In this document: piece after piece, positions 1 through 64,000 of the stretch
How positions within the stretch are numbered: position 1 is the stretch's first letter
How the letters are laid out: the number at the start of each line of letters is the position of its first letter
Assembly: GCF_000143415.4 (NCBI RefSeq)
Contig: NW_003314284.1
Span: 186,001 to 250,000, forward strand
Length of the DNA stretch: 64,000 nt
Direction: 5' to 3'
Origin: Selaginella moellendorffii
Lineage: Eukaryota > Plantae > Lycopodiophyta
The notes under the pieces: generated by a model
Told to the model about the DNA's origin: nothing
Database searches by the model: none
What the model saw: only the letters and a program-made list of their open reading frames with translations
Position numbers and translations under genes: made by a program

Positions 1-446
1 CATCTCGTTCTCGGCTTCTAGCACATGGGATGCAAACAATCTACCAGAAAAGGGAATCCTCCATTGCCTAGATCCTCTGTTAACTCAAATCACCAGGCCA
101 GAATCTGAGTTGTTCCTCGTGCTGAAAGCATAATCTGAATGCTTTCATCTTTCCACCACATCTGGTGGTTCATCTGGATCGCTACCATCTTATTTCTCTA
201 TAGGGCTCTCTGAAAATCAGCAAAACTCAGTCTCTGATACCATGTAGGAATTCTGGAAGAAGTCTCTGATGCATTATAATAAGTATATTCAGCAATGAAC
301 GAAAGGTCACAACTCTTAACTAGCTGATGTGTCCACTCCACAACACTAGGAGGACCTAAATACTCAACATTATACTGAAATTCAGGTCTGACTGTCTTCG
401 TAGGACTGGCCCCCATTATTTTTATTATTTCCATGCTTAAGTTTCC

Positions 447-1493
447 TTAGCATGGACATGTGATTCTAGTTGGTGTAGCAGTGAAGTTAGTTTCACAGGC
501 CCTTGGAACGAGTACAGTTGTTCCACCAATCATGATGGGGTATGGATTAGGCCGATTGCACTGAGTTCTGTATACTGAAGCATAGTTCCTCTGGAAGATG
601 ATTTGGTTTGGGCTTAAGGTTGCACCAACCTGGAAAGTACGAGAGATGTTGTTTGAACCCATAACATTCACCTGATTCACTTGATATGAGCAACTTGTAT
701 CATATATCTGAACCCCGACTGCACAAAAATCCACGCATCGCCCAATGACAGTGATTCCTTGCTCAAAGTCACTGCGAGATGCTACAAAAGCTGCAGACTC
801 CCCAGATCCCCGCCCAACATTTCTATCGTAATCGTTGTAGATTGACACCTCAATCTTCTGACTTGTGACACATAGGAACAATGTCTGGGCATCCAGCTTG
901 ATGGAATATGAGCACTAAGTTGAAATATAAGCCAAAAAAAGTTGAAAAATGTTAGTTTGGATTTGTGAAGGATATGATAAAGAATTATTTACCGTCCCCG
1001 AAGCTGAGCAACCAGGACACATCAGGAAATTTGATCTTGAATTGTACATGCATGTTGTTGGAAAGAGGAAAAACTGCCGATTGAAGCCAATGGCAAAATC
1101 ACTAGCGACGTTGAAACCGGGACACTCAGTGAGCACTTCACTTGAAAAACGGAAGAAGTACTCATTTTCCAACATTCCTTCACGAGAAACCATCACCAAG
1201 CCTGGAACCATTCTTTGAGGGGAGACGTTTATAGTGATAATGCAGTAGTCACAAGGTGCCATGACTGTTGCAGAATTCCCTCCACAAGAATCGCCTTTCA
1301 AGCCAGTGACTTGGGCAGAGTCGCCATTGAGATTTGAGAGCTTGACTGAAGCACTCTGTTCATTGCAGCTGATACGAAGACCGGTTGAGAAATCATAAAA
1401 TTCAATGGTGTAATTGCAAAGTTCTACAGCTGCAGATGGAAATAGTATGAGAGAAGAGCAAATCATGAACATAAGAAGAGTAATATCTTCCAT
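447..1493 (-). CDS. Secreted Cys-rich protein with two tandem PLAT/LH2 (ATS3/embryo-specific-3)-like domains; exons 1493-993 and 914-447, about 322 aa
   Basis: ATG at 1493 is followed by a hydrophobic signal-like stretch (MEDITLLMFMICSSLILFPSAA). A 78-nt GTAAAT...TTAG phase-0 intron (992-915) joins the two ORFs in frame. Both halves start with CxYxI (CNYTIEF / CSYSIKL), carry TV..(P/R)C.D(Y/F)C and end in CP(G)C. PLAT similarity is motif recognition only. Confidence 0.65.
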
Positions 1494-2028
1494 TTTTGAA
1501 TTATTGTAATTTATCAAAATAGTTTGCCCCTATTTAACAAAGAGGGAGCAGGCATGCAGCTGGCAGAATATTCTCGTAACTGATCAAATTCATTTTAATA
1601 CATTTTGTTATCATCCATCAATCAGTAAAAGTCAAGCCTACTAAAGCACTATACCCAACTCTTATTATCAAATTCAAGCCTACTACACTTCATTTTCTTT
1701 GAATCTTGGAGTGAATAACCAGCTCAGATTTTAAATAACAAAGTCAACTAGGTTTAGCTCCACAAACTTCCCATGAGACATGCATCACAATCCTTGCCTG
1801 TGGCAGTGCCACGAATGAAAAGTTTTTTGCCTTCCTCACTTGCAAAAGAAAATAAAGTTGGTTTAGCATTTAACACATTAGTGTTCTTTGCCTAACTTTG
1901 CTATTTGAATTTCTTCCCATGGATTTTATAGCCCACATTTGGCCACCACAAAAAATGTTCTAAGATCCTAAATTGATATGATAAAAAAAGTACAATTATC
2001 CAGTATGTATTTTATATATAATTTGTGT

Positions 2029-2189
2029 TGTGAGGGCCAAGTGTACGGCAACAATGCCATATACTAATATTAGGGTAGTGGGATTTTGGTAGCTATTGGA
2101 TTGGTTTCAATCCGGACCACTTGCTCCTGTATATAAGCTAGGGTTTTTGGGCTAATTAATATGCACATTCCATATTCCATGCACTCACA
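2029..2189 (+). repeat. 5' LTR of element A
   Basis: tgtgagggccaagtgtac...gcactcaca, a direct repeat of 20396-20570; contains TATATAAG. Confidence 0.9.
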
Positions 2190-2190
2190 T

Positions 2191-2206
2191 TGGTGGAGAT
2201 GAGGGG
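2191..2206 (+). promoter_or_regulatory. Primer-binding site of element A (tRNA-Ala-like)
   Basis: TGGTGGAGATGAGGGG 1 nt after the LTR, resembling the complement of the tRNA-Ala 3' end. Confidence 0.65.
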
Positions 2207-2408
2207 CACTTTTGATTGTCCATGGGGAGTGTTTAGATTTGGGATTTTGGTTTAGATCTAGCTTTTGGATCGTCTAAATTTAGTTTTTTCCATTTCTTTT
2301 CTTTTGTTCTTTCCTTTCAGGATTTTGGTTTAGATCTAGCTTTTTGCATTGTTTAGATTTACCATTTCCTTCCAGCTTTTTGTCATTTATCTTTCTTCGT
2401 TCGTCTTC

Positions 2409-4720
2409 ATGGCAGATCAACAATCTCCTCCTTTGACTCTGGAGCAACAGTTAGTACAATTGCTTGATGCTATGCGCTTGCAATTGAACAACCAAACTTA
2501 GTTGATGGCGGCGTTCACGGCACGTGGTACAACTCCTCCTACTCTTGGTGCCAATCCTCGCGTTCGGCTAGAGTTCTTTTGCGGGAATCCTGGGGATGAT
2601 GTGTACCATTGGTTCGATCACTTCACAGTGATTGCCACATATCATTCTTGGGATGATGCTCGATGTTTGCGTGAGTTTCCCATGTGTCTTCAAGGGACGG
2701 CATTGCAGTGGTACAATGGTTTGAGCGCAGCCACTTGTGGGGATTGGAGTGTTCTCCCGGACGTCTTCAAACGTGCCTTCAAACATGCCGACGACTGTGA
2801 CAATGTCTTCTAACAATTGCATCGTCTTTGCCAAGGGCCATCTGAGTCGGTGATGCAATTTGGTGTTCGTTTCCGAAGTCTTTTGCTTCGTGCGAAGCCA
2901 AATATGTCGGAGCGGATCAAGCTAGGAATGTTGTGGCCAACACTTCGTCAAGATCTTGTTGAACTTGTGCATGCACTTGCTCCCGCCACCCTTGACGATG
3001 CTCTTCGCTTGGCACAACGTTATGAGATGTCGCCTCTTCCACTTCTCGTTGCACATCCTTTAGCTCCACTTCCTGTGGGTGATGGTCATGTTCCAATGGA
3101 GGTTGATGTTGCTGCTGCTCGAGTCCAAGGCCAAGGGTGAGGACGTGGTCGTGGCCGTGATGTTCGCTCTAGGCATGTGATGAAGTTGGTTATACTTATC
3201 GGCGTTGTCAACGTTTTCCGGATTGGTGACCTCTATTTCCTGGGTGGAGACCTTGGCATTAGTAACGTCCCGTTGGTACTGCTGTAGTGGAAGGTTTGGA
3301 CGCCGAGATGCATCCAGGAAATGAGGAGTCGCGCGAGTAATGGAGGGACCTTGCGTGAATAAGTCAGTGACCCCTCCATCTTTCTTTCGGGAGTATCATC
3401 AAGGGGTTCACTCAGCACCAGTTCATCCAGTGTTTACTTTCCAAGCTCGTCTTTATAACAAGTTGTCTCCTATTATTCTCTCCGTGTTGGTTGATATAGG
3501 TTCAAGTTTATCTTCTATTGCTCGACTTGTTGCCACACATTGTTGTCTACACTTGCGTCATGCGGCGAAACTAGTTTTCATTCTTTATGGCAATGGCTGT
3601 ACACATGCATGTGCACGGGATGAGGCAGACCTGGTTGTGCGTGTGGGCGATCTCGAGCTTGAGTTGCAGTCGTTGCAGGTGGTGCCAAGTCAAGCTTTTG
3701 ACCTCATTTTTGGTATGGATTGATTGCAGCGCAATCATGCCAAGTGTGACTTTGAGGCTTCTCCTTCTTATCTCATACTTCCTTATGTTTCATCCATTCC
3801 TCTCACTTCCTTACCTCTTCATCCCTCTACTTCTACTTCTGTTTCTATTACTTTTGTTCCCCCATTATTTCCTCCTGTGTTTCTATCTTGTTCTGCTCTT
3901 ATCATCTAGAGCCAAGATTGCCACACGTCATCCGATTCCAACTGGGGATGCTCGTCCAATCAAGGTACCTGTTCGTCGTTGGTCACCAAAGGAGATTAAG
4001 ATTTTACGTGCAAATGTCAAGGAGATGTTGGAGAAGGGTGTTATTCGGAAGTTGCGGAGTCCTTGGGCATGTGAACCTCATCTTGTGACGAAACCTGATG
4101 GGAGTATTCGTTTCTGCATTGACTATCGTCCGTTTTACTACGTAACGATCCCAGATGTGTACCCTCTTCTTCACACTGCTAATCTTTTGGATCGTCTGGG
4201 GTGAAGTCGTTGGTTCACCAAGCTAGATTTTGCTTCTGGGTACTGGCAAGTACCGATGGCCGAAGAAGATATTCTTAAAACTGCTTTTCGTACACTATTT
4301 GGTTTGTATGAGTTCTTGGTGATGCCGTTTGGTTTGAAAAATGCTCTAGCAACTTTTCAACAGATGATGGACGAGGTTCTTTGCGATATACCAGAGATGA
4401 CTGCTGACTTCATTGATGATGTCTTGATCCACTCGGAGGGGACGTAGAAGGAGCACGTTCGTGATGTTTGTAAAGTGTTGGATCGGTTACGTGATGTTGA
4501 TTTAAAGCTGAAGCGGTCGAAGTGCGTGTTTGGATCCAAGGACACAACTTATCTTGGGTACCGTATTTTTCGTGAGGGTTTGCAAGTTGATCATGACAAA
4601 CTTGTGGCTGTTCTAAAGTTCCCTACTCCGAAGTGTGTGAATGATGTGCAACGCTTCTTGAGCAAGGTGCAGTATCTTGGACGTTTTGTGGATCAGCTTT
4701 CTGATCGCACTGCACCGTTG
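2409..4720 (+). pseudogene. Element A gag - aspartic protease - reverse transcriptase (stops and frameshifts)
   Basis: Gag LQGTALQWY and PMEVD; protease VLVDIGSS; RT KPDGSIRFCIDYR, VMPFGLKNA and FIDDVLI; cut after LSDRTAPL by element B. Confidence 0.92.
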
Positions 4721-5844
4721 TGAGTGAATATGACTTCGGGTATCGAAAGTTACCTGTCAGCTAGTCCTTTCGGATATTCTTTCCTTACTGCCACGACGGC
4801 AGGAGATCGGTGTTGCTGGACCCGTTATCAATTTCCCACTTGAGCTAGTTGAGAAACTGGTCAATGACCGTGTACTTAAATCGGATAAACATAAGGTAGG
4901 AACTCCTATGTGTTTTTAGCTGAGCATACTTAGCCTGGTTTGAGAAACTCCTGTCTTTGGCTTGCACTTGCTAGTATCAAGAACCCTCATGATATTGAGA
5001 TTGGTCCCTCAACATCGCTAGATGATAGCTTACCGTGTTTGCCAAACACCCTTGCTATCATGCCCTTTGTGTTAGTCTCATTCGGTCTTAAATGCTATTT
5101 ATGAAAAGTGTCTAGATTTGCTCATTTGGCATATCTACGGAATGTAAAGATTGTGTTGAACACAATAGTGTTCGTCCCGTGTCCAAATTCGCAATCTAAT
5201 GCCATTCCATATTTAGTAAGTTTCGAGCTTGTCCCAGAGATTAACTCCTGATACTAAGGGAGGCTTGGGGTGAAAGCCCAAAGCGTGTGTTCCTTAAGGG
5301 GGGGGGCTATGGGGGGTTCCAAAAGTATAGTAGGGATAGTGAGTAGGTCGGGCATGGCCGACCAACCTAAGGCATAGTCTAGCTCTCGCTTGCGTGCCTG
5401 TCCTTGTTCTGTGTTCGGCTTGGGTCTAAGCCCAAGTTCCATACCATGCTAGTTGGTGGGGTACTCATATCCTCGCGTTAGGCCACCTGTATGCCGAAAT
5501 AGCGCCAAACTTTGTTTGGCTCCATTTTGTGTGCTGGTCCTGGCATTGGGATGCTGGATACTCTAGGACTATTCCAAGTCGCTTCGTGCCCCTGTCTCTT
5601 CGCTCCTTGGGCTACATGCTCGGGAGTTGCTCCATGGTTCGGTTCCATCACTCCTTGGCTCCATGCTTGGGAGTTTTGCACCGTTCCTTCGTTCAGTGGC
5701 CCAAGGCCCTGAACCTCAGGTTCCACACCACTGTCCTATGGACATGTGGCATGTGACACATGGCATCTGTCACGTGGCATAAAGGGGGTTTAGGTTCCGC
5801 TTCGTGGTGTTATCCTATGGTAAATCACCATAGGATAAAGGGTA
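4721..5844 (+). repeat. 5' LTR of element B
   Basis: Aligns to 10312-10642 followed by 17548-18354; followed by the iMet PBS. Confidence 0.88.
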
Positions 5845-8800
5845 TTTGGTATCAGAGGATGAGTCTCAGCGAGTACTATACAATGAGATTGGGCAATTAA
5901 TCTTGTTGCATACGCAGAGATGAAAACAATGATTTGAGTGGGTATACGTTTGCGTGCAAAAGCTTCGCAATTGTTCCTTAGGTATGGATTTTGGTTACCT
6001 TTTCATACTAGAGTAATGAGCTTTCGCTTGGGCTCATAAGTTGGATGTAAGGTGTTCTGTTTTGCACGAGTTTGCACTTGGGCTCGTGAGTGAGGCACAT
6101 TAGCAACTCGAGGTTACACTTTGAGTTGGCAAGATTACTATTAACTTCTATGAGTTGTTCCAATGGTTTTATGAGTTGTTCCTTGTGCCATGGGACAAAG
6201 TAAACCTTCCCTGGGTTTGCAAAAGAGTGGCGAATAAGCTGGTCCGTAGCTGTTTAGCATGGCACTAGTGGATCCTTCCTAGGCATGATTATAAGAGGGA
6301 TCAACAAGACTGTAGGGATTAGTCTATTGGTTCAAGTAGTCATTGCCGTGCTCTCTCATAAACTTTTCTTGGATTGGACTGAAGGCAGTGCAAACACAAG
6401 CTTAAGGTTTAATCAAAATTGAGACCGAAAAGAGAGTCGTCAGGGACGAAGGATCAAACATGTAAATCATCTTCTCTTCTTGAAGAGATGATTTGCAATG
6501 AAGTGTAACTCATTGCTTGTATTCACATCATGCAATCAAGAGTCCTTACTTTAATGTATATTGGAAATGATGGTCTTTCAAATAGTGAGTTGTGGGATGG
6601 ATAGTGGTGAAGCATTAAACCATTTTGTCTAGGCTTGCTATTGAAGATGTGGGTTGCAATGCTCAATTCTTTTCCGGGGAACTTTGCTATTGCTCCTTGA
6701 GTAGCTTGGTGTTGGATTAGCTTTGAGTTTGATCAGAAAGAGAGTGGCATGAGCTTGTCCGTGTTGTGAATAAAAGTTAATGGTGTTGGGTGTTGTAAAT
6801 CTCTATTGGTGGAGTGTGGTATTTATGTTGTATTTTGTCGAGTCGAGTTAACACTTGATACTCACATAAACCTTTGTAATAATGACATGGGTGTTGCTCG
6901 TGGTGTTGCTTAATTGATGATCAAGTTATTGTGATTTCTTATATCATAACCATGTGATAATGAACAATGTGTTTACAAAGTTGCTTGGTTAAACGATGAT
7001 CAACCCTAAAGTGGTTGATAGTCTACTTGCACATAATAGCATTGTAGTAGCTTCGACTGGATTCTCGATGGTGGTCCATTATGCTAAGCTTAAGTTGGTA
7101 CTTTGTTTCCTTGAGGGTTTACCCATTAAGTGTTGGAAAGGGTTATAGCATTCACTTGCTATAGCTTGTTGGTTGATCTATTAGCACTTGGAGTAGATTG
7201 TTGGATGGAGAAGGTGTGGAGTTGAGGCATTGACATCACTAGCACTGGTGTTAGTGAAAGTGGCATTGTTATTTTGAGTGATGAGGAGTTCTTCTTAGAC
7301 CTTGATTTTCATGTCATTTTTCTTGTTAGTGTTTTGGCTTCACATTGGATCTTGAAAGTGGTTGAAGAAGAGTGTTAGTACAATGTGGATGTCTGAAGAT
7401 GTGGTCTTTGTGATCAAGCCTTAGATGTTCATTTTGCACTTTGCGAATGTCGGTGTTGGATGTCGGAAGTATGGGCAAAGATGTTCGATACTTTAGCATA
7501 TTGTTGGGTCATGAGAATTGGTGTTGAAGTGAACCTATGTGAAGTTGTTAGTAGGAGGAAGTTGGTTGAGTCTTGAAAGTTTGCATTCCTAAACTGAGAG
7601 TCATTCTTTCTCTAGGACGGAAATTTTCTACAAATTTTCTTAGACTTTTCTAATGGCTGATCTATTGATCACTTTGCTCGAAAACCATTCCGTTTTCGTA
7701 AGCCAATACAAACTAGTGAAAGGGTTGGAGTTGATTTCAATTAACTTAGACCTTAATAGGTGGTTTATATGATGCGACCCGAAAGGGATGCTAACTTTTA
7801 GGGCTAAGGCAATTGAGTTGGATAGAGTCTGGAGTTGGTATAGAAAAGTGGCCATTGCACTTTTCTAGAAAGGTGGCTCTTATACCTTTCTTCTGTAGCA
7901 TTATGCTTGGTGGCAGGTTGCACCTTGCATTTCATTATACTCTATGAGAGTAGTGAGCTCTCACTGATCTTGACTTAGTCTCGGGGTTTTGCGCCTTGGC
8001 TGAGGATAGTGATGTCCAACTTAGTTGTTTGAGGTTGAGATGTTGGTACCTGTACTATAGCCTTGTTCATGAGGAGGTTGTGTACCAATATGTGTCCATC
8101 TCATGGTCTTCACTTTAGTTTGATTATGCATAGCTAGCCTCTTCAAGGCATGCTCGGAGCTATAGGCTAAATGCATTAGTGAGCTTATTGCGGTTGAGTT
8201 GGATTCGAGTGGTCATTTAGTTCATGCTTGTCACATAAGATCTCTAGAGTTGGGATGATACAAANNNNNNNNNNNNNNNNNNNNNNNNNNNNNNNNNNNN
8301 NNNNNNNNNNNNNNNNNNNNNNNNNNNNNNNNNNNNNNNNNNNNNNNNNNNNNNNNNNNNNNNNTTCGTGCATTTGCTAGTTAGCAATTGGTATAAATGT
8401 TTAAATGAACTGAGTGGCAACTTGAGTTAATTGTGTTCTAGACGAGATTTTTTAGTAGAGGTTAAGCTTTGAGCTTTTCGTTGAAAAGTGATTTAGTCGT
8501 GGACTATGCTAACTCTACAAGTAGAAGAGTTAGTGATTGGTATTGAAGTGATTGAATCCTTGTTGGATTTCAATTGGGATATATCGATCATTGATAATTC
8601 TTCTTGTGCTTGTTATTAAGTGAGTTATGTCTTGCTAGAGATGGATTCATGGCGGATCGATTAGATGATCACTTGTTGAGCATAGCTTCATTATGCTTAG
8701 CTTTTGGATTGATGCAAAAATGCTCTTCATTAGCTTTGTCATTATGAAATTTGGCTTATGGATATGTTGAGGAGGATATTGTGGGTTATACCATGATTTC

Positions 8801-10311
8801 TTCTTTAGCATTGAAGTTAATTCATGCAAGACTTGTGATCATTGTTAGGCAAGACTTGGCTATAAGCTTTTTCAAGCTTTTGGTCTCTTGAGTTTTTATG
8901 CTCATTGTTCCATTAGTTAGAAGTTGTTGGGGAAGGCATTTTGGCTCATTAGCTTCGATGTTGAAGTTGGTTTTTGCATCTAGCAATCCTTGGTAATGAT
9001 TGACTATTATCTAGGATAGTTGATTGTCCTTGTCGAAAGGTTTTGCTTGATTGTTGTTGATATAGAATGATTTGCTATTCTTCGGGATGGTGAATTCTTT
9101 CTTCAATGATGATTTTGCATATCTCTTATTAATGGGATGATTGATGATCTTTCATGATGGTTCATTATTCTCTTTAATGGCTTATGGCTTTTCGCAATCC
9201 CACATGTTCTTTGTGGTTTGCCTTGGATTGGTCTCTTGGGTTTGAGATATTAGTAGGATGTTGCTGACACTTGTTTAAACAACTTGAGTTCCTTGGCATT
9301 ATTGATTGGGATCTATTTGGATTAGCTAGTGTGATAGTTAGCATGAACGAGTGTTTGTTTGTTTCGCAACATTCATTCTGTTCTGTTAATTGTTGCTAAG
9401 GTTGGTTTTGATAGATTCAGATGTTATTTCCTTTGGGTGATACATTCGTGAGCATTGTGTTTGCCAGTCGATAATACTTTGTGATCTTTTAGTTGTCTTT
9501 TAGTAAGTTGTTTAGTATCCTGTCTACAATCTTCGGTAGTTAAGCTTTCTCATTGAGTTTACTTGATGATATACTTGCTATTGAATTTTGTTCGATGGTG
9601 AATCCTATGTTTTCTAATGATAATGATCTTGGTTGATCCTATACTATATATTATAATACTTGTTTATCGGATGATAACTTACTTGGAATACTTTTGTGTT
9701 CTCATTTAAGATTTAATCACTGATAATTAAGACTCTCAGATATCATTGTTTATGACTTTGATATTGTCCATTTATTGATCTTTGAGTTTGGGCCAGTATA
9801 GGCAGACTGGCTTCAGCACTTCGTGTGCATGCTGAAATCTCTAGTCATGGGGTAGCTACTGTCGACTGGTCATATCACTCGCCTCTCTGTCGATGTTTCT
9901 TATGTCATTAAAAGGGCGTGACTGTGTAAACAACTCTAATTGCCTGTTTACAGTAGTCTATCTAAACCTTACCGACAGGTTTGGTTTCTTTGTTCATAAG
10001 AGTTGGGGCCTCTGGCTTCTCTCTCTATATCTTTGCGGGCAGGGGCATATCACACTTTTGTAGCTAGGTGACATCCAGAGCAGCAAGGGTGGCTAACTCC
10101 ATTGGTCATTTCCTTGTCAGCGACAACCGGAAGGTGTCTAAGTTGGTAGCGCATCCGCGTTAGACAAAGAGGTTACCCCTAACTCATTTAAGTTGGTGCA
10201 TTTCTCACATAGTGTGAGTACTGTGAACTTTTTCTAGAGTTGTTTCCTTAGTGGTATTCTAGACTCGAGTATGCATCGACGAAGACGTCGATCTTCCCTA
10301 GGGGGGGAGAG

Positions 10312-10642
10312 TGTCGCGAATGTGACTTCGGGTATTGAAAGTTACCTGTTGGCTAATCCTTTTCGATATTCTTTCCTTACTACCACGACGGCAGAAGATC
10401 GGTGTTGCTGGACCCGTTATCAGTTTCCCACTTGAGCTAGTTGAGAAACTAGTCAATGACTGTGTACTTAAATCGAATAAACATAAGGTAGGAACTCCTA
10501 TGTGTTTTTAGCTGAGCATACTCGGCCTGGTTTGAAAAACTCCTGTCTTTGGCTTGCACTTACTAGTATCAAGAACCCCCGCGATATTGAGATTGGTCCC
10601 TCAACATCGCTAGATGATAGCTTATCGTGTTTGCCAAACACC
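10312..10642 (+). repeat. 3' LTR of element B, first part (interrupted by element C)
   Basis: Matches 4721-5050; preceded by the PPT. Confidence 0.88.
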
Positions 10643-11707
10643 TGTACACGACTAATTTTTCCATTCTACTTTAGTCACTTAACCACACCTCCGACCACTT
10701 GGAGGAGTCTCATTCACAACCTCCATCAGTCCAATTCAGGACTTGGGACTTGCTAGCCCCGAGAATGGCATCCATGCCACTCAACATTTGCACTTGGTCC
10801 AAGTGCTCCACGTGTCCGATCCCATGACCGACACTCAAAGGTACTACCGACATGGCAGCTTGTTATGCTAAGGCCATGCCCAATCACCTTTGCCACACTG
10901 GTAGTCCAATACCACTTGCATCACAGTCTTGGCTCTCCAAGACTAGGCAAACCATCCGTGAGTGGTCATCTCAGATCCACTCCTTAGCATCCTTAGGATG
11001 CCCACCGACAAGGGGAATAGCCTTCCCCAATATCCCTCTGTCAGTCCCCACTAAGTCCCTTTTTGCCCTTGGCCGTGTTTGCCAACACTACCACTGGATC
11101 GAGGCCCACAGGCCCGACCACTAAGTCCCACGGTCCTCTGGGACTTCCTCACCGCACGACTGTGTCCTTGGTCACTGCCCCAGAGGACTACTCCTCTTCC
11201 TTTCCACAGTCTGGGCCTTTGGGATAACATTTCGGAACACTGTGGCCTTACGCGAGCCACCTGGGTACTCTCCCCGCCTTCCGCCCTTGGGTGCTCTAGC
11301 CATGGGCTTAGAGTGAGGTTCCGTTGAGCCACGCCTGGTATCCGAGTAGGTAGTGCCACCCACACTTGGACTAGGAGCATCGGCCAGTCGATCTCCCGGG
11401 GGAACTAGAGCCGGCTCTTGAACACTTCACCAAGCTACCTCGCTTGTCAGTCCGTGTTCACTCTAGTCTTGGACTTCCCAGTGGTCAGCTCATCACCCAA
11501 CACTGGGTCTGGCCTTCCTGGGCCAAACTGGCCTTTCCTGGCCAAACTGGCTCCACTGGGCTCCAACCCCCACACTCTCCCTACTATACTTTTGGAACCC
11601 CCCGCAANNNNNNNNNNNNNNNNNNNNNNNNNNNNNNNNNNNNNNNNNNNNNNNNNNNNNNNNNNNNNNNNNNNNNNNNNNNNNNNNNNNNNNNNNNNNN
11701 NNNNNNN

Positions 11708-12258
11708 CGGACTCGGACTCGGTCTCGGTCCCGGTTTCGGACTCGGACTCGGTCTCGGTCTCGGTTTCGGCCTCGGTCTCGGTCTCGGTCTCGGGTCCAT
11801 CTCGGACTCCATCTCAGACTCCATCTCGGGTCCATCTCGAACTCCACCTCGGGTCCATCTCGGACTCCATCTCGGGTCCATCTCGGACTCCATTTCAAGT
11901 CCATCTCGGACTCCATCTTGGGTCCATCTCAGACTCCATCTCGGGTCCATCTCGGACTCCATCTCGGTCCATCTCGGACTCCATCTCGGACTCCATCTTG
12001 GACTCCATATCGGACTCCATCTCGGACTCCATATCGGACTCCATCTCGGACTCCATCTCGGACTCCATATCGGACTCCATTTTGGACTCCATCTCGGACT
12101 CCGTATCGGACTCCATTTCGGGTCCATCTCAGACTCCATCTCGGACTCCATATCGGACTTCACTTCGGGTCCATCTCGGACTCCATATCGGACTTCACTT
12201 CGGGTCTATCTCGAACTCCATCTCGGACTCTATATCGGACTCCACTTCGGGTCCATCT
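11708..12258. repeat. Hexamer (CTCGGT)n plus 12-bp (CTCGGACTCCAT)n satellite within the left LTR of C
   Basis: Visible tandem array; it generates the spurious SISD/RTPS/WSPR ORFs. Confidence 0.95.
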
Positions 12259-12561
12259 CTAGAGCCTCGCTTATGGCTCGCTTCGTGCTCATTCCTCGAG
12301 CACTTTGTTGGGAGTTCCACTCCCGCTCTCGACCTTTCAAGTCGGAGCTTTTAGTCCAAACGTGTTACACTCGTTTGGCTTTCGCTTCGGCCACTACCAC
12401 GTGGCACCCTTCCAGCTCCACTTTGGGGCCTAGGGATTTTGTGTCTCACAACTCCACCACCCATAAACAAAGTTCGATGTCCTCATCGAATGGTGAACCA
12501 TTTTATAAAGTAACACCCACATGTGTTACCATTTCCATCTTTGGCGCGTAGCTAATATTTG

Positions 12562-12686
12562 TCAATGGTTTGACATTGAAGGCTCACCATGCCTTCTCCA
12601 TATTCGTCAATGGTTGGACATTGAAGGCTCACCATGCCTTTTGCATATTCCTCAATGGTTTGACACCAAAGGCTCACCATGCCTTA
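12562..12686. repeat. Three tandem copies of an about 45-bp unit in the interior of element C
   Basis: tcaatggtt(t/g)gacattgaaggctcaccatgcctt repeated three times. Confidence 0.85.
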
Positions 12687-15600
12687 CCTATCCTCTAAGG
12701 AGGGTAGTCTCTCCAACTTAGAGGCTGATTGGACCACATATAGTGGTTCTCTCCTTTTATTGGTTTAGTTCTCGCTAAACCTTTTAGAGACCCTTCTCTA
12801 AGTCAATCCCACTACTCCTTCTCGAGTAGTCTCAATTTCCATTTATTGAACGTTTGCACCTTGGAACTTTTACTCTTTTGACTTTTGGAAGTCAATTTCC
12901 TAGGTGTCTCCAACACCTTGCATTGCACAGATTGTGCAACTCCACTTCCCCATCCTAGGAAGTTCATTACTTGAGGGCACCATCTATTTCGTGCCACCTT
13001 GGGCACTAAGTTCCATTTATCATACTTTGTGCTAGAGCTGTCCATGGCCCTATCATTTGGCTACCTTACCGCTCTCTCCCTTGGAGCTTCCACTTTCGCC
13101 AAATCGGAGCAATTCGGAATCCATCCTTGAAAACACACTTCCTTTCCCGCAATTTGTTAGCGTCCAACACATTAGTGTTCCTCGCCTAACTTTGTCACTT
13201 GGATTCCTTCCAAGGGATTCCACGGCCCTATCTTGGCCACTCATCTTTTGCTCCTATTCGTTGATTGTTGCACCAAGCAACATTGAATCTCTACCTCCCT
13301 CCTTGAGGTATTCTTTTGATTCCATAGCAAAGGCTCTACTTTGCCAAGACTAGGGTGTTCACCCCTAGTAAGTCTCTTTTAGCATCTTCTGCTGTGGGCT
13401 CTATCCACAGCCCAACTTTGTGACCCTCCTATAGGTCTCTTTAGAGACTACTTTCCTTGGACACACTATGCCATCGCAATGACATAGCTCATTTCCCTAA
13501 GGTGCTTTTCCCACTTGGTCACCTTGACCAAGCCACACCATCATCAATAGTTCAAATCAACACTTTGAACTAGGAACCTTATTCCTTAACCCAAACAAGG
13601 ACCTTGTCCTTATTTAGCCACAAAATCACCTAGTGATCTCACCTCGGCACCTTAACAGGTTTGCCAATAGGTACTAGGTCTTCCAGACCTTTAACTTGTT
13701 AATTACAACCCCGGGGGCATCCCCCACATTTGGCGGTGCGCCCAAGCCAGCCCTTCCGGCCAAGGGTCCATAGCAATTGAGACTGGGTGTCCCCATCTCA
13801 TTCACCACGTCCTTGGTGCCACTGGCACCAAAGTGTTTAAGTTAGATATGCTGAGCCACACTAAGTAATCTAACCGTGCATCACGACTCCGGGGCATCCC
13901 CCGCTTAGCGGTGTGCCCAAGCCAATATCCTCATTGAGAGTCCATGACCACCGAAATATGAGTGTCCTCATAGTCCAAACCATCACCACGCCCTAGTGAT
14001 TTGGGACTCGAACCCAAGCACTAGAGGGTCGGGACTCGAACCCAACCTCCGTATATACATCTACGGAAGGCATCATCCAAGATGCCTGGCGTGACTCCCC
14101 ACGCCGGTGCACCAACTTATACTTGAAGCGCGCTATAGATCACAACTTAGGAACCTAGTTCCTCCCCACTGCCAAGTCCTCTCACTTGACAAGCCTGTGA
14201 TCATGCATGGACTCCTCCATGCTTGGCCCCATGGCCCACCCTTTTTGAAGTTATCAACTTCAACTAGGGTATTTGTTCCCCTGACTTGCCAATCTCGCTT
14301 TGGCAAGTCCTCCGACCACTGTAACATGGTTCCTGCACAAGCGTGAAAGCCCTTGATCATCGACTTTCGTTCAAAGCCTTCTCTTTGAACACTCGGGAAC
14401 TACTTCCCTAACCTTGATAGCCTTGCCTCATGGCAAGCTTCAAGACCACGCTTCTGCTGCGCCATTCTGATTTCGCGCGTTCCTTGAACCATTTACGCTT
14501 GGCCTTTCTAGGTACTAAGCTACCTAGAATCCTCTTTGGGAACTTTGAAGGAACTCTGTCCCTTAGCTTGCTAAAGCCCCCCCTTTTTGCAAGCTTTTCA
14601 ATTACCATATAGTCTAACATGGACAATTCCATATTTTAGACTCTCCATGGCATCGCGGTTGCTAGCGGCAACACCCTCGAGCCCCCACTTGATTCTCCAC
14701 TCCCCGCTGGCATAACCAACCTTGGTTATGCCCTTCGATTCCTATGGTTCGGTTCTATCCCCTTACTTCTTGCTTTTGGCTTCACACCTTTCCTTCGGTC
14801 ATTCTCCTCCAGACCAGGAGGATAACTTTGCACTTTCTATCATGCCTTAGCAAATATTCTTAGGGATGAACCTACCCGATAGCCTAGGGAGTGGTTCCTC
14901 AATCCAGATATGCTCACCCTATAATCCCACACACCGGGATTACTTTGTTGCTTACGGGCCTTTGCATGCCCATCGCTAGCCTTGCCAAAATTCCATTTTT
15001 GGCTTTGTCCAATTCGAGTAGACAGTCTTCTCCTGTCTCCGCCACCTTAGACATTTGGATAGCACCTACTATCCATCATTCGCTAGGGACTTAGTCCCTT
15101 GGGCCTTATCTATTGCCCTCGCGACATCAAACACCACCTCCTGGTGTTCTAGAGTGTTCGGGTGTCCCAATGACGGCTTCCTTGACAATGAGTATTTCCT
15201 TTTATGACATTGACTTACTATATCGCAACATAAGCAACTTATCCCCCGTAAGGATATATCCAACTTCCCTATGCCATTAAGAAGGCTTGGGTAGCTACCT
15301 CCTACCTGTTTAACCAATTATTTTGCACCTCTTGCTTAGTTGCCTCGTAGTTGTCAAGTCCTACAACTCATTGCTGGTGCTTTCACACCTCCATCATTAT
15401 CTGGGTCACCACACTCTAATTGCATGCTCTGCAGCTTAGGCTATGCCATTCCCATTTCTATTGGGATTCCTTTGGCAAGGGGTTCTCATGACCCCACCAA
15501 CATAACCTCAAGGTATCACACCTTGGCACATTTAGTGTTTCCACACCATCGGCTCCACGAGCCTACCTCTATGACACTTCTTCTTTGTGTCTAAGTCTTT

Positions 15601-16811
15601 GCCAAGACTAATACCACTCTTTCTCATGCCAACCATCTGTTAGCACTGCATCATAGAGGTCACACACAACTTTGTGTCAAAGTTGTTTTCTTTTTGGGAA
15701 CACCTTTCCCACGACTTTGGCATGGCACATTTTGCCATCGATGAGATACCCTCTGTTCTCATCCTTGGATCCTATGATCCCCCCCCCATCCTTTGTGGGG
15801 TACAACACACCTCAGTCCAAATGCTTCCATCAGTCCAAATTGTACACGACTAATTTTTCCATTCTACTTTAGTCACTTAACCACACCTCCGACCACTTGG
15901 AGGAGTCTCATTCACAACCTCCATCAGTCCAATTCAGGACTTGGGACTTGCTAGCCCCGAGAATGGCATCCATGCCACTCAACATTTGCACTTGGTCCAA
16001 GTGCTCCACGTGTCCGATCCCATGACCGACACTCAAAGGTACTACCGACATGGCAGCTTGTTATGCTAAGGCCATGCCCAATCACCTTTGCCACACTGGT
16101 AGTCCAATACCACTTGCATCACAGTCTTGGCTCTCCAAGACTAGGCAAACCATCCGTGAGTGGTCATCTCAGATCCACTCCTTAGCATCCTTAGGATGCC
16201 CACCGACAAGGGGAATAGCCTTCCCCAATATCCCTCTGTCAGTCCCCACTAAGTCCCTTTTTGCCCTTGGCCGTGTTTGCCAACACTGCCACTGGATCGA
16301 GGCCCACAGGCCCGACCACTAAGTCCCACGGTCCTCTGGGACTTCCTCACCGCACGACTGTGTCCTTGGTCACTGCCCCAGAGGACTGCTCCTCTTCCTT
16401 TCCACAGTCTGGGCCTTTGGGATAACATTTCGGAACACTGTGGCCTTACGCGAGCCACCTGGGTACTCTCCCCGCCTTCCGCCCTTGGGTGCTCTAGCCA
16501 TGGGCTTAGAGTGAGGTTCCGTTGAGCCACGCCTGGTATCCGAGTAGGTAGTGCCACCCACACTTGGACTAGGAGCATCGGCCNNNNNNNNNNNNNNNNN
16601 NNNNNNNNNNNNNNNNNNNNNNNNNNNNNNNNNNNNNNNNNNNNNNNNNNNNNNNNNNNNNNNNNNNNNNNNNNNNNNNNNNNCGTGTTCACTCTAGTCT
16701 TGGACTTCCCAGTGGTCAGCTCATCACCCAACACTGGGTCTGGCCTTCCTGGGCCAAACTGGCCTTTCCTGGCCAAACTGGCTCCACTGGGCTCCAACCC
16801 CCACACTCTCC

Positions 16812-16815
16812 CGGA

Positions 16816-16854
<39 letters not shown>

Positions 16855-17350
16855 TGTCTCGGTCTCGGTCCCGGTCCCGGTCTCGGTTCCATCTCAGACT
16901 CCATCTCGGACTCCACCTCGGGTCCATCTCGAACTCCACCTCGGGTCCATCTCGGACTCCATCTCGGGTCCATCTCGGACTCCATTTCAAGTCCATCTCG
17001 GACTCCATCTTGGGTCCATCTCAGACTCCATCTCGGGTCCATCTCGGACTCCATCTCGGTCCATCTCGGACTCCATCTCGGACTCCATCTTGGACTCCAT
17101 ATCGGACTCCATCTCGGACTCCATATCGGACTCCATCTCGGACTCCATCTCGGACTCCATATCGGACTCCATTTTGGACTCCATCTCGGACTCCGTATCG
17201 GACTCCATTTCGGGTCCATCTCAGACTCCATCTCGGACTCCATATCGGACTTCACTTCGGGTCCATCTCGGACTCCATATCGGACTTCACTTCGGGTCCA
17301 TCTCGAACTCCATCTCGGACTCCATATCGGACTCCACTTCGGGTCCATCT
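16812..17350. repeat. Same hexamer plus 12-bp satellite in the right LTR of C
   Basis: Copy of 11708-12258. Confidence 0.95.
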
Positions 17351-17547
17351 CTAGAGCCTCGCTTATGGCTCGCTTCGTGCTCATTCCTCGAGCACTTTGT
17401 TGGGAGTTCCACTCCTGCTCTCGACCTTTCAAGTCGGAGCTTTTAGTCCAAATGTGTTACACTCGTTTGGCTTTCGCTTCGGCCACTACCACGTGGCGCC
17501 CTTCCAGCTCCACTTTGGGGCCTATGGATTTTGTGTCTCACAACACC

Positions 17548-18372
17548 CTCGCTATCATGCCCTTTGTGTTAGTCTCATTCGGTCTTAAATGCTATTTATG
17601 AAAAGTGTCTAGATTTGCTCATTTGACATATTTACGGAATGTAGAGATTGTGCTGAACACCATGGTGTTCGTCTCGTGTCCAAATTCACAATCTAGCACC
17701 ATTCCATATTTAGTAAGTTTCAAGCTTGTCCCAGAGACTAACTCCTGATACAAAGGGAGGCTTGGGGTGAAAGCCCAAAGCGTGTGTTCCTCAAGGGGGG
17801 GGGGGGGGGGGGGGGGCTATGAGGGGTTCCAAAAGTATAGTAGGGATAGTGGGTAGGTTGGGCATGGCTGACCAATCTGAGGCATAGTTTAGCTCCTGCT
17901 TGTGTGCCTGTCCTTGTTTTACGTCCGGCTTAGGTCTTAGCCCAAGTTCCATACCATGCTAGTTGGTGGGGTACCCATATCCTCACGTTAGGCCACCGGT
18001 ATGCCGAAATAGCGCCAGACTCCATTTGGCTCCATTTTGCGTGCTAGTCCTAGCATTGGGATGCTAGATACTCTAGGACTGTTCCAAGTCGCTTCGTGCC
18101 CCTGTCCCTTCGCTCCTTGGGCTGCATGCTCGGGAGTTGCTCCGTGGTTCAGTTCCATCACTCCTTGGCTCCATGCTTGGGAGTTTTTCACTGTTCCTTC
18201 GTTCAGTGGCCCAAGGCCCTGAACCTCGGGTTCCACACCACTGTCCTATGGACACGTGGCATGTGACATGTGGCATATGTCACGTGGCATAAAGTGGGTT
18301 TAGGTTCCGCTTCGTGGTGTTATCCTATGGTAAATCACCATAGGATAAAGGGTAAAAACCACATGCGCTACA
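17548..18372 (+). repeat. 3' LTR of element B, second part
   Basis: Matches 5051-5844 and ends ...cgctaca. Confidence 0.88.
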
Positions 18373-20260
18373 GCGTTGCTGAAGTCATCAACGTCATCTT
18401 TCATTTGGTCTTCGGATTGTGAGCCGGTGTTCAGGGATCTCAAAGAGTTATTGACAACTCCTCCGGTTTTGGCATATCCTGACTACACTCGACCTTTTAT
18501 TTTGCGCATGGATGCTTCTGACATTGGTCTTAGAGGTGTGTTAATGCAAGAGAGCTCGAGTGTGCCTGGTCAGCGCCATCCCATTGCATATATAAGCTGT
18601 ACATTACAACCAGTGGAGAGGAACTACTCCACGACAGAGAAGGAGTGTTTAGCAGCAGTCTGGGGTTTCGAGAAACTTCATGCATATCTATATGGTTCTC
18701 GGACGTTACTTGAAGGTGACCATGTTGCTGTTACTTCGTTATTGAAGCGGAAGAACCTAGTTGGTCGTACTACTCGGTGGGCTTTGAAACTTCAGATATA
18801 TGATTTTGATGTTGTTCATTGCCCAGGGAGTTCTATGGCTAATGCTGATGCCCTTTCTCGAGCTCCTCTTCCTTCTCCACTCTCTTCTCATGTTTTTGAC
18901 AAGCCTGTTGTTCCAGCATCTGTGGATTTTCTAGACGAGGATTCTGTGCTATCAGCAGTTGCTATACTTGACGTTCAGTGTCCACAAGGTGCATAGCAAA
19001 ATCTACCTTCACTTGATGAGGTTCGCGAGGCTCAAAAGCTTGAGCCGTGGATTCGAAGGCTTCGAGATGGGTTTGAGAATCCTGCATCACTTGCTGATGA
19101 CTTGCCTTTCCGACATTTACATTCTCAATATCGCCTTGAAGATGCCCTTCTTTGTTTTGTGGGGACGGATCCTGATGATCATTTACGGCCGGTGGTGCCT
19201 TCTATCTTTATTCCATAGTTTTTCCATGCTTACCATGATTCTCCTATTCTAGGTGGGCATATGGGACATCATCATGTAATCGAGAAGCTGCGTAGGTCTT
19301 TCTATTGGGCGGAGATGCGATGTGATATTATCCGGTACGTGCGTAACTGCGTTTGGTGCCAAGCTCGTAATACTCCCCCTCGGGCTGCAGAAGGACGGTT
19401 GGAGTCAATTGCAGTTTCCCGTCCGTTTGAGTTGGTGGCGTTTGATCTTATGGGACCTTTTCCACGGTCGACTGCTAGCAATGAGTATGTTATTATTGTT
19501 TTTGACTATTTGACTTGTTGGGTGGAAGTTGGTGCTCTTGCTAGCACCTCTGCAATTGCTGTTGGATACTTCCTCCTCAATCGAGTGGTGTTCCAGCATT
19601 CTTGTCCAGAGTGGATTCTTTCGGATAATGGTCCCACATTTATGGCTGAGGCATTTCATGTTTTGACGTCTCAGTTGGGGATACGCCACACTTTCACGAG
19701 TGCTTATCATCCACAATCAGACAGTCTGGTGGAACAGCTCGTTCGGACATTCAAGGGGATGATTGTGAAGTATATGAACTTTCAGCATTTAGATTGGGAT
19801 GGTTATTTGCCATCTCTTCGGTATGCATATGTCACTAGGGTGCAGAGTTCTATTGGTGCTTCACCATATAAACTCCTATATGGTCATGATCCAATATTAC
19901 CAACAAAGCTGGGTTTACCTTCTCGATTGCCACAAGCTGCGGATGCTAGGTCATGGGATTAGTATTTGACGAGCATTCTTCCACTTGTCCGAGCGGAGTC
20001 TGCCGAACACTTAGGCCGCGTACAAGTGGGACAACAACGGCGGTACAACTCCCATCATCGTCCACCTGCGAAGTACAAAGTGGATGATTTGGTGTTAGTC
20101 CGTTTTCCCCATCTTACGGTACGTGGTTTATCTAAGGGGCTCCTTGCACAGAGGATCAGCCTGCTGGACGTCATGCCGAACCGCATAAACTTATGGTCCA
20201 ACTTGTCGCAACACCCAATACGGTCCTTTCCACTATTGTGCATATGCAGCGGTTAAAATG
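18373..20260 (+). pseudogene. Element A RNaseH - integrase
   Basis: PPVLAYPDYTRPFILRMDASD, ERNYSTTEKECLA, NADALSR; HHCC zinc finger (HDSPILGGHMG...CVWCQ), DLMGP, SDNG, AYHPQSD. Confidence 0.93.
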
Positions 20261-20395
20261 CTTCATACAAAGGGATCAAGAGCAGTTAATACCATCTACA
20301 GATCCGCCGATGCCTCCTTCTGACGTTCCTCCAGATCCTAGCCCGTCTACAAAAGAACCTTGATGGTCTTCCATTATTCCAAGAGGAGGGGATGA

Positions 20396-20570
20396 TGTGA
20401 GGGCCAAGTGTACAACTACAATGCTGTATACTAATATTAGCATAGTGGGATTTTAGTAGCCGTCAGATTGGTTTCAATCCGGACCACTCGCTCTGTATAT
20501 AAGCTAAGGTTTTTGGGCTAATTGATATGCACATTTCTGTATTCCCTTTTCCATATTCCATGCATTCACA
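20396..20570 (+). repeat. 3' LTR of element A, preceded by PPT AAGAGGAGGGGA (20381-20392)
   Basis: Direct repeat of 2029-2189. Confidence 0.9.
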
Positions 20571-21539
20571 ATGTATGCTTACATCAATTTTTTAACCACC
20601 GAAGCTCTAGTCTAGGGAAAGGAAAACAAGTGCAAGAAGTACTTGATAAGTGTAGTGCACCTTATCTCTCTCCCCTTAAGCCAACTGGAAAAGGGGCAAT
20701 TGCTTGATGAAAGAGCCCTTAGTGGCTATTTTATCCCCATTTATCCCCCAAGATTCCAAGGATCCACGGTGACAGTATATCCAAATTTCATCCCATGATC
20801 ACATGCGCTAAAATAAGCTACTATCACAAACCCTTGGTGTGATCTTGAACTCCTCCGGTTCATCTTGAGATGCAGCTGGTTCTTCGATTTTGCTGGTTGG
20901 GGTTTGTGGGCACAAAAGGATTCAGTTTGCATGGATTTTTCCATAGTTTGGCATCTTTCGACCGTAGTAATCTTCGATACATGAGTCCACAGCCCTTATG
21001 GTTTCTTCTCGAAATGCATCTCTGCATGGTGTTTTGGCAATCAGTATTCGGTCGGAGCATGGTATGTACATACAGCACGGCTGAACTAGCATTGTACTTT
21101 GTTTTTGGAGAACTCACATCAACAATCAATGATCTCAGCATGATCGCTCTCATTCCTCACAACACCCCCAACATGTGCGATGTAGATAAAGAAATGCCGT
21201 TGCCGGTCCAAAGAGACAAAAGACGGAACCCTTGTTGAATTTGCGATCTTGAAGCATGTTGCCCTAGAAACTGATCTGAAGCCACAGTGAAAAGACTGGT
21301 GAATCGTAAAGCCATCTCCTGATGCAGGTTACCCTAGACACTGGGAATCCAGTGCTAGAGCCGAAAGGATGTCCGCTCGCTGCAAGATCTGCCACGGAAT
21401 TCCCCAAAAGAACAATGAAACCCTTGCTGTGAATCTTGAAGCCATCTCCTGATGCATGTTACCTTAGACACTGGGAATCGCAAGCCATGACGGTCTTCCC
21501 CTTCAGAGGCCACTGGGAATTATGAAGCTGTCCTGTTTC

Positions 21540-22165
21540 GTTCCCAACGTTTTGTGTTGCGTTGGTCTCTGAATCATTAGTATAAAAGTTGCCTCTCCAA
21601 CCTGACGTTGATAAAAAACCACATTCTCACAATTTTGCTCCGTCTACATATCCACGCTAGTACTATCATCCTCGTGCAGCTTCCAAATATCGCCGATAGT
21701 TCTATCATTAATATTCTTCACATCTCGAAAGACCATGCAATGGTCCCTACTTAAAGGCATCCCGGGCTTCTGTAGCAACTACAATTTGTTGATGCTCCTC
21801 ATAAACCTGTGCGGCACTGAAGCCTCTCCGAAGACGCTCTTCAACCCACTTGATCTTCTGCTTTGATAGTCGTGGAGCTACAGTGGCAGAGATAGGAGCT
21901 GTAACATCTTCTGGCCCGTGACATATCCTTCCTTGAGCATCATCGTGTTCCATACAATAATACATAATCTTTGCCATTTGAAGACACAACACAAACATTT
22001 TGATGGAGAAGTTACACATGCATCCTCACTTGTTTGTTTCCCCACATTGCACTTTCCTCTTCCTACTTCCAGGACCCTGTTTTGGTTTTTCCGACGAGGT
22101 GGGTTCCCACTCATTCCCCCGATGATCATCAGGCCCAAAGCCACACCAGTACTTCTATTCTGCAA
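21540..22165 (-). pseudogene. Mutator-like (MULE/SWIM-type) transposase remnant
   Basis: KRGCMCNFSIK...H.D..G..CHGPED...APRLS...RDAF...WKLHEDDSTSV...VFYQ...FILMIQ matches the layout of plant MULE-derived SWIM zinc-finger proteins; contains stops and frameshifts. Confidence 0.7.
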
Positions 22166-22196
22166 TGCTGTATTAGGAGGGGTTAGGGTTTAGGAA

Positions 22197-24027
22197 TTAC
22201 GAGGCGAGCTGTGTCACAAAGAGAGGCAAGTGCTCCCATTCAATATCAGGAGCTAGATTAAAGAACAACCACTCTAGATTTGGAAGACTGGCAGCCAAAT
22301 CATCCTTGAATTCTGACTGTCCAATGTGTAAATTAGTAAGACCCAGATCTCTAAGAAGTGTGAATGATCCATCCAGGTTGAACAAGTGGATACCACCGCA
22401 GTCAATGTCAAGTGTTTCTAGGCGGTGGGGCAACCATTCAAAGCTGTCATCACTATTTTCACTGTCTTCTACCGATGTAAAACTGTTGAAGCCTGATTGA
22501 GTTCTTAAACATTCGCTTCAAGGGAGCTCTGCTGACGGACTCCACATCAATTTCACATGTTGTTAGGTTGATAAGTTGCCATCGTCCAACGACACTGGCA
22601 AATGCGATGCTGTCTGCCCATAAAACCAATGTTTCAATGCTCCAGTGTCCCCATGCTTTCTGGCACCTTCATTGTACCCTGTGTCATTTCTAGATTTAAA
22701 TGTCTTAGTTTACGTGAAATTCCAGTCAAATCCAAAACTGATGAGTCCTCTTTTGAACTAACATTCAGCCCCAGCTCTTCCAAGTCGGAGAGCTGGGGCA
22801 GTAATGCAATGTTACACTTCATCGGCATCCACCGGGTAGTACATTTTAGATATTTCAGTGATGTCAGGCTGAAAAGCGCATCTGGTAATTCACTCACTTC
22901 TGTTCCTTGAATGTCAAGCACTTGAAGGTTTTTCAGCTTGGATATGCTCTCTGGAATAAAACGCATCTTAGAGCATCGCCACAAGCTCAATACCTTGACA
23001 CCTTGTATGTGATTGATGAAACTGTCATCCACATTAGAAAGTCCTTCACATTTATCCAGAAGTAAGACATCACGCACATGATTATCGGATAGAAAGCTGC
23101 CAACATTCTTTGAGATGAATGAAACTTCAGCAAATGTTGCATCCCGAATGCCAATTGTCCAGTCATATCCGAACAGGCATCCCTTCTCGTGCTCTTGCTG
23201 TGAACCGTACTTCCCTTTTAAGATTCTTATGCACAGTTTGCGTAGCATATCGTGTACAATTATACGATCATCGTCATCCCAAGACTTATTTATCTTGACC
23301 AGGCATCTCCGTTCCAGTTCATTGACAATCGCTGTGGGTGAGAGTTCTGACCCAACCTCCATCCAACATTTCCTCAAGTCAGTGAACTCAATCTCCTCGT
23401 CTTCTGGGAATGCGGCCACATAAAGAAACCACTCTTGCAAGCTTTTCACCCTCATAGTTTCCCAGCTCGTCATAGCTGAACTTCAAGCGCTTGAACATCT
23501 GCTTCTCAACGTCTGGGTCATTGGACAAGTGCAACCTCTTATATCATTCTTCCCACACAAGTGGCCCTTCTCTTCTGTGGACAGCCATGGCACTGCCAAT
23601 CACTTCCAGGGCTAGAGGAAGTCCCTCACATTTTTGAGCTATTTCCTTGGCAAATCCCACAACATCAGGGTCACTGGGTTGTGGATCATGCACACCGAAG
23701 GCAAACTTCCAAAACATCTTTTTGCTTTCGTCCATTGATAGCTGATGCACAGGAAATGCCTTTGCATCCAGGCTGCGCAAAATGCCTTCCTTTCTGGTTG
23801 TCACCAGGATCCGGCCAGAGGATGGCTGTGCTATAAAATCCAGTTCCTTTGCCCAGCTCCAGTCCCAGACATCATCCAGTACCAGCAAGACACGGTTACC
23901 AGCAGCAACATCGTGTGCCAAGTGCTTCATGTCGTCAAGGGTTCCTCTGGCCCTCTCTTTCATTTCACCCCATTCAAGAGCGTTGAGGAGCTGGGCCTTG
24001 AGATCGTCCTCCGAAGCATCTTTCTTC
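22197..24027 (-). pseudogene. NB-ARC-LRR (NLR) paralogue fragment, 5'-truncated at the hAT TIR
   Basis: VLLVLDDVWD, GRILVTTR, GLPLAL, IIVHDML and LRRs, highly similar to 40876-43147; frameshifted; P-loop missing. Confidence 0.9.
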
Positions 24028-25782
24028 CATAGTTGCAGCTAGACATGCAAATGTTCCAACAGGTCGACGTTTAAACGCCGTTTAAAACGTTTTTTTCAGG
24101 ACAATCCAACATTTACATGTTAAAGCCTAAAATGATTAAGAAAACACTAATATTTACTAAAGACACTTTAATCTGATATTAAGTTTATAAAACCTAACCA
24201 AATAACATACTAAAACAAATGAAAGAACAAGTTTTAGTCGTCTTCCGATTTGGTTCCTCAAAATCTTCTTGCAGATCCAAAATCCTCTTCCAATGAGGCT
24301 CCAACTCCAGCTTGTCTATATCAATCTCCAACATCCTCAAACCTTCACTCTCCAGCTTTTGAGCAACCCGCAAGTTTGTGTGAATGTAAACCAGCTTCTC
24401 AACATTTGTGGGAAGCAAGTGGGACCTATGCTTTGTTTGTATCAAGCTCCATGAGCTCTAATTCCTCTCGCATGGAAAAGCACAAACAACTTGGCTTAAA
24501 ATCCGGAGAGCCATGCGACGTAGATCAGGCATCTCTAAACCAAAAGAACTCCACCAGGTTACTGGAAACTTTCTAGTCTCCCGATCTTTGGCAACAGGTA
24601 ACCTTATTTGCCGTCCAAGTTGTTGCCGAAACCTCTCAAACTGTGCCTGCAATCTCAGCTACAAGTCCAGATCACCTCCACTATAAACATGCATGTACTC
24701 CAGCCAGTTCCCGCGTGCCTCATTGTCCAGCTTGTCGTTCTCCGGGTTATCCCCCAGAAACAGAGGATGAAGAGCAAAAGCAGCTCCATGAATGACGTTG
24801 TGCATTTGATACCACCTTGCCTCCTTTAGACCATGTGATTCAAGTAGGAAATCCTTGATTTGTCCCACTTCCTCATGTGCATAAATTCCGTTTCGAGCTC
24901 CCTCATCCATCTTCTCAATCAGCCGATCAACAGCTTCAAAGATGAGGCTTGAAGTCGCCCCCTCCCGATCAGCGAGCCGAAGAACTCAAAGTAAAGGTCC
25001 GAGCAAAATTAACAAATTCTCGCACCGCTCCCAGAACGAGTCATCGAGAACACGAGATCGCAACTCCAGGCCCTCCGGCTTTTTAGACCAGTCAAGTCGC
25101 TCCCATTCTTGGCTCACCACCATTCTTCGAAGCCCAGAGAGATTCGTGGTCTCCAGAAGCTGAGACATCACGAGAAATATAAGCAAACCTCGTGGTCACA
25201 AGCTTTATCAGATCCTGTTTGCAGAAAGTTCTATAAAGAGTTAGAACCCGTGGCTTTGAGGTGATGAAGGAGTTGTCTTCGCACAGCCATCGACCAAAGG
25301 CTGCACCCAAGACAGAGCTCCAATATCTTCGAACAGCAAGTCCATAATGTGGCAAATGCAGCGAACGTGTACAATCTGTGGAAACTCCTGCTGCAAAAGC
25401 TCCCCCATGACCACGCAGTTGCTTGCATTGTCCGTCACCACCTGCACAACGTTTTCCGTGCCAACCTCGGCAATCACTTGTTTCAGCTGCTCAAACAACC
25501 ATGCTCTAGTTTTTTTCGCGTTCTTGCTGTCCACAGCCTTCAGGAAAATTGAGCCTCTCACAGAACTGACCATGAAGTTGATAAAAGACCGCTTCTTGAT
25601 ATCAGACCAGCCATTCGTGACAATGGTACAACCATATGTCCTCCAACTTAGCCGCACATCTTCAAGCCACTTCTGAACGTTGTTGTAGATTTGTTGTAGC
25701 TCAGTTGTCCGCAACTTCTCATATCCCATGAGGTTGTCAATCATTGGACGCCCCACTTTTGCGGCAACTTTCAGCATTCTCT
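24028..25782 (-). mobile_element. hAT transposon 3' half (DUF659 plus dimerisation domain), left inverted copy
   Basis: GCTIVTNGWSD, VVQVVTDNASN, CICH, PVTWWSSFG...ALRILSQ...CERN; TIR CATAGTTGCAGCTA at 24028. Confidence 0.9.
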
Positions 25783-25882
25783 NNNNNNNNNNNNNNNNNN
25801 NNNNNNNNNNNNNNNNNNNNNNNNNNNNNNNNNNNNNNNNNNNNNNNNNNNNNNNNNNNNNNNNNNNNNNNNNNNNNNNNNN

Positions 25883-27980
25883 TGCCGATGATGGGCATCT
25901 GCTGCTTCAAGCCGCACAGGGTTCAGGGGGCCCAGCAGAATCTATGGTGGCAAGCACAGAGAACTGGTCCAGTGCTGGGACAAGCAGAGCAGCAAAATGC
26001 AGATCCTCTGATGGAAATTTGGTGACATTTTTTGATACTGCTTCGGCTGAGGCACTGGATGATGCTGTTGCAGAGTTCTTCTTTGCCGAGAACATCTCCT
26101 TCAACACAATCCAAAGAGACAACTTGAAGAGAATGCTGAAAGTTGCCGCAAAAGTGGGGCGTCCAGCGATTGACAACCTCATGGGATATGAGAAGTTGCG
26201 GACAACTGAGCTACAGCGAATCTACAACAACGTTCAGAAGTGGCTTGAAGATGTGCGGCTAAGTTGGAGGACATATGGTTGTACCATTGTCACGGATGGC
26301 TGGTCTGATATCAAGAAGCGGTCTTTTATCAACTTCATGGTCAGTTCTGTGAGAGGCTCAATTTTCCTGAAGGTTGTGGACAGCAAGAACACGAAAAAAA
26401 CCGGAGCATGGTTGTTTGAGCAGCTGAAACAAGTGATTGCTGAGGTTGGCACGGAAAACGTTGTGCAGGTGGTGATGAAACAAGTGATTGCTGAGGTTGG
26501 CACGGAAAACGTTGTGCAGGTGGTGATGGACAATGCAAGCAACTGTGTGGTCATGGGGGAGCTTTTGCAGCAGGAGTTTCCACAGATTGTACACGTTCAC
26601 TGCGTTTGCCACATTATGGACTTGCTGTTCGAAGATATTGGAGCTCTGTCTTGGGTGCAGCCTTTCGTCGATGGCTGTGCGAAGACAGTTACCTTCATCA
26701 CCTCAAAACCATGGGTTCTAACTCTTTATAGAACTTTCTGCAAACGCGACCTGATAAAGCCTGTGACCACGAGGTTTGCTTATATTTTTCTCGTGATGTC
26801 TCAGCTTCTGGAGACCACGAATCTCTCTGGGCTTCGAAGAATGGTGGTGAGCCAAGAATGAGAGCGACTTGACTGGTCTAAGAAACCGGAGGGCCTGGAG
26901 CTGCAATCTCGTGTTCTCAATGACTCGTTCTGGGAGCGGTGCGAGAATTTGTTAATTTTGCTCGGACCTTTACTTCGAGTTCTTCAGCTCGCTGATCGGG
27001 AGGGGGCGACTTCAAGCCTCATCTTTGAAGCTGTTGATCGGCTGATCGAGACGATGGATGAGGGAGCTCGAAACGGAATTTATGCACATGAGGAAGTGGG
27101 ACAAATCAAGGATTTCCTACTTGAATCACATGGTCTGAAGGAGGCAAGGTGGTATCAAATGCACAACATCATTCATGGAGCTGCTTTTGCTCTTCATCCT
27201 CTGTTTCTGGGGGATAACCCGGAGAACAACAAGCTGGACAATGAGGCACGCGGGAACTGGCTGGAGTACATGCATGTTTATAGTGGAGGTGATCTGGACT
27301 TGCAGTTGAGATTGCAGGCACAGTTTGAGAGGTTTCGGCACAGCTTGGACAGCAAATAAGGTTACCTGTTGCCAAAGATCGGGAGACTAGAAAGTTTCTA
27401 GTAACCTGGTGGAGTTCTTTTGGTTTAGAGATGCCTAATCTATGTCGCATGGCTCTCCGGATTTTAAGCCAAGTTGTTTGCGCTTTTCCATGCAAGAGGA
27501 ATTAGAGCTCATGGAGCTTGATACAAACAAAGCATAGGTCCCACTTGCTTCCCACAAATGCTGAGAAGCTGGTTTACATTCACACAAACTTGCGGGTTGC
27601 TCAAAAGCTGGAGAGTGAAGGTTTGAGGATGCTAGAGATTGATATAGACAAGCTAGAGTTGGAGCCTCATTGGAAGAGGATTTTGGATTTACAAGAAGCT
27701 TTTGAGGAACCAAATCAAGCTGTTGAGGAGTTTAGTATTGATATAGGATGGAAGATGATTCGGAATCGGAAGACGACTAAAATGGCTTCTTCTTTCATTT
27801 GTTTTAGTATTTTATTTGGTTAGGTTTTATAAACTTAATATCAGATTAAAGTGTCTTCAGTAAATATTAGTGTTTTCTTAATCATTTTAGGCTTTAACAT
27901 GTAAATGTTGGATTGTCCTGAAAAAAACGTTTTAAACGGCATTTAAACGTCAACACATTTTAACGTTAGCTGCAACTATG
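25883..27980 (+). mobile_element. hAT transposon, right copy (transposase with stop, frameshift and a 51-bp internal duplication)
   Basis: GCTIVTDGWSD, duplicated KQVIAEVGTENVVQVVM, CVCH; ends TAGCTGCAACTATG at 27980. Confidence 0.9.
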
Positions 27981-30900
27981 CTAGTGATTGATCGATCGCC
28001 TGGAAATACTTCTTCCACTGATCCGGTCCCGCAAGAAGATCACGATTTCATAGCTCGGCATCCGACATGGCTGCCTCCGATTCACGGCTTGAGCAAAGCA
28101 GTGCCGGATTGTGACCGAGCAGCGTCATCGTCTTTGTCTGCCACATTGATTGCCGCACTGGATCAACTGGCCCGAGCGATTCCCGATTCCCGGGCAACCA
28201 AGAACTGGAAGAGGGCTTACACTGCAATCAAGAGGCTCATGGTAACTTTACTTCCTTCAACTTTGGAGAGTTCTTATGTTCTGTTTCTAGAATATAAGAA
28301 GAACGACGAGGCAGAGTGCTGTCGGGACTGGAGCTTGGAATTTGGAGCCTCTACAGCCCGTCACGCTTATACATTTCGGGCTTCTCTACAATCAGTACGT
28401 GGATAGAAGTTTACCATCCTTCCTGCTATGGTGGCAGGAGAGCCGAGTATATTCTTGTGTTTCTCATATGCTCCCATATGGCAGTGCTTGTCTTTGAAGC
28501 AATGGCGGGGTCTAGGCATGAACGATGGACACATGTGTGGAGTTTCAACATTGATTGCCTGGACGGGCTCATCACAGCGCTTTATACGTAATCGTTGTTT
28601 CCCTCTTCGAGGTTTCCCCTCACACTTGTGTTTGTAGGATTGAAATGGTGTTACGAATTTTGGCTCTTGGTTTTATCAGAGGTCGTCACTGCTACATGCG
28701 GAATCCATACAATAGGCTCGACTTTGTCATTGTTTTCGATTCCTGATAATGTTGAGGTTTTGTATTTGATGGTCGTAAGTGTTTCACCAGCTCTTTGGGA
28801 GGTGCATAACTGCACATGATTTTTTCGCGTGGATAGCCGTGTTCCGCGTGTTTCGGCTAGCGTTGAAGCACGTCACATTTTTTGCCGATGTCATAGTATG
28901 GTTTGTAAATTTCTGATTTGTGCATTGTTAACACTTTACAATAGACCATCATGGCGGCCGTGAAAAAGAGCATTGGTCCTCTCCAAAACGTTATCCTTTT
29001 GACGTTCTTTCTGTTGGTTTTCTATTCTCTACTCGGCACACAGATCTTGCAAAACTCGATGAATCAAAGGTAATCTCGATAGTTCTTATCACGTGATATC
29101 AAAATCCTCCTGGGCAGGTGCTTTCGAATAGCGGAGCAACTTGCTTATCCCATGCGCTTTTGTGACGAAAAAGCTGCTGGCTGCTACGTACGTCCACCAT
29201 TTCAGAACTGTATGATGTGTTTTTTCTATAAGCTCATTCCTTATCCATCTCTTTGTTTGTAGACACACTAGAATCCCAACCATGGAGCGACAGCTTTTGA
29301 TTATCTCTGGTATTCGCTGCTTACCATGTTTCAGGTTTGTGTCACTTCATAGCATCTTATCGCCTTAGCACACTTCAAAGTGGTCACTCTGCAGGTGATA
29401 ACTTTGGAAGGATGGAGCCTCGTCATGCATGATGTGAAGGATGCTGAAGGGGAGCGAGCCAGTAAGGCGTTGACATTGTTTCTTTTATTGCTTACACAAG
29501 CCATTGCACCACAGATTCGTACTTTATGACGTTAATTGTTCTGGGTACATATTTCCTGGCGGACGTTTTCATCGCCGGTATCAGTGGTGTATTTCTTCGT
29601 GTTCGATCAGAGCATCAGGTGCACACTTGTTTACTGATTTCCCATCACCCCCTGTCCCTAGCATGGAGTTCACATATCAACGCTTGACATCACCAAATGA
29701 TCAGGCTTAAGTTAAGCTGTTATTATCCAGGCTTTGCTGAGGAAAGCCCATAGAACCTCGGTAAGTGCTGAAAGACAATATCGTCAAAGCCGACTCGCAC
29801 ATGCCATGGTATAACCGCTTACTCAACAGGTCAAGAAAGGTGTAGCAGAATGTCGCGAGAGCCTTAAGTCGGACACGGACCTCCCTGCGGACTGCCCTTC
29901 AAGCCAGATCAATGAGAGTGCGGTCCAGTAGGTCTTTCAGTCGAAGTATGACGATAGGAGTTCAAGCAGCGTTGACAGTTTCCGGAAAAGGCCGCGACAT
30001 CGTTGAACATCCCAAGTTTGAGTGGGGAGTACTTCTCAGTGTCACCATTAACGTCGTGCTCTTATCGTCCTTCTGGGATGTCAAAACGGTTGTTGCATAC
30101 GCTCAGTATTCATTTCACGACTTCCTTTCTATTCGTTCAGCATGATAAATTTTGTATGCAGACGGGTTGCAAGCAGTAATGCTTTTTGCTTTCAGCGGGG
30201 AACTTCTGCTGCGCTTTCTAGCATATGGTCCTGGCGATTTTCTTGACGATGGTGAGTTCTTTGTTCATGTTGTCTTCTGGTCTGATCCCGAAATTTTCAG
30301 GAATGAATTTGCTGAACTTGATAGTTGTTTTCACATCTATTGTGGCACTCAGTTCTCATTCGTTTCCAAATTTAACATCAATAAAAATTATGCGGTGGTT
30401 TTACTCTTCGAAGAAGTATTTTGCAAAAATGGGGGTCTTACTGGATCCGCTTTAGAGGCCCCACCATCGGTCGTTCCAGCTGCAGAGTCTTCTGAAGCAC
30501 CGCTGTCGCGTCACAGGCGTTCTTCCCAAGTTTTACAGGTTTCTGGTTTTCCGTCTAATATCGGTGAAAGGAGGGGTTCAAGAACCGCACTTCAAGATGC
30601 CGTGATAACTCTGGACGAGATTCTCAGCAGTCCAAAAATTGTCCCCGATTTCATCTGGAGTCTGCAGAAGATCAACTTTGTGGTGAGCACATGCTTATCT
30701 TATTTTGCTCGACATTGTACATTGTTTTGGAGCAGGTCTTTTTGCTAGACTGTTTGATGAAGATCGTTGCACAGGGACTTATTTTGCGCCAGACGCATAC
30801 CTGAGTGACTGGTACAACATCTTGGACTTGTTTATTCTCGTCACCGATGCGCTTATTCTTCTGAAGTATAACGCTGAGGATGAAACTTCCATACCAACCG

Positions 30901-32590
30901 TCGGTGCGTTTACTTCTCTTCGGTCATTTCGTTTCGTGGTTCGGTTTACAGGACTGAGGTCATTATTATCGAATTACCTGTGAAATATAATAATGCAATG
31001 ACCCGACAATATGAACCGAGCATATTGTACCGGCCTCTATGTTAATGACATCGGCATCCTTGCTCCCCGAGCCTGGGTTAATAACGTTTTCCACTTCGAC
31101 GACATCCAGAATGCCCTCCTCAGTATGTTCGCCTGCTCCACTTTCGACAACTGGCTGATGCACTTCATGTATCCTGTCATGGACATCACTAGGGAAGACC
31201 ACCAGCCTGTTCGGAACGCAAGTCCTGTCAACGCCTTGTTTTTCGTGGCATTCTGCTGTATCGGGGGATTTTATATCGTGTTTATCAACGAGTTTGGAAA
31301 AAATTCTGGAGCAGTTCTTCTCACAGAGAGGCAGAAGCTGTGGAGGGACATGAACCGTATCATCCAGAAAACTTATGCTATTCCGCTGGCTCGACGACCA
31401 AGCAATCCCATCCGGGGGATGTGCTTCTACTTGATTCGCAATCTGACATATCAAAAGTGCATGATCCTCGCACTCCTTGGCTACTCTGGGCTACTTGCGA
31501 CTAACTATGCTGGGCAGTCGGCAGTTGTTTCGGACCGGCGTCAGATGGCTCACTGTGCGATTACAACATATTTCCTGCTCGAATCCGTGATGGAGTTCCT
31601 TGGCGACGAGGTACCTCATTCATCTTTTTCTCGATTGTTTTTTGTTTGACCACCTGGTTTTTCCTTTCTCCAGTGGAAGGTCTATAAGAACGAGGTTGCA
31701 CGGCAGATGACGTTTGGACTCTCCATAATGGCCGCCATTGGTCTCTTGGGAAAGAAGGGAACGGTGAGGGGCTATGTCGGCCGCACTGCCTACATTGCTC
31801 AAGTTTTTTGCATCATTCCTCACGTAGTGAGAGTGCGGGTTATTATGCGAACAATGTTCATCTGTTTGCCAACTGTAGCTGAGATACTCGTTCTTCTCGC
31901 AATTTTCATGTATATGTTTGCGGGGATGGCTTTCCAACTCTTCAGTGCAATGAAGGAAGGGACCTGCATTGGCCCGTCTGTCAACTTTCACACTTTCGTC
32001 AACGCTTTCATTAACTGGTCTTGCGTTATGATGGATACCACAATTGATGCACCCGCCTGCACCAACGGTAAAACACTACTCGGTGATGATTGTGGCTATC
32101 CAGAGGGCGGGACTATCTTCTTCACCTTCTTGGTCTTGGTCGGGAGTCACATATTCATGAACTTGTTCGTGGCTGTCATACTGGATGCTGTAACCTTCAG
32201 CCTTTTGAACGAGAACTCTATGGTTATGCCGGAGCACCTGTTAGCGTATCGAAACTTGTGGAGCCAAGAACCATTCGATCCCAAGTAAGCCACTTACTTA
32301 CGTTCAAGTCCTTGTGGAACTAACTTTACAATCGTCCAGTGCTATGGGATACATTGGCATGCACAAGCTGCGACGATTTGTAAACGCCCTCGGTGACCCG
32401 CTGAGCCGGCGCTACAAGTCCGCAACCCAATGGTTTGGCGTGTGTTTGTGGAGTCCTCCCAATCTCGTTTTCTTCTTTGTTCTGCTCAGGTACGTGAGAA
32501 TAGAGTACGAGGTGATGAGTTTTCGAGTTCCAAACAAAGGAATCCCTTTCAAGGAGCTGCTGGAACGCTGACGCTGTATAAGATGGGACC
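27978..32590 (+). pseudogene. Four-domain voltage-gated Ca2+/Na+ channel alpha-subunit-like gene (multi-exon, damaged)
   Basis: DI: EMVLRILALGF...YMRNPYNRLDF, S4 AVFRVFRL, pore TMFQ/VITLEGW (29401). DII: ELLLRFLAYG, with S5-P-S6 apparently missing. DIII: YLSDWYNILDL, SLRSFRFVVRF, FDDIQNALLSMFACSTFDNW, linker LLTERQKLW. DIV: VNFHTF...DDCG...FMNLFVAVILD, then EF-like LW...FDP..MGYI. Confidence 0.88.
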
Positions 32591-32710
32591 AACTGTAAGT
32601 AGCTGTTATTCCAACCTTTTGATACTGACGCTTGGTTCCCGTGTTTAACGGGAGGCTAATCCGAGCCAAGCGTAAGTATCAAAAGGTTGGAATAGCAGCT
32701 ACTTACAGTT
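32591..32710. repeat. Foldback inverted repeat at an inversion breakpoint
   Basis: aactgtaagtagctgttattccaaccttttgatactgacgcttgg...ccaagcgtaagtatcaaaaggttggaatagcagctacttacagtt, about 45-bp arms with few mismatches. Confidence 0.85.
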
Positions 32711-32789
32711 GCCTCCCGTTAAACACCATCCTGATTCATTCTCTCTCCGCTTACCTGGCGATGATGTGGACAATGATTGGAGGGTGCGG

Positions 32790-34389
32790 CAGCATTTCCA
32801 TGACAACATTGTGTGGATCACTGTGAAGAAAGATGCTTCGGAGGACGATCTCAAGGAGCTCCTCAACGCTCTTGAATGGGGTGAAATGAAAGAGAGGATT
32901 TTATAGCAGGGCCATCCTCTGGCCAGATCCTGGTGACAACCAGAAAGGAAGGCATTTTGCATCCGGATGCAAAGGCATTTGCTGTGCATGAGCTATCAAT
33001 GGACGAAAGCAAAAAGATGTTTTGGAAGTTTGCCTTCAGTGTGCATGATCCACAACCCAGTGACCCTGATGTTGTGGGATTTGCCAAGAAAATAGCTCGA
33101 AAATGTGAGGGACTTCCTCTCGCTCTGGAAGTGATTGGCAGTGCCATGGCTGTCCACAGAAGAGAAGGGCCACATGTGTGGGAAGAACGATATAAGAGGT
33201 TGCACTTGTCCAATGACCCAGATGTTGAGAAGCAGATGTTCAAACGCTTGAAGTTCAGCTATGACGAGCTGGGAAACTATGAGGGTGAAAAGCTGCAAGA
33301 GAGCTTTCTCTATGTGGCTGCATTCCCACACAAATTAATTGAATTTAGTTCCTTGAGCAAATGTTGGATGGAGGTTGGGTCAGAACTCTCACCCACAGCG
33401 ATTGTCAATGAACTGGAACGGAGATGCCTGGTCAAGATAGATAAGTCTTGGGGGTATGAAGAAGCTCCTGGTTATATAATCGTACACGATATGCTACCAT
33501 CTGACTCACTTTTGTTCCTCGAATGTCAAGCACTTGAAGGTTTTTCAGCTTGGAAATGCTCTCTGGAATAAAATGGATCCTAGAGCATCGCCACAAGCTC
33601 AATACCTTGACACCTTGTATGTGATTGATAAGACTGTCATCCACATTAGAAAGTCCTATACATTCATCCATAAGTATAGCGCTTTTCAGCCTGACATCAC
33701 TGAAATATCTAAAATCTACTTAGTGGACGCCCATAAAGTGTAACATTGCATTACTGCCCCAGCTCTCCAACTTGGAAGAGCTGGAGCTGAGCCTTGATTC
33801 AAAAGAGGAGTCATCAGTTGTGGATTTGACTGGAATTTCACGTAAACTAAGACTTCTAGATCTAAGAATGACACATGGTACAATGAAGGTGCCAGAAAGC
33901 ATGGGGACATTGGAGCACATTGAAACATTGGTTTTACATGCAAACAACATTGACTTTGCCAGTTTCGTTGGGTTATGGCAACTTGTCAACCTAACAAAAT
34001 GTCTAATTCGTGTGAGAACCGTCAGCAGAGCTACTTGGAAACAAATGTTTATGAAATCAATCAAGCTTCAACATTTTTCCATCGTTGGGGTAGAAGACAG
34101 TGAAAGTAGTGATGACAGCTTCGAATGGTTGCAACTACAATATTTAGACATCCGTGATATCATAAACCTATCTTGGTTGCCCCATAGAAACATTTTTTTA
34201 TTAAATGCAATCGTATCCACTTCTTCAACCTGGATGGATCATTCCCAAGTCTTGAAAGGCTGTGGCTTACTAATCTACGCATTGCACAGTCAAAATTCAA
34301 GGATGATTTGGCTGCCAGTCTTCCAAATCTGAAAGAGTTGCACTTTTGGCTAGCTCCTGATATTGAATGGGAGCAATTGCCTCTCTTCA
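32790..34389 (+). pseudogene. Inverted NB-ARC-LRR fragment of the NLR, with a nested micro-inversion at about 33498-33672
   Basis: GLPLAL, IIVHDML and LRRs on +. The segment MDECIGLSNVDDSLINHIQG...LDIRGTKVSQ lies on -. Confidence 0.88.
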
Positions 34390-34490
34390 CGAGAGCCTGC
34401 ATTTTCGTCGCAGCGCCCTGGATGTACACGGCCTGGATCCGCTTCTCACGCTCGATGCGCAGAGTGAGAGGCAACCCCTGCGTTAATCCG
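34390..34490 (-). pseudogene. Displaced IQ-motif exon of the channel
   Basis: GLPLTLRIEREKRIQAVYIQGAATKMQALV, reverse complement of about 40545-40643. Confidence 0.85.
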
Positions 34491-34509
34491 AGGCACGCTC
34501 CCATTCGCC

Positions 34510-35085
34510 TCCCAACAGTCCAACCCATTTGCTACGGGCTTCAGGATCCAAGAGGGCATTCACCACCTCATCCAGCAGTTGCTCATGGCCCCCAAACATG
34601 GGATCAGGAAAAACACGCCGTACATATTTTTTTGCAGGGCCTCTGTCTTGCGGGGAACTCCGTACGGCGAAGCTAGTGCTCGGCTGTATCACTCTCAACT
34701 CTTCTCGCTCGTACCTTTCAATTTTCGGAAGGAGATCGTCCTCGTAGCTGTGTATCAGCTCCGAGATCTTGTCACAACGCTTCTCCCTGTGAAACATCCA
34801 TAGATCATTTAGCTGTACTGTTAAAGCTCTCAAGTGTATATGCTTACTGTGATCCCAGCAGTGCTTGCGCCTTGTCGTTCCATTTTGTGACAAGATCAAG
34901 ACACTCCTCGGCTCCATCAGAGTAGCGGAACTCTGGATTCCGGTGCTTGTGAGTATTAAACTTGTTAAGCATGGCCTGAATGCTGGTCGCCCCCTTGTCC
35001 AGCTTCGCAATGTCCACATTCAGCTCGTGCCCGTGACTTTCGATCTGCGACAGGAGATCGTGGTAGGAGCTTATGCACTCCATAA
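34510..35085 (-). pseudogene. NLR N-terminal fragment (second N-repeat up to just before the P-loop); exon 1 deleted
   Basis: MECISSYHDLLSQIESHGH...KWVGLLG, matches about 43245-43812. Confidence 0.88.
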
Positions 35086-35517
35086 TAGGAATGGAGTCCT
35101 TTTAAAACCGTTGTTTCGGCTCTCTGGTACATAGCATGTCAAGCTTGCGAGCCTTTGAATCATTTGAGAGCATAGCCTGCGTGGAACTTGTCTGCGTCAA
35201 TTCTCGACAGCAGAAGCTGCGAGAAGAATTTAAAGTTCCAAGTGTAAGCAAACCAAGACTTGTATGTACCTTGAATGAAACTTAACACGAAACAATTAGT
35301 TCGATGCTTTACACCAATCAAAGCTTTGAACAAATAGCACACGCTCCTACGCTTTCCCAATACACAAAACACGGAGCACTGGAGAAAGGATACTGATAGC
35401 AAAGAAACAAACTCTACTTACAGTATAAACCCCGCTTATCGTCCTAATTTTCAAAACCGCTCTGGCCACCACAGGCAAAACATCACGCAAGGGTCCATTC
35501 TAACAAAAACCTGACCT

Positions 35518-37282
35518 TCATGCTGCAACAGGAGAATCCGGAGCTGATCCAATTGAAGAAGCTTCGGGATCCTTAGGCAAGGCAACGTAATTCATCATCG
35601 GAGAGTAGCGTTTCACCCGGCTACCCTTTTGAGGACCCTGATTGCTAGCCTTAGGTGCGGGTAAGGGCTCAGGGACTATCGAAAGTCGTCGGTTTGCATT
35701 GTTTCCACTCACGCGAAGTCCCACCTGTCCCTTTTTGGACGGCTTTGTGCCGTAGAGCAGCTCCTGCTCAGTTTGCAGTTGTTCCTGCATTCTCTTCTCC
35801 TCCTGCATTTAGCCAGTTAACGTCTTAACAGGCACTAAACTGCAGAGTTACCCTCAGTCGGCGCTTTTCTTCTTCTTTCTCTCGTCGTAGCAAGCTATAT
35901 TCTTCTAGAATTGCCAGTAGAGAAATCTGCAAAGCACTTTCAGAAGCGTCTACGAAAATCACTTACGTACCCCGTTATATAAGAAGGGCCTGCCTCTTTC
36001 GTCCTCCCAAGACCGCGTTTTGGACTTCAATGATTCAAGAAGATCTGCAAACGGGTTGTGAAAACTGAGAAAAGGAAATAGCAAACGAAGAATTCAAACG
36101 CACTGGGGAGTTTGGCCACGATGACACGAGCTCTTTCTGCACGTTTTAGATTCAAATGTGCTCCTCTGGTTGCATTGAAGCGGCTTTCATCCTACAATCG
36201 AAAATGAATAAGTGAAATAGCGTAACGCTCATACCTTATTGTATTCTTCAAGCTTGCTTTCTTCTTCACACGCACTAATCCACCGTTCCATTCATTCCAT
36301 TATATCTTGTCTGCCGAGTGATTCTTCCTTCTCCTCGGCGATACTACTTTCGATTGTAGCAAGTAGTTCTGACAAGTCCACTATCCCTGTGCACACGAAA
36401 CATCAGCCAGGAAATGCACACAGAATAAATTTTTACCTGACTCCCGATCGTCTTGGCTAAGTTCTCTAGCGTCTCATCGCTAATACTTCTGCTCTGGCCT
36501 GGATCACAAAGGCTCGGATGCACTTCCTTGACAGCCTCGGTGTAGTCTGCCCCCAACAGGACGCAATATCCCTGCAGAACCTCGAGAAGCTCTGAGAATT
36601 TGTGGAGCCGGCTACTCTGGAAATGTCACTTGTAAGAAAAAAGAATGCCAACCGTGCCAATACAAACCAACCTTTACATCCTGAAGCTCTTGAACCTGGC
36701 AATGGTACTCATACAGCTTTCTCAGCAACAAACCTTTCCAAGAAAAAGCTCCATTCTCGGCCTCTTGCAATGCCCCTGGCGATATCTCCTGAGAGAGCCT
36801 TTGTGTCTGGCATTGCACGTCCTCAAATTGCTTCCGCCGCTCCTCTTTCCTCAGACGCAAGCATTCTAACTGAGGTGAGACGGACAAGAGCTGCTCTCGC
36901 AGAGTAGTGCCCGACCTCTTCTCTAACTGAAAGGAAGAACAACGGGCATTAGAAAAGCACTGTGAGATGGATCAAACAACGCGTACCATGCAAGGGCGAT
37001 CACCCAGGAGCGACAGGAGCGACGCGAGCTCCGACTCGGAATCCGCCAGCAGCTGGTGCAGCCGAGCCCTCGCGCAATTCGCTTGATCCACCTTTCGCCG
37101 GTACACATCCAGGCATTCTTGCTCCAGCTGGAGCAGCATTCTGTCCCTCTCCTCGTCGCTCTCCCCCATCTCCTCCGCGCGGGCGATCCACCGCGATCGT
37201 GAGAAACTCCAGAGGTAATATTTCGCGAGGTTACCTGGAGCTCCCGCAGCAGCGATCGGCAAGTCGTGTCCTCGCCTTCCAT
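35518..37282 (-). pseudogene. MAP65: MAP65 duplicate with an internal deletion of about 440 bp and a damaged exon-2 acceptor
   Basis: Collinear with 45161-47376 but lacks about 46088-46526; further substitutions and indels. Confidence 0.85.
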
Positions 37283-37435
37283 GGCCTCCAGAATCAAAAT
37301 GCGAGTCCCCAGATCACTCAAAACAATCAAGAATCCTCCGCGAGAACGCCGCCGCCCTCGCCATCGCCCCCTGCTCCAACCTAAACCTTTTACGCCTGCC
37401 ACGTGTTACAGAGCCTAAACCAGCGACAAATATTC

Positions 37436-38270
37436 TCAGCGTTTAAATTGATGCTTCTTGCAGTATGAGTGACCTCGATCCTGGTGGTGGTGATGGTCGT
37501 GACTATGGTTGTGACCATGGTCGTGGCTGGGATGGCGATGGTGCTGGTGCTTCTCAGCGCCATGCTCGTGATCAGAGCACTGTGTTCTTCTGGCGTGATC
37601 GTCGTCCTTGGAGCACTGCTTACCACCGTCGTGATCGTGGTCGTGATCCTTGCAATTCTTTCCCTGGTGATGGTGGTGGCCTGATGATCTCTTCTTCCCT
37701 GTCCCTCGGAGTAAAAGCGTACTGTTTGAGATCACCAGCAAGCACGCCCCGACGTCGACCAGGACCGCCATCCACAGGTAGCCATAGCCAGCGAACGAGA
37801 ATGCCAGTATCGCCACTTTGAGGCCCACCGAGATGACAACGTTCTGTATAACTTTGGTGCGGACTCTCCTTCCCAGACTCACCACCATGCTCAGCTTCCG
37901 GAGATCGTCAGTCACGAGGAAAACGTCCGATGTCTCCACAGCCACTGCTGATCCGGCTAGACCCATGGCAAATCCTACGTCCGCCGCTGCTAAAGCCAGG
38001 GCGTCGTTTATCCCGTCGCCTATCATTCCCGCCACACCGTGGTTTTCTTTCAGCTCTTGGATGATTTTGACTTGGGAGAAGACCGGAGTGTACAGTAACT
38101 CCTCCCAACTGTAATGGAGATTATTCAGTGACACCTCGAAGATGGAAATAGAAGCTTACATTGCTCTGGACGCTCTGGGCCGTCTCATGGTTATCCCCAG
38201 ATAGCATATGGATATGGAGCTTCATACGCTGCCATACACAAAAGAAAGCTTGTAAGGAAACAAGGGGCAA
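37436..38270 (-). pseudogene. 3' fragment of the HMA P1B-ATPase (duplicate)
   Basis: GDGINDA, last TM helices and His-rich tail, matching about 47580-48480. Confidence 0.88.
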
Positions 38271-38429
38271 TATTTCGAGCATCGATCTGCAAGTCGTGTC
38301 CTCGCCTTCACTTTATCTCTCTCCCCTCAAGCCAATTGAAAAAGAGGCAATTGCTTGACGATTTGGAATGGTGGTCACTTGAGGCTCTTGTTTTACTCTC
38401 AGGGCTGCTGCCAGATCCTCAGCTCGAGA

Positions 38430-38815
38430 CGTCCCTCATTCTTTGCAGCTGGAGAAAAAGTTGTAAGAAAAAAAAAGAAGAAACAATAGAAGAAAACTTA
38501 CCGGCCTTCTTCGTCCCAAATCTACTCACGAGCGTGTTCTTCCGATCGATCCTCATTTATCAATCCACCCCCGTGTCATTCTGGTTGCGGTAATCCATCA
38601 TGTACGAAACACCACGAACTCTAGCCTAGGTTCCATTCCTAACACCTGTGAAGAAAAAGCAGCATAAAAGGAATGAAATATTACCATTTGCAAGATCCTG
38701 GACGAGAATGCCGTACCTTGTTCAATACTACTGGCAAGATCTTCACCTCATCAAAAACCCCGAGAGCAAACATGGTCGGTCCAGGCACCGGCTTCACTGT
38801 TCGCATTCGCTCCAC
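38430..38815 (-). pseudogene. Deleted fragment of RPA49 (duplicate)
   Basis: PTMFALGVFDE...KILPVVLNK and the following exons match about 53075-53485 with many small deletions. Confidence 0.8.
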
Positions 38816-39365
38816 ATCGATGCGGCGATCTTGGTCTTGCTCAAAGCGGTGGAAGCACAAGCTGCGAGTCTTCTTCCTGTAGAGGAGAATACATAACCTT
38901 CTTGATCTGCGCGTTGGCGATGTTCCAATAGGATGTTTTACTGGTAACGGTGGATCATAGCGCCTGCTGAGCATACCGGCGAGCGATCCATCTCCTCATC
39001 AATTCTGTCCAATCCTCCTGTACACATGAAAACGCGAGACCTGGAATAGCGATCAGCAGAGTTCTTGTCGACACCCGATGCCGCTACACCGTCGTCATGC
39101 ATCGGCCGCGCGGAAGAAGCCAGGAAATTTGGGGGGCGCCACGAACGGGATCGAGACTAGGAGCTCCGAAATATCCACAATACCCTTCGATGTGATGCCA
39201 GCGCCGGGAACAAGACGCGCGCAGCGCCTCGATTCTCGGAATACGAGAATGCCGCCGATCAAGATTCCTACCGCCTGCCAGCTAGGACTAGGAGAACCTG
39301 CTACTAGAACGGTCGCGGGTTCGACTCCCATTGACGCCATGCTCCAGTGTATTTAAGAATACCCA

Positions 39366-40740
39366 CATATCATCCAGAAACTTATGCGATTCTGCTGGCT
39401 CGACGACCAAGCAATCCCATCCGGGGGATGTGCTTCTACTTGATTCGCAATCCTACATATCAAAAGTGCATGATCCTCGCACTCCTACTTGTGACTAACT
39501 ATGCTGGCTAGTCAGCTGTTTCACACATGGCTCATTGTGAGATTACAAGTACCTCATTCATCTTTTTCTCGATTGTTTTTTGTTTGACCACCTGGTTTTT
39601 CCTTTCTCCAGTGAAAGGTCTATAAGAACGAGGTTGCACGGCAGATGGAGTTTGAACTCTCCATAATGGCCGCCATTGGTCTCATGGGAAAGAAGGGAAC
39701 GGTGAGGGGCTATGTCGGCTGCACTGCCTACATTGCTCGAGTTTTCTGCATCATTCCTCACGTAGCGAGAGCACGGGTTATTATGCAAACAATGATCATC
39801 TGTTTGCCAACTGTAACTGAGATACTTGCTCTTCTCGCAATTTTCATGTATATGTTCCGTGGGGATGGCGTTCCAACTCTTCAGTGCAATGAAGGGACCT
39901 GCATTGGCCCATCTGTCAACTTTCGCACTTTCATCAACGCTTTCATCATGGTGTTTCAGGTAAAGGCTTGCTTTTCCATTCGCTTGATAACTGGTCTTGC
40001 CTTATGATGGATACCACAATTAATGCACCCGCCTGCACCAACGGTAAAACACTACTCAGCGATGATTGTGGCTATCCAGAGGGCAGGAGCCAGTTCATGG
40101 CTGTCATACTGGATGCTGTAACCTTTGGCCTTGTGAACGAGAATTCTATAGTCATGCCAGAGCACTGGTTAGCATATCAAACCTTGTGGAGCCAAGAACC
40201 ATTTGATCCCACCTAAGCCACTTACAGTCAAGTCCTTGTAGAACTAACTTCACAATCGTCCAGTGCTACAGGATACATTGGCATGCACAAGCTGCCACGA
40301 TTTGTAAACGCCCTCAGTGACCTGCTGGCCCGGCACTACATGTCCGCGACCCAATGGTTTGGCGTGTGTTTGCGGACTCCTCCCAATCTCGTTTTCTTCT
40401 TTGTTCTGGTCAGGTACATGAGAATAGAGTACGAGGTGATGAGTTTTCGAGTTCCAAACAAAGGAATCGAGCTGCTGGAAACGCTGACGCTGTGTAAGAT
40501 CGGACCAAGCTCCTATTCCAAGCTTTTGATACTTGCGTTTGGGTCGGATTACCGCAGGGGTTGCCTCTCACTCTGCACATCGAGCGTGAGAAGCGGATCC
40601 AGGCCGTGTACATCCAGGGTGCTGCGACAAAAATGCAGGCTCTAGTGAGAGGTTTCCTGGGGAGGATAAGAGCTGGCAAAGGTGATGTGAGCAAAACCGA
40701 GGTAGCATTGGAATCGACAAGAGCAAACCCGAGGTGCTAG
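39366..40740 (+). pseudogene. Second copy of the four-domain channel 3' part (DIII-IV linker, DIV, EF-like region, IQ motif)
   Basis: Matches 31358-32590; retains DIV pore MVFQ...LDNWSC and IQ-like AATKMQALVRGFLGR at about 40621-40665. Confidence 0.87.
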
Positions 40741-40875
40741 AGATTGCCAGGGACGTGAGAGGCGAAGGTCTCCTGGTGGAAGAGTGCTGCAGTCGCATTA
40801 TTGTATATTAATTTAGAGGAAAATATGTCAAACTATGTAGAGGTGGGACGTTCGAATACCAAAACGCTTTGGAAA

Positions 40876-43800
40876 TTAAAACTTACGTATCTTGAGATTG
40901 GGGCGGTCCTCAAGCCAAGGTGGAATTTTCATGCCTTCCGGGCAGTCTAGCCTTTTCAGCCTGGGAAATGCGCCCTGGCTGTGATTGTGGGACCACAGTG
41001 CATCGTTAAGTATCATGCTTGGCCTAAAAATTCCAAGACGTTTCAAACCTGGCAGCGATGCAATGGACGATGGAACTATACTCTCATCACAGCTCAAGTG
41101 CACGGTTTCTATATCAGTCATTTGATCTGATGGCTCAAAAAAATCATTTTGCATCTTCTTGCTCGATACTGAAAGAAATTGAACCTTGAGTGATGACCTC
41201 TCGGTTGGCAACAACAGTCTCTTTATGCAACCCGTTATTCTCAGAACCCCGAGGCGATTGGGGAGCTGTGCCACAAAGAGAGGCAAGTGCTCCCATTTAA
41301 TATCAGGAGCTAGCTCAAACTCCAACTTCTTCAGATTTGGAAAACTGGCAGCAAAATCATCCTTGAATTCTGACTGTGCAATGTGTAGATTAGTAAGTAT
41401 CAGAAATTCAACACCTGGGAATGGTCCATGGACCAGGTTGAAGAAGTGGATACGACTGCAGTCAATTTCAAGTTTTTCTAGGCGGTGGGGCAACCAAGAG
41501 AGGTTTATAATTTCACGGATGCGTAAATATCGTAGTTGCAGCCATTCAAAGCTGTCATCATTATTTTCACTGTCTTCTACCCCAGAAATGGAAAAATCTT
41601 TAAGCCTGATTGATTTCTTAAACATTCGCTTCAACGGAAGTCTACTGACGGATTCCATATGAATTTCACATGTTCTTAGGTTGACAAGTTGCCATAGCCC
41701 AACGAAACTGGCAAAGTCGATATTGTTTGCATGTAAAACCAATGTTTCAATGTGCTCCAGTGTCCCCATGCTTTCTGGCACCTTCATTGTACCATGTGTC
41801 ATTCTTAGATCTAGAAGTCTTAGTTTACCTGAAATTCCAGTCAAATCCACAACTGATGACTCCTCTTTTGAATCAAGGGTCAGCTCCAGCTCTTCCAAGT
41901 TGGAGAGCTGGGGAAGTAATGCAATGTTACACTTTATCGGCGTCCACTGAGTAGATTTTAGATATTTCAGTGATGTCAGGCTGAAAAGTGCATCTGGTAG
42001 TTGACTCACTTTTGTTCCTCGAATGTCAAGCACTTGAAGGTTTTTCAGCTTGGAAATGCTCTCTGGAATAAAACGGATCCTATAGCATCGCCACAAGCTC
42101 AATACCTTGACACCTTGTATGTGATTGATAAGACTGTCATCCACATTAGAAAATCCTTTACATTCATCCATAAGTAAGACATCTCGCACATGATTATCAG
42201 ATAAAAAGCTGCCAACATTCTTTGAGATGAATGAGACTTTAGCAAATGTTGCATCCTGAATGCCAATTGGCCAATCATATCCAAACAGGGATCCCTTCTC
42301 GTGCTCTTGCTGTGGACCGTACTTCCCTTTTAAGATTTTTATGCACAGTTTGCGTAGCATATCGTGTACGATTATATAACCAGGAGCTTCTTCATCCCTC
42401 AAAGACTTATATATCTTGACCAGGCATTTCCGTTCCAGTTCATTAACAATCGCTGTGGGTGAGAGTTCTGACCCAACCTCCATCCAACATTTACCCAACT
42501 CAGTAAACTCAATCGACCTATCTTCTGGGAATGCAGCCACATAGAGAAAGCACTCTTGCAGCTTTTCACCCTCATAGTTTCCCAGCTCGTCATAGCTGAA
42601 CTTCAAGCGCTTGAACATCTGCTTCTCAACGTCTGGGTCATTGGACAAGTGCAACCTCTTATACCGTTCTTCCCACACATGTGGCCCTTCACTTCTGTGG
42701 GCAGCCATGGCACTGCCAATCACTTCCAGAGCGAGAGGAAGTCCCTTACATTTTCGAGCTATTTTCTTGGCAAATCCCACAACATCAGGGTCACTGGGTT
42801 GTGGATCATGCACACCAAAGGCAAACTTCCAAAACATCTTTTTGCTTTCGTCCATTGATAGCTGATGCACAGGAAATGCCTTTGCATCCAGACTGCGCAA
42901 AATGCCTTCCTTTCTGGTTGTTACCAGGATCCGGCCAGAGCATGGCCCTGCTATAAAATCCAGTTCCTTTGCCCAGCTCCAGTCCCAGACATCATCCAGT
43001 ACCAGCAAGACACGGTTACCACCAGCAACATCGCGTGCCAAGTGCTGCATGTCGTCAAGGCTTCCTTTGGCCCTCTCTTTCATTTCACCCCATTCAAGAG
43101 CGTTGAGGAGCTGGGCCTTGAGATCGTCCTCCGAAGCATCTTTCTTCACAGTGATCCACACAATGTTGTCATGGAAATGCTCCCGCACCCTCTCGTCATT
43201 GTGCGCGCAGCTTGCGAGGGTGGTTTTTCCACACCCTCCCATTCCCAACAGTCCAACCCATTTGCTACGGGCTTCAGGATCCAAGAGGGCATTCACCACC
43301 TCATCCAGCAGTTGCTCATGGGCCCCAAACATGGCCTCAGGAACAACACGCCGTACATATTTTTTTGCAGGGCCTCTGTCTTGCGGGGAACTCCGTACGG
43401 CGAAGCTAGTGCTCGGCTTTATCACTCTCAACTCTTCTCGCTCGTACCTTTCCATTTTCGGAAGGAGATCGCCCTCGTAGCTGTGTATCAGCTTCGAGAT
43501 CTCGCCATAACGCTTCTCCCTGTGAAAGATCCACAGATATTTTAGCTTTACTGTTAGAGCTCTTGTGTAAGCTTACTGTGATCCCAGCAGTGCTTGCGCC
43601 TCGTCGTTCCATTTTGTGACAAGATCAAGACACTCCTCGGCTCCATCAGAATAGCGGAACTCTGGATTCCGGTGCTTGTGAGTATGAAACTTGTTAAGCA
43701 AGGCCTGGATGCTGGCCCCCCCCTTTTCCAGCATCGCAATGTTCACATTCAGCTCGTGCCCGTGACTTTCGATCTGCGACAGGAGATCCTGGTAGGAGCT

Positions 43801-44165
43801 TATGCACTCCATGATCTTGCCACTCCGCTTGTACCTATAGGAAGAAATAAATTCAGCCTTCTTGCACAAAAATGCTGCAAAACATACCGTCTAACGGGGT
43901 TCCAGATCCTGTTGTTGCGTGATCCCAAGAGTTCTTGCGCCTTGCTATCCCATTTCCTGACACGCTCCAAGCATTCCTCGGCCGCTTCAGAAAACATAAA
44001 GCCTGGATTCCGCTGCTTGTGCTCACTGAAAGCGTTGACCTTGGCCTGGATGTTGGGCGCCATATTCTCCAGCCTTTCAATGTTGGCATTGGAGTTCCAA
44101 ACCTTCTTGGCAGCACCCAGACCCAAGCCACACAGCGGGCTCACCAAGCCGCTCACAACCTCCAT
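40876..44165 (-). CDS. Intact NLR immune receptor: tandem N-terminal helical (CC-like) domains - NB-ARC - LRR; exons 44165-43888, 43834-43577, 43519-40876; 1059 aa
   Basis: Two phase-2 GT-AG introns (53 and 57 nt) give one open frame. P-loop GMGGCGKTT, kinase-2 VLLVLDDVW, RNBS-B GRILVTTR, GLPL, RNBS-D CFLYVAAFPED, VHD in place of MHD, then LRRs. Confidence 0.93.
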
Positions 44166-45160
44166 GATCGAAAAATCGTGTCCGCTTCAGCTAAAATGGC
44201 ACCGATATAAGGCCAAAACTTCTTACGTGGTCTCCAGGTAAGTACCAGAGTCGTCTCTTGGACGCGCTGGAGCTAATGTCCTTCTCCTGGACACTTCCAG
44301 AGGCTCTAAACAAGGCCGCATAGTCTCTCTAGCCCCGGTCCGTCCTGGAAGCTCACCGTGCACTGGAGATCATCCAAGGTGACATGCCCAGACAGGTGTG
44401 CGATGGTGCCGTTGTCCACGAAGAACTCCACTCCCGGGTACTTTCCAACGCGCTGCGAGTGTGGATCCGGAGTGTCGGTCACGTTCACGGAGAATGCGAG
44501 GCCGCAGCCGTCTTTGAAAGGTGGCCCGGTGTCTTTCTTGCAGCCTGCAACAGGGAAGATGTTGTAGCCGCTTTTGGTGAAGCATCCCTGCAGAGAAGCT
44601 GTTAGTGAAGAGAGCTGCGAGTTCGAAAGATGTGCTTACCTGAGAATTCTCGAGAAGGACAGGAAGTAAGCTAGCCCCGGCCCCGGCCATGCTTTGGTCC
44701 TTGCCCGCTGCCAAGGAATGGAGTCCGTTTAAAAGCGTTGTTTCGGCTCTCTTGTACATAGCATGTCAAGCCTGCGAGCCTTTCAATCATTTGAAAGCAT
44801 AACCTGTGTGAACCTTGTCTGCGTCAATTCTCGACAGCCGAAGCTGCGCGAAGAATTTAAAGTTCCAAGTGTAAGCAAACCAAGACTTGTATGTACCTTG
44901 AATGAAACTTAATACGAAACAATTAGTTCGAATCGATGCTTTACACCAATCAAAGCTTTGAACAAATAGCACACGCTCCTACGCTTTCCGAATACACAAA
45001 ACACGGAGCACTGGAGAAAGGATACGCGATTACCCTTGATAGCAAAGAAACAAACTCTACTTACAGTATAAACCCCGCTTATCGTCCTAATTTTCAAAAC
45101 CGCTCTGGCCACCACAGGCAAAACATCACGCAAGGGTCCATTCTAACAAAAACCTGACCT

Positions 45161-47376
45161 TCATGCTGCAACAGGAGAATCCGGAGCTGATCCAATTGAA
45201 GAAGCTTCGGGATCCTTAGGCAAGGCAACGTAATTCATCATCGGAGAGTAGCGTTTCACCCGGCTACCCTTTTGAGGACCCTGATTGCTAGCCTTAGGTG
45301 CGGGTAAGGGCTCAGGGACTATCGAAAGTCGTCGGTTTGCATTGTTTCCACTCACGCGAAGTCCCACCTGTCCCTTTTTGGACGGCTTTGTGCCGTAGAG
45401 CAGCTCCTGCTCAGTTTGCAGTTGTTCCTGCATTCTCTTCTCCTCCTGCATTTAGCCAGTTAACGTCTTAACAGGCACTAAACTGCAGAGTTACCCTCAG
45501 TCGGCGCTTTTCTTCTTCTTTCTCTCGTCGTAGCAAGCTATATTCTTCTAGAATTGCCAGTAGAGAAATCTGCAAAGCACTTTCAGAAGCGTCTACGAAA
45601 ATCACTTACGTACCCCGTTATATAAGAAGGGCCTGCCTCTTTCGTCCTCCCAAGACCGCGTTTTGGACTTCAATGATTCAAGAAGATCTGCAAACGGGTT
45701 GTGAAAACTGAGAAAAGGAAATAGCAAACGAAGAATTCAAACGCACTGGGGAGTTTGGCCACGATGACACGAGCTCTTTCTGCACGTTTTAGATTCAAAT
45801 GTGCTCCTCTGGTTGCATTGAAGCGGCTTTCATCCTACAATCGAAAATGAATAAGTGAAATAGCGTAACGCTCATACCTTATTGTATTCTTCAAGCCAAC
45901 TTTCTTCTTCACATGCACTAATCCATCGTTCCATTCTTTCCATTATATCTTGTCTACCGAGTGATTCTTCCTTCGCCTCCGCGATACTACTTTCGATTGT
46001 AGCAAGTAGCTCTGACAAGTCCACTATCCCTGTGCACACGACACATCAGCCAAGAAATGTAAACAGAATAAATTTATACCTGACTCCAGTAACCTTGCCA
46101 CTTTTTCTTGAGTTAGATTTGGATCACAGTCCAGGTGAGCCATGTTGCAAGTTTCTTCTAACTCTCCCTGCTTCTTCAGCACAAGTTCCTTCATTCTGCT
46201 TACTTTCAACTGATTTAGCCTAACCACCTCCTTTTCGGCCTGTACAATCGAAGTATCAGAAAGAACAAAACGCATGAGAAAGAACCTGTGCGATGGTTTT
46301 CAAAGTAAGAGAAGAAGGCTCCGCTAGATCGTGCTCTGGTGCCGCAAGATTGCGGATGATATTTCGAAATGGTTGCCTTTCTTCGAAAGGTGTATCCATT
46401 AGATTCCACAGCTCGCGTAAGAGAGCAACAAGATTGTGAATCTGCAATAAAACTAACACGTCATTGTCGAAAGGTAAACCGTTATCACCTTTTGCAGTCT
46501 TTCACTTTTCTCGTTCTCCATGTCCTCGATCGCCTTGCCTAATTTCTCTAGCGTCTCATCGCTAATACTTCTGCTCTGGCCTGGATCACAAAGGCTCGGA
46601 TGCACTTCCTTGACAGCCTCGGTGTAGTCTATCCCCAAAAGGACGCAATATCCCTGCAGAACCTCGAGAAGCTCTGAGACTTTGTGAAACCGGCTACTCT
46701 GGAAAAGTCGCTTGTAAGAAAAAAGAATGCCAACCGTGCCAATACAAACCAACCTTTTCATCCTGAAGCTCTTGAAGCTGGCAATGGTACTCATGCAGCT
46801 TTCTCAGCGATAAATCTTTCCAACAAAGAGGTCCATTCTCGGCCTCTTGCAATGTCCCCGGCGATATCTCCCGAGAGAGCCTTTGTATCTGGCATTGGAC
46901 GTCCTCAAATTGCTTCAGCCGCTCCTCTTTCCTCAGACGCAAGCATTCTAACTGAGGTGAGACGGACAAGAGCTGCTCCCGCAGAGTAGTGCCCGACCTC
47001 TTCTCTAACTGAAAGGAAGAACAACGGACATTGGAAAAGCACTGTGAGATGGATCAAACAAAGCATACCGTGCAAGGGCGATCACCCAGGAGCGACAGGA
47101 GCGACGCGAGCTCCGACTCGGAATCCGCCAGCAGCTGGTGCAGCCGAGCCCTCGCGCAATTCGCTTGATCCACCTTCCGCCGGTACACATCCAGGCATTC
47201 TTGCTCCAGCTGGAGCAGCATTCTGTCCCTCTCCTCGTCGCTCTCCCCCATCTCCTCCCAGATGGTCTGCGCGCGGCCGATCCACCGCGATCGTGAGAAA
47301 CTCCAGAGGCAATATTTCGCGAGGTTACCTGGAGCTCCCGCAGCAGCGATCGGCAAGTCGTGTCCTCGCCTTCCAT
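45161..47376 (-). CDS. MAP65: Microtubule-associated protein MAP65/Ase1 family (multi-exon)
   Basis: [50 protein letters not shown]...[40 protein letters not shown]. Confidence 0.93.
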
Positions 47377-47600
47377 GGCCTCCAGAATCAAAATGCGAGT
47401 CCCCAGATCACTCAAAACAATCAAGAATCCTCCGCGAGAACGCCGCCGCCCTCGCCATCGCCGCGATCGAGCATATCCACCCACAACCCTCCTCCAACCT
47501 AAAACCACAATGGCGGGGATTTTATTTTTACCGCCTGCCACGTGTTACAGAGACAATCACCAAGCATATTCTCAGCGTTTAAATTAGATTCTTTCAAGCG

Positions 47601-50600
47601 TTAGCAGTGAGCGTGTGAGTGGCCTTTGCCACATGCGTGCTTCTTCTTGCAGTGTGAGTGGCCTTGATCCTGGTGGTGGTGATGGTCGTGACTGTGGTGG
47701 CTATGATCGTGACTATGGTTGTGACCATGGTCGTGGCTGGGATGGCGGTGGTGCTGGTGCTTCTCAGCGCCATGCTCGTGATCAGAGCACTGTGTTCTTC
47801 CGGCGTGATCGTCGTCCTTGGAGCACTGTTTACCACCGTCTTGATCGTGGTCGTGATCCTTGCAATTCTTTCCGTGGTGATGGTGGTGGCCTGATGATCT
47901 CTTCTTCCCTGTTCCTCGGAGTAAAAGCGTGCTGTTTGAGATCACCAGCAAGCACGCCCCGACGTCTACCAGGACCGCCATCCACAGGTAGCCATAGCCA
48001 GCGAACGAGAGTGCCAGCATCGCGACTTTGAGGCCCACCGAGATGACAACGTTCTGTATAACTTTGGTGCGGACTCTCCTTCCCAGACTCGCCACCATGC
48101 TCAGCTTCCGGAGATCGTCGGTCATGAGGAAAACGTCCGATGTCTCCATTGCCACTGCTGATCCGGCTAGACCCATGGCGAATCCTACGTCCGCCGCTGC
48201 TAAAGCCGGGGCGTCGTTTATCCCGTCGCCTATCATTCCCGTCATACCGTGGTTTTCTTTCAGCTCTTGGATGATTCTGACTTTGTCCTGGGGGAGAAGA
48301 CCGGCGTGTACAGTAACTCCTCCCAACTGCAATGGAGATAATTCAGTGACACTTCGAAGATGGAAATAGAAGCTTACTTTTCTCTGGACACTCTGGGCCG
48401 TCTCATGGTTATCCCCAGTTAGCATATGGATCTGGACCTTCATACGCTGCCATAAACAAAATAAAGCTTGTAAGGAAACACGGGAAGAAAGCTCCAAGCC
48501 CAACCTTTAGACTCGACACTGCTTCTGCCGCTTCCTCCCGTACATGATCCTCGAGGCTAAAAACTGCCAGGAGCTGGTGATCCTTTCCAAGCCAGCCGAC
48601 GGTTCCTGTTTGATTCTTTAGCTTCGTAATGGCTGCAGAAATACAAACAGTTAGATTACAAGTCCACTGAAGGAGCAGCCGATGGAAACCTGTATTGTTC
48701 CAGCCAAGGCGAGATGCTAATCGCGCGTTACCAATCTCTACCAAGTGCCCATCCACAACGGCGGAAACACCTTCGCCTTCAATAATCTGAAAGTCTGTAA
48801 CGGATTTCGATGGAACAACATCTTGTAAGCTAGCGTATGTGACGAGTGCAGCGGCCATTGGATGGCTCGATCTACTTTCAACACTCGTTAACCTGCGCAA
48901 CGAAAAATATTTATCAGCGACACACAGCAGAAAAGTCAAACTTACCAATACAAAATTTGTTGCAGGCCTTCGGTTTCACCAACAGGTACAACTTCGGAAA
49001 CGCGGAAGTGTCCCTCTGTCAAGGTTCCTGTCTTATCCATTGCCAAGCACTTGATCTTGGCAAGGATTTCAAGGTAGCTTCCACCCTTGATCACGACTCC
49101 AAGTCTTGCTGCGTGTTGTATTCCGCAGGCTACTGCAACGGGAGTCGAAAGGACTAAAGCACACGGGCAAGCCACAACCAGCAAAATGAGAGCTAAGTAC
49201 AGCCAGTGTTTCTCATGGTGAGTGTGCGCTATCAACGGAATGAGTGCTAGACCAAGAGCTGTCGCTACCAAAGCTGCGTAGCAATGCTACATTAGCAATC
49301 GCACAGAAAATTTGTGGACTTACCAGGAGTGTAGAATTTTGCAAACTTTTCCACTAGCTGCTCGAAGTGAGATCGTTTTGCTTGGGCTTCCTCCACGAGT
49401 TTGATCATTCTTGAGACGGCCGAGTCTTCAGCAAGTGCAGTGGTTTGAACGGTGATGTAGCCTGTAGACAGAGATGAAGTTAGTTTTGAACGAGAACTTG
49501 AAGAATAAGCGCGCGTACCAGCCAAATTCACTGTTCCAGCCCAAACTTCGCTTCCGCAAGCCTTCTCGACAGGCTTTGATTCACCAGTCAAGCTGCTTTC
49601 ATCCAAAGAGCACTCTCCTGACATGATAATCCCGTCTACCGGAATCATCTCCCCAGCTTTGACCGCAATTGATGATCCAAGTTTAACTTCGTCAACGGGG
49701 ACCATCGCCCCGGTTTCGGCAAGGATGGCGTTTCGAGGGACATCCAGACCGGACGCCAATGCGGAACGCGCCTGAGACACCACGACGAGTGTCATAAAGG
49801 GCAAGGACAAACGAAAAGAAAAACAATAACATTTACCTGCTCGCTCGATCGTCCTTCTAGCCATTCAGCTAGAGTAAACAAAAATACGATCGATCCAGCT
49901 TCAATGTAGTCAGTTAGAGCAATAGCACCGCCGACTGATATAGTTTTATCATCAGACACTGAAAAGCCATTTTAACTCATCATACCTGCTATGAGCATAA
50001 GAATGTTGATGTCTAGAATCCATCGTCTTAGAGACGCTATGCTCCGCATAAAAATCGGCGGTATACCAACAGCCACCGCTCCGATAGCGAACCATTTCAA
50101 AGGGTTCCAAAAATGTTTGAAGAAGGATACGAGCAGTAGAATACCGCAACAAATGGTCCAGGGACTGGGCCAGTTACTAGACCTCTTTAGCTCTCCACGA
50201 TGATGTAAACTTGCGTCTAGTCTAGCTTCGTTGAGTGCTTTGACTGAAGAAAAGGCAATAAAGGAAAGGAAAAAACGGGTGTGAGAAGAAAACAGAGCAA
50301 GCACGAAAGCTAAAGCTCTACCTAGACGTCCTTCAGGAGTCAAGAGCCTGTCGTGAAGAACTGTCACAATCCGCGACGTGTAGTTCACAGACACCTCCTT
50401 GACACCTGGTAAAGGTTCCAAGATCTTCCTGACGAGAGGAACCTCCGAGGGGCAGCAAATACCCATGACGTTTAAAACCGTCCGTGCAACTTGCTGGAAA
50501 TTCTCTGGAATGTTTAGGATGTCCTCGGCAAGCCTGGGAGCTACCACAGCATCGTCTTCCTCGGCAAGAATCTCGTAACCTTTCCCTTCGGGGCCCTGGT

Positions 50601-51227
50601 AGCTGAAGATATCCATCAGCTGCTTCGGCCGCCTCTTGAGCTTTCCCAGCGATTCCCCCACCTTAACCAGGCGGCCATGCTCGTACTGAGAGTCCCCGGC
50701 ATCTCGGATGAGCATGTATGATCCATCCTGCTTGGGGACTAGAAAGTCATAGTGATCACCGTGAGCGATTTGGTTGTGGCCACAGTCGTCGTTATGCTTG
50801 TGCTCGTCCTTGAGCGATGAACTCAGCCCGTCCCAGGACATCGGGAGAGCCCAACAAGTCTCCTCCAAGCACTAACAAACAAAGGAAAAAAAAAAAAGGC
50901 AGCTTGTCAATCGTCCACGAACGGCAATTCCAAACCTGTTCGAGCAAGACATCCTCGGTGATCTCTCCGTGATGGACATGCGCGTGGACGTGCTGGCTCT
51001 CCCGGAGGCAGCATCGCTCGGACTCGGGGAGAGGCGCCCAAGTCCCCGTGTGGTGATCCACAAAACAGATCCTACCTTTGTCCGGGACGGCCACATACGT
51101 GATGCCGTCGCCCTCGAGGATGAGAAGATGATCGCCCTCCTTGTGCTGCTTCTGCGCATACACCGAGAATCAAATCGCAAGAACTTCCAGAGAAGAGAAA
51201 AAGGATGCGTACCTGATCCATGATCAT
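47601..51227 (-). CDS. HMA2: P1B-2 heavy-metal (Zn/Cd) ATPase, HMA2/3/4-like, with N-terminal extension and His-rich C-tail
   Basis: GICCPSE metal-binding domain, [12 protein letters not shown] (VVACPCAL), [25 protein letters not shown]; start ATG at 51227 or 51221. Confidence 0.93.
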
Positions 51228-51943
51228 CGATCGCCAAAAATACCCTTCCCCGAGTCCTAAAGTAGTTCCATTTCGGTCCCTTTCCGGGCGAGCACTAAAG
51301 GAGGGACAATGCAGGACAAAGCCGCAACAGGGAAAGAGATTCCGCGAGAAGAATCTCTTGCGCGGCGGCCCCGCCGCGGCCACTGTCGATCGATCCACTG
51401 CTGCGCTCGCATTGTGCGCGCCCGATCGATCGATCCCCTGATGGAAACCCTAACACGCCAATCTTGGAAGAATCGCCCTCACATCCCCTTCTCTCTCTCT
51501 CCCCCCAAAATCAAAAACCACACACCACATTGTGTGAGAGAGAAGGCTGTTATATATTTGAGGCCACAAGAAAGGAATCAGATCGGCATATCTGGCGGGG
51601 CCGTACGTTGGCCGTTTTAAAATATTTGGACCGGCCCAAGCTTGTGGGCGATTAGCGATTAAAAAAAGCTATAGTTTTTTCTTGAATGTTCCGTGCCGGT
51701 GGTGCTTTGGTTTTTTGTTTTTTATTTTTTATTTTCTCGCTCAAGAAAGGCGGCGTGCGCTATCGCATCCTCTTATCGGTAAGGGCCATCTTTCCATTAA
51801 GAACCGAAAGGTGGTGGAGCAGGAGTAAAAAAGACATCTACATTACGTGTCGCCTTTTATTGAAATCGATTGCTAAGATTCGGATATGTCAACAAATCAC
51901 ACCGCTTTTCCACGTAGAGACGATCTCGACGAAACGGGGTACC

Positions 51944-52100
51944 TTGTAGAAATCCCGGATTTTCACGTTGAAAGTAAACAAGTTCCTGGACTTTCACGTT
52001 GGAATCCTGGAAGTAGAAAGTTCCTGTACTTTCACGTTGGAATCCTGGAATTTCAAGTTGGAAGTAACAAAGTTCCTGGACTTTCGCGTTGGAAGTAACA
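51944..52100. repeat. Minisatellite (ttcctggactttcacgttggaa-type units)
   Basis: Several degenerate tandem units between the RPA49 stop and the HMA promoter. Confidence 0.75.
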
Positions 52101-52157
52101 AAGATCTTCGAACCAAAAGAGGTTCGCCCAGGAGATTACGAGTCCACTTCCAGGATT

Positions 52158-53746
52158 TCACCGTCCTCTACCTCGGCCCCGACCTCCTCCTCCTCCGCCA
52201 CTCCTGGCGTTCGCCGGGTCCTCTTGATCCAGATTCAATGGCAGCGGCATCGTCACCTTTGGTTTCACTGCCTTTGCCGCGCCTCGAAAATGCGGTGCCT
52301 CCACCTTACACCCCAGCTGCGCGTAGTGTGGCTGCAAGTCCGTCACGGTCATCTTGAGCTCCGTAGCCATGTCTTGCGCGTCGGACGTGAAGCCGTCCAG
52401 TTTCATGGCCAGCACCAGGATGTAGCTCAGGAGGTAGTCCCTGTGGAGGAGCTTGCCACTGCCGCCGGAGCCTCGCTTCTCGGTCTGCGGCGGCGCGTCT
52501 TGCAGGAACATCGAGCTGAGCTTGTCGTAGATCACTTGCGGCATGTCGAGGTTCACCTTCTCGTCGAAGAATGGATTGCGGCCGCTCACCACGCGGCCCC
52601 TCGTCGCGTGGAACATCAAGAGGAGGTAATTCAGGTAGACCATGATGAAACTCCGCTTGGCATTTCCTTCTCGATCTCCCTGTGCACAAAAGTGTCAGCC
52701 GAGCCAAAGAAAACGAAAGAAAAACTTGCTTACGTCGACGCGAAGGCGGTGTATCCGATCGAGGATAAAGTTCCAGTATTTTTCTTGCGAGCGTAGAGCC
52801 TCGAGCTCTGCCGCCTTCTTGGCCGCCTTCATGAGATCGCTCGAGTCCATGGATTGCCATTCCTCTTTTGTTATGATCTTGTTGAGAGGATAGGCATCGT
52901 CGGGAGCCTTGGCGTCGAGATTGTAAGGCGGTATTCTTCTCACCATCGCGGCATTTGCTGCTTTTTCCACCTCCTTTCTCGTCATCACAAGCCCCTCCTG
53001 TTGCACAGCGTCCTGTAAGTAGCCTTTGAATTGCTCGTCGGATCCTCCCAGCGCAGTTTCTTTCACCACAGCTCTCGACATTCTTTGCAGCTGGAGAAGA
53101 AGTTGTAAGAAAGAAAAACAAAGAAACAATAGAAACAACAGAAGACTTACCGCGTTCTTGGCCTTCTTCGTTCCAAATCTATTCACGAGCGTGTTCTTCC
53201 GATCGATCCTCATTTCTCTATCCACCTCCGTGTCATCCTGGTTGCCGTAATCCATCATGTACGAGACACCACGAACTCTAGGTTCCATTCTTAAAACCTG
53301 TGAAGGAAAAGTAGCAAAAAAAGAATGAAGATGGTCAACCATTCGCGAGATCCTGGACGAGAATGCGGTACCTTATTCGAGACAACTGGCACGATCTTGA
53401 GAGTTCCCTCCTCCTTATCGAAAACCCCGAGAGCAAACATGGTCGGATTCCAGGCACCGGCTTCACTGTTCACATTCGCTCCAACGAAATCCACATTTCC
53501 CCCCGGCGGCCGGACCACCAGCTGCATTTGCGAGTTCTTGGTGCTCGCGTAGAGCTCGGGCGGATCCGATTGATCGTCCTTGGTCGGCTGCTGCGCGCAG
53601 GGATCGAATGGCGTGGGAAAATACGCCAGAATCGGGAGCTGCGCGCCTTCCTCCCTCGCCAGCACATCCAGCGTTACCTTTTGGCGAGAGCGCTTCTTCC
53701 TCTTGGCGCTGCTGGTGCTGGGAGCAGCGCCATCGTCCTCCTCCAT
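52158..53746 (-). CDS. RPA49: RNA polymerase I subunit A49/PAF53-like protein
   Basis: LAYFP...VDFVG...FALGVFDKEEGTLKIVP, FGTKKAK, IPPYNLDA...AYPL..II, LSYILVL...AxELKM...LGC; RGG tail. Confidence 0.87.
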
Positions 53747-53753
53747 AGCTGCC

Positions 53754-53766
53754 AAACCCTAAACCC
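53754..53766. promoter_or_regulatory. Telo-box upstream of RPA49
   Basis: AAACCCTAAACCC, typical of plant ribosome-biogenesis and translation gene promoters. Confidence 0.6.
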
Positions 53767-54001
53767 AGGCAGCTAAGCTAAACGCACGCTTTTGGCTTAA
53801 TCAGAACCCTAGATGGTTGTCTAAGAAAAGGGTAGTTTTCGATAAAGAAAAGAGAAGTTTGTTCTTTAAAATCATAGATGTATCTTGCACAAAGATGGCA
53901 GAAATACATAGCTGTGAGAGAACTTGATTTCCATTTTCCAAAAAGAATTAAGCGCCACTGCAGCCTAACTCTAAGCAATGTTGCAGAAGAGTGACAAGAT
54001 T

Positions 54002-54679
54002 TTACGGCTTGATACAGAAGAGTTCTTGAAAGATCTCATAAACCTTCCTAGATCTCTTCATTATTTTCGCCCTCTCAAGCTCCAGTGTCAAATCCTTCGC
54101 TCCAGCGACCTTCTCAAGGAAGAACCCAATATGCTTGAGTTGCAAATACTTCTTCCCTTTGACATTCTTGAAAGCCGGGATCTGGATTCCATTCCTGGGT
54201 TGCAGGGAAAAGTAGTGGGGCTTGTCGTCCACAATCACCACCCGCCTCAAGTCGCGACCCAAGCGCGACAAGTCCTTGATCATCGTTTCCCCATCGCAGG
54301 ACACACACGACTCCCGGTACAGGCGGTGAGTGATCAATCCCTCCGGGTCGAGCTTGTCCAGAATCGTGTCCGCATAATACTGCTTCGACGCGGTAAACAC
54401 CACTATCTCGTAGAGCTTTGCCATGTCCCGCAGGAACTTGTCCACGCCGGGCCGCTTAGCCACCATGTAGCGCTGCACTGCCACAACTTTCCCGCTGACG
54501 AGCTTGAGCGTTGCCTTCCCCCGTCGGCTGTGGACGAGGGTGTCGTCCATGTCCAAAACCAGCGTTGGCTTGCTTGGATCCAGAGGTGGCGGTAAAAGAG
54601 ACGCAGCAAAGTCCTCCTTGAACTTGGTCTTCTCGGCCTTGAGCACAACTTCTAATGTGAAATCCCACTGTCCGCTCAT
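54002..54679 (-). CDS. NIF/FCP1-type (CTD small phosphatase-like) HAD phosphatase, intronless
   Basis: PTLVLDMDDTLVHS (DxDxT), KRPGVDKFL, YEIVVFTAS, HRLYRESC, IKDLSRLGRDLRRVVIVDD. Confidence 0.9.
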   Translation of the reverse strand: MSGQWDFTLEVVLKAEKTKFKEDFAASLLPPPLDPSKPTLVLDMDDTLVHSRRGKATLKLVSGKVVAVQRYMVAKRPGVDKFLRDMAKLYEIVVFTASKQYYADTILDKLDPEGLITHRLYRESCVSCDGETMIKDLSRLGRDLRRVVIVDDKPHYFSLQPRNGIQIPAFKNVKGKKYLQLKHIGFFLEKVAGAKDLTLELERAKIMKRSRKVYEIFQELFCIKP

Positions 54680-55154
54680 CTTCGAAAGAACGAAAGGTAA
54701 TGTTCCCCTAACCTTAAGCACACATATAAAGGCCCAACCCTTGGTATATTCCAATGCACCACCTTTTGCATTACAAAAGGCTTTTTCTTTTATGTATGTT
54801 TTACAAACTAGGATTGTTTGCGCTACATTTCTTCTCATTCTCTTTTTGTAAGTTTAAGAGCTCTCAACCTCGGCTGCTGAATTGGCTACCACCAGCAACA
54901 GCGTGCTAAATCTACACACACACCCACCAAAAAAAGATTTCGGATCGTTAGAATATGAAAAGAAGCCACACAAAAAGGCAACCAACAAGGAGAAATCAAA
55001 GCGATGGAAAACGAAAACGTGAACGTTCTGAGCCTAAACCTTTGAAAAAATAGCTCCTGAGAATCTACAAGTATGATACAAGCAGAAAAATTCTAATGCA
55101 CCGTGCAGAGAACAAAGGAAACAGGAGAAAGAACACAGATATGAAGTAGAAATC

Positions 55155-57543
55155 CTACCTTGAATTGGTGCGCTTGACGCTCACCGACACAACCCGCTGT
55201 TGGTCCTTGCTCCGGACCTGTTGGAGTTGCTGCTTCTTCCTCTTGTGCTCCTCGAGCCTCTCGATCGCTTTCTGGAATTCTACGCTCCAGGTTCCAAAAT
55301 CTTCCAGCTCCGGCAAGCTCGAGTCCACCACCAGCGGCTGCTGCTGCTGCTGCTGCTGCTGGTTCACCATCTTCATCTGCTGCTTGAGCTTGCTCATCTG
55401 TTTCTTCAACGCCAGTTTCTCTAGTTGCGCCCTCTGCCTGATCATCTCATCCACTCTCTCCTGAATCGTTGAAGCCTCAACGGTTTTTTCAACCAGAGTT
55501 TCTTTAGCCGGAGTCTCGATCTCGGACTCCATCTCGGTGTCTTCTCCGCCGGTGCTGCTAGCAGGCCTCTCTTTTCTATACGGAGAAAGAGTTGCCGCTT
55601 CTGCCAGTGCCAGTAAGTCCGACGTCCCTTCCTGCGAAGAACTAGCCTCGTTCGTAAGGCTCCCATTGCATGGCGACTTGGGCGATTTGGAGGACTTCGA
55701 TCTCGAGATTTGCGGCACTTTTTTTCGTCTGGTGAAGTGCTTGATGCCCGACTGTCGCATCTGATGTATCACCTTGAGCTTCTTCATCTCCTCCGGATTG
55801 GCCCGTCCAGTGTATTTCTTCCAGACGAGATCTCCTGGTTGAGGACGAACCTCTTTCGTCCCCACAAACTTCTTAAAGCCGAGGTCGGTTTGCGCCGGCT
55901 CTCTACTTTCAGCTTCTTTTTCATCGGATGGAACCGATGCTTCATCACAGACCTCCGGAAGTGAAGGAGACTCGATATTCTCCACGCCTAGAAAAGAAAG
56001 GTGGTTAAAACTACACAGAGCAAAAGCTATATCTTACCAACTGGATTTAAAACATCTTGATCAGTAGCATCCAAAACGGGCGAGCTCAAAGAGACAGTCT
56101 CTGGTAGAGACTCAATTTCAAGTCCTCGAGGAGGCAGGCAAAACGCAAACAAATGCCTCTTCTGTTTTTTAGAGGAGTCCCGGTACTGCTTCCAGCGCTC
56201 TGGCTGCGAAAATAAACAGAGAGAAAGTTTAGTGCAAAAAAGCAGTAGAAAACAAAAGAGAGAAGGAGCATACCTGGAAATATCTCACCAAAGATATTCC
56301 GTTCCTCCGTCTCTTCTCAATCCAATAGCCATGGATGAGCTTAATGATCTTCAGCGACGCAACGTGTAGACAAACCTCACTTGCCGCGTCGATTGACAAG
56401 AGCTCGTTCCGATCATGAGAATACTTCTCCAGCGTGTACATCATCTTCTCGAACTTCTGCTCCGAGATCTTCGTGTAACCGCCAGCCTTCCCGTTCAAGT
56501 TCGACAGCCATTCCTCGTCCTCGCAATCCATGTCGTAGAGAACCCGGGTTTCCAGATTCACCTCAGGCGTCGGAATGTATCCATTCGCAGGACGGATAAA
56601 AGCCGGCCCCCTCCACCGAGTATCCAAGTCTTTCACGACCTGGAACTTTGGAGTTGGAAGTTTTCGAGAAGCCGCAAGCATGTAGTTCTTCTGATAGCAC
56701 TTCTCGAAAACTCTCTTGAAAGCGTTGAGCTGCATGGTGTTTTTAAACTCGAGCATCCATCCCTGGTCGGCCTTCCACATGAAAGAACCCGAGAACCCGT
56801 TGGTGCTGTAGTGGAAAAACCTTCGTCTAATCTCCTGGACGAACAACGTCTCCCCTTGCAGAAGCACGCAAAGATACCAGCCCCTGTGACCACTGTGGAG
56901 CTCCACAGTAGCTCCATACTCTCTCCATCCCCGATCGAACTCTACCACAAGAACGTTGCAATTACATCCCCGGTTCTTATCCAGCAATCCCTTGTAGATA
57001 GCCTTTCCACAGCCTCTAGTGTTTGAAAAGCTCGGGCTCCTTTCGAGTTCTATCTCCTCCTGGTGACTGCTAGACCTGTCATCGCTCTCGTGTTCTTCCT
57101 CTCGTTCCTCGCTCTCACTTTCCTCGCGATACCTGTTAGTCTCTTCTTCGCCATCGACGAGACGATATCCAGGTGTTGGAATTGGCCTTTTCGGATACGT
57201 TGGCTCGCAGTGGTCGGGGAAACGATGAAGAACGTTGCTCGCTAGAACTGTTCCTCCAGCTCCAAAGAAATCCTTGCATGGCAGGAGCTGCGAAGGAATA
57301 GTTACTGGGTTGTTTCGAGAGATGGAACTAAAACTCACCGCATTGTTATCGCGAGGAGGAGGCACCAGTAATCCCTTCCCTCTCCGTGGCTCGGTTTTCC
57401 GGCGCTTGGCATCGAATACACTTCGGTGCCTCTCGTCCTGCGTGAAAAAACGAGGATAAATTTTTGCTTCTTTTTCACCACAGCGAGGAAGAACAAAAAA
57501 AAGAGCTCAATGCAGACCATACCTTTCTTTTCCTCGCCTTCAT
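55155..57543 (-). CDS. Enhancer-of-polycomb-like (EPL1 domain) chromatin protein; both ends uncertain
   Basis: CNVLVVEFDRGWRE, YDMDCEDEEWL, FEKMMYTLEK, IHGYWIEKR...LVRYFQ; probable first exon MKARKRK at 57543. Confidence 0.8.
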
Positions 57544-57967
57544 CGTCCTCCTCAGCAGCGCAACAACCCAGAGCTCATTCCCCTGGCGAAGTAATCCAAA
57601 TCACAAGAAAAAAAATATTCTATCGCTCGCGCCGCTGGAGATTCGTCACGCGCTGGACTGGAAATTCCGAGGGATTTCCACAGCGGGACGATGGAATGGA
57701 GCAGCATTCATCGCGCGGAGCTAAAGCCCTAGTCTAGGGTTCGCAGATTTTCCTCGCCAAAACCTCTCATCCAGAAATGTATACGCTCGAATTTTTTTCT
57801 TTTTTCTTTTTTCCACTATCTCTTTTTACCTCCCGGTAAAACCCGCGAGGATAAACACCCATCTACCTCTTGTTCGCAGTGCCATGCTTGCATTCACCCG
57901 CGGTAAAACGGCGGGCCCCGCCCCGAAGATATTTGCTGCAAAGAGTATTTTATGTTCCAGTTACCAG

Positions 57968-57989
57968 GGGTTTAGGGTTTAGGGTTTAG
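57968..57989. promoter_or_regulatory. Triple telo-box / telomere-like repeat in the divergent EPL1-PWI promoter
   Basis: gggtttagggtttagggtttag. Confidence 0.6.
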
Positions 57990-58125
57990 CGTGGCCGCCA
58001 GATATTTTTTCGCGATGGCTGCCTTTGGATTCGAACCCTGACCGCGCGAGTCCCGTACAGGGAAAGGTTTACCGTACGGGTTTGGTCGTTTTAACCCTAG
58101 GGGCGGAGTGAGGGCGTAAGCCGCG

Positions 58126-60351
58126 ATGTCGGGCGGCTTCTTCCGGGTGAGTGATTTCTTCGCGGCGCCTCTCTCTCTCGCCGAGCTCTCGCTCTCGCTG
58201 AGCTCTCGCTCTCGCTGTCTTCTTCACGGGGATTTTGTCAATGCAGGGCACGTCCACGGAGCAGGACACTCGATTCTCCAACAAAATGGCCAAGCTGCTT
58301 AAGACGCAGAAGTTTGCGTCGGAGCTGGACCAGCCGGTAAGCAATTGGATTCCTTGTAGCGATTAGCTGAGGCGAATTTTTTTTTTCCTTCTCGGACAGA
58401 TCGACATGTCGAAGGTGAATATGGATGTGATGCGACCGTGGATTGCGACGCGGGTCACTGAGCTTCTGGGATTCGAGGATGAAGTGCTGATTAATTTTAT
58501 TTATGGTCTTCTGGACGTCAAGGTATGGAGTTTTGGAGAACTTGTGGCTTGATTTTCATATCGTTCTTTCTTTTCAAGGTGGGTGATGGCAAGCACATTC
58601 AAATCCAGCTTACGGGGTTCATGGAGAAGAACACTGGTCGATTCATGAAAGAGCTTTGGGGACTTCTTGCCAGCGCACAGAGCAACGCGAGCGGTATTCC
58701 TCAAGCGCTGCTGGACAAGAAGGCGCTCGAGACTCAACTCAAAAAGGTAAGTAGGCGTTCAATCTGGTCTTTCTGTCTAGCAGTTCTCTTATCTTCCGGT
58801 TTGCGTTTGTCTACAGGAAAGTAGAGCAACATATCTAATCCCTTGCCGATGCAGGCTGAAGAGCAAAGGATTTTGGCGGCGGTTCGTCAAACGACGGAGC
58901 GGGAGAAGGAAAAAAACGACTCTTTGCAACAAAACAAACTTGTGAGTTCATTTCGTTCTCTGTTTGTATCCCTCGGGCGTTTTGAATGTGGTGGTAATGT
59001 ATAGGCTGTAATTGATGGTGTTGCTGGCGGAGCTCTTGTGGTTGCGTCAAAGCCAGCAGAGCCCAACCGAGATCGAAACGCGCCTGAAGCATTACCGCGA
59101 AGGCGAAGGTCCAGGTCAAGAGATCGCTCTCCTTCTCGAAGCCGTTCACGGTATGCTAGTTTTAGTTTTTTGGACTTGTGGAGTTCTCTCTCACTTCCGT
59201 AACTTGGCAGTTCTCCTGGTCACCGACGTCCTCCGAGACCTCGCAGGTCACCACCTCCAAGGCATAGGCGCTCTCCATCACCACCGCGGCGGCGGTCGCC
59301 ACCTAGAAGACGCAGGCCATCTCCAGGGAGACACCGACCGTCCCGTTCTCCATCAAGGCTCAGACACTCGCCCCTAAAAAGACGTCCTTCTCGGTCACGG
59401 TCCCCAAGGCGGCGTTCACCTCGGCGTGGACGTTCTTCTCGGTCCCGTTCGCCACTGTCGCCAAGGCACCACAGAAAGTCACGCTCTCCTCCTCCCAGAC
59501 GAAGGCATTCACCTCGCAGGCGACCGAGGTCCCCTCCTCGGCGTGGACATTCACCTCGTCGCAGGCCACCGTCGAGATCACCCGGCCGCATGCGGTCGCG
59601 TTCGCATCCACGCTCTCCCAAGCGCAGCAAGTCGCCATCATCTTCGCCCTCAAAGTCTTCACCGTCTCCGGCGCCAGAAAAATCTCCGGCTCGCGAGAAG
59701 TCTCCCGCAGGAGAAGAGAGGTTGGCATTTTAAATTTTGTTTGAAAGGTGACGAAACTTTTCTGTGAAAACACAGGAACTCCGGAAAGAGTCGGAGCAAG
59801 GGAGAGTCCGCTGAAAGGTAGAGAGAGCTTGGATGTTTAGCCTAGATCACGACTGATGGTTGTGTCGTTGCAGTATGCACGATCAGAGCAACGGCAAGAA
59901 TCAGGAAGCAGCACAAGACAAGGGCCAAGCTCTGAAGCGGAATCGTTCGCCATCACCCGAGAGAGTCCACGTCGTGGATTCGAGCACGACGGGAGAAGTG
60001 AAAAAGCCTTCTCGCCCGAGCAATGACACAGACTCCATGGAGGCGGCGAGCCCGAATCGCTCCAAGGTGGACGACGACGACACGAGCCCGCTGAGCGAGG
60101 AGAAGCGAGAGGCGAAGCGGCGGCGGAGGGAGGAGAAGCGATTGAGGAAGGAGGAGAAGCAGCGGCGGCGGGAGGAGAAGAGGAAGAGGAAGGAGGAGAA
60201 GCGATCGCTCAAGGCCGCCGCTGCTACCGCCGCCGTGAGCTCCGCGTCCGCCAGAGGCCCTGCCGAGAGTGATGTCGAGCAGAAGAAGCTCGAGGACGAT
60301 CTGCGAAAGAAGGCGCTCGAGTCGCTCAAGGCGAAGATGCAAAGCTCGTGA
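58126..60351 (+). CDS. SRRM1: PWI-domain Ser/Arg-rich splicing factor (SRm160/SRRM1-like)
   Basis: MSGGFFR/GTSTEQDTRFSNK, WIATRVTELLGFEDEVLINF, IQIQLTGFMEKNT..FMKELW, RS/RSP-rich region, LRKKALESLKAK. Confidence 0.92.
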
Positions 60352-60523
60352 GGGGTGGTCTTGTGTGAATAAGTGAGGGGTGGTTCTACCATGATATTGT
60401 GATAGGCGAAAAATCGATACTTTCATTCTAATTTAAAATTTAGGGCTCTTGCGCGCGAAGTGTGATGACGTGGCGGCATCTTTCTTAAGAGTTTCTAGGG
60501 TTTAATCCGTCGTGTGGCAAATA

Positions 60524-63018
60524 ATGGGGTCCCTGGTCCGGTCCGCCGGATTCGACCGGCTCGCGCGCAAGAAGCAGCTGGGGATTTCACGGCCGGATCA
60601 TCAGGATAGCCCAGCGCCGGCGCAGCTGTCCAGGGAATTGCGCGTGCCGCAGCTGCTGGCAATCGGTAAGATTTGGATCCGGTGGATTTCGATCTGGATT
60701 GGAGATTGCAGGGATTGGGACGACGATCGGCGCTGGCATTTTCATTCTGATTGGTACGGTGGCCAAGGAGAGGACGGGGCCGGCGCTGCCACTGTCATTC
60801 GCTATTGCCGGTGTCGCCGCGGCGCTATCGGCTTTCAGCTATGCGGAGCTCGCGAGCCGATTGCCCTCTGCTGGTAGTGCTTACCATTACGCATACACAT
60901 GCCTAGGAGAAGGGTAAGCAAAGAAGCAATGCTTCTTTGCATCTGTATCTCACTTTCTTTCTATGGACGATGAGTTTAAATTTGGAACCTTGTTTTGTAG
61001 ATTGGCATGGTTCGTCGGATGGTCTCTCATACTGGAGTATACTGTGAGCGGTGCCACGGTTGCTCGTGGAGTTAGTCCGAATCTGGTAAGACTGTGAGAG
61101 TTTTCTTTTTTGCTGACTGACAGTCCTGCTAGGCATTGTTCTTCGGAGAGGATTTGCCTTTCTGGCTAGTACGAAGGAACATTCCTGGTACCGGGATCTT
61201 GGCTGATCCGTTTGCGGGGTTCTTGATCGTCATGGTAACGATCTTGCTGTGCACGGGGATAAAGCAGGTAATTCTTCCAGTGGCGCGCTACTGACGTTGT
61301 GGTTTCGCTTTTCTAAAGAGTGCAGCGGTACAAGTCGTCATGACGGTCATTCTCGTTCTTGTGCTCTTGTTCGTGGATGTCGTGGGGTTGTGGATCGGGA
61401 TCAAAGAAGGATGGAGAGGATACGAGTTGAAAACCGGGTATGCATGTCTACGCTGAGCTTTTTTACAATCTTGTTTCATGGACCAGGTACACACCTTTTG
61501 GTGTTAGCGGCGTGCTTGGAGGTGCAGCTATGCTGTTTTTTTCGTATGTTGGATTTGATGCTGTTGCCACTACGGCCGAGGAGGTATAACTTGATTTCTG
61601 CAGTTATGAGTTTCTTTGATATTGTGAACTTTGCCAGGTTAAAAACCCACATGTTGATCTTCCAATTGGAATCGGGCTTGCTTTGCTAGTATGCGCGAGC
61701 TTGTACATGTCCGTTTCAGCTGTAGTCGTTGGCATTGTCCCTTACTTCTTACTCAACACAGATACTCCCATATCGACTGCGTTTTCGCAAAACGGACTGC
61801 CTTGGGCTACGTAAGTACATGCTCACATGTTTTTCTGGCACAAACTATTTGTACAGGTATATCGTAGCGCTTGGAGCCTTGACTGCCATGCTCACGACGC
61901 TACTGGGCTGTTCCTTGCCACAGGTTTGTGGTTAGCTTTGTTTTTCGTGATAGACTGTTGTTCCTTATATATCCAGCCCCGCATACTCATGGCAATGTCA
62001 AGAGATGGTTTGCTGCCCCAGTTCTTCAGTATTATTCACAAATCTACCTTGGTACCTGTTAATGGCGCTGTAACAACGGGGACGATAGCGGTGTTTGTTT
62101 CTGTGTTTATGGACATCAGTCAACTATCCGAAATGGTAAAGTTCTAATATCTTCGTCGCTTATAATTGTGTTGCTATAGGTGAGTGTTGGAACACTAATG
62201 GCTTTTACTTCTGTAGCACTTTGCGTGCTCATCATAAGGTACTCACCGCCTCACTCAGCGGTCCACCTTCCAGTATCCATTTCTGTAGAAACAACGAACA
62301 CTCCGCCGACCACCTCAAATGACGTGGACATCTCCAATGAGAACGAAGAACGAGAAGAGCCGGAAGAAAATGACGCACCTGAGGGTTGTTCTATCGATCT
62401 GAAAAATCCATTGCTTGACACTGAAGAAATCTATGGTAAGCTCAAATCAATCAATTCCATTTACAAAAATCTTTCTTTTGTATGTAGCGACCAAAGGTAA
62501 ACAAGGAGTGGCCGGATGGAGCATTTGTATATTTGTGCTCGGAAGTCTCATCCTCAGCCTATTCTTATCTATGGCCATTTTTCCTCGGTAAGCTTTCTTT
62601 TTTGCTTACATATGAACAAATTCGAGTGCTCGCTTCAGCTGGCTGCAAATTATTGGTGGGACGATTGGAGGTTTACTTTTCGCTGGCGGAGTAATCGTCC
62701 TCTCCATGACTAAACAAGACGAATCTCACCGAACTTTTGGAAATCCTGGAGGTACGCTACGAATTTCTAGATAGAACTAACAGCATGTGGTGTCCTTCAG
62801 GATTTCACTGCCCGCTTGTTCCTTGGCTGCCAGCCGCGTCTGTTTTTGTCAACGTCTACCTCCTCGTCAATGTGGGGTATGGGATTGAAGTTGCTATACA
62901 ATTGGAATTCTTTCTTTGTCGAGTGATCAGTGCAGCGACATGGATTCGAGTTTCAGTATGGCTTGTCTTGGGCGGCCTCGTCTACATTTTCTACGGCATT
63001 CATCACAGCATACACTAG
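60524..63018 (+). CDS. CAT: Cationic amino acid transporter (CAT2/3/4-like, APC family), multi-exon
   Basis: [53 protein letters not shown]...[25 protein letters not shown]. Confidence 0.92.
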
Positions 63019-63454
63019 AAGGAAAAGATATAATAAACGTGTGGTAAAGTTCTCTTTCTTTTTTTCAGATGGCTTAAAAATGATTGTTACAGGAACTATT
63101 GAGAGTCGAGGCTTTTTCAACTCTATTGAGGTACCATACCATTGGTTTTCGGCATCTCTTTGAGTATCTATTCACCGAGAACTGGACACAACACCAACAC
63201 GGTGCAGTTTGTCCAGAGCTTTACAAAACAACACTGAAGGTGCCATTTCTGACAGTGAAAGTTGCCAACCGAGAGAGATCTAGTTTTCATCAAGGAAGAT
63301 CACGAGCAGCTGCAACATGACTTCTTTGAGTTCGATTAATAGTAATAGCGTATATTGCGGTTTTAACCGTACTGGCACCTTTGATCTGGTTTAAATGTAT
63401 AATAAAAGCGCATATCTACTTTGCCCTAAATCAAAACAAGCAGCATGCATCTTT

Positions 63455-63981
63455 TTGGCGGGTAGATCCGTCCATTTCTACGTACAGTGGCAGACCTTGC
63501 TGACTTGGTGACCGAGATCACCAGCTATAAGTACTTCCTCACCACTGGGCCATGGCAGTCGGGTAAAAGTCGTCGCTTGTGTACGCTCTAGCTAGCGCGG
63601 CCTTGGACAAGGGATTCTTGCCCGTCGTCACCTCTATCACCCAGCCCATAGTCGCTGCTGCTGCCGCCTGCGACACCACCAAATCGGACAGGGACGCTGC
63701 CAATGAGTTCTTCGACATCTTGACGGAGGATCTGGTCGATAACAGCCGTGGAGGATTGCGTCGCTTGCCCCATGGAGGCTTGAGGGGCCTCTTGCAGACG
63801 CTCAGCTCGACTACAGATGGAAGGGAACTTATCTGGTTTATCGACGAGGCTTAAGATAAGGAGCTCTGTGTTAAACACATTACTGGCCGAGTTGAGGATA
63901 TGCAAGGAAGGGTCCGTGGCAAGGTACCTTAGCAGCTTTGTGCTGGTGGGTCGACCGCAGCTCCGCGACCTCCTGGTGTGA
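63455..63981 (+). pseudogene. Decayed intronless P-loop ATPase (AAA_35/STAND-like) fragment
   Basis: Walker A GPWQSGK(S), frameshift, SSLVYAL, Walker B LIWFIDEA, then LLAELRICK...SFVLVG in another frame. Confidence 0.55.
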
Positions 63982-64000
63982 GCCGGGCAGCTGGCAAGAA

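What the first reader, a model, noticed from the sequence alone, without database searches (positions are those of the whole stretch)
27978..32590. Four-domain voltage-gated Ca/Na-type channel gene in a land-plant-like genome
Seen: four homologous repeats, Arg-spaced S4 segments, pore loops TLEGW (DI), TFDNW (DIII) and LDNW (DIV, from the second copy), an EF-like region and an IQ motif. The filter is acidic, E-?-D-D, suggesting Ca2+ selectivity. Established: such channels occur in animals and green algae (Chlamydomonas flagellar CAV2) and are absent from flowering plants. Inference: this is a relic of the flagellated-sperm Ca2+ system. This copy is decaying (DII pore deleted, stops), so it is either a loss in progress or a shadow of an intact paralogue.
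Basis: partly seen in the sequence, partly recalled or inferred. Interest (0 to 1): 0.8.

Follow-up and report, generated by a model that had tools for sequence, protein, structure and literature searches.

The report
Decayed four-domain channel copies, Selaginella
This stretch of the spikemoss Selaginella moellendorffii genome holds two broken, non-functional duplicates of an intact animal-style four-repeat calcium-type channel gene about 100 kb away: the channel family is real in this land plant, but this locus is only its wreckage.

Summary
Window 27978-32638 (+) holds colinear remnants of all four repeats of a Cav/Nav-type channel, with the pore motifs TLEGW and TFDNW. A second 3' fragment lies at 39368-41122.

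The window is Selaginella moellendorffii scaffold GL377588.1:186001-250000 (exact match). Both fragments are unprocessed pseudogenes of one intact gene. Its alleles are XP_024534439.1, 102 kb away on the same scaffold, and XP_024544215.1 on GL377623.1. The gene has 23 exons, four Ion_trans repeats and an E-E-D-D filter.

Copy A keeps 16 whole parental introns. It lacks exon 1, has 2 stop codons and 7 frameshifting indels, and has lost the repeat II pore module, repeat III S1-S2 and S5, and the repeat IV filter. Its last exon is inverted. Substitutions are spread evenly over codon positions and introns (about 4%).

At least two further dead copies lie just upstream of the window. All copies sit in a tandem array of channel-fragment plus NLR-gene units.

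RNA laid on the locus carries letters of the intact gene or of sister copies, not of copy A. So this is a "shadow of an intact paralogue", not a loss in progress.

The scan had already reported three intact genes of this family elsewhere in this genome. Reviews still say that land plants lack such channels.

The parts
27978..32638 (+). Copy A: a 5'-truncated unprocessed pseudogene of the S. moellendorffii four-domain channel gene (XP_024534439.1 / XP_024544215.1). It runs from the parent's intron 1 to its intron 22.
   Evidence: blastn to parent loci L003 and L005 gives five colinear blocks at 89-98% identity. 1115 of 1191 projected codons are identical to the parent.
28445..29621 (+). Remnant of repeat I (S1-S6), with the pore motif TLEGW at 29401-29415.
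   Evidence: Protein-to-DNA alignment and codon projection on the parent. Pfam Ion_trans matches the pieces 28555-28746 and 28951-29073.
29269..29271 (+). TAG stop replacing parent residue E346 (repeat I outer loop).
   Evidence: Codon projection on the parent.
29843..29845 (+). TAG stop replacing parent residue Q472 (I-II linker).
30008..30428 (+). Repeat II S1-S4 only, with a 5-nt frameshifting deletion at 30074. At 30428|30429, 745 nt of the parent are missing: the end of exon 14, exons 15 and 16, and the start of exon 17. That removes S5, the pore loop, S6 and the proximal II-III linker (parent residues 634-833).
30429..30974 (+). Part of the II-III linker and repeat III S2-S4. At 30641|30642, 259 nt of the parent are missing (residues 905-990, including repeat III S1). 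There is a 1-nt deletion at 30782.
   Evidence: Pfam Ion_trans matches 30705-30983.
30975..30991 (+). 17 nt standing in place of 106 parental nt. This removes the repeat III S4-S5 linker and S5 (residues 1087-1121). The stretch 30975-31010 also carries stop codons.
   Evidence: Reads show 106 letters between the two sides of this joint.
30992..32011 (+). Repeat III pore (TFDNW at 31140-31154) and S6, with an 18-nt in-frame deletion at 31277. Then the III-IV linker and repeat IV S1-S5. Intron 18 is kept at 31611-31673.
32011..32012 (+). Junction of a 75-nt deletion: 27 coding nt plus the whole of intron 19. It removes the repeat IV pore helix and the filter residue (parent motif TTLD).
   Evidence: The loose ends of reads at 32012 carry the parental letters.
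32012..32594 (+). Repeat IV S6 and the EF-like proximal C-terminus (exons 20-22). Introns 20 and 21 are kept. A 1-nt frameshifting deletion lies at 32564.
32595..32711 (.). Start of intron 22 (32595-32638), followed by an inverted duplicate of the exon 22 / intron 22 boundary (32657-32711). This is the left breakpoint of a roughly 1.8-kb inversion.
   Evidence: L003 15964-16018 matches 32711-32657 at 96%. The sequence was also read directly.
34387..34495 (-). Displaced, inverted end of intron 22 and start of the last exon, which holds the IQ-like stretch. The rest of the last exon is missing.
   Evidence: L003 16007-16115 matches 34495-34387 at 98%. tblastn places P0002 residues 1656-1683 here.
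39368..41122 (+). Copy B: a second pseudogene fragment covering the parent's exon 18 to the 3' flank. It has stop codons at 39509 and 39612 and many deletions. It keeps LDNW (39983-39994) and an IQ-like stretch (40552-40734).
32896..34387 (+). NLR fragment (C-terminal half of NB-ARC plus LRR) inside the inverted segment of unit A. It is homologous to the intact NLR gene of unit B.
   Evidence: Pfam. Self-blast against 42961-41276.
40876..43455 (-). Intact 859-aa NB-ARC-LRR open reading frame, convergent with copy B. It is the partner gene of the repeated channel-fragment + NLR unit.
26128..27980 (+). Transposase-like element (DUF659) whose end abuts the 5' breakpoint of copy A. An inverted copy lies at 24028-25782, across an assembly gap.

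Best explanation
Copy A (27978-32638) and copy B (39368-41122) are dead, DNA-level duplicates (unprocessed pseudogenes) of one intact Selaginella moellendorffii gene for a four-domain channel with an E-E-D-D filter.

The parent. It lies at GL377588.1:105668-111953, 102 kb from copy A and in the opposite orientation. Its other haplotype is on GL377623.1.

History (inferred from shared changes and from the layout). One copy of the gene, together with its flanks, landed beside an NLR resistance gene. The channel + NLR unit was then multiplied in tandem, as NLR clusters commonly are. This gave at least four copies: D and C just upstream of the window, and A and B inside it. Each copy then decayed on its own by deletions, frameshifts, stop codons and, in A, an inversion of the 3' end.

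Consequence. Copy A cannot make a channel. It lacks the first exon, the pore module of repeat II, S1-S2 and S5 of repeat III, and the filter of repeat IV.

The family. The working family members are the parent and three more paralogous loci. By homology they should be voltage-sensing, Ca2+-permeable channels. This step is inferred, not shown.
For: Species and place:
- The 859-aa NLR ORF of the window is an exact gene product of GCA_000143415.2 scaffold GL377588.1. 22,580 nt around it are 100% identical.

The parent:
- P0169 is 90-97% identical to the ORF pieces of copy A.
- Its locus L003 and the allelic locus L005 align to copy A in five colinear blocks.
- L003 and L005 share the same neighbouring genes and are 97.7% identical, so they are two haplotypes of one locus.
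- The parent has 23 exons with introns of 45-72 nt and four Ion_trans stretches.

Not a retrocopy:
- 16 whole parental introns are kept at the same places.

Disabling changes:
- Exon 1 is missing, and there are 2 stop codons.
- 7 frameshifting small indels lie at 28333, 28374, 29763, 30074, 30782, 31011 and 32564.
- Deletions of 745, 259, 89 (net), 18 and 75 nt.
- The last exon is inverted.

Relaxed constraint:
- Substitutions are 3.9%, 2.7% and 4.6% at codon positions 1, 2 and 3, against 4.4% in introns.
- dN/dS is 0.43 for A and 0.49 for B.
- Of the amino-acid changes that could be polarised, 35 fell in copy A and 4 in the parent. For copy B the counts are 16 and 1.
- Protein-tree end branches are 0.048 (A) and 0.09 (B), against 0.005 for the parent.

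The array:
- Copies D and C on L007 also carry stops and frameshifts.
- A, B and D share 16-22 derived substitutions.
- A and B share two indels in intron 21.
- The NLR flanks of the units are 88-97% alike.

RNA:
- Of 201 raw RNA reads laid, 190 are only 95-99% alike.
- They carry the letters that copy A lacks: the 18 nt at 31277, an A at 32563, the TTLD codons at 32012, and the spliced last exon.
- These strings are exact matches to L003 and L005, and partly to copies C and D.
Against: - A minority of RNA reads lack the parental insertions: 2 of 16 at 30781 and 2 of 13 at 32563. 11 of the 201 reads are at least 99% alike. Weak transcription of copy A is therefore not excluded.
- RefSeq built short protein models over sister copies C and D: XP_024534454.1 (149 aa) and a 390-aa model.
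- The DNA tree is unrooted. A single origin of all four copies is therefore compatible with the data rather than proven. Copy C shares only 6 changes with the other copies.
- At 30781 every contig of the DNA run carries the extra T that the window lacks. That one frameshift could be an assembly error.
Confidence: 0.93

Rival explanations
1. Copy A is a live gene that makes a shortened channel-like protein or a regulatory RNA.
For: Open frames of 193 and 212 aa survive in repeats III-IV. A few RNA reads fit copy A's own letters. RefSeq models exist on the sister copies.
Against: - There is no first exon or upstream region of the parent.
- Two stops, seven frameshifts and four large deletions leave no repeat intact.
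- Substitutions are as frequent in codons as in introns.
- No gene was called on copy B or on the part of copy A from 30876 onwards, the stretch covered by locus L004.
- No RNA read could be assigned to copy A, and most carry letters it lacks.
Confidence: 0.04
2. The locus is a processed retrocopy of a channel mRNA.
For: About 1500 codons sit in only 4.6 kb, which at first looked intron-free.
Against: The parent itself has introns of only 45-72 nt. Copy A keeps 16 of them whole, at the same positions and about 96% identical. Copy C also carries about 500 nt of the parent's upstream flank.
Confidence: 0.005
3. Copy A is the other haplotype's allele of the intact gene, or an assembly artefact of it.
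For: This assembly holds both haplotypes. Copy A is about 96% identical to the intact gene. The window has four 100-N gaps.
Against: - The true allelic pair is L003 and L005, which share the same neighbours (PPR, ribosomal L34, DNA ligase) and are 97.7% identical.
- Copy A has other neighbours (a transposase-like element and NLR genes) and lies on the same scaffold as L005.
- Contigs of the DNA run cover 31277 without the 18 nt. At 32563 most of the depth (267 of 375) lacks the extra A.
Confidence: 0.02
4. The locus shows the channel family being lost from this plant (loss in progress).
For: Four decayed copies lie in one region.
Against: - The parent locus carries a full four-repeat gene model on both haplotypes, and the three other paralogous loci carry models on two scaffolds each, taken as haplotypes.
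- The parent's protein branch is ten times shorter than those of the copies.
- RNA with the parent's letters and with spliced joints is present in several studies.
Confidence: 0.01
5. The sequence is a two-domain TPC1 relative, or it comes from a non-plant contaminant.
For: None was found.
Against: - The best 54 solved-structure matches of the parent are all four-domain Cav, Nav or NALCN chains (Cav1.1 at E 1e-97).
- The next matches are bacterial one-domain channels at E 1e-10. No TPC chain is among the best 60 (for the window's own ORFs).
- The scaffold carries NB-ARC-LRR genes, PPR genes and other plant genes.
Confidence: 0.005

Closest known systems
The S. moellendorffii gene encoding XP_024534439.1 (GL377588.1:105668-111953) and its allele XP_024544215.1 (GL377623.1). 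RefSeq names them 'voltage-dependent L-type calcium channel subunit alpha-1S/1F-like'.
   Same: The same gene by descent. Substitution identity is about 96% in exons and introns alike. The intron positions are the same. The pore motifs TLEGW, TFDNW and LDNW are the same.
   Different: The parent is complete: 1695-1698 aa, 23 exons, four Ion_trans repeats and an E-E-D-D filter. RNA carrying its letters is present. The window copies lack exon 1 and whole pore and sensor segments, and they carry stops and frameshifts.
Animal high-voltage-activated calcium channels (Cav1 and Cav2 alpha-1 subunits; for example rabbit Cav1.1, PDB 5GJV).
   Same: Four 6-TM repeats in one chain. They are the best solved-structure matches (E 1e-97). 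The match runs colinearly through the III-IV linker, the EF-like region and an IQ-like stretch.
   Different: - Their filter is E-E-E-E, against E-E-D-D here (established knowledge for Cav1/2).
- The land-plant clade stands apart from animal Cav1/2 and NALCN in the tree.
- Identity is only about 27%.
- No auxiliary-subunit sites were tested.
Animal T-type channels (Cav3).
   Same: An E-E-D-D selectivity filter (established knowledge for Cav3; reviewed in PMC5379919, which was listed but not read).
   Different: Cav3 structures score lower than Cav1 and Cav2 (5e-83 against 1e-97). No Cav3 sequence was in my tree, so the shared filter may be convergent. An earlier report of this scan (s1-402732) concluded that the family is not T-type. 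I did not test that.
Green-algal four-domain channels: Chlamydomonas flagellar CAV2, and the Ostreococcus tauri protein that UniRef names 'CCH1'.
   Same: The sister group of the land-plant clade in my tree is a set of environmental proteins. One of them (P0176) shares a 90% cluster with Ostreococcus tauri XP_003074195.2. This fits vertical descent within the green lineage.
   Different: CAV2 itself was not available for comparison. Identity to the algal group is about 33%.
Plant two-pore channel TPC1.
   Same: The Ion_trans fold, and presence in land plants.
   Different: TPC1 has two repeats; this family has four in one chain. No TPC chain appears among the best 60 structure matches.
Unprocessed pseudogenes carried along in tandemly amplified NLR clusters.
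   Same: A gene fragment sits next to an NLR gene and is multiplied with it by local duplication. Each copy then decays independently.
   Different: The passenger here is a channel type that reviews say land plants do not have (PMC5824947, PMC6259924, PMC11085791).

Membership tests
[quoted passage not shown] | Four homologous 6-TM Ion_trans repeats in one polypeptide, in colinear order. | tested here: met
   The parent P0169 has 4 Ion_trans stretches. Copy A keeps remnants of all four in order. One uninterrupted ORF runs from the repeat III pore into repeat IV.
[quoted passage not shown] | A pore loop with a selectivity-filter residue in each repeat. | tested here: not met
   The parent has E, E, D, D (TLEGW, TAESW, TFDNW, TLDNW). 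Copy A keeps only those of repeats I and III. Those of repeats II and IV are deleted. Copy A is therefore a relic of a member, not a working member.
[quoted passage not shown] | S4 segments with basic residues at about every third position. | tested here: inconclusive
   Read directly. Repeat I S4 has R-x-x-R-x-x-R in the parent, but the first R is W in copy A and three residues are lost. The S4 segments of repeats II-IV have basic residues at spacings of 3 to 5. Voltage sensing was not tested.
[quoted passage not shown] | Closer to four-domain channels than to two-domain or one-domain channels. | tested here: met
   PDB searches. Tree.
[quoted passage not shown] | An intact reading frame that can give a channel. 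| tested here: not met
   2 stops, 7 frameshifting indels, 4 large deletions, exon 1 missing and the last exon inverted.
Cav1/Cav2-type C-terminus | An EF-hand-like (GPHH) region followed by an IQ calmodulin-binding motif. | tested here: inconclusive
   The matches are below Pfam's cut-offs: GPHH E 0.002 and IQ E 0.002 in the parent, and IQ E 0.005 in copy B. Nothing was found for the 32-aa inverted piece of copy A. IQ passes the cut-off in the paralogues P0002 and P0167.
Cav3 (T-type) | Groups with Cav3 in a tree; has the gating brake in the I-II linker. | not tested
   No Cav3 sequence was at hand for the tree. Only the E-E-D-D filter is shared. Cav3 structures score below Cav1 and Cav2.
Processed pseudogene (retrocopy) | The parent's introns are absent. 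| tested here: not met
   16 whole parental introns are retained, giving 923 aligned intron positions at 4.4% divergence.
Unprocessed (duplicated) pseudogene | A DNA-level copy with introns, disabling changes, and neutral-like substitution relative to an intact parent. | tested here: met
Unprocessed (duplicated) pseudogene | No transcript or product of its own. | tested here: inconclusive
   Most RNA reads carry letters of the parent or of a sister copy. 2 of 13 to 2 of 16 reads at two indel sites do not.

The most novel reading that the evidence does not exclude
The dead copies may not be inert. In each unit the channel fragment runs convergently into an NLR gene. In unit B the last 82 codons of the NLR frame (40876-41122) lie inside the stretch that aligns to the channel gene's 3' flank on GL377623.1. 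If both strands are transcribed, double-stranded RNA would form. The array could then feed small RNAs that act on the intact channel gene or on the NLRs, tying a resistance-gene cluster to a putative sperm channel.
Probability: 0.04. Interest if true: 0.55.

Novelty: new member of a known kind. Interest (0 to 1): 0.3.

Why it matters
By itself the locus is ordinary gene wreckage. Its value is as a pointer and as a record.

As a pointer, it led to a family of intact four-domain, E-E-D-D-filter channel genes:
- four loci in S. moellendorffii;
- homologues in Diphasiastrum, Ceratopteris, Ginkgo, Marchantia, Riccia and Ceratodon.

Reviews up to 2024-2025 still state that land plants lack such channels (PMC5824947, PMC6259924, PMC6509283, PMC11085791). 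Every plant in that list makes swimming sperm. The family is therefore a concrete candidate for the Ca2+ entry step in plant sperm motility, and it can be tested in Marchantia. The scan had already reported the intact genes of this genome, so this report adds little to that point.

As a record, it adds a history. The gene was duplicated recently (about 4% divergence). The copy was swept along in the tandem growth of an NLR cluster, and four copies decayed independently by deletion. This shows how fast unselected DNA is trimmed in this compact genome. It also warns that the short RefSeq 'calcium channel' protein models in this cluster are built on pseudogenes.

Tried and rejected
- Retrocopy. 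I suspected it at first because the locus is so compact. I rejected it once the parent's 45-78-nt introns were mapped and found again in copy A.
- XP_024536113.1 (P0001) as parent. It was the first best hit in the 50%-clustered library, at 68%. It is a different paralogue. The true parent was hidden inside that cluster and appeared only in the word search.
- 'All RNA comes from the parent'. I weakened this claim after finding sister copies C and D, which share several of the diagnostic strings.
- The NLR tail as derived from the channel's 3' flank. I left this open because the matching stretch is present downstream of the gene on GL377623.1 but not at the allelic place on GL377588.1. It may therefore be a mobile repeat.
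- Literature. A search for the Marchantia gene ids found nothing. Searches for any paper describing these channels in land plants found only statements that they are absent.
- A look-up of the scan's findings by sequence was blank.
- Not attempted: structure prediction (not needed for a pseudogene), and comparison with Cav3, Nav, CAV2 and streptophyte-algal sequences (none were at hand under a name).
Full report
**What is in the sequence**

On the + strand between 27978 and 32638 there is a run of short open frames. Five of them match Pfam Ion_trans. They line up, in order, with repeats I to IV of solved four-domain channels.
- The 212-aa ORF at 31011-31649 aligns without a break from the repeat III pore, through S6 and the III-IV linker, into repeat IV S1-S2 of rabbit Cav1.1 (E 6e-16).
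- The ORF at 31707-32288 aligns to repeat IV S4-S6 and the start of the C-terminal domain of Cav2.2 and Nav1.6.

TLEGW is at 29401-29415 and TFDNW at 31140-31154. LDNW is in a second, partial copy at 39368-41122.

**Which genome**

The longest ORF of the window is an 859-aa NB-ARC-LRR frame at 40876-43455 (-). It is an exact gene product of Selaginella moellendorffii assembly GCA_000143415.2, scaffold GL377588.1. The 22,580 nt fetched around it are 100% identical to the window. The window is therefore GL377588.1:186001-250000.

**What the copies derive from**

The exhaustive protein search with ORF 31011-31649 gave Selaginella, Ginkgo, Marchantia and Riccia proteins as best hits. The word search then showed four paralogous groups of S. 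moellendorffii proteins.

One of them is P0169 (XP_024544215.1, 1695 aa). It is 90-97% identical to the pieces of copy A.
- Its gene (locus L003 on GL377623.1) has 23 exons with introns of 45-72 nt.
- The protein has four Ion_trans stretches.
- Its best structure matches are Cav1.1 (E 1e-97), then Cav2, Cav3, Nav and NALCN. Only bacterial one-domain channels follow. No TPC chain is in the best 60.

A second protein of the same 90% cluster is XP_024534439.1. It is encoded on the window's own scaffold at 105668-111953 (locus L005). L005 has the same neighbouring genes as L003 and is 97.7% identical over 11 kb. L003 and L005 are therefore the two haplotypes of one locus. The intact parent lies 102 kb from copy A, on the opposite strand.

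**Anatomy of copy A**

Copy A aligns to the parent in five colinear blocks.
- It starts inside the parent's intron 1, exactly where a transposase-like (DUF659) element ends at 27980. Exon 1 and the promoter are therefore absent.
- It keeps 16 whole parental introns at the same positions. It is a DNA-level duplicate, not a retrocopy.

Relative to the parent it has lost:
- 745 nt at 30428|30429, which removes repeat II S5, pore and S6 plus part of the linker (residues 634-833);
- 259 nt at 30641|30642, which removes residues 905-990, including repeat III S1;
- 106 nt replaced by 17 nt at 30975-30991, which removes the repeat III S4-S5 linker and S5;
- 18 nt at 31277, inside repeat III S6;
- 75 nt at 32011|32012, which removes intron 19 and the nine codons holding the repeat IV filter.

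It also carries TAG stops at 29269 and 29843. It has seven frameshifting small indels, at 28333, 28374, 29763, 30074, 30782, 31011 and 32564.

After exon 22 the gene breaks off in intron 22. A 55-nt inverted duplicate of the exon 22 / intron 22 boundary follows at 32657-32711. The start of the last exon, with the IQ-like stretch, lies inverted at 34495-34387, behind an NLR fragment. Copy B has the same parts in the uninverted order. Copy A's 3' end was therefore flipped by an inversion of about 1.8 kb.

**Is it under selection?**

Substitution divergence from the parent is even across site classes: 3.9%, 2.7% and 4.6% at codon positions 1, 2 and 3, and 4.4% in introns.
- dN/dS is 0.43 for A and 0.49 for B. 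That is about what a neutral copy paired with a constrained parent should give.
- The other Selaginella paralogues were used to polarise amino-acid changes. 35 fell on copy A against 4 on the parent. For copy B the counts are 16 against 1.
- In the protein tree the end branches are 0.048 (A), 0.09 (B) and 0.005 (parent).

The copies evolve without constraint. The parent does not.

**The array**

A 149-aa RefSeq protein of the parent's cluster (XP_024534454.1) led to locus L007 (GL377588.1:157553-178214), just upstream of the window. L007 holds two more copies.
- Copy D runs from exon 12 to the 3' end.
- Copy C is nearly full length and includes about 500 nt of the parent's upstream flank.

Each is followed by an NLR gene in the same arrangement as in the window. 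Both carry stops and frameshifts of their own. In a DNA alignment, A, B and D share 16-22 derived substitutions. All copies share 6. The two parental alleles group together. A and B also share two indels in intron 21.

The simplest history is as follows. It is inferred, because the tree is unrooted. One duplicate of the gene landed next to an NLR gene. It was multiplied with that gene by tandem duplication. Each copy was then trimmed independently.

**RNA**

Runs labelled as one organism hold parts of the stretch. I laid one DNA run, two assembled RNA runs and one run of raw RNA reads on 27900-32700.
- The RNA runs, but not the DNA run, show GT-AG joints at the conserved introns, for example 29331-29392, 31608-31672 and 32284-32340.
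- First mates fall almost all on the - strand, which in most stranded libraries means RNA of the + (gene) sense.
- Of the 201 raw reads laid, 190 are only 95-99% alike.
- The reads fill copy A's gaps: the 18 nt at 31277, an A at 32563, 106 letters at 30974-30992, the TTLD codons at 32012, and the last exon spliced on after 32595.

These strings are exact matches to L003 and L005. Several are also present in copies C or D. The RNA therefore comes from the intact gene, and perhaps from sister copies. Nothing could be assigned to copy A. At two indel sites, 2 of 16 and 2 of 13 reads lack the parental letter, so faint transcription of copy A is not excluded.

**Family and literature**

In a tree of repeats III-IV the land-plant proteins form one clade (SH-aLRT 99). 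Inside it, bryophytes and vascular plants separate much as the species do.
- The clade stands apart from animal Cav1/2 and NALCN.
- It is sister to a set of environmental proteins. One of these shares a 90% cluster with an Ostreococcus tauri protein.
- The plants that have the family are Marchantia, Riccia, Ceratodon, Diphasiastrum, Selaginella, Ceratopteris and Ginkgo. All make swimming sperm.
- No flowering plant or conifer appeared among the 120 listed proteins (of 160) with E at most 1e-20.

Reviews from 2018 to 2025 state that embryophytes lack four-domain channels (PMC5824947, PMC6259924, PMC6509283, PMC11085791, PMC12455266). I found no paper describing them.

This scan had already reported three intact genes of the family on other pieces of this genome (s1-402732, s1-431145, s1-380501). 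My results agree with those notes on the species, the filter and the distribution. I checked those three points myself.

**Verdict**

Of its two alternative readings, 'shadow of an intact paralogue' is correct and 'loss in progress' is not. The sperm link and Ca2+ selectivity remain inferences from distribution and from the filter. The locus itself is an ordinary, recently formed and heavily deleted unprocessed pseudogene. It is of modest interest as a passenger of NLR-cluster growth, and as a caution about short RefSeq 'calcium channel' models in this region.

Noticed in passing
L007 1-4275 and 8151-14652 (GL377588.1:157553-161827 and 165703-172204), 14-28 kb upstream of the window: Two more decayed copies of the same channel gene (D and C), each followed by an NLR gene. 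RefSeq protein models are built over them: XP_024534454.1 (149 aa) and a 390-aa model that spans from copy D to copy C.
   Followed up: partly
L002 8083-14381 (GL377592.1): The RefSeq model XP_024536113.1 (1102 aa, starting in the I-II linker) looks partial. The DNA aligns to the 1736-aa paralogue over nearly its full length (residues 15-1733), with no stop and with all 22 intron positions. It is probably a full-length four-domain gene.
   Followed up: partly
window 40876-41122: The last 82 codons of the intact 859-aa NLR frame (- strand) lie in sequence that also occurs just downstream of the channel gene on GL377623.1 (L003 16372-16621, about 88% identical). It does not occur at the allelic place on GL377588.1. 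It is either a co-opted flank or a mobile repeat.
   Followed up: partly
window 24028-25782 and 26128-27980: Two copies of a DUF659 transposase-like element lie in inverted orientation (90% identical) around a 100-N gap, with their tails pointing outward. Copy A's 5' breakpoint abuts one tail, and an NLR fragment (22203-24027) abuts the other. This could be a real rearrangement hot spot or an assembly artefact.
   Followed up: no
window 32590-32638 and 32657-32711: A near-perfect inverted repeat of about 50 nt, separated by 18 nt. It is made of the exon 22 / intron 22 boundary and marks an inversion breakpoint.
   Followed up: partly
window 11708-12585 and 16809-17547; also L001 22261-23627: Arrays of a tandem repeat inside a longer repeated element. 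The element (window 12645-15511) is 84% identical to DNA next to the paralogous channel gene on GL377691.1. It is a dispersed Selaginella repeat family.
   Followed up: no
window 19261-19962 (+): A retroelement integrase ORF (Integrase_H2C2 plus rve).
   Followed up: no
proteins P0176 / XP_003074195.2: The nearest group to the land-plant channels outside land plants includes an Ostreococcus tauri protein that UniRef names 'CCH1'. This hints that the family descends vertically within green plants.
   Followed up: partly
window 29071-29136, run X4: One assembled RNA contig carries a letter (G in ...GGACAGGCAAC...) that, among the loci at hand, only copy C has. Copy C may be transcribed, or the letter may be a strain polymorphism of the parent.
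   Followed up: partly

Follow-up and report, generated by a model that had tools for sequence, protein, structure and literature searches.

Positions 43456–44165 of the window (the whole 64,000-nt stretch analysed, to which all coordinates refer) hold the 5′ part of an intact Selaginella moellendorffii CC-NLR gene on scaffold GL377588.1. A three-exon gene is predicted on the minus strand at 44165–40876, encoding two N-terminal helical modules followed by an NB-ARC domain and LRRs. This spliced model, proposed in a first-pass annotation made from the sequence alone, was upheld when the minus strand was read, with canonical GT-AG sites and open frames. Its features are listed below, with the helices of the second module marked by a prime.

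43888..44165, minus strand: exon 1, 278 nt, starting at ATG 44165; encodes helices a1 to a3 of module 1 and the loop
44091..44165, minus strand: helix a1, residues 1–25, hydrophobic, single occurrence; from alignment and a predicted helix of low pLDDT
43835..43887, minus strand: intron 1, 53 nt, GT-AG, phase 2
43577..43834, minus strand: exon 2, 258 nt, symmetric with phase 2 at both borders; encodes a4 of module 1 followed by a2′ and a3′ of module 2
43520..43576, minus strand: intron 2, 57 nt, GT-AG, phase 2; duplicate of intron 1
40876..43519, minus strand: exon 3; a4′, linker, NB-ARC, LRR and stop, with the frame open down to the stop
43750..44090, minus strand: repeat unit 1, 341 nt of genomic DNA including intron 1; a2-a3-loop-a4, residues 26–123
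43429..43749, minus strand: repeat unit 2, 321 nt of genomic DNA including intron 2; a2′-a3′-a4′, without a1
42589..43317, minus strand: NB-ARC, exon-3 residues 68–310; Pfam PF00931, E 1.2e-38
40879..42204, minus strand: LRR region; Pfam LRR_14, E 4.5e-19 (exon-3 residues 439–668), LRR_8 and LRR_4

An in-frame TGA lies at 44189–44187, eight codons before ATG 44165, and exon 1 was recovered at 90% identity by tblastn using residues 1–94 of paralogue P0003 as the query. The position and phase of intron 1 are matched in the paralogue loci L001, L003 and L005. Within the NB-ARC domain the P-loop GMGGCGKTT and the motifs LLVLDDVW and GLPLAL can be read from the sequence, and further on VHD replaces MHD; the LRR part of a paralogue model resembles known LRR structures in a structure search. 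As claimed initially, Pfam and sequence reading revealed no TIR domain, kinase domain or literal EDVID motif in this gene, and acidic stretches, AEECLE in a3 and AEECLD in a3′, occur where EDVID would be expected in helix 3. This gene copy was analysed exon by exon, and whole-domain work was carried out on the database paralogues P0002 and P0121.

Extent and history of the N-terminal repeat

The tandem N-terminal repeat described in the first-pass annotation is real and lies far beyond chance. Exons 1 and 2 align by BLASTP with 31/57 identities (54%, E 3e-21), while hhalign relates module 1 to module 2 across 12 paralogues with a probability of 99.7% (E 2.9e-25, 85 columns). The DNA of the two units can be aligned through the exonic parts as well as the splice donors and acceptors; this alignment and the sequence itself bear out the phase-2 intron previously placed at the equivalent site of both copies, which has GT-AG borders in each. 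The repeat length first given, about 85 aa, has to be revised to 98 aa for copy 1 and 88 aa for copy 2, copy 1 being longer through a 10-residue loop insertion (RNNRIWNPVR). The duplicated unit comprises helices a2-a3-a4, and three of the four CC helices are present twice. The first helix precedes copy 1 only, as had been noted, and the alignment rows of copy 2 contain no counterpart. This N-terminus, MEVVSGLVSPLCGLGL, is hydrophobic; the helix previously described as amphipathic is present, but it is mainly hydrophobic and its amphipathicity is modest (mean H 0.55, muH 0.24–0.33). Because copy 2 has no helix 1, the suggested double four-helix bundle has to be abandoned. In addition, AlphaFold2 joins a4 of copy 1 and a2′ of copy 2 into a single continuous helix (H91–144 in the P0002 model, H92–150 in the P0121 model).

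Both copies, together with the same middle exon, are found in at least 13 paralogue models from S. moellendorffii. This exon measures 258 nt in both paralogue subfamilies and follows an exon 1 of 275–281 nt; L003 and L005 are identical in exon structure (281/258 nt). In the sister gene P0021 (L001) there is only one module, interrupted at the corresponding position by a single phase-2 intron of 63 nt. In a tree of the repeat units, second copies (D2) form a clade with support of 100/99 and first copies (D1) one with support of 92/88, and the subfamily split appears in parallel inside each. Protein identity between the subfamilies is 0.69 for D1, 0.64 for D2 and 0.68 for NB-ARC. Computed on short segments, dN/dS is 0.35–0.58 for D1, 0.48 for a2′a3′ and 0.33–0.45 for a4′ of D2, 0.33–0.49 for NB-ARC and 0.40 for exon 1 against its syntenic copy, with one outlier of 1.47 for a4 of module 1, a segment of 84 nt. 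Copy 2 is under the same constraint as copy 1 and NB-ARC, with dN/dS of about 0.35–0.6.

In the history that we propose, the ancestor would have resembled P0021, with one CC (a1–a4) and one phase-2 intron in the a3–a4 loop. A tandem duplication of some 320–340 bp would have taken in a2, a3 and a4 along with the intron, generating the symmetric 258-nt exon 2 and inserting a second CC core, without a1, behind the original CC and ahead of NB-ARC. This would have been a single event, older than the divergence of the two subfamilies, with purifying selection preserving the added module ever since. We regard this history, together with the CC-NLR anatomy of the gene, as probable. An HMMER profile search of 1.84 billion representative proteins detected the module in S. 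moellendorffii only, and a word search with residues 1–200 of P0002 found no relative outside this species. The doubled form is real, old and confined to this species, and it is a variation on a receptor layout already known.

Fold and class of the N-terminal domain

In order to identify the fold, predicted paralogue models were compared with known structures. An unbiased search with a 181-aa paralogue model listed the CC of the ZAR1 resistosome first (Z 10.6, 3.3 Å over 107 aa, model residues 3–124 against chain residues 5–137) and the wheat G10 resistosome third (Z 9.3, 2.2 Å over 95 aa, in module 1), and the top six hits of a second search were all CNL resistosome CCs (ZAR1, NRC2, Sr35, NRC3 twice and NRC4). 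Module 1 superimposes on the ZAR1, Sr35 and NRC2/3/4 CCs with an rmsd of 2.0–3.3 Å over 87–107 residues at Z 9.9–10.6, a Z of about 10 being attainable by helical bundles through shape alone and lying below the benchmark of about 13 for such bundles. For the 181-aa protein, which ends without a4′, the five AlphaFold2 models differ widely (pLDDT 78 to 43). A full-length paralogue model also matched NRC3, ZAR1 and NRC2, in searches with 1051 aa that are dominated by NB-ARC and LRR matches and uninformative on the N-terminus. The structure search of the predicted model agrees with the earlier view that the N-terminal domain is CC-like, and on this moderate-confidence paralogue model the helical bundle appears to have the ZAR1/Sr35/NRC CC fold.

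Foldseek with the 181-aa model gave nothing below E 0.1, the CC matches being brought out by the VIA aligner only. Exons 1 and 2, submitted separately, had no Pfam match, and P0121 at E 10 retrieved only sub-threshold and mostly unrelated helical families; among these, Rx_N (PF18052) scored 15.5 bits against a gathering cut-off of 27.7 (E 0.019), and Rx_N neighbours were also found in the ESM Atlas (0.90), both of which we treat as no more than leads. The module profile matched PDB sequences only by chance helical similarity (e.g. BRAF BRS, SNAP-25), and a comparison with 80 angiosperm CC domains by hhalign gave no significant match, with probabilities of 1–6%. With D1 and a bryophyte RPW8-like CC, hhalign gave a probability of 80% (E 1.4e-5, 99 columns).

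The gene had been suggested to represent an undescribed NLR class. This does not stand, because tandem paralogues are already in RefSeq, tandem CC-CC-NLRs have been described in Marchantia polymorpha (Mp3g09180 and Mp3g09210; Chia et al. 2024, Plant Cell, PMC11218826), and NLRtracker-based work already has a 'CCNL' class. The gene is a lineage-specific CC-NLR variant with a part-doubled CC and no new receptor class. Like the Marchantia genes, it is an NLR of a non-flowering plant with two CC-derived modules before NB-ARC; unlike them, with their two CC domains (PMC11218826), its inner copy lacks helix 1. The two Marchantia CCs were assayed separately in N. benthamiana, and in one gene cell death came from the internal CC and not from the outer one (PMC11218826), whereas in Selaginella the hydrophobic a1 is on the outer module only. 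Since the module was found only in S. moellendorffii, its distribution argues for an origin independent of the Marchantia tandem genes. The order CC, NB-ARC, LRR is shared with ZAR1, Sr35 and NRC2/3/4, from which the Selaginella gene differs in lacking EDVID, in its sub-threshold Rx_N score and in its additional a1-less three-helix module; NB-ARC identity to CC-NLRs of this type is only about 17–26%. The nearest type by profile is that of bryophyte and fern CCs ('CC-MAEPL', PMC11218826; 'Cbl-N' cluster, PMC12512272), such as that of Marchantia MARPO_0105s0002 (P0031). They share with the Selaginella module a hydrophobic N-terminus and the pattern W-N-P...R-Y-K-x-G-K-I at the a3-a4 turn, but have a single CC, and their own RPW8 and Rx_N matches are sub-threshold.

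Affinities to RPS2/RPS5 (G10) or RPW8 proteins had also been proposed. The paralogues carry NCBI names derived from G10 genes (At1g15890, RPS5-like), and the pattern W...LL...Y-x-x-G-K is common to module 1 and G10 CCs. Nevertheless, the G10 link lacks sequence support, as the N-terminal profile search returned no G10 protein, and among the proteins retrieved a single G10-type N-terminus came to light, that of P0047, which is truncated. The G10/ANL clade (Lee et al. 2020) is present in nine of ten species, Selaginella being the exception (PMC7756659). The profile link of D1 to the bryophyte RPW8-like CC is weak but present, while RPW8 (PF05659) gave no Pfam match at E up to 10 with exons 1 and 2 or with P0121. 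If the N-terminal domain were an RPW8/CC-R bundle, the family would be RNL-like, that is helper NLRs and not sensor CC-NLRs. The best PDB sequence matches of NB-ARC are indeed RPW8-NLRs (8zf0, 8e-32; ADR1-L2, 2e-29, against 5e-22 for the G10 entry 9h2l), narrowly before ZAR1, and hhalign connects D1 to NLR N-termini with sub-threshold or true RPW8 matches. However, the ZAR1 score (5.5e-29) is nearly equal to those of the RNLs, and the structure search placed CNL CCs first, with RNL and MLKL chains absent from the top 50. Together with the missing Pfam match, this makes an RNL-like family improbable.

Transcript start and proposed role of the inner module

In the public model, an annotation and not a transcript, this copy consists of one exon, with its start codon at ATG 43455 and a product of 859 aa, and exons 1 and 2 are left out. 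This model raises the alternative that these exons are outside the working transcript, either as relics or as a small gene of their own, and that the product is an 859-aa NB-ARC-LRR protein. In keeping with this, the sister copy at L002 is annotated as an N-terminal-only 181-aa protein (LOC112347592), and RefSeq isoforms of paralogues have their start ATG inside intron 1. On the other hand, the two exons are open with canonical splice sites and their frame runs into exon 3, 21 codons above ATG 43455. They are 84–91% identical to paralogue exons which RefSeq splices into full-length models, and the dN/dS of exon 1 against the syntenic copy points the same way; a transcript confined to exon 3 has little likelihood in our assessment. 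Skipping of exon 2, also raised earlier, would keep the frame as a matter of arithmetic, since 258 nt lie between two phase-2 introns, but no skipped isoform occurs among the database paralogues, and the shorter isoforms P0007 and P0013 begin inside intron 1.

With the full-length product, the protein would act as a CC-NLR, in which the LRR would detect a pathogen cue, NB-ARC would switch and oligomerise, and a1, the hydrophobic helix of the distal module, would be freed to act at a membrane. The a1-less inner module, forming one continuous helix with module 1, would be a rigid three-helix extension, and it may also be an NB-ARC-proximal docking unit that alters how far the executioner module reaches or how it is restrained. 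This role is much less certain than the anatomy and the history of the gene.

Module 2 could instead be an internal lock, its a1-less groove holding the a1 of module 1 or mimicking a CC partner. In ZAR1 at rest, a1 is buried by the CC core; copy 2 has such a core without an a1 of its own, and in both predicted models a1 is of low confidence and not packed back. These same models nevertheless set the modules end to end, with the continuous a4-a2′ helix keeping module 2 away from a1, and the lock would be pure conjecture at present, which we consider unlikely. Alternatively, module 2 may be a functionless insertion that is tolerated as a neutral linker remaining from the duplication event, as its lack of a1, the conjectural nature of its function and the existence of a single-module sister gene would allow. 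Such a linker would not be expected to stay intact in at least 13 paralogue models of two subfamilies at a constant exon length of 258 nt, with dN/dS of about 0.33–0.48 and an identity of 0.64, both near the NB-ARC values, and we find this reading very unlikely.

Returning to a functional inner module, a bolder proposal is that the a1-less core is a working part absent from the studied resistosomes, either a spectrin-like extension or a socket for a1; we put this forward as a speculation of low probability. As a rigid extension, it would hold the pore-forming module at a distance from the NB-ARC ring, and as a socket it would hold a1 until activation. In either case it would be a new way to tune CC-NLR cell-death output, having arisen once in the Selaginella lineage.

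Early surveys, as they are quoted in PMC3782705 (Yue et al.), counted about two NLRs in S. moellendorffii, and NLRtracker lists its NLRs only as NB-ARC or NB-ARC-LRR with no CC call (PMC11218826 Data Set S1). The present analysis flags the public model of this gene copy as shortened, and a good share of S. moellendorffii NLRs carry a divergent CC that domain libraries have overlooked and that has been partly doubled in this family. The single and doubled forms in one genome provide a natural experiment on the function of the CC core apart from helix 1.

Gene model and locus of the window NLR

Reading the sequence directly, we resolved the NLR gene in the window into three exons on the minus strand, with an ATG at 44165 and an in-frame TGA eight codons 5' of it:

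44165-43888, minus strand, exon 1 (278 nt)
43887-43835, minus strand, intron 1 (53 nt, GT-AG, phase 2)
43834-43577, minus strand, exon 2 (258 nt)
43576-43520, minus strand, intron 2 (57 nt, GT-AG, phase 2)
43519-40876, minus strand, exon 3 (880 codons, open)

Exon 3 matches NB-ARC (PF00931, E 1.2e-38) and LRR families of Pfam and displays intact P-loop, Walker B, GLPL and VHD (MHD-type) motifs; neither exon 1 nor exon 2 has a Pfam match. The public entry on GL377588.1 is a single-exon protein of 859 aa starting at the ATG at 43455, and the lack of exons 1-2 from the public model is peculiar to the window copy. Since the MAP65 model of the same record also stretches 11.5 kb across the NLR, the models of this locus look unreliable. 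The window gene was analysed exon by exon, and database paralogues were used instead for whole-domain analyses.

The locus is crowded with segmental duplicates. Additional NLR fragments of the family lie at 22206-24026 (-), 32772-34391 (+) and 34510-35119 (-), the last of which contains exon 2 with the beginning of exon 3, directly after a partial MAP65 duplicate (35087-37320). About 50 kb away on the same scaffold, locus L002 (GL377588.1:158856-178492) repeats window 46087-40591 (MAP65 and NLR) at 95.8% identity, and another NLR copy follows after a further 10 kb. RefSeq P0003 (1082 aa) is a chimera of these two copies (residues 1-~319 from the first, 320-1082 from the second), and LOC112347592 (P0121, 181 aa, 'uncharacterized protein'; L002:13328-13926) consists of just the first two exons of an NLR copy, with the reading frame running on into intron 2 as far as a stop. 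Locus L005 (GL377623.1:729347-752616) has the gene order of the window (heavy-metal ATPase, MAP65, NLR, ion-channel fragments, NB-ARC fragment) with an NLR only 84% identical, and probably represents either the second haplotype or a block that was duplicated long ago. In subfamily-B genes, the starting ATG (MAGSWLNFSTSY) of RefSeq isoforms P0007 and P0013 lies within intron 1, in frame with exon 2; these predicted models are without helices 1-3 of module 1. Such starts lie at:

L003:10322-10360
L004:10338-10376
L004:18593-18631

A partial duplication of the N-terminal domain

As the first-pass annotation had proposed, the N terminus is a genuine tandem repeat with a phase-2 intron at the equivalent position of each copy. 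Exons 1 and 2 share 31/57 identities (E 3e-21), and the two genomic units align over the coding sequence and the donor and acceptor sites, with a 30-nt insertion in unit 1 immediately before the donor. Profiles of the outer module 1 and the inner module 2, built from 12 paralogues, match over 85 columns (probability 99.7%, E 2.9e-25), from the start of helix 2 ('N-A/V-N-I') to the end of helix 4 ('(H/R)EL'). Because residues 1-25 find no counterpart in copy 2 and the match is confined to helices 2-4, the repeat unit comprises three helices, a2-a3-a4 (98 residues in copy 1, 88 in copy 2), and not the double four-helix bundle suggested earlier. The first helix indeed precedes copy 1 only; though described as amphipathic, it is so only to a modest degree and is strongly hydrophobic.

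The best matches of exon 3 are all S. moellendorffii proteins. At least 13 paralogue models (1051-1399 aa) have the same two modules, while P0021 (946 aa, 44% identical) has one. Exact splice mapping gave:

P0002: exons of 281/258/2617 nt
P0012: exons of 281/258/2674 nt
P0021: exons of 275/2566 nt, separated by a single phase-2 intron of 63 nt at the matching codon

In the unit tree, copy-2 units form one clade (100/99) and copy-1 units another (92/88), with an identical subfamily split inside each; a single duplication therefore took place earlier than the family diversification. Helix 4 of P0021 has both 'LLSQIES', common to copy 1, and 'YERE-L', common to copy 2, motifs that would fit an ancestral single state rather than later loss of exon 2. 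The doubled domain arose when a segment that includes an intron was duplicated.

Placement among CC domains

In order to place the domain we combined sequence, profile and structure searches. The module profile retrieved from 1.84 billion proteins only three representative clusters, all from S. moellendorffii. The word search returned paralogues only, PDB sequences gave chance helical matches, Rx_N scored far under threshold, and profile comparison with 80 angiosperm CC domains was not significant. Module 1 matches the N-terminal sequences of MARPO_0105s0002 from Marchantia, of a related NLR from a non-flowering plant and of an ADR1-like RNL (probability 80%, E 1.4e-5, 99 columns), about as well as angiosperm CC domains match this set; the bryophyte-type domains themselves have only sub-threshold RPW8 and Rx_N matches.

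The best AlphaFold2 model of P0121 reached pLDDT 77.7, the other four being much worse. Searched without bias against 48,161 chains, it found its best match in the CC of the ZAR1 resistosome, where model residues 3-124 superpose on chain residues 5-137 (107 residues, 3.3 A, Z 10.6); a wheat G10 resistosome ranked third. At the second look, the six highest places all went to CNL resistosome CC domains (ZAR1, NRC2, Sr35, two NRC3 entries and NRC4). A Z of about 10 falls in the grey zone for helical bundles; despite this, the match is persuasive because the list is consistent and the residue ranges are near one-to-one. Together, predicted structure and profile comparison place the domain among CC domains. 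Membership of G10, the clade of RPS2 and RPS5, one of the two likenesses named in the first-pass annotation, found no sequence support in the profile search or the comparison of the NB-ARC with PDB sequences; G10 is reported from nine of ten species, Selaginella being the exception (Lee et al., PMC7756659).

Architecture, constraint and possible function

Helices are predicted at 7-52, 61-85, 91-144, 157-178 and 184-210 in the full-length P0002 model (pLDDT 75) and at 2-53, 62-85, 92-150 and 158-178 in that of P0121. In both, helix 4 of the first module is drawn as running straight on into helix 2 of the second, giving one long helix, which suggests an end-to-end stack of the two three-helix units resembling that of spectrin repeats. 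The low-confidence helix 1 is drawn continuing helix 2, as in activated resistosomes.

Module 1 shows an identity of 0.69 between the two subfamilies and module 2 one of 0.64; the figures for NB-ARC and LRR are 0.68 and 0.56. Nei-Gojobori dN/dS values were:

Module 1 a2-a3: 0.35-0.58
Module 2 a2'-a3': 0.48
Module 2 a4': 0.33-0.45
NB-ARC: 0.33-0.49
LRR, between subfamilies: 0.48-0.54

Given how short the segments are, and a ratio of 1.47 for one stretch of 84 nt, these values are supportive, not strong, evidence that selection maintains copy 2. Even so, module 2 is unlike a decaying insert in its behaviour. Between the window LRR (40879-42204) and that of syntenic P0002 (L005:10655-13267) dN/dS is 1.37, against 0.33 for NB-ARC of the same pair, a pattern typical of a recognition surface under diversifying selection.

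The window protein is a CC-NLR. Once the LRR recognises its target, the NB-ARC would drive oligomerisation, and the outer module would release its hydrophobic a1 to act at a membrane. The inner a1-less core occupies the normal place of the CC, adjoining the linker common to the single-module gene, and would most plausibly be a docking unit and rigid spacer. Alternatively, it may be a socket that holds a1 and so inhibits the receptor; that it is a neutral relic is less probable, as the conservation of module 2 speaks against it.

Tandem CC-CC-NLRs are predicted in Marchantia, where each CC was assayed and only the internal CC of Mp3g09210 caused cell death (Chia et al. 2024, PMC11218826). NLRs with two CC domains are given a class of their own, 'CCNL', in NLRtracker-based surveys. 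S. moellendorffii NLRs are listed in the NLRtracker table as NB-ARC or NB-ARC-LRR only, with no CC call (PMC11218826); lycophyte CC-NLRs have been assigned to a 'Cbl-N' cluster (Castel et al. 2025, PMC12512272). Our literature search found no description of the partial CC duplication in Selaginella, yet RefSeq models of the paralogues already contain it. The earlier observation thus stands and its interpretation does so in part only: rather than an undescribed NLR class, the family is a lineage-specific CC-NLR variant in which a CC is joined to an a1-less CC core.
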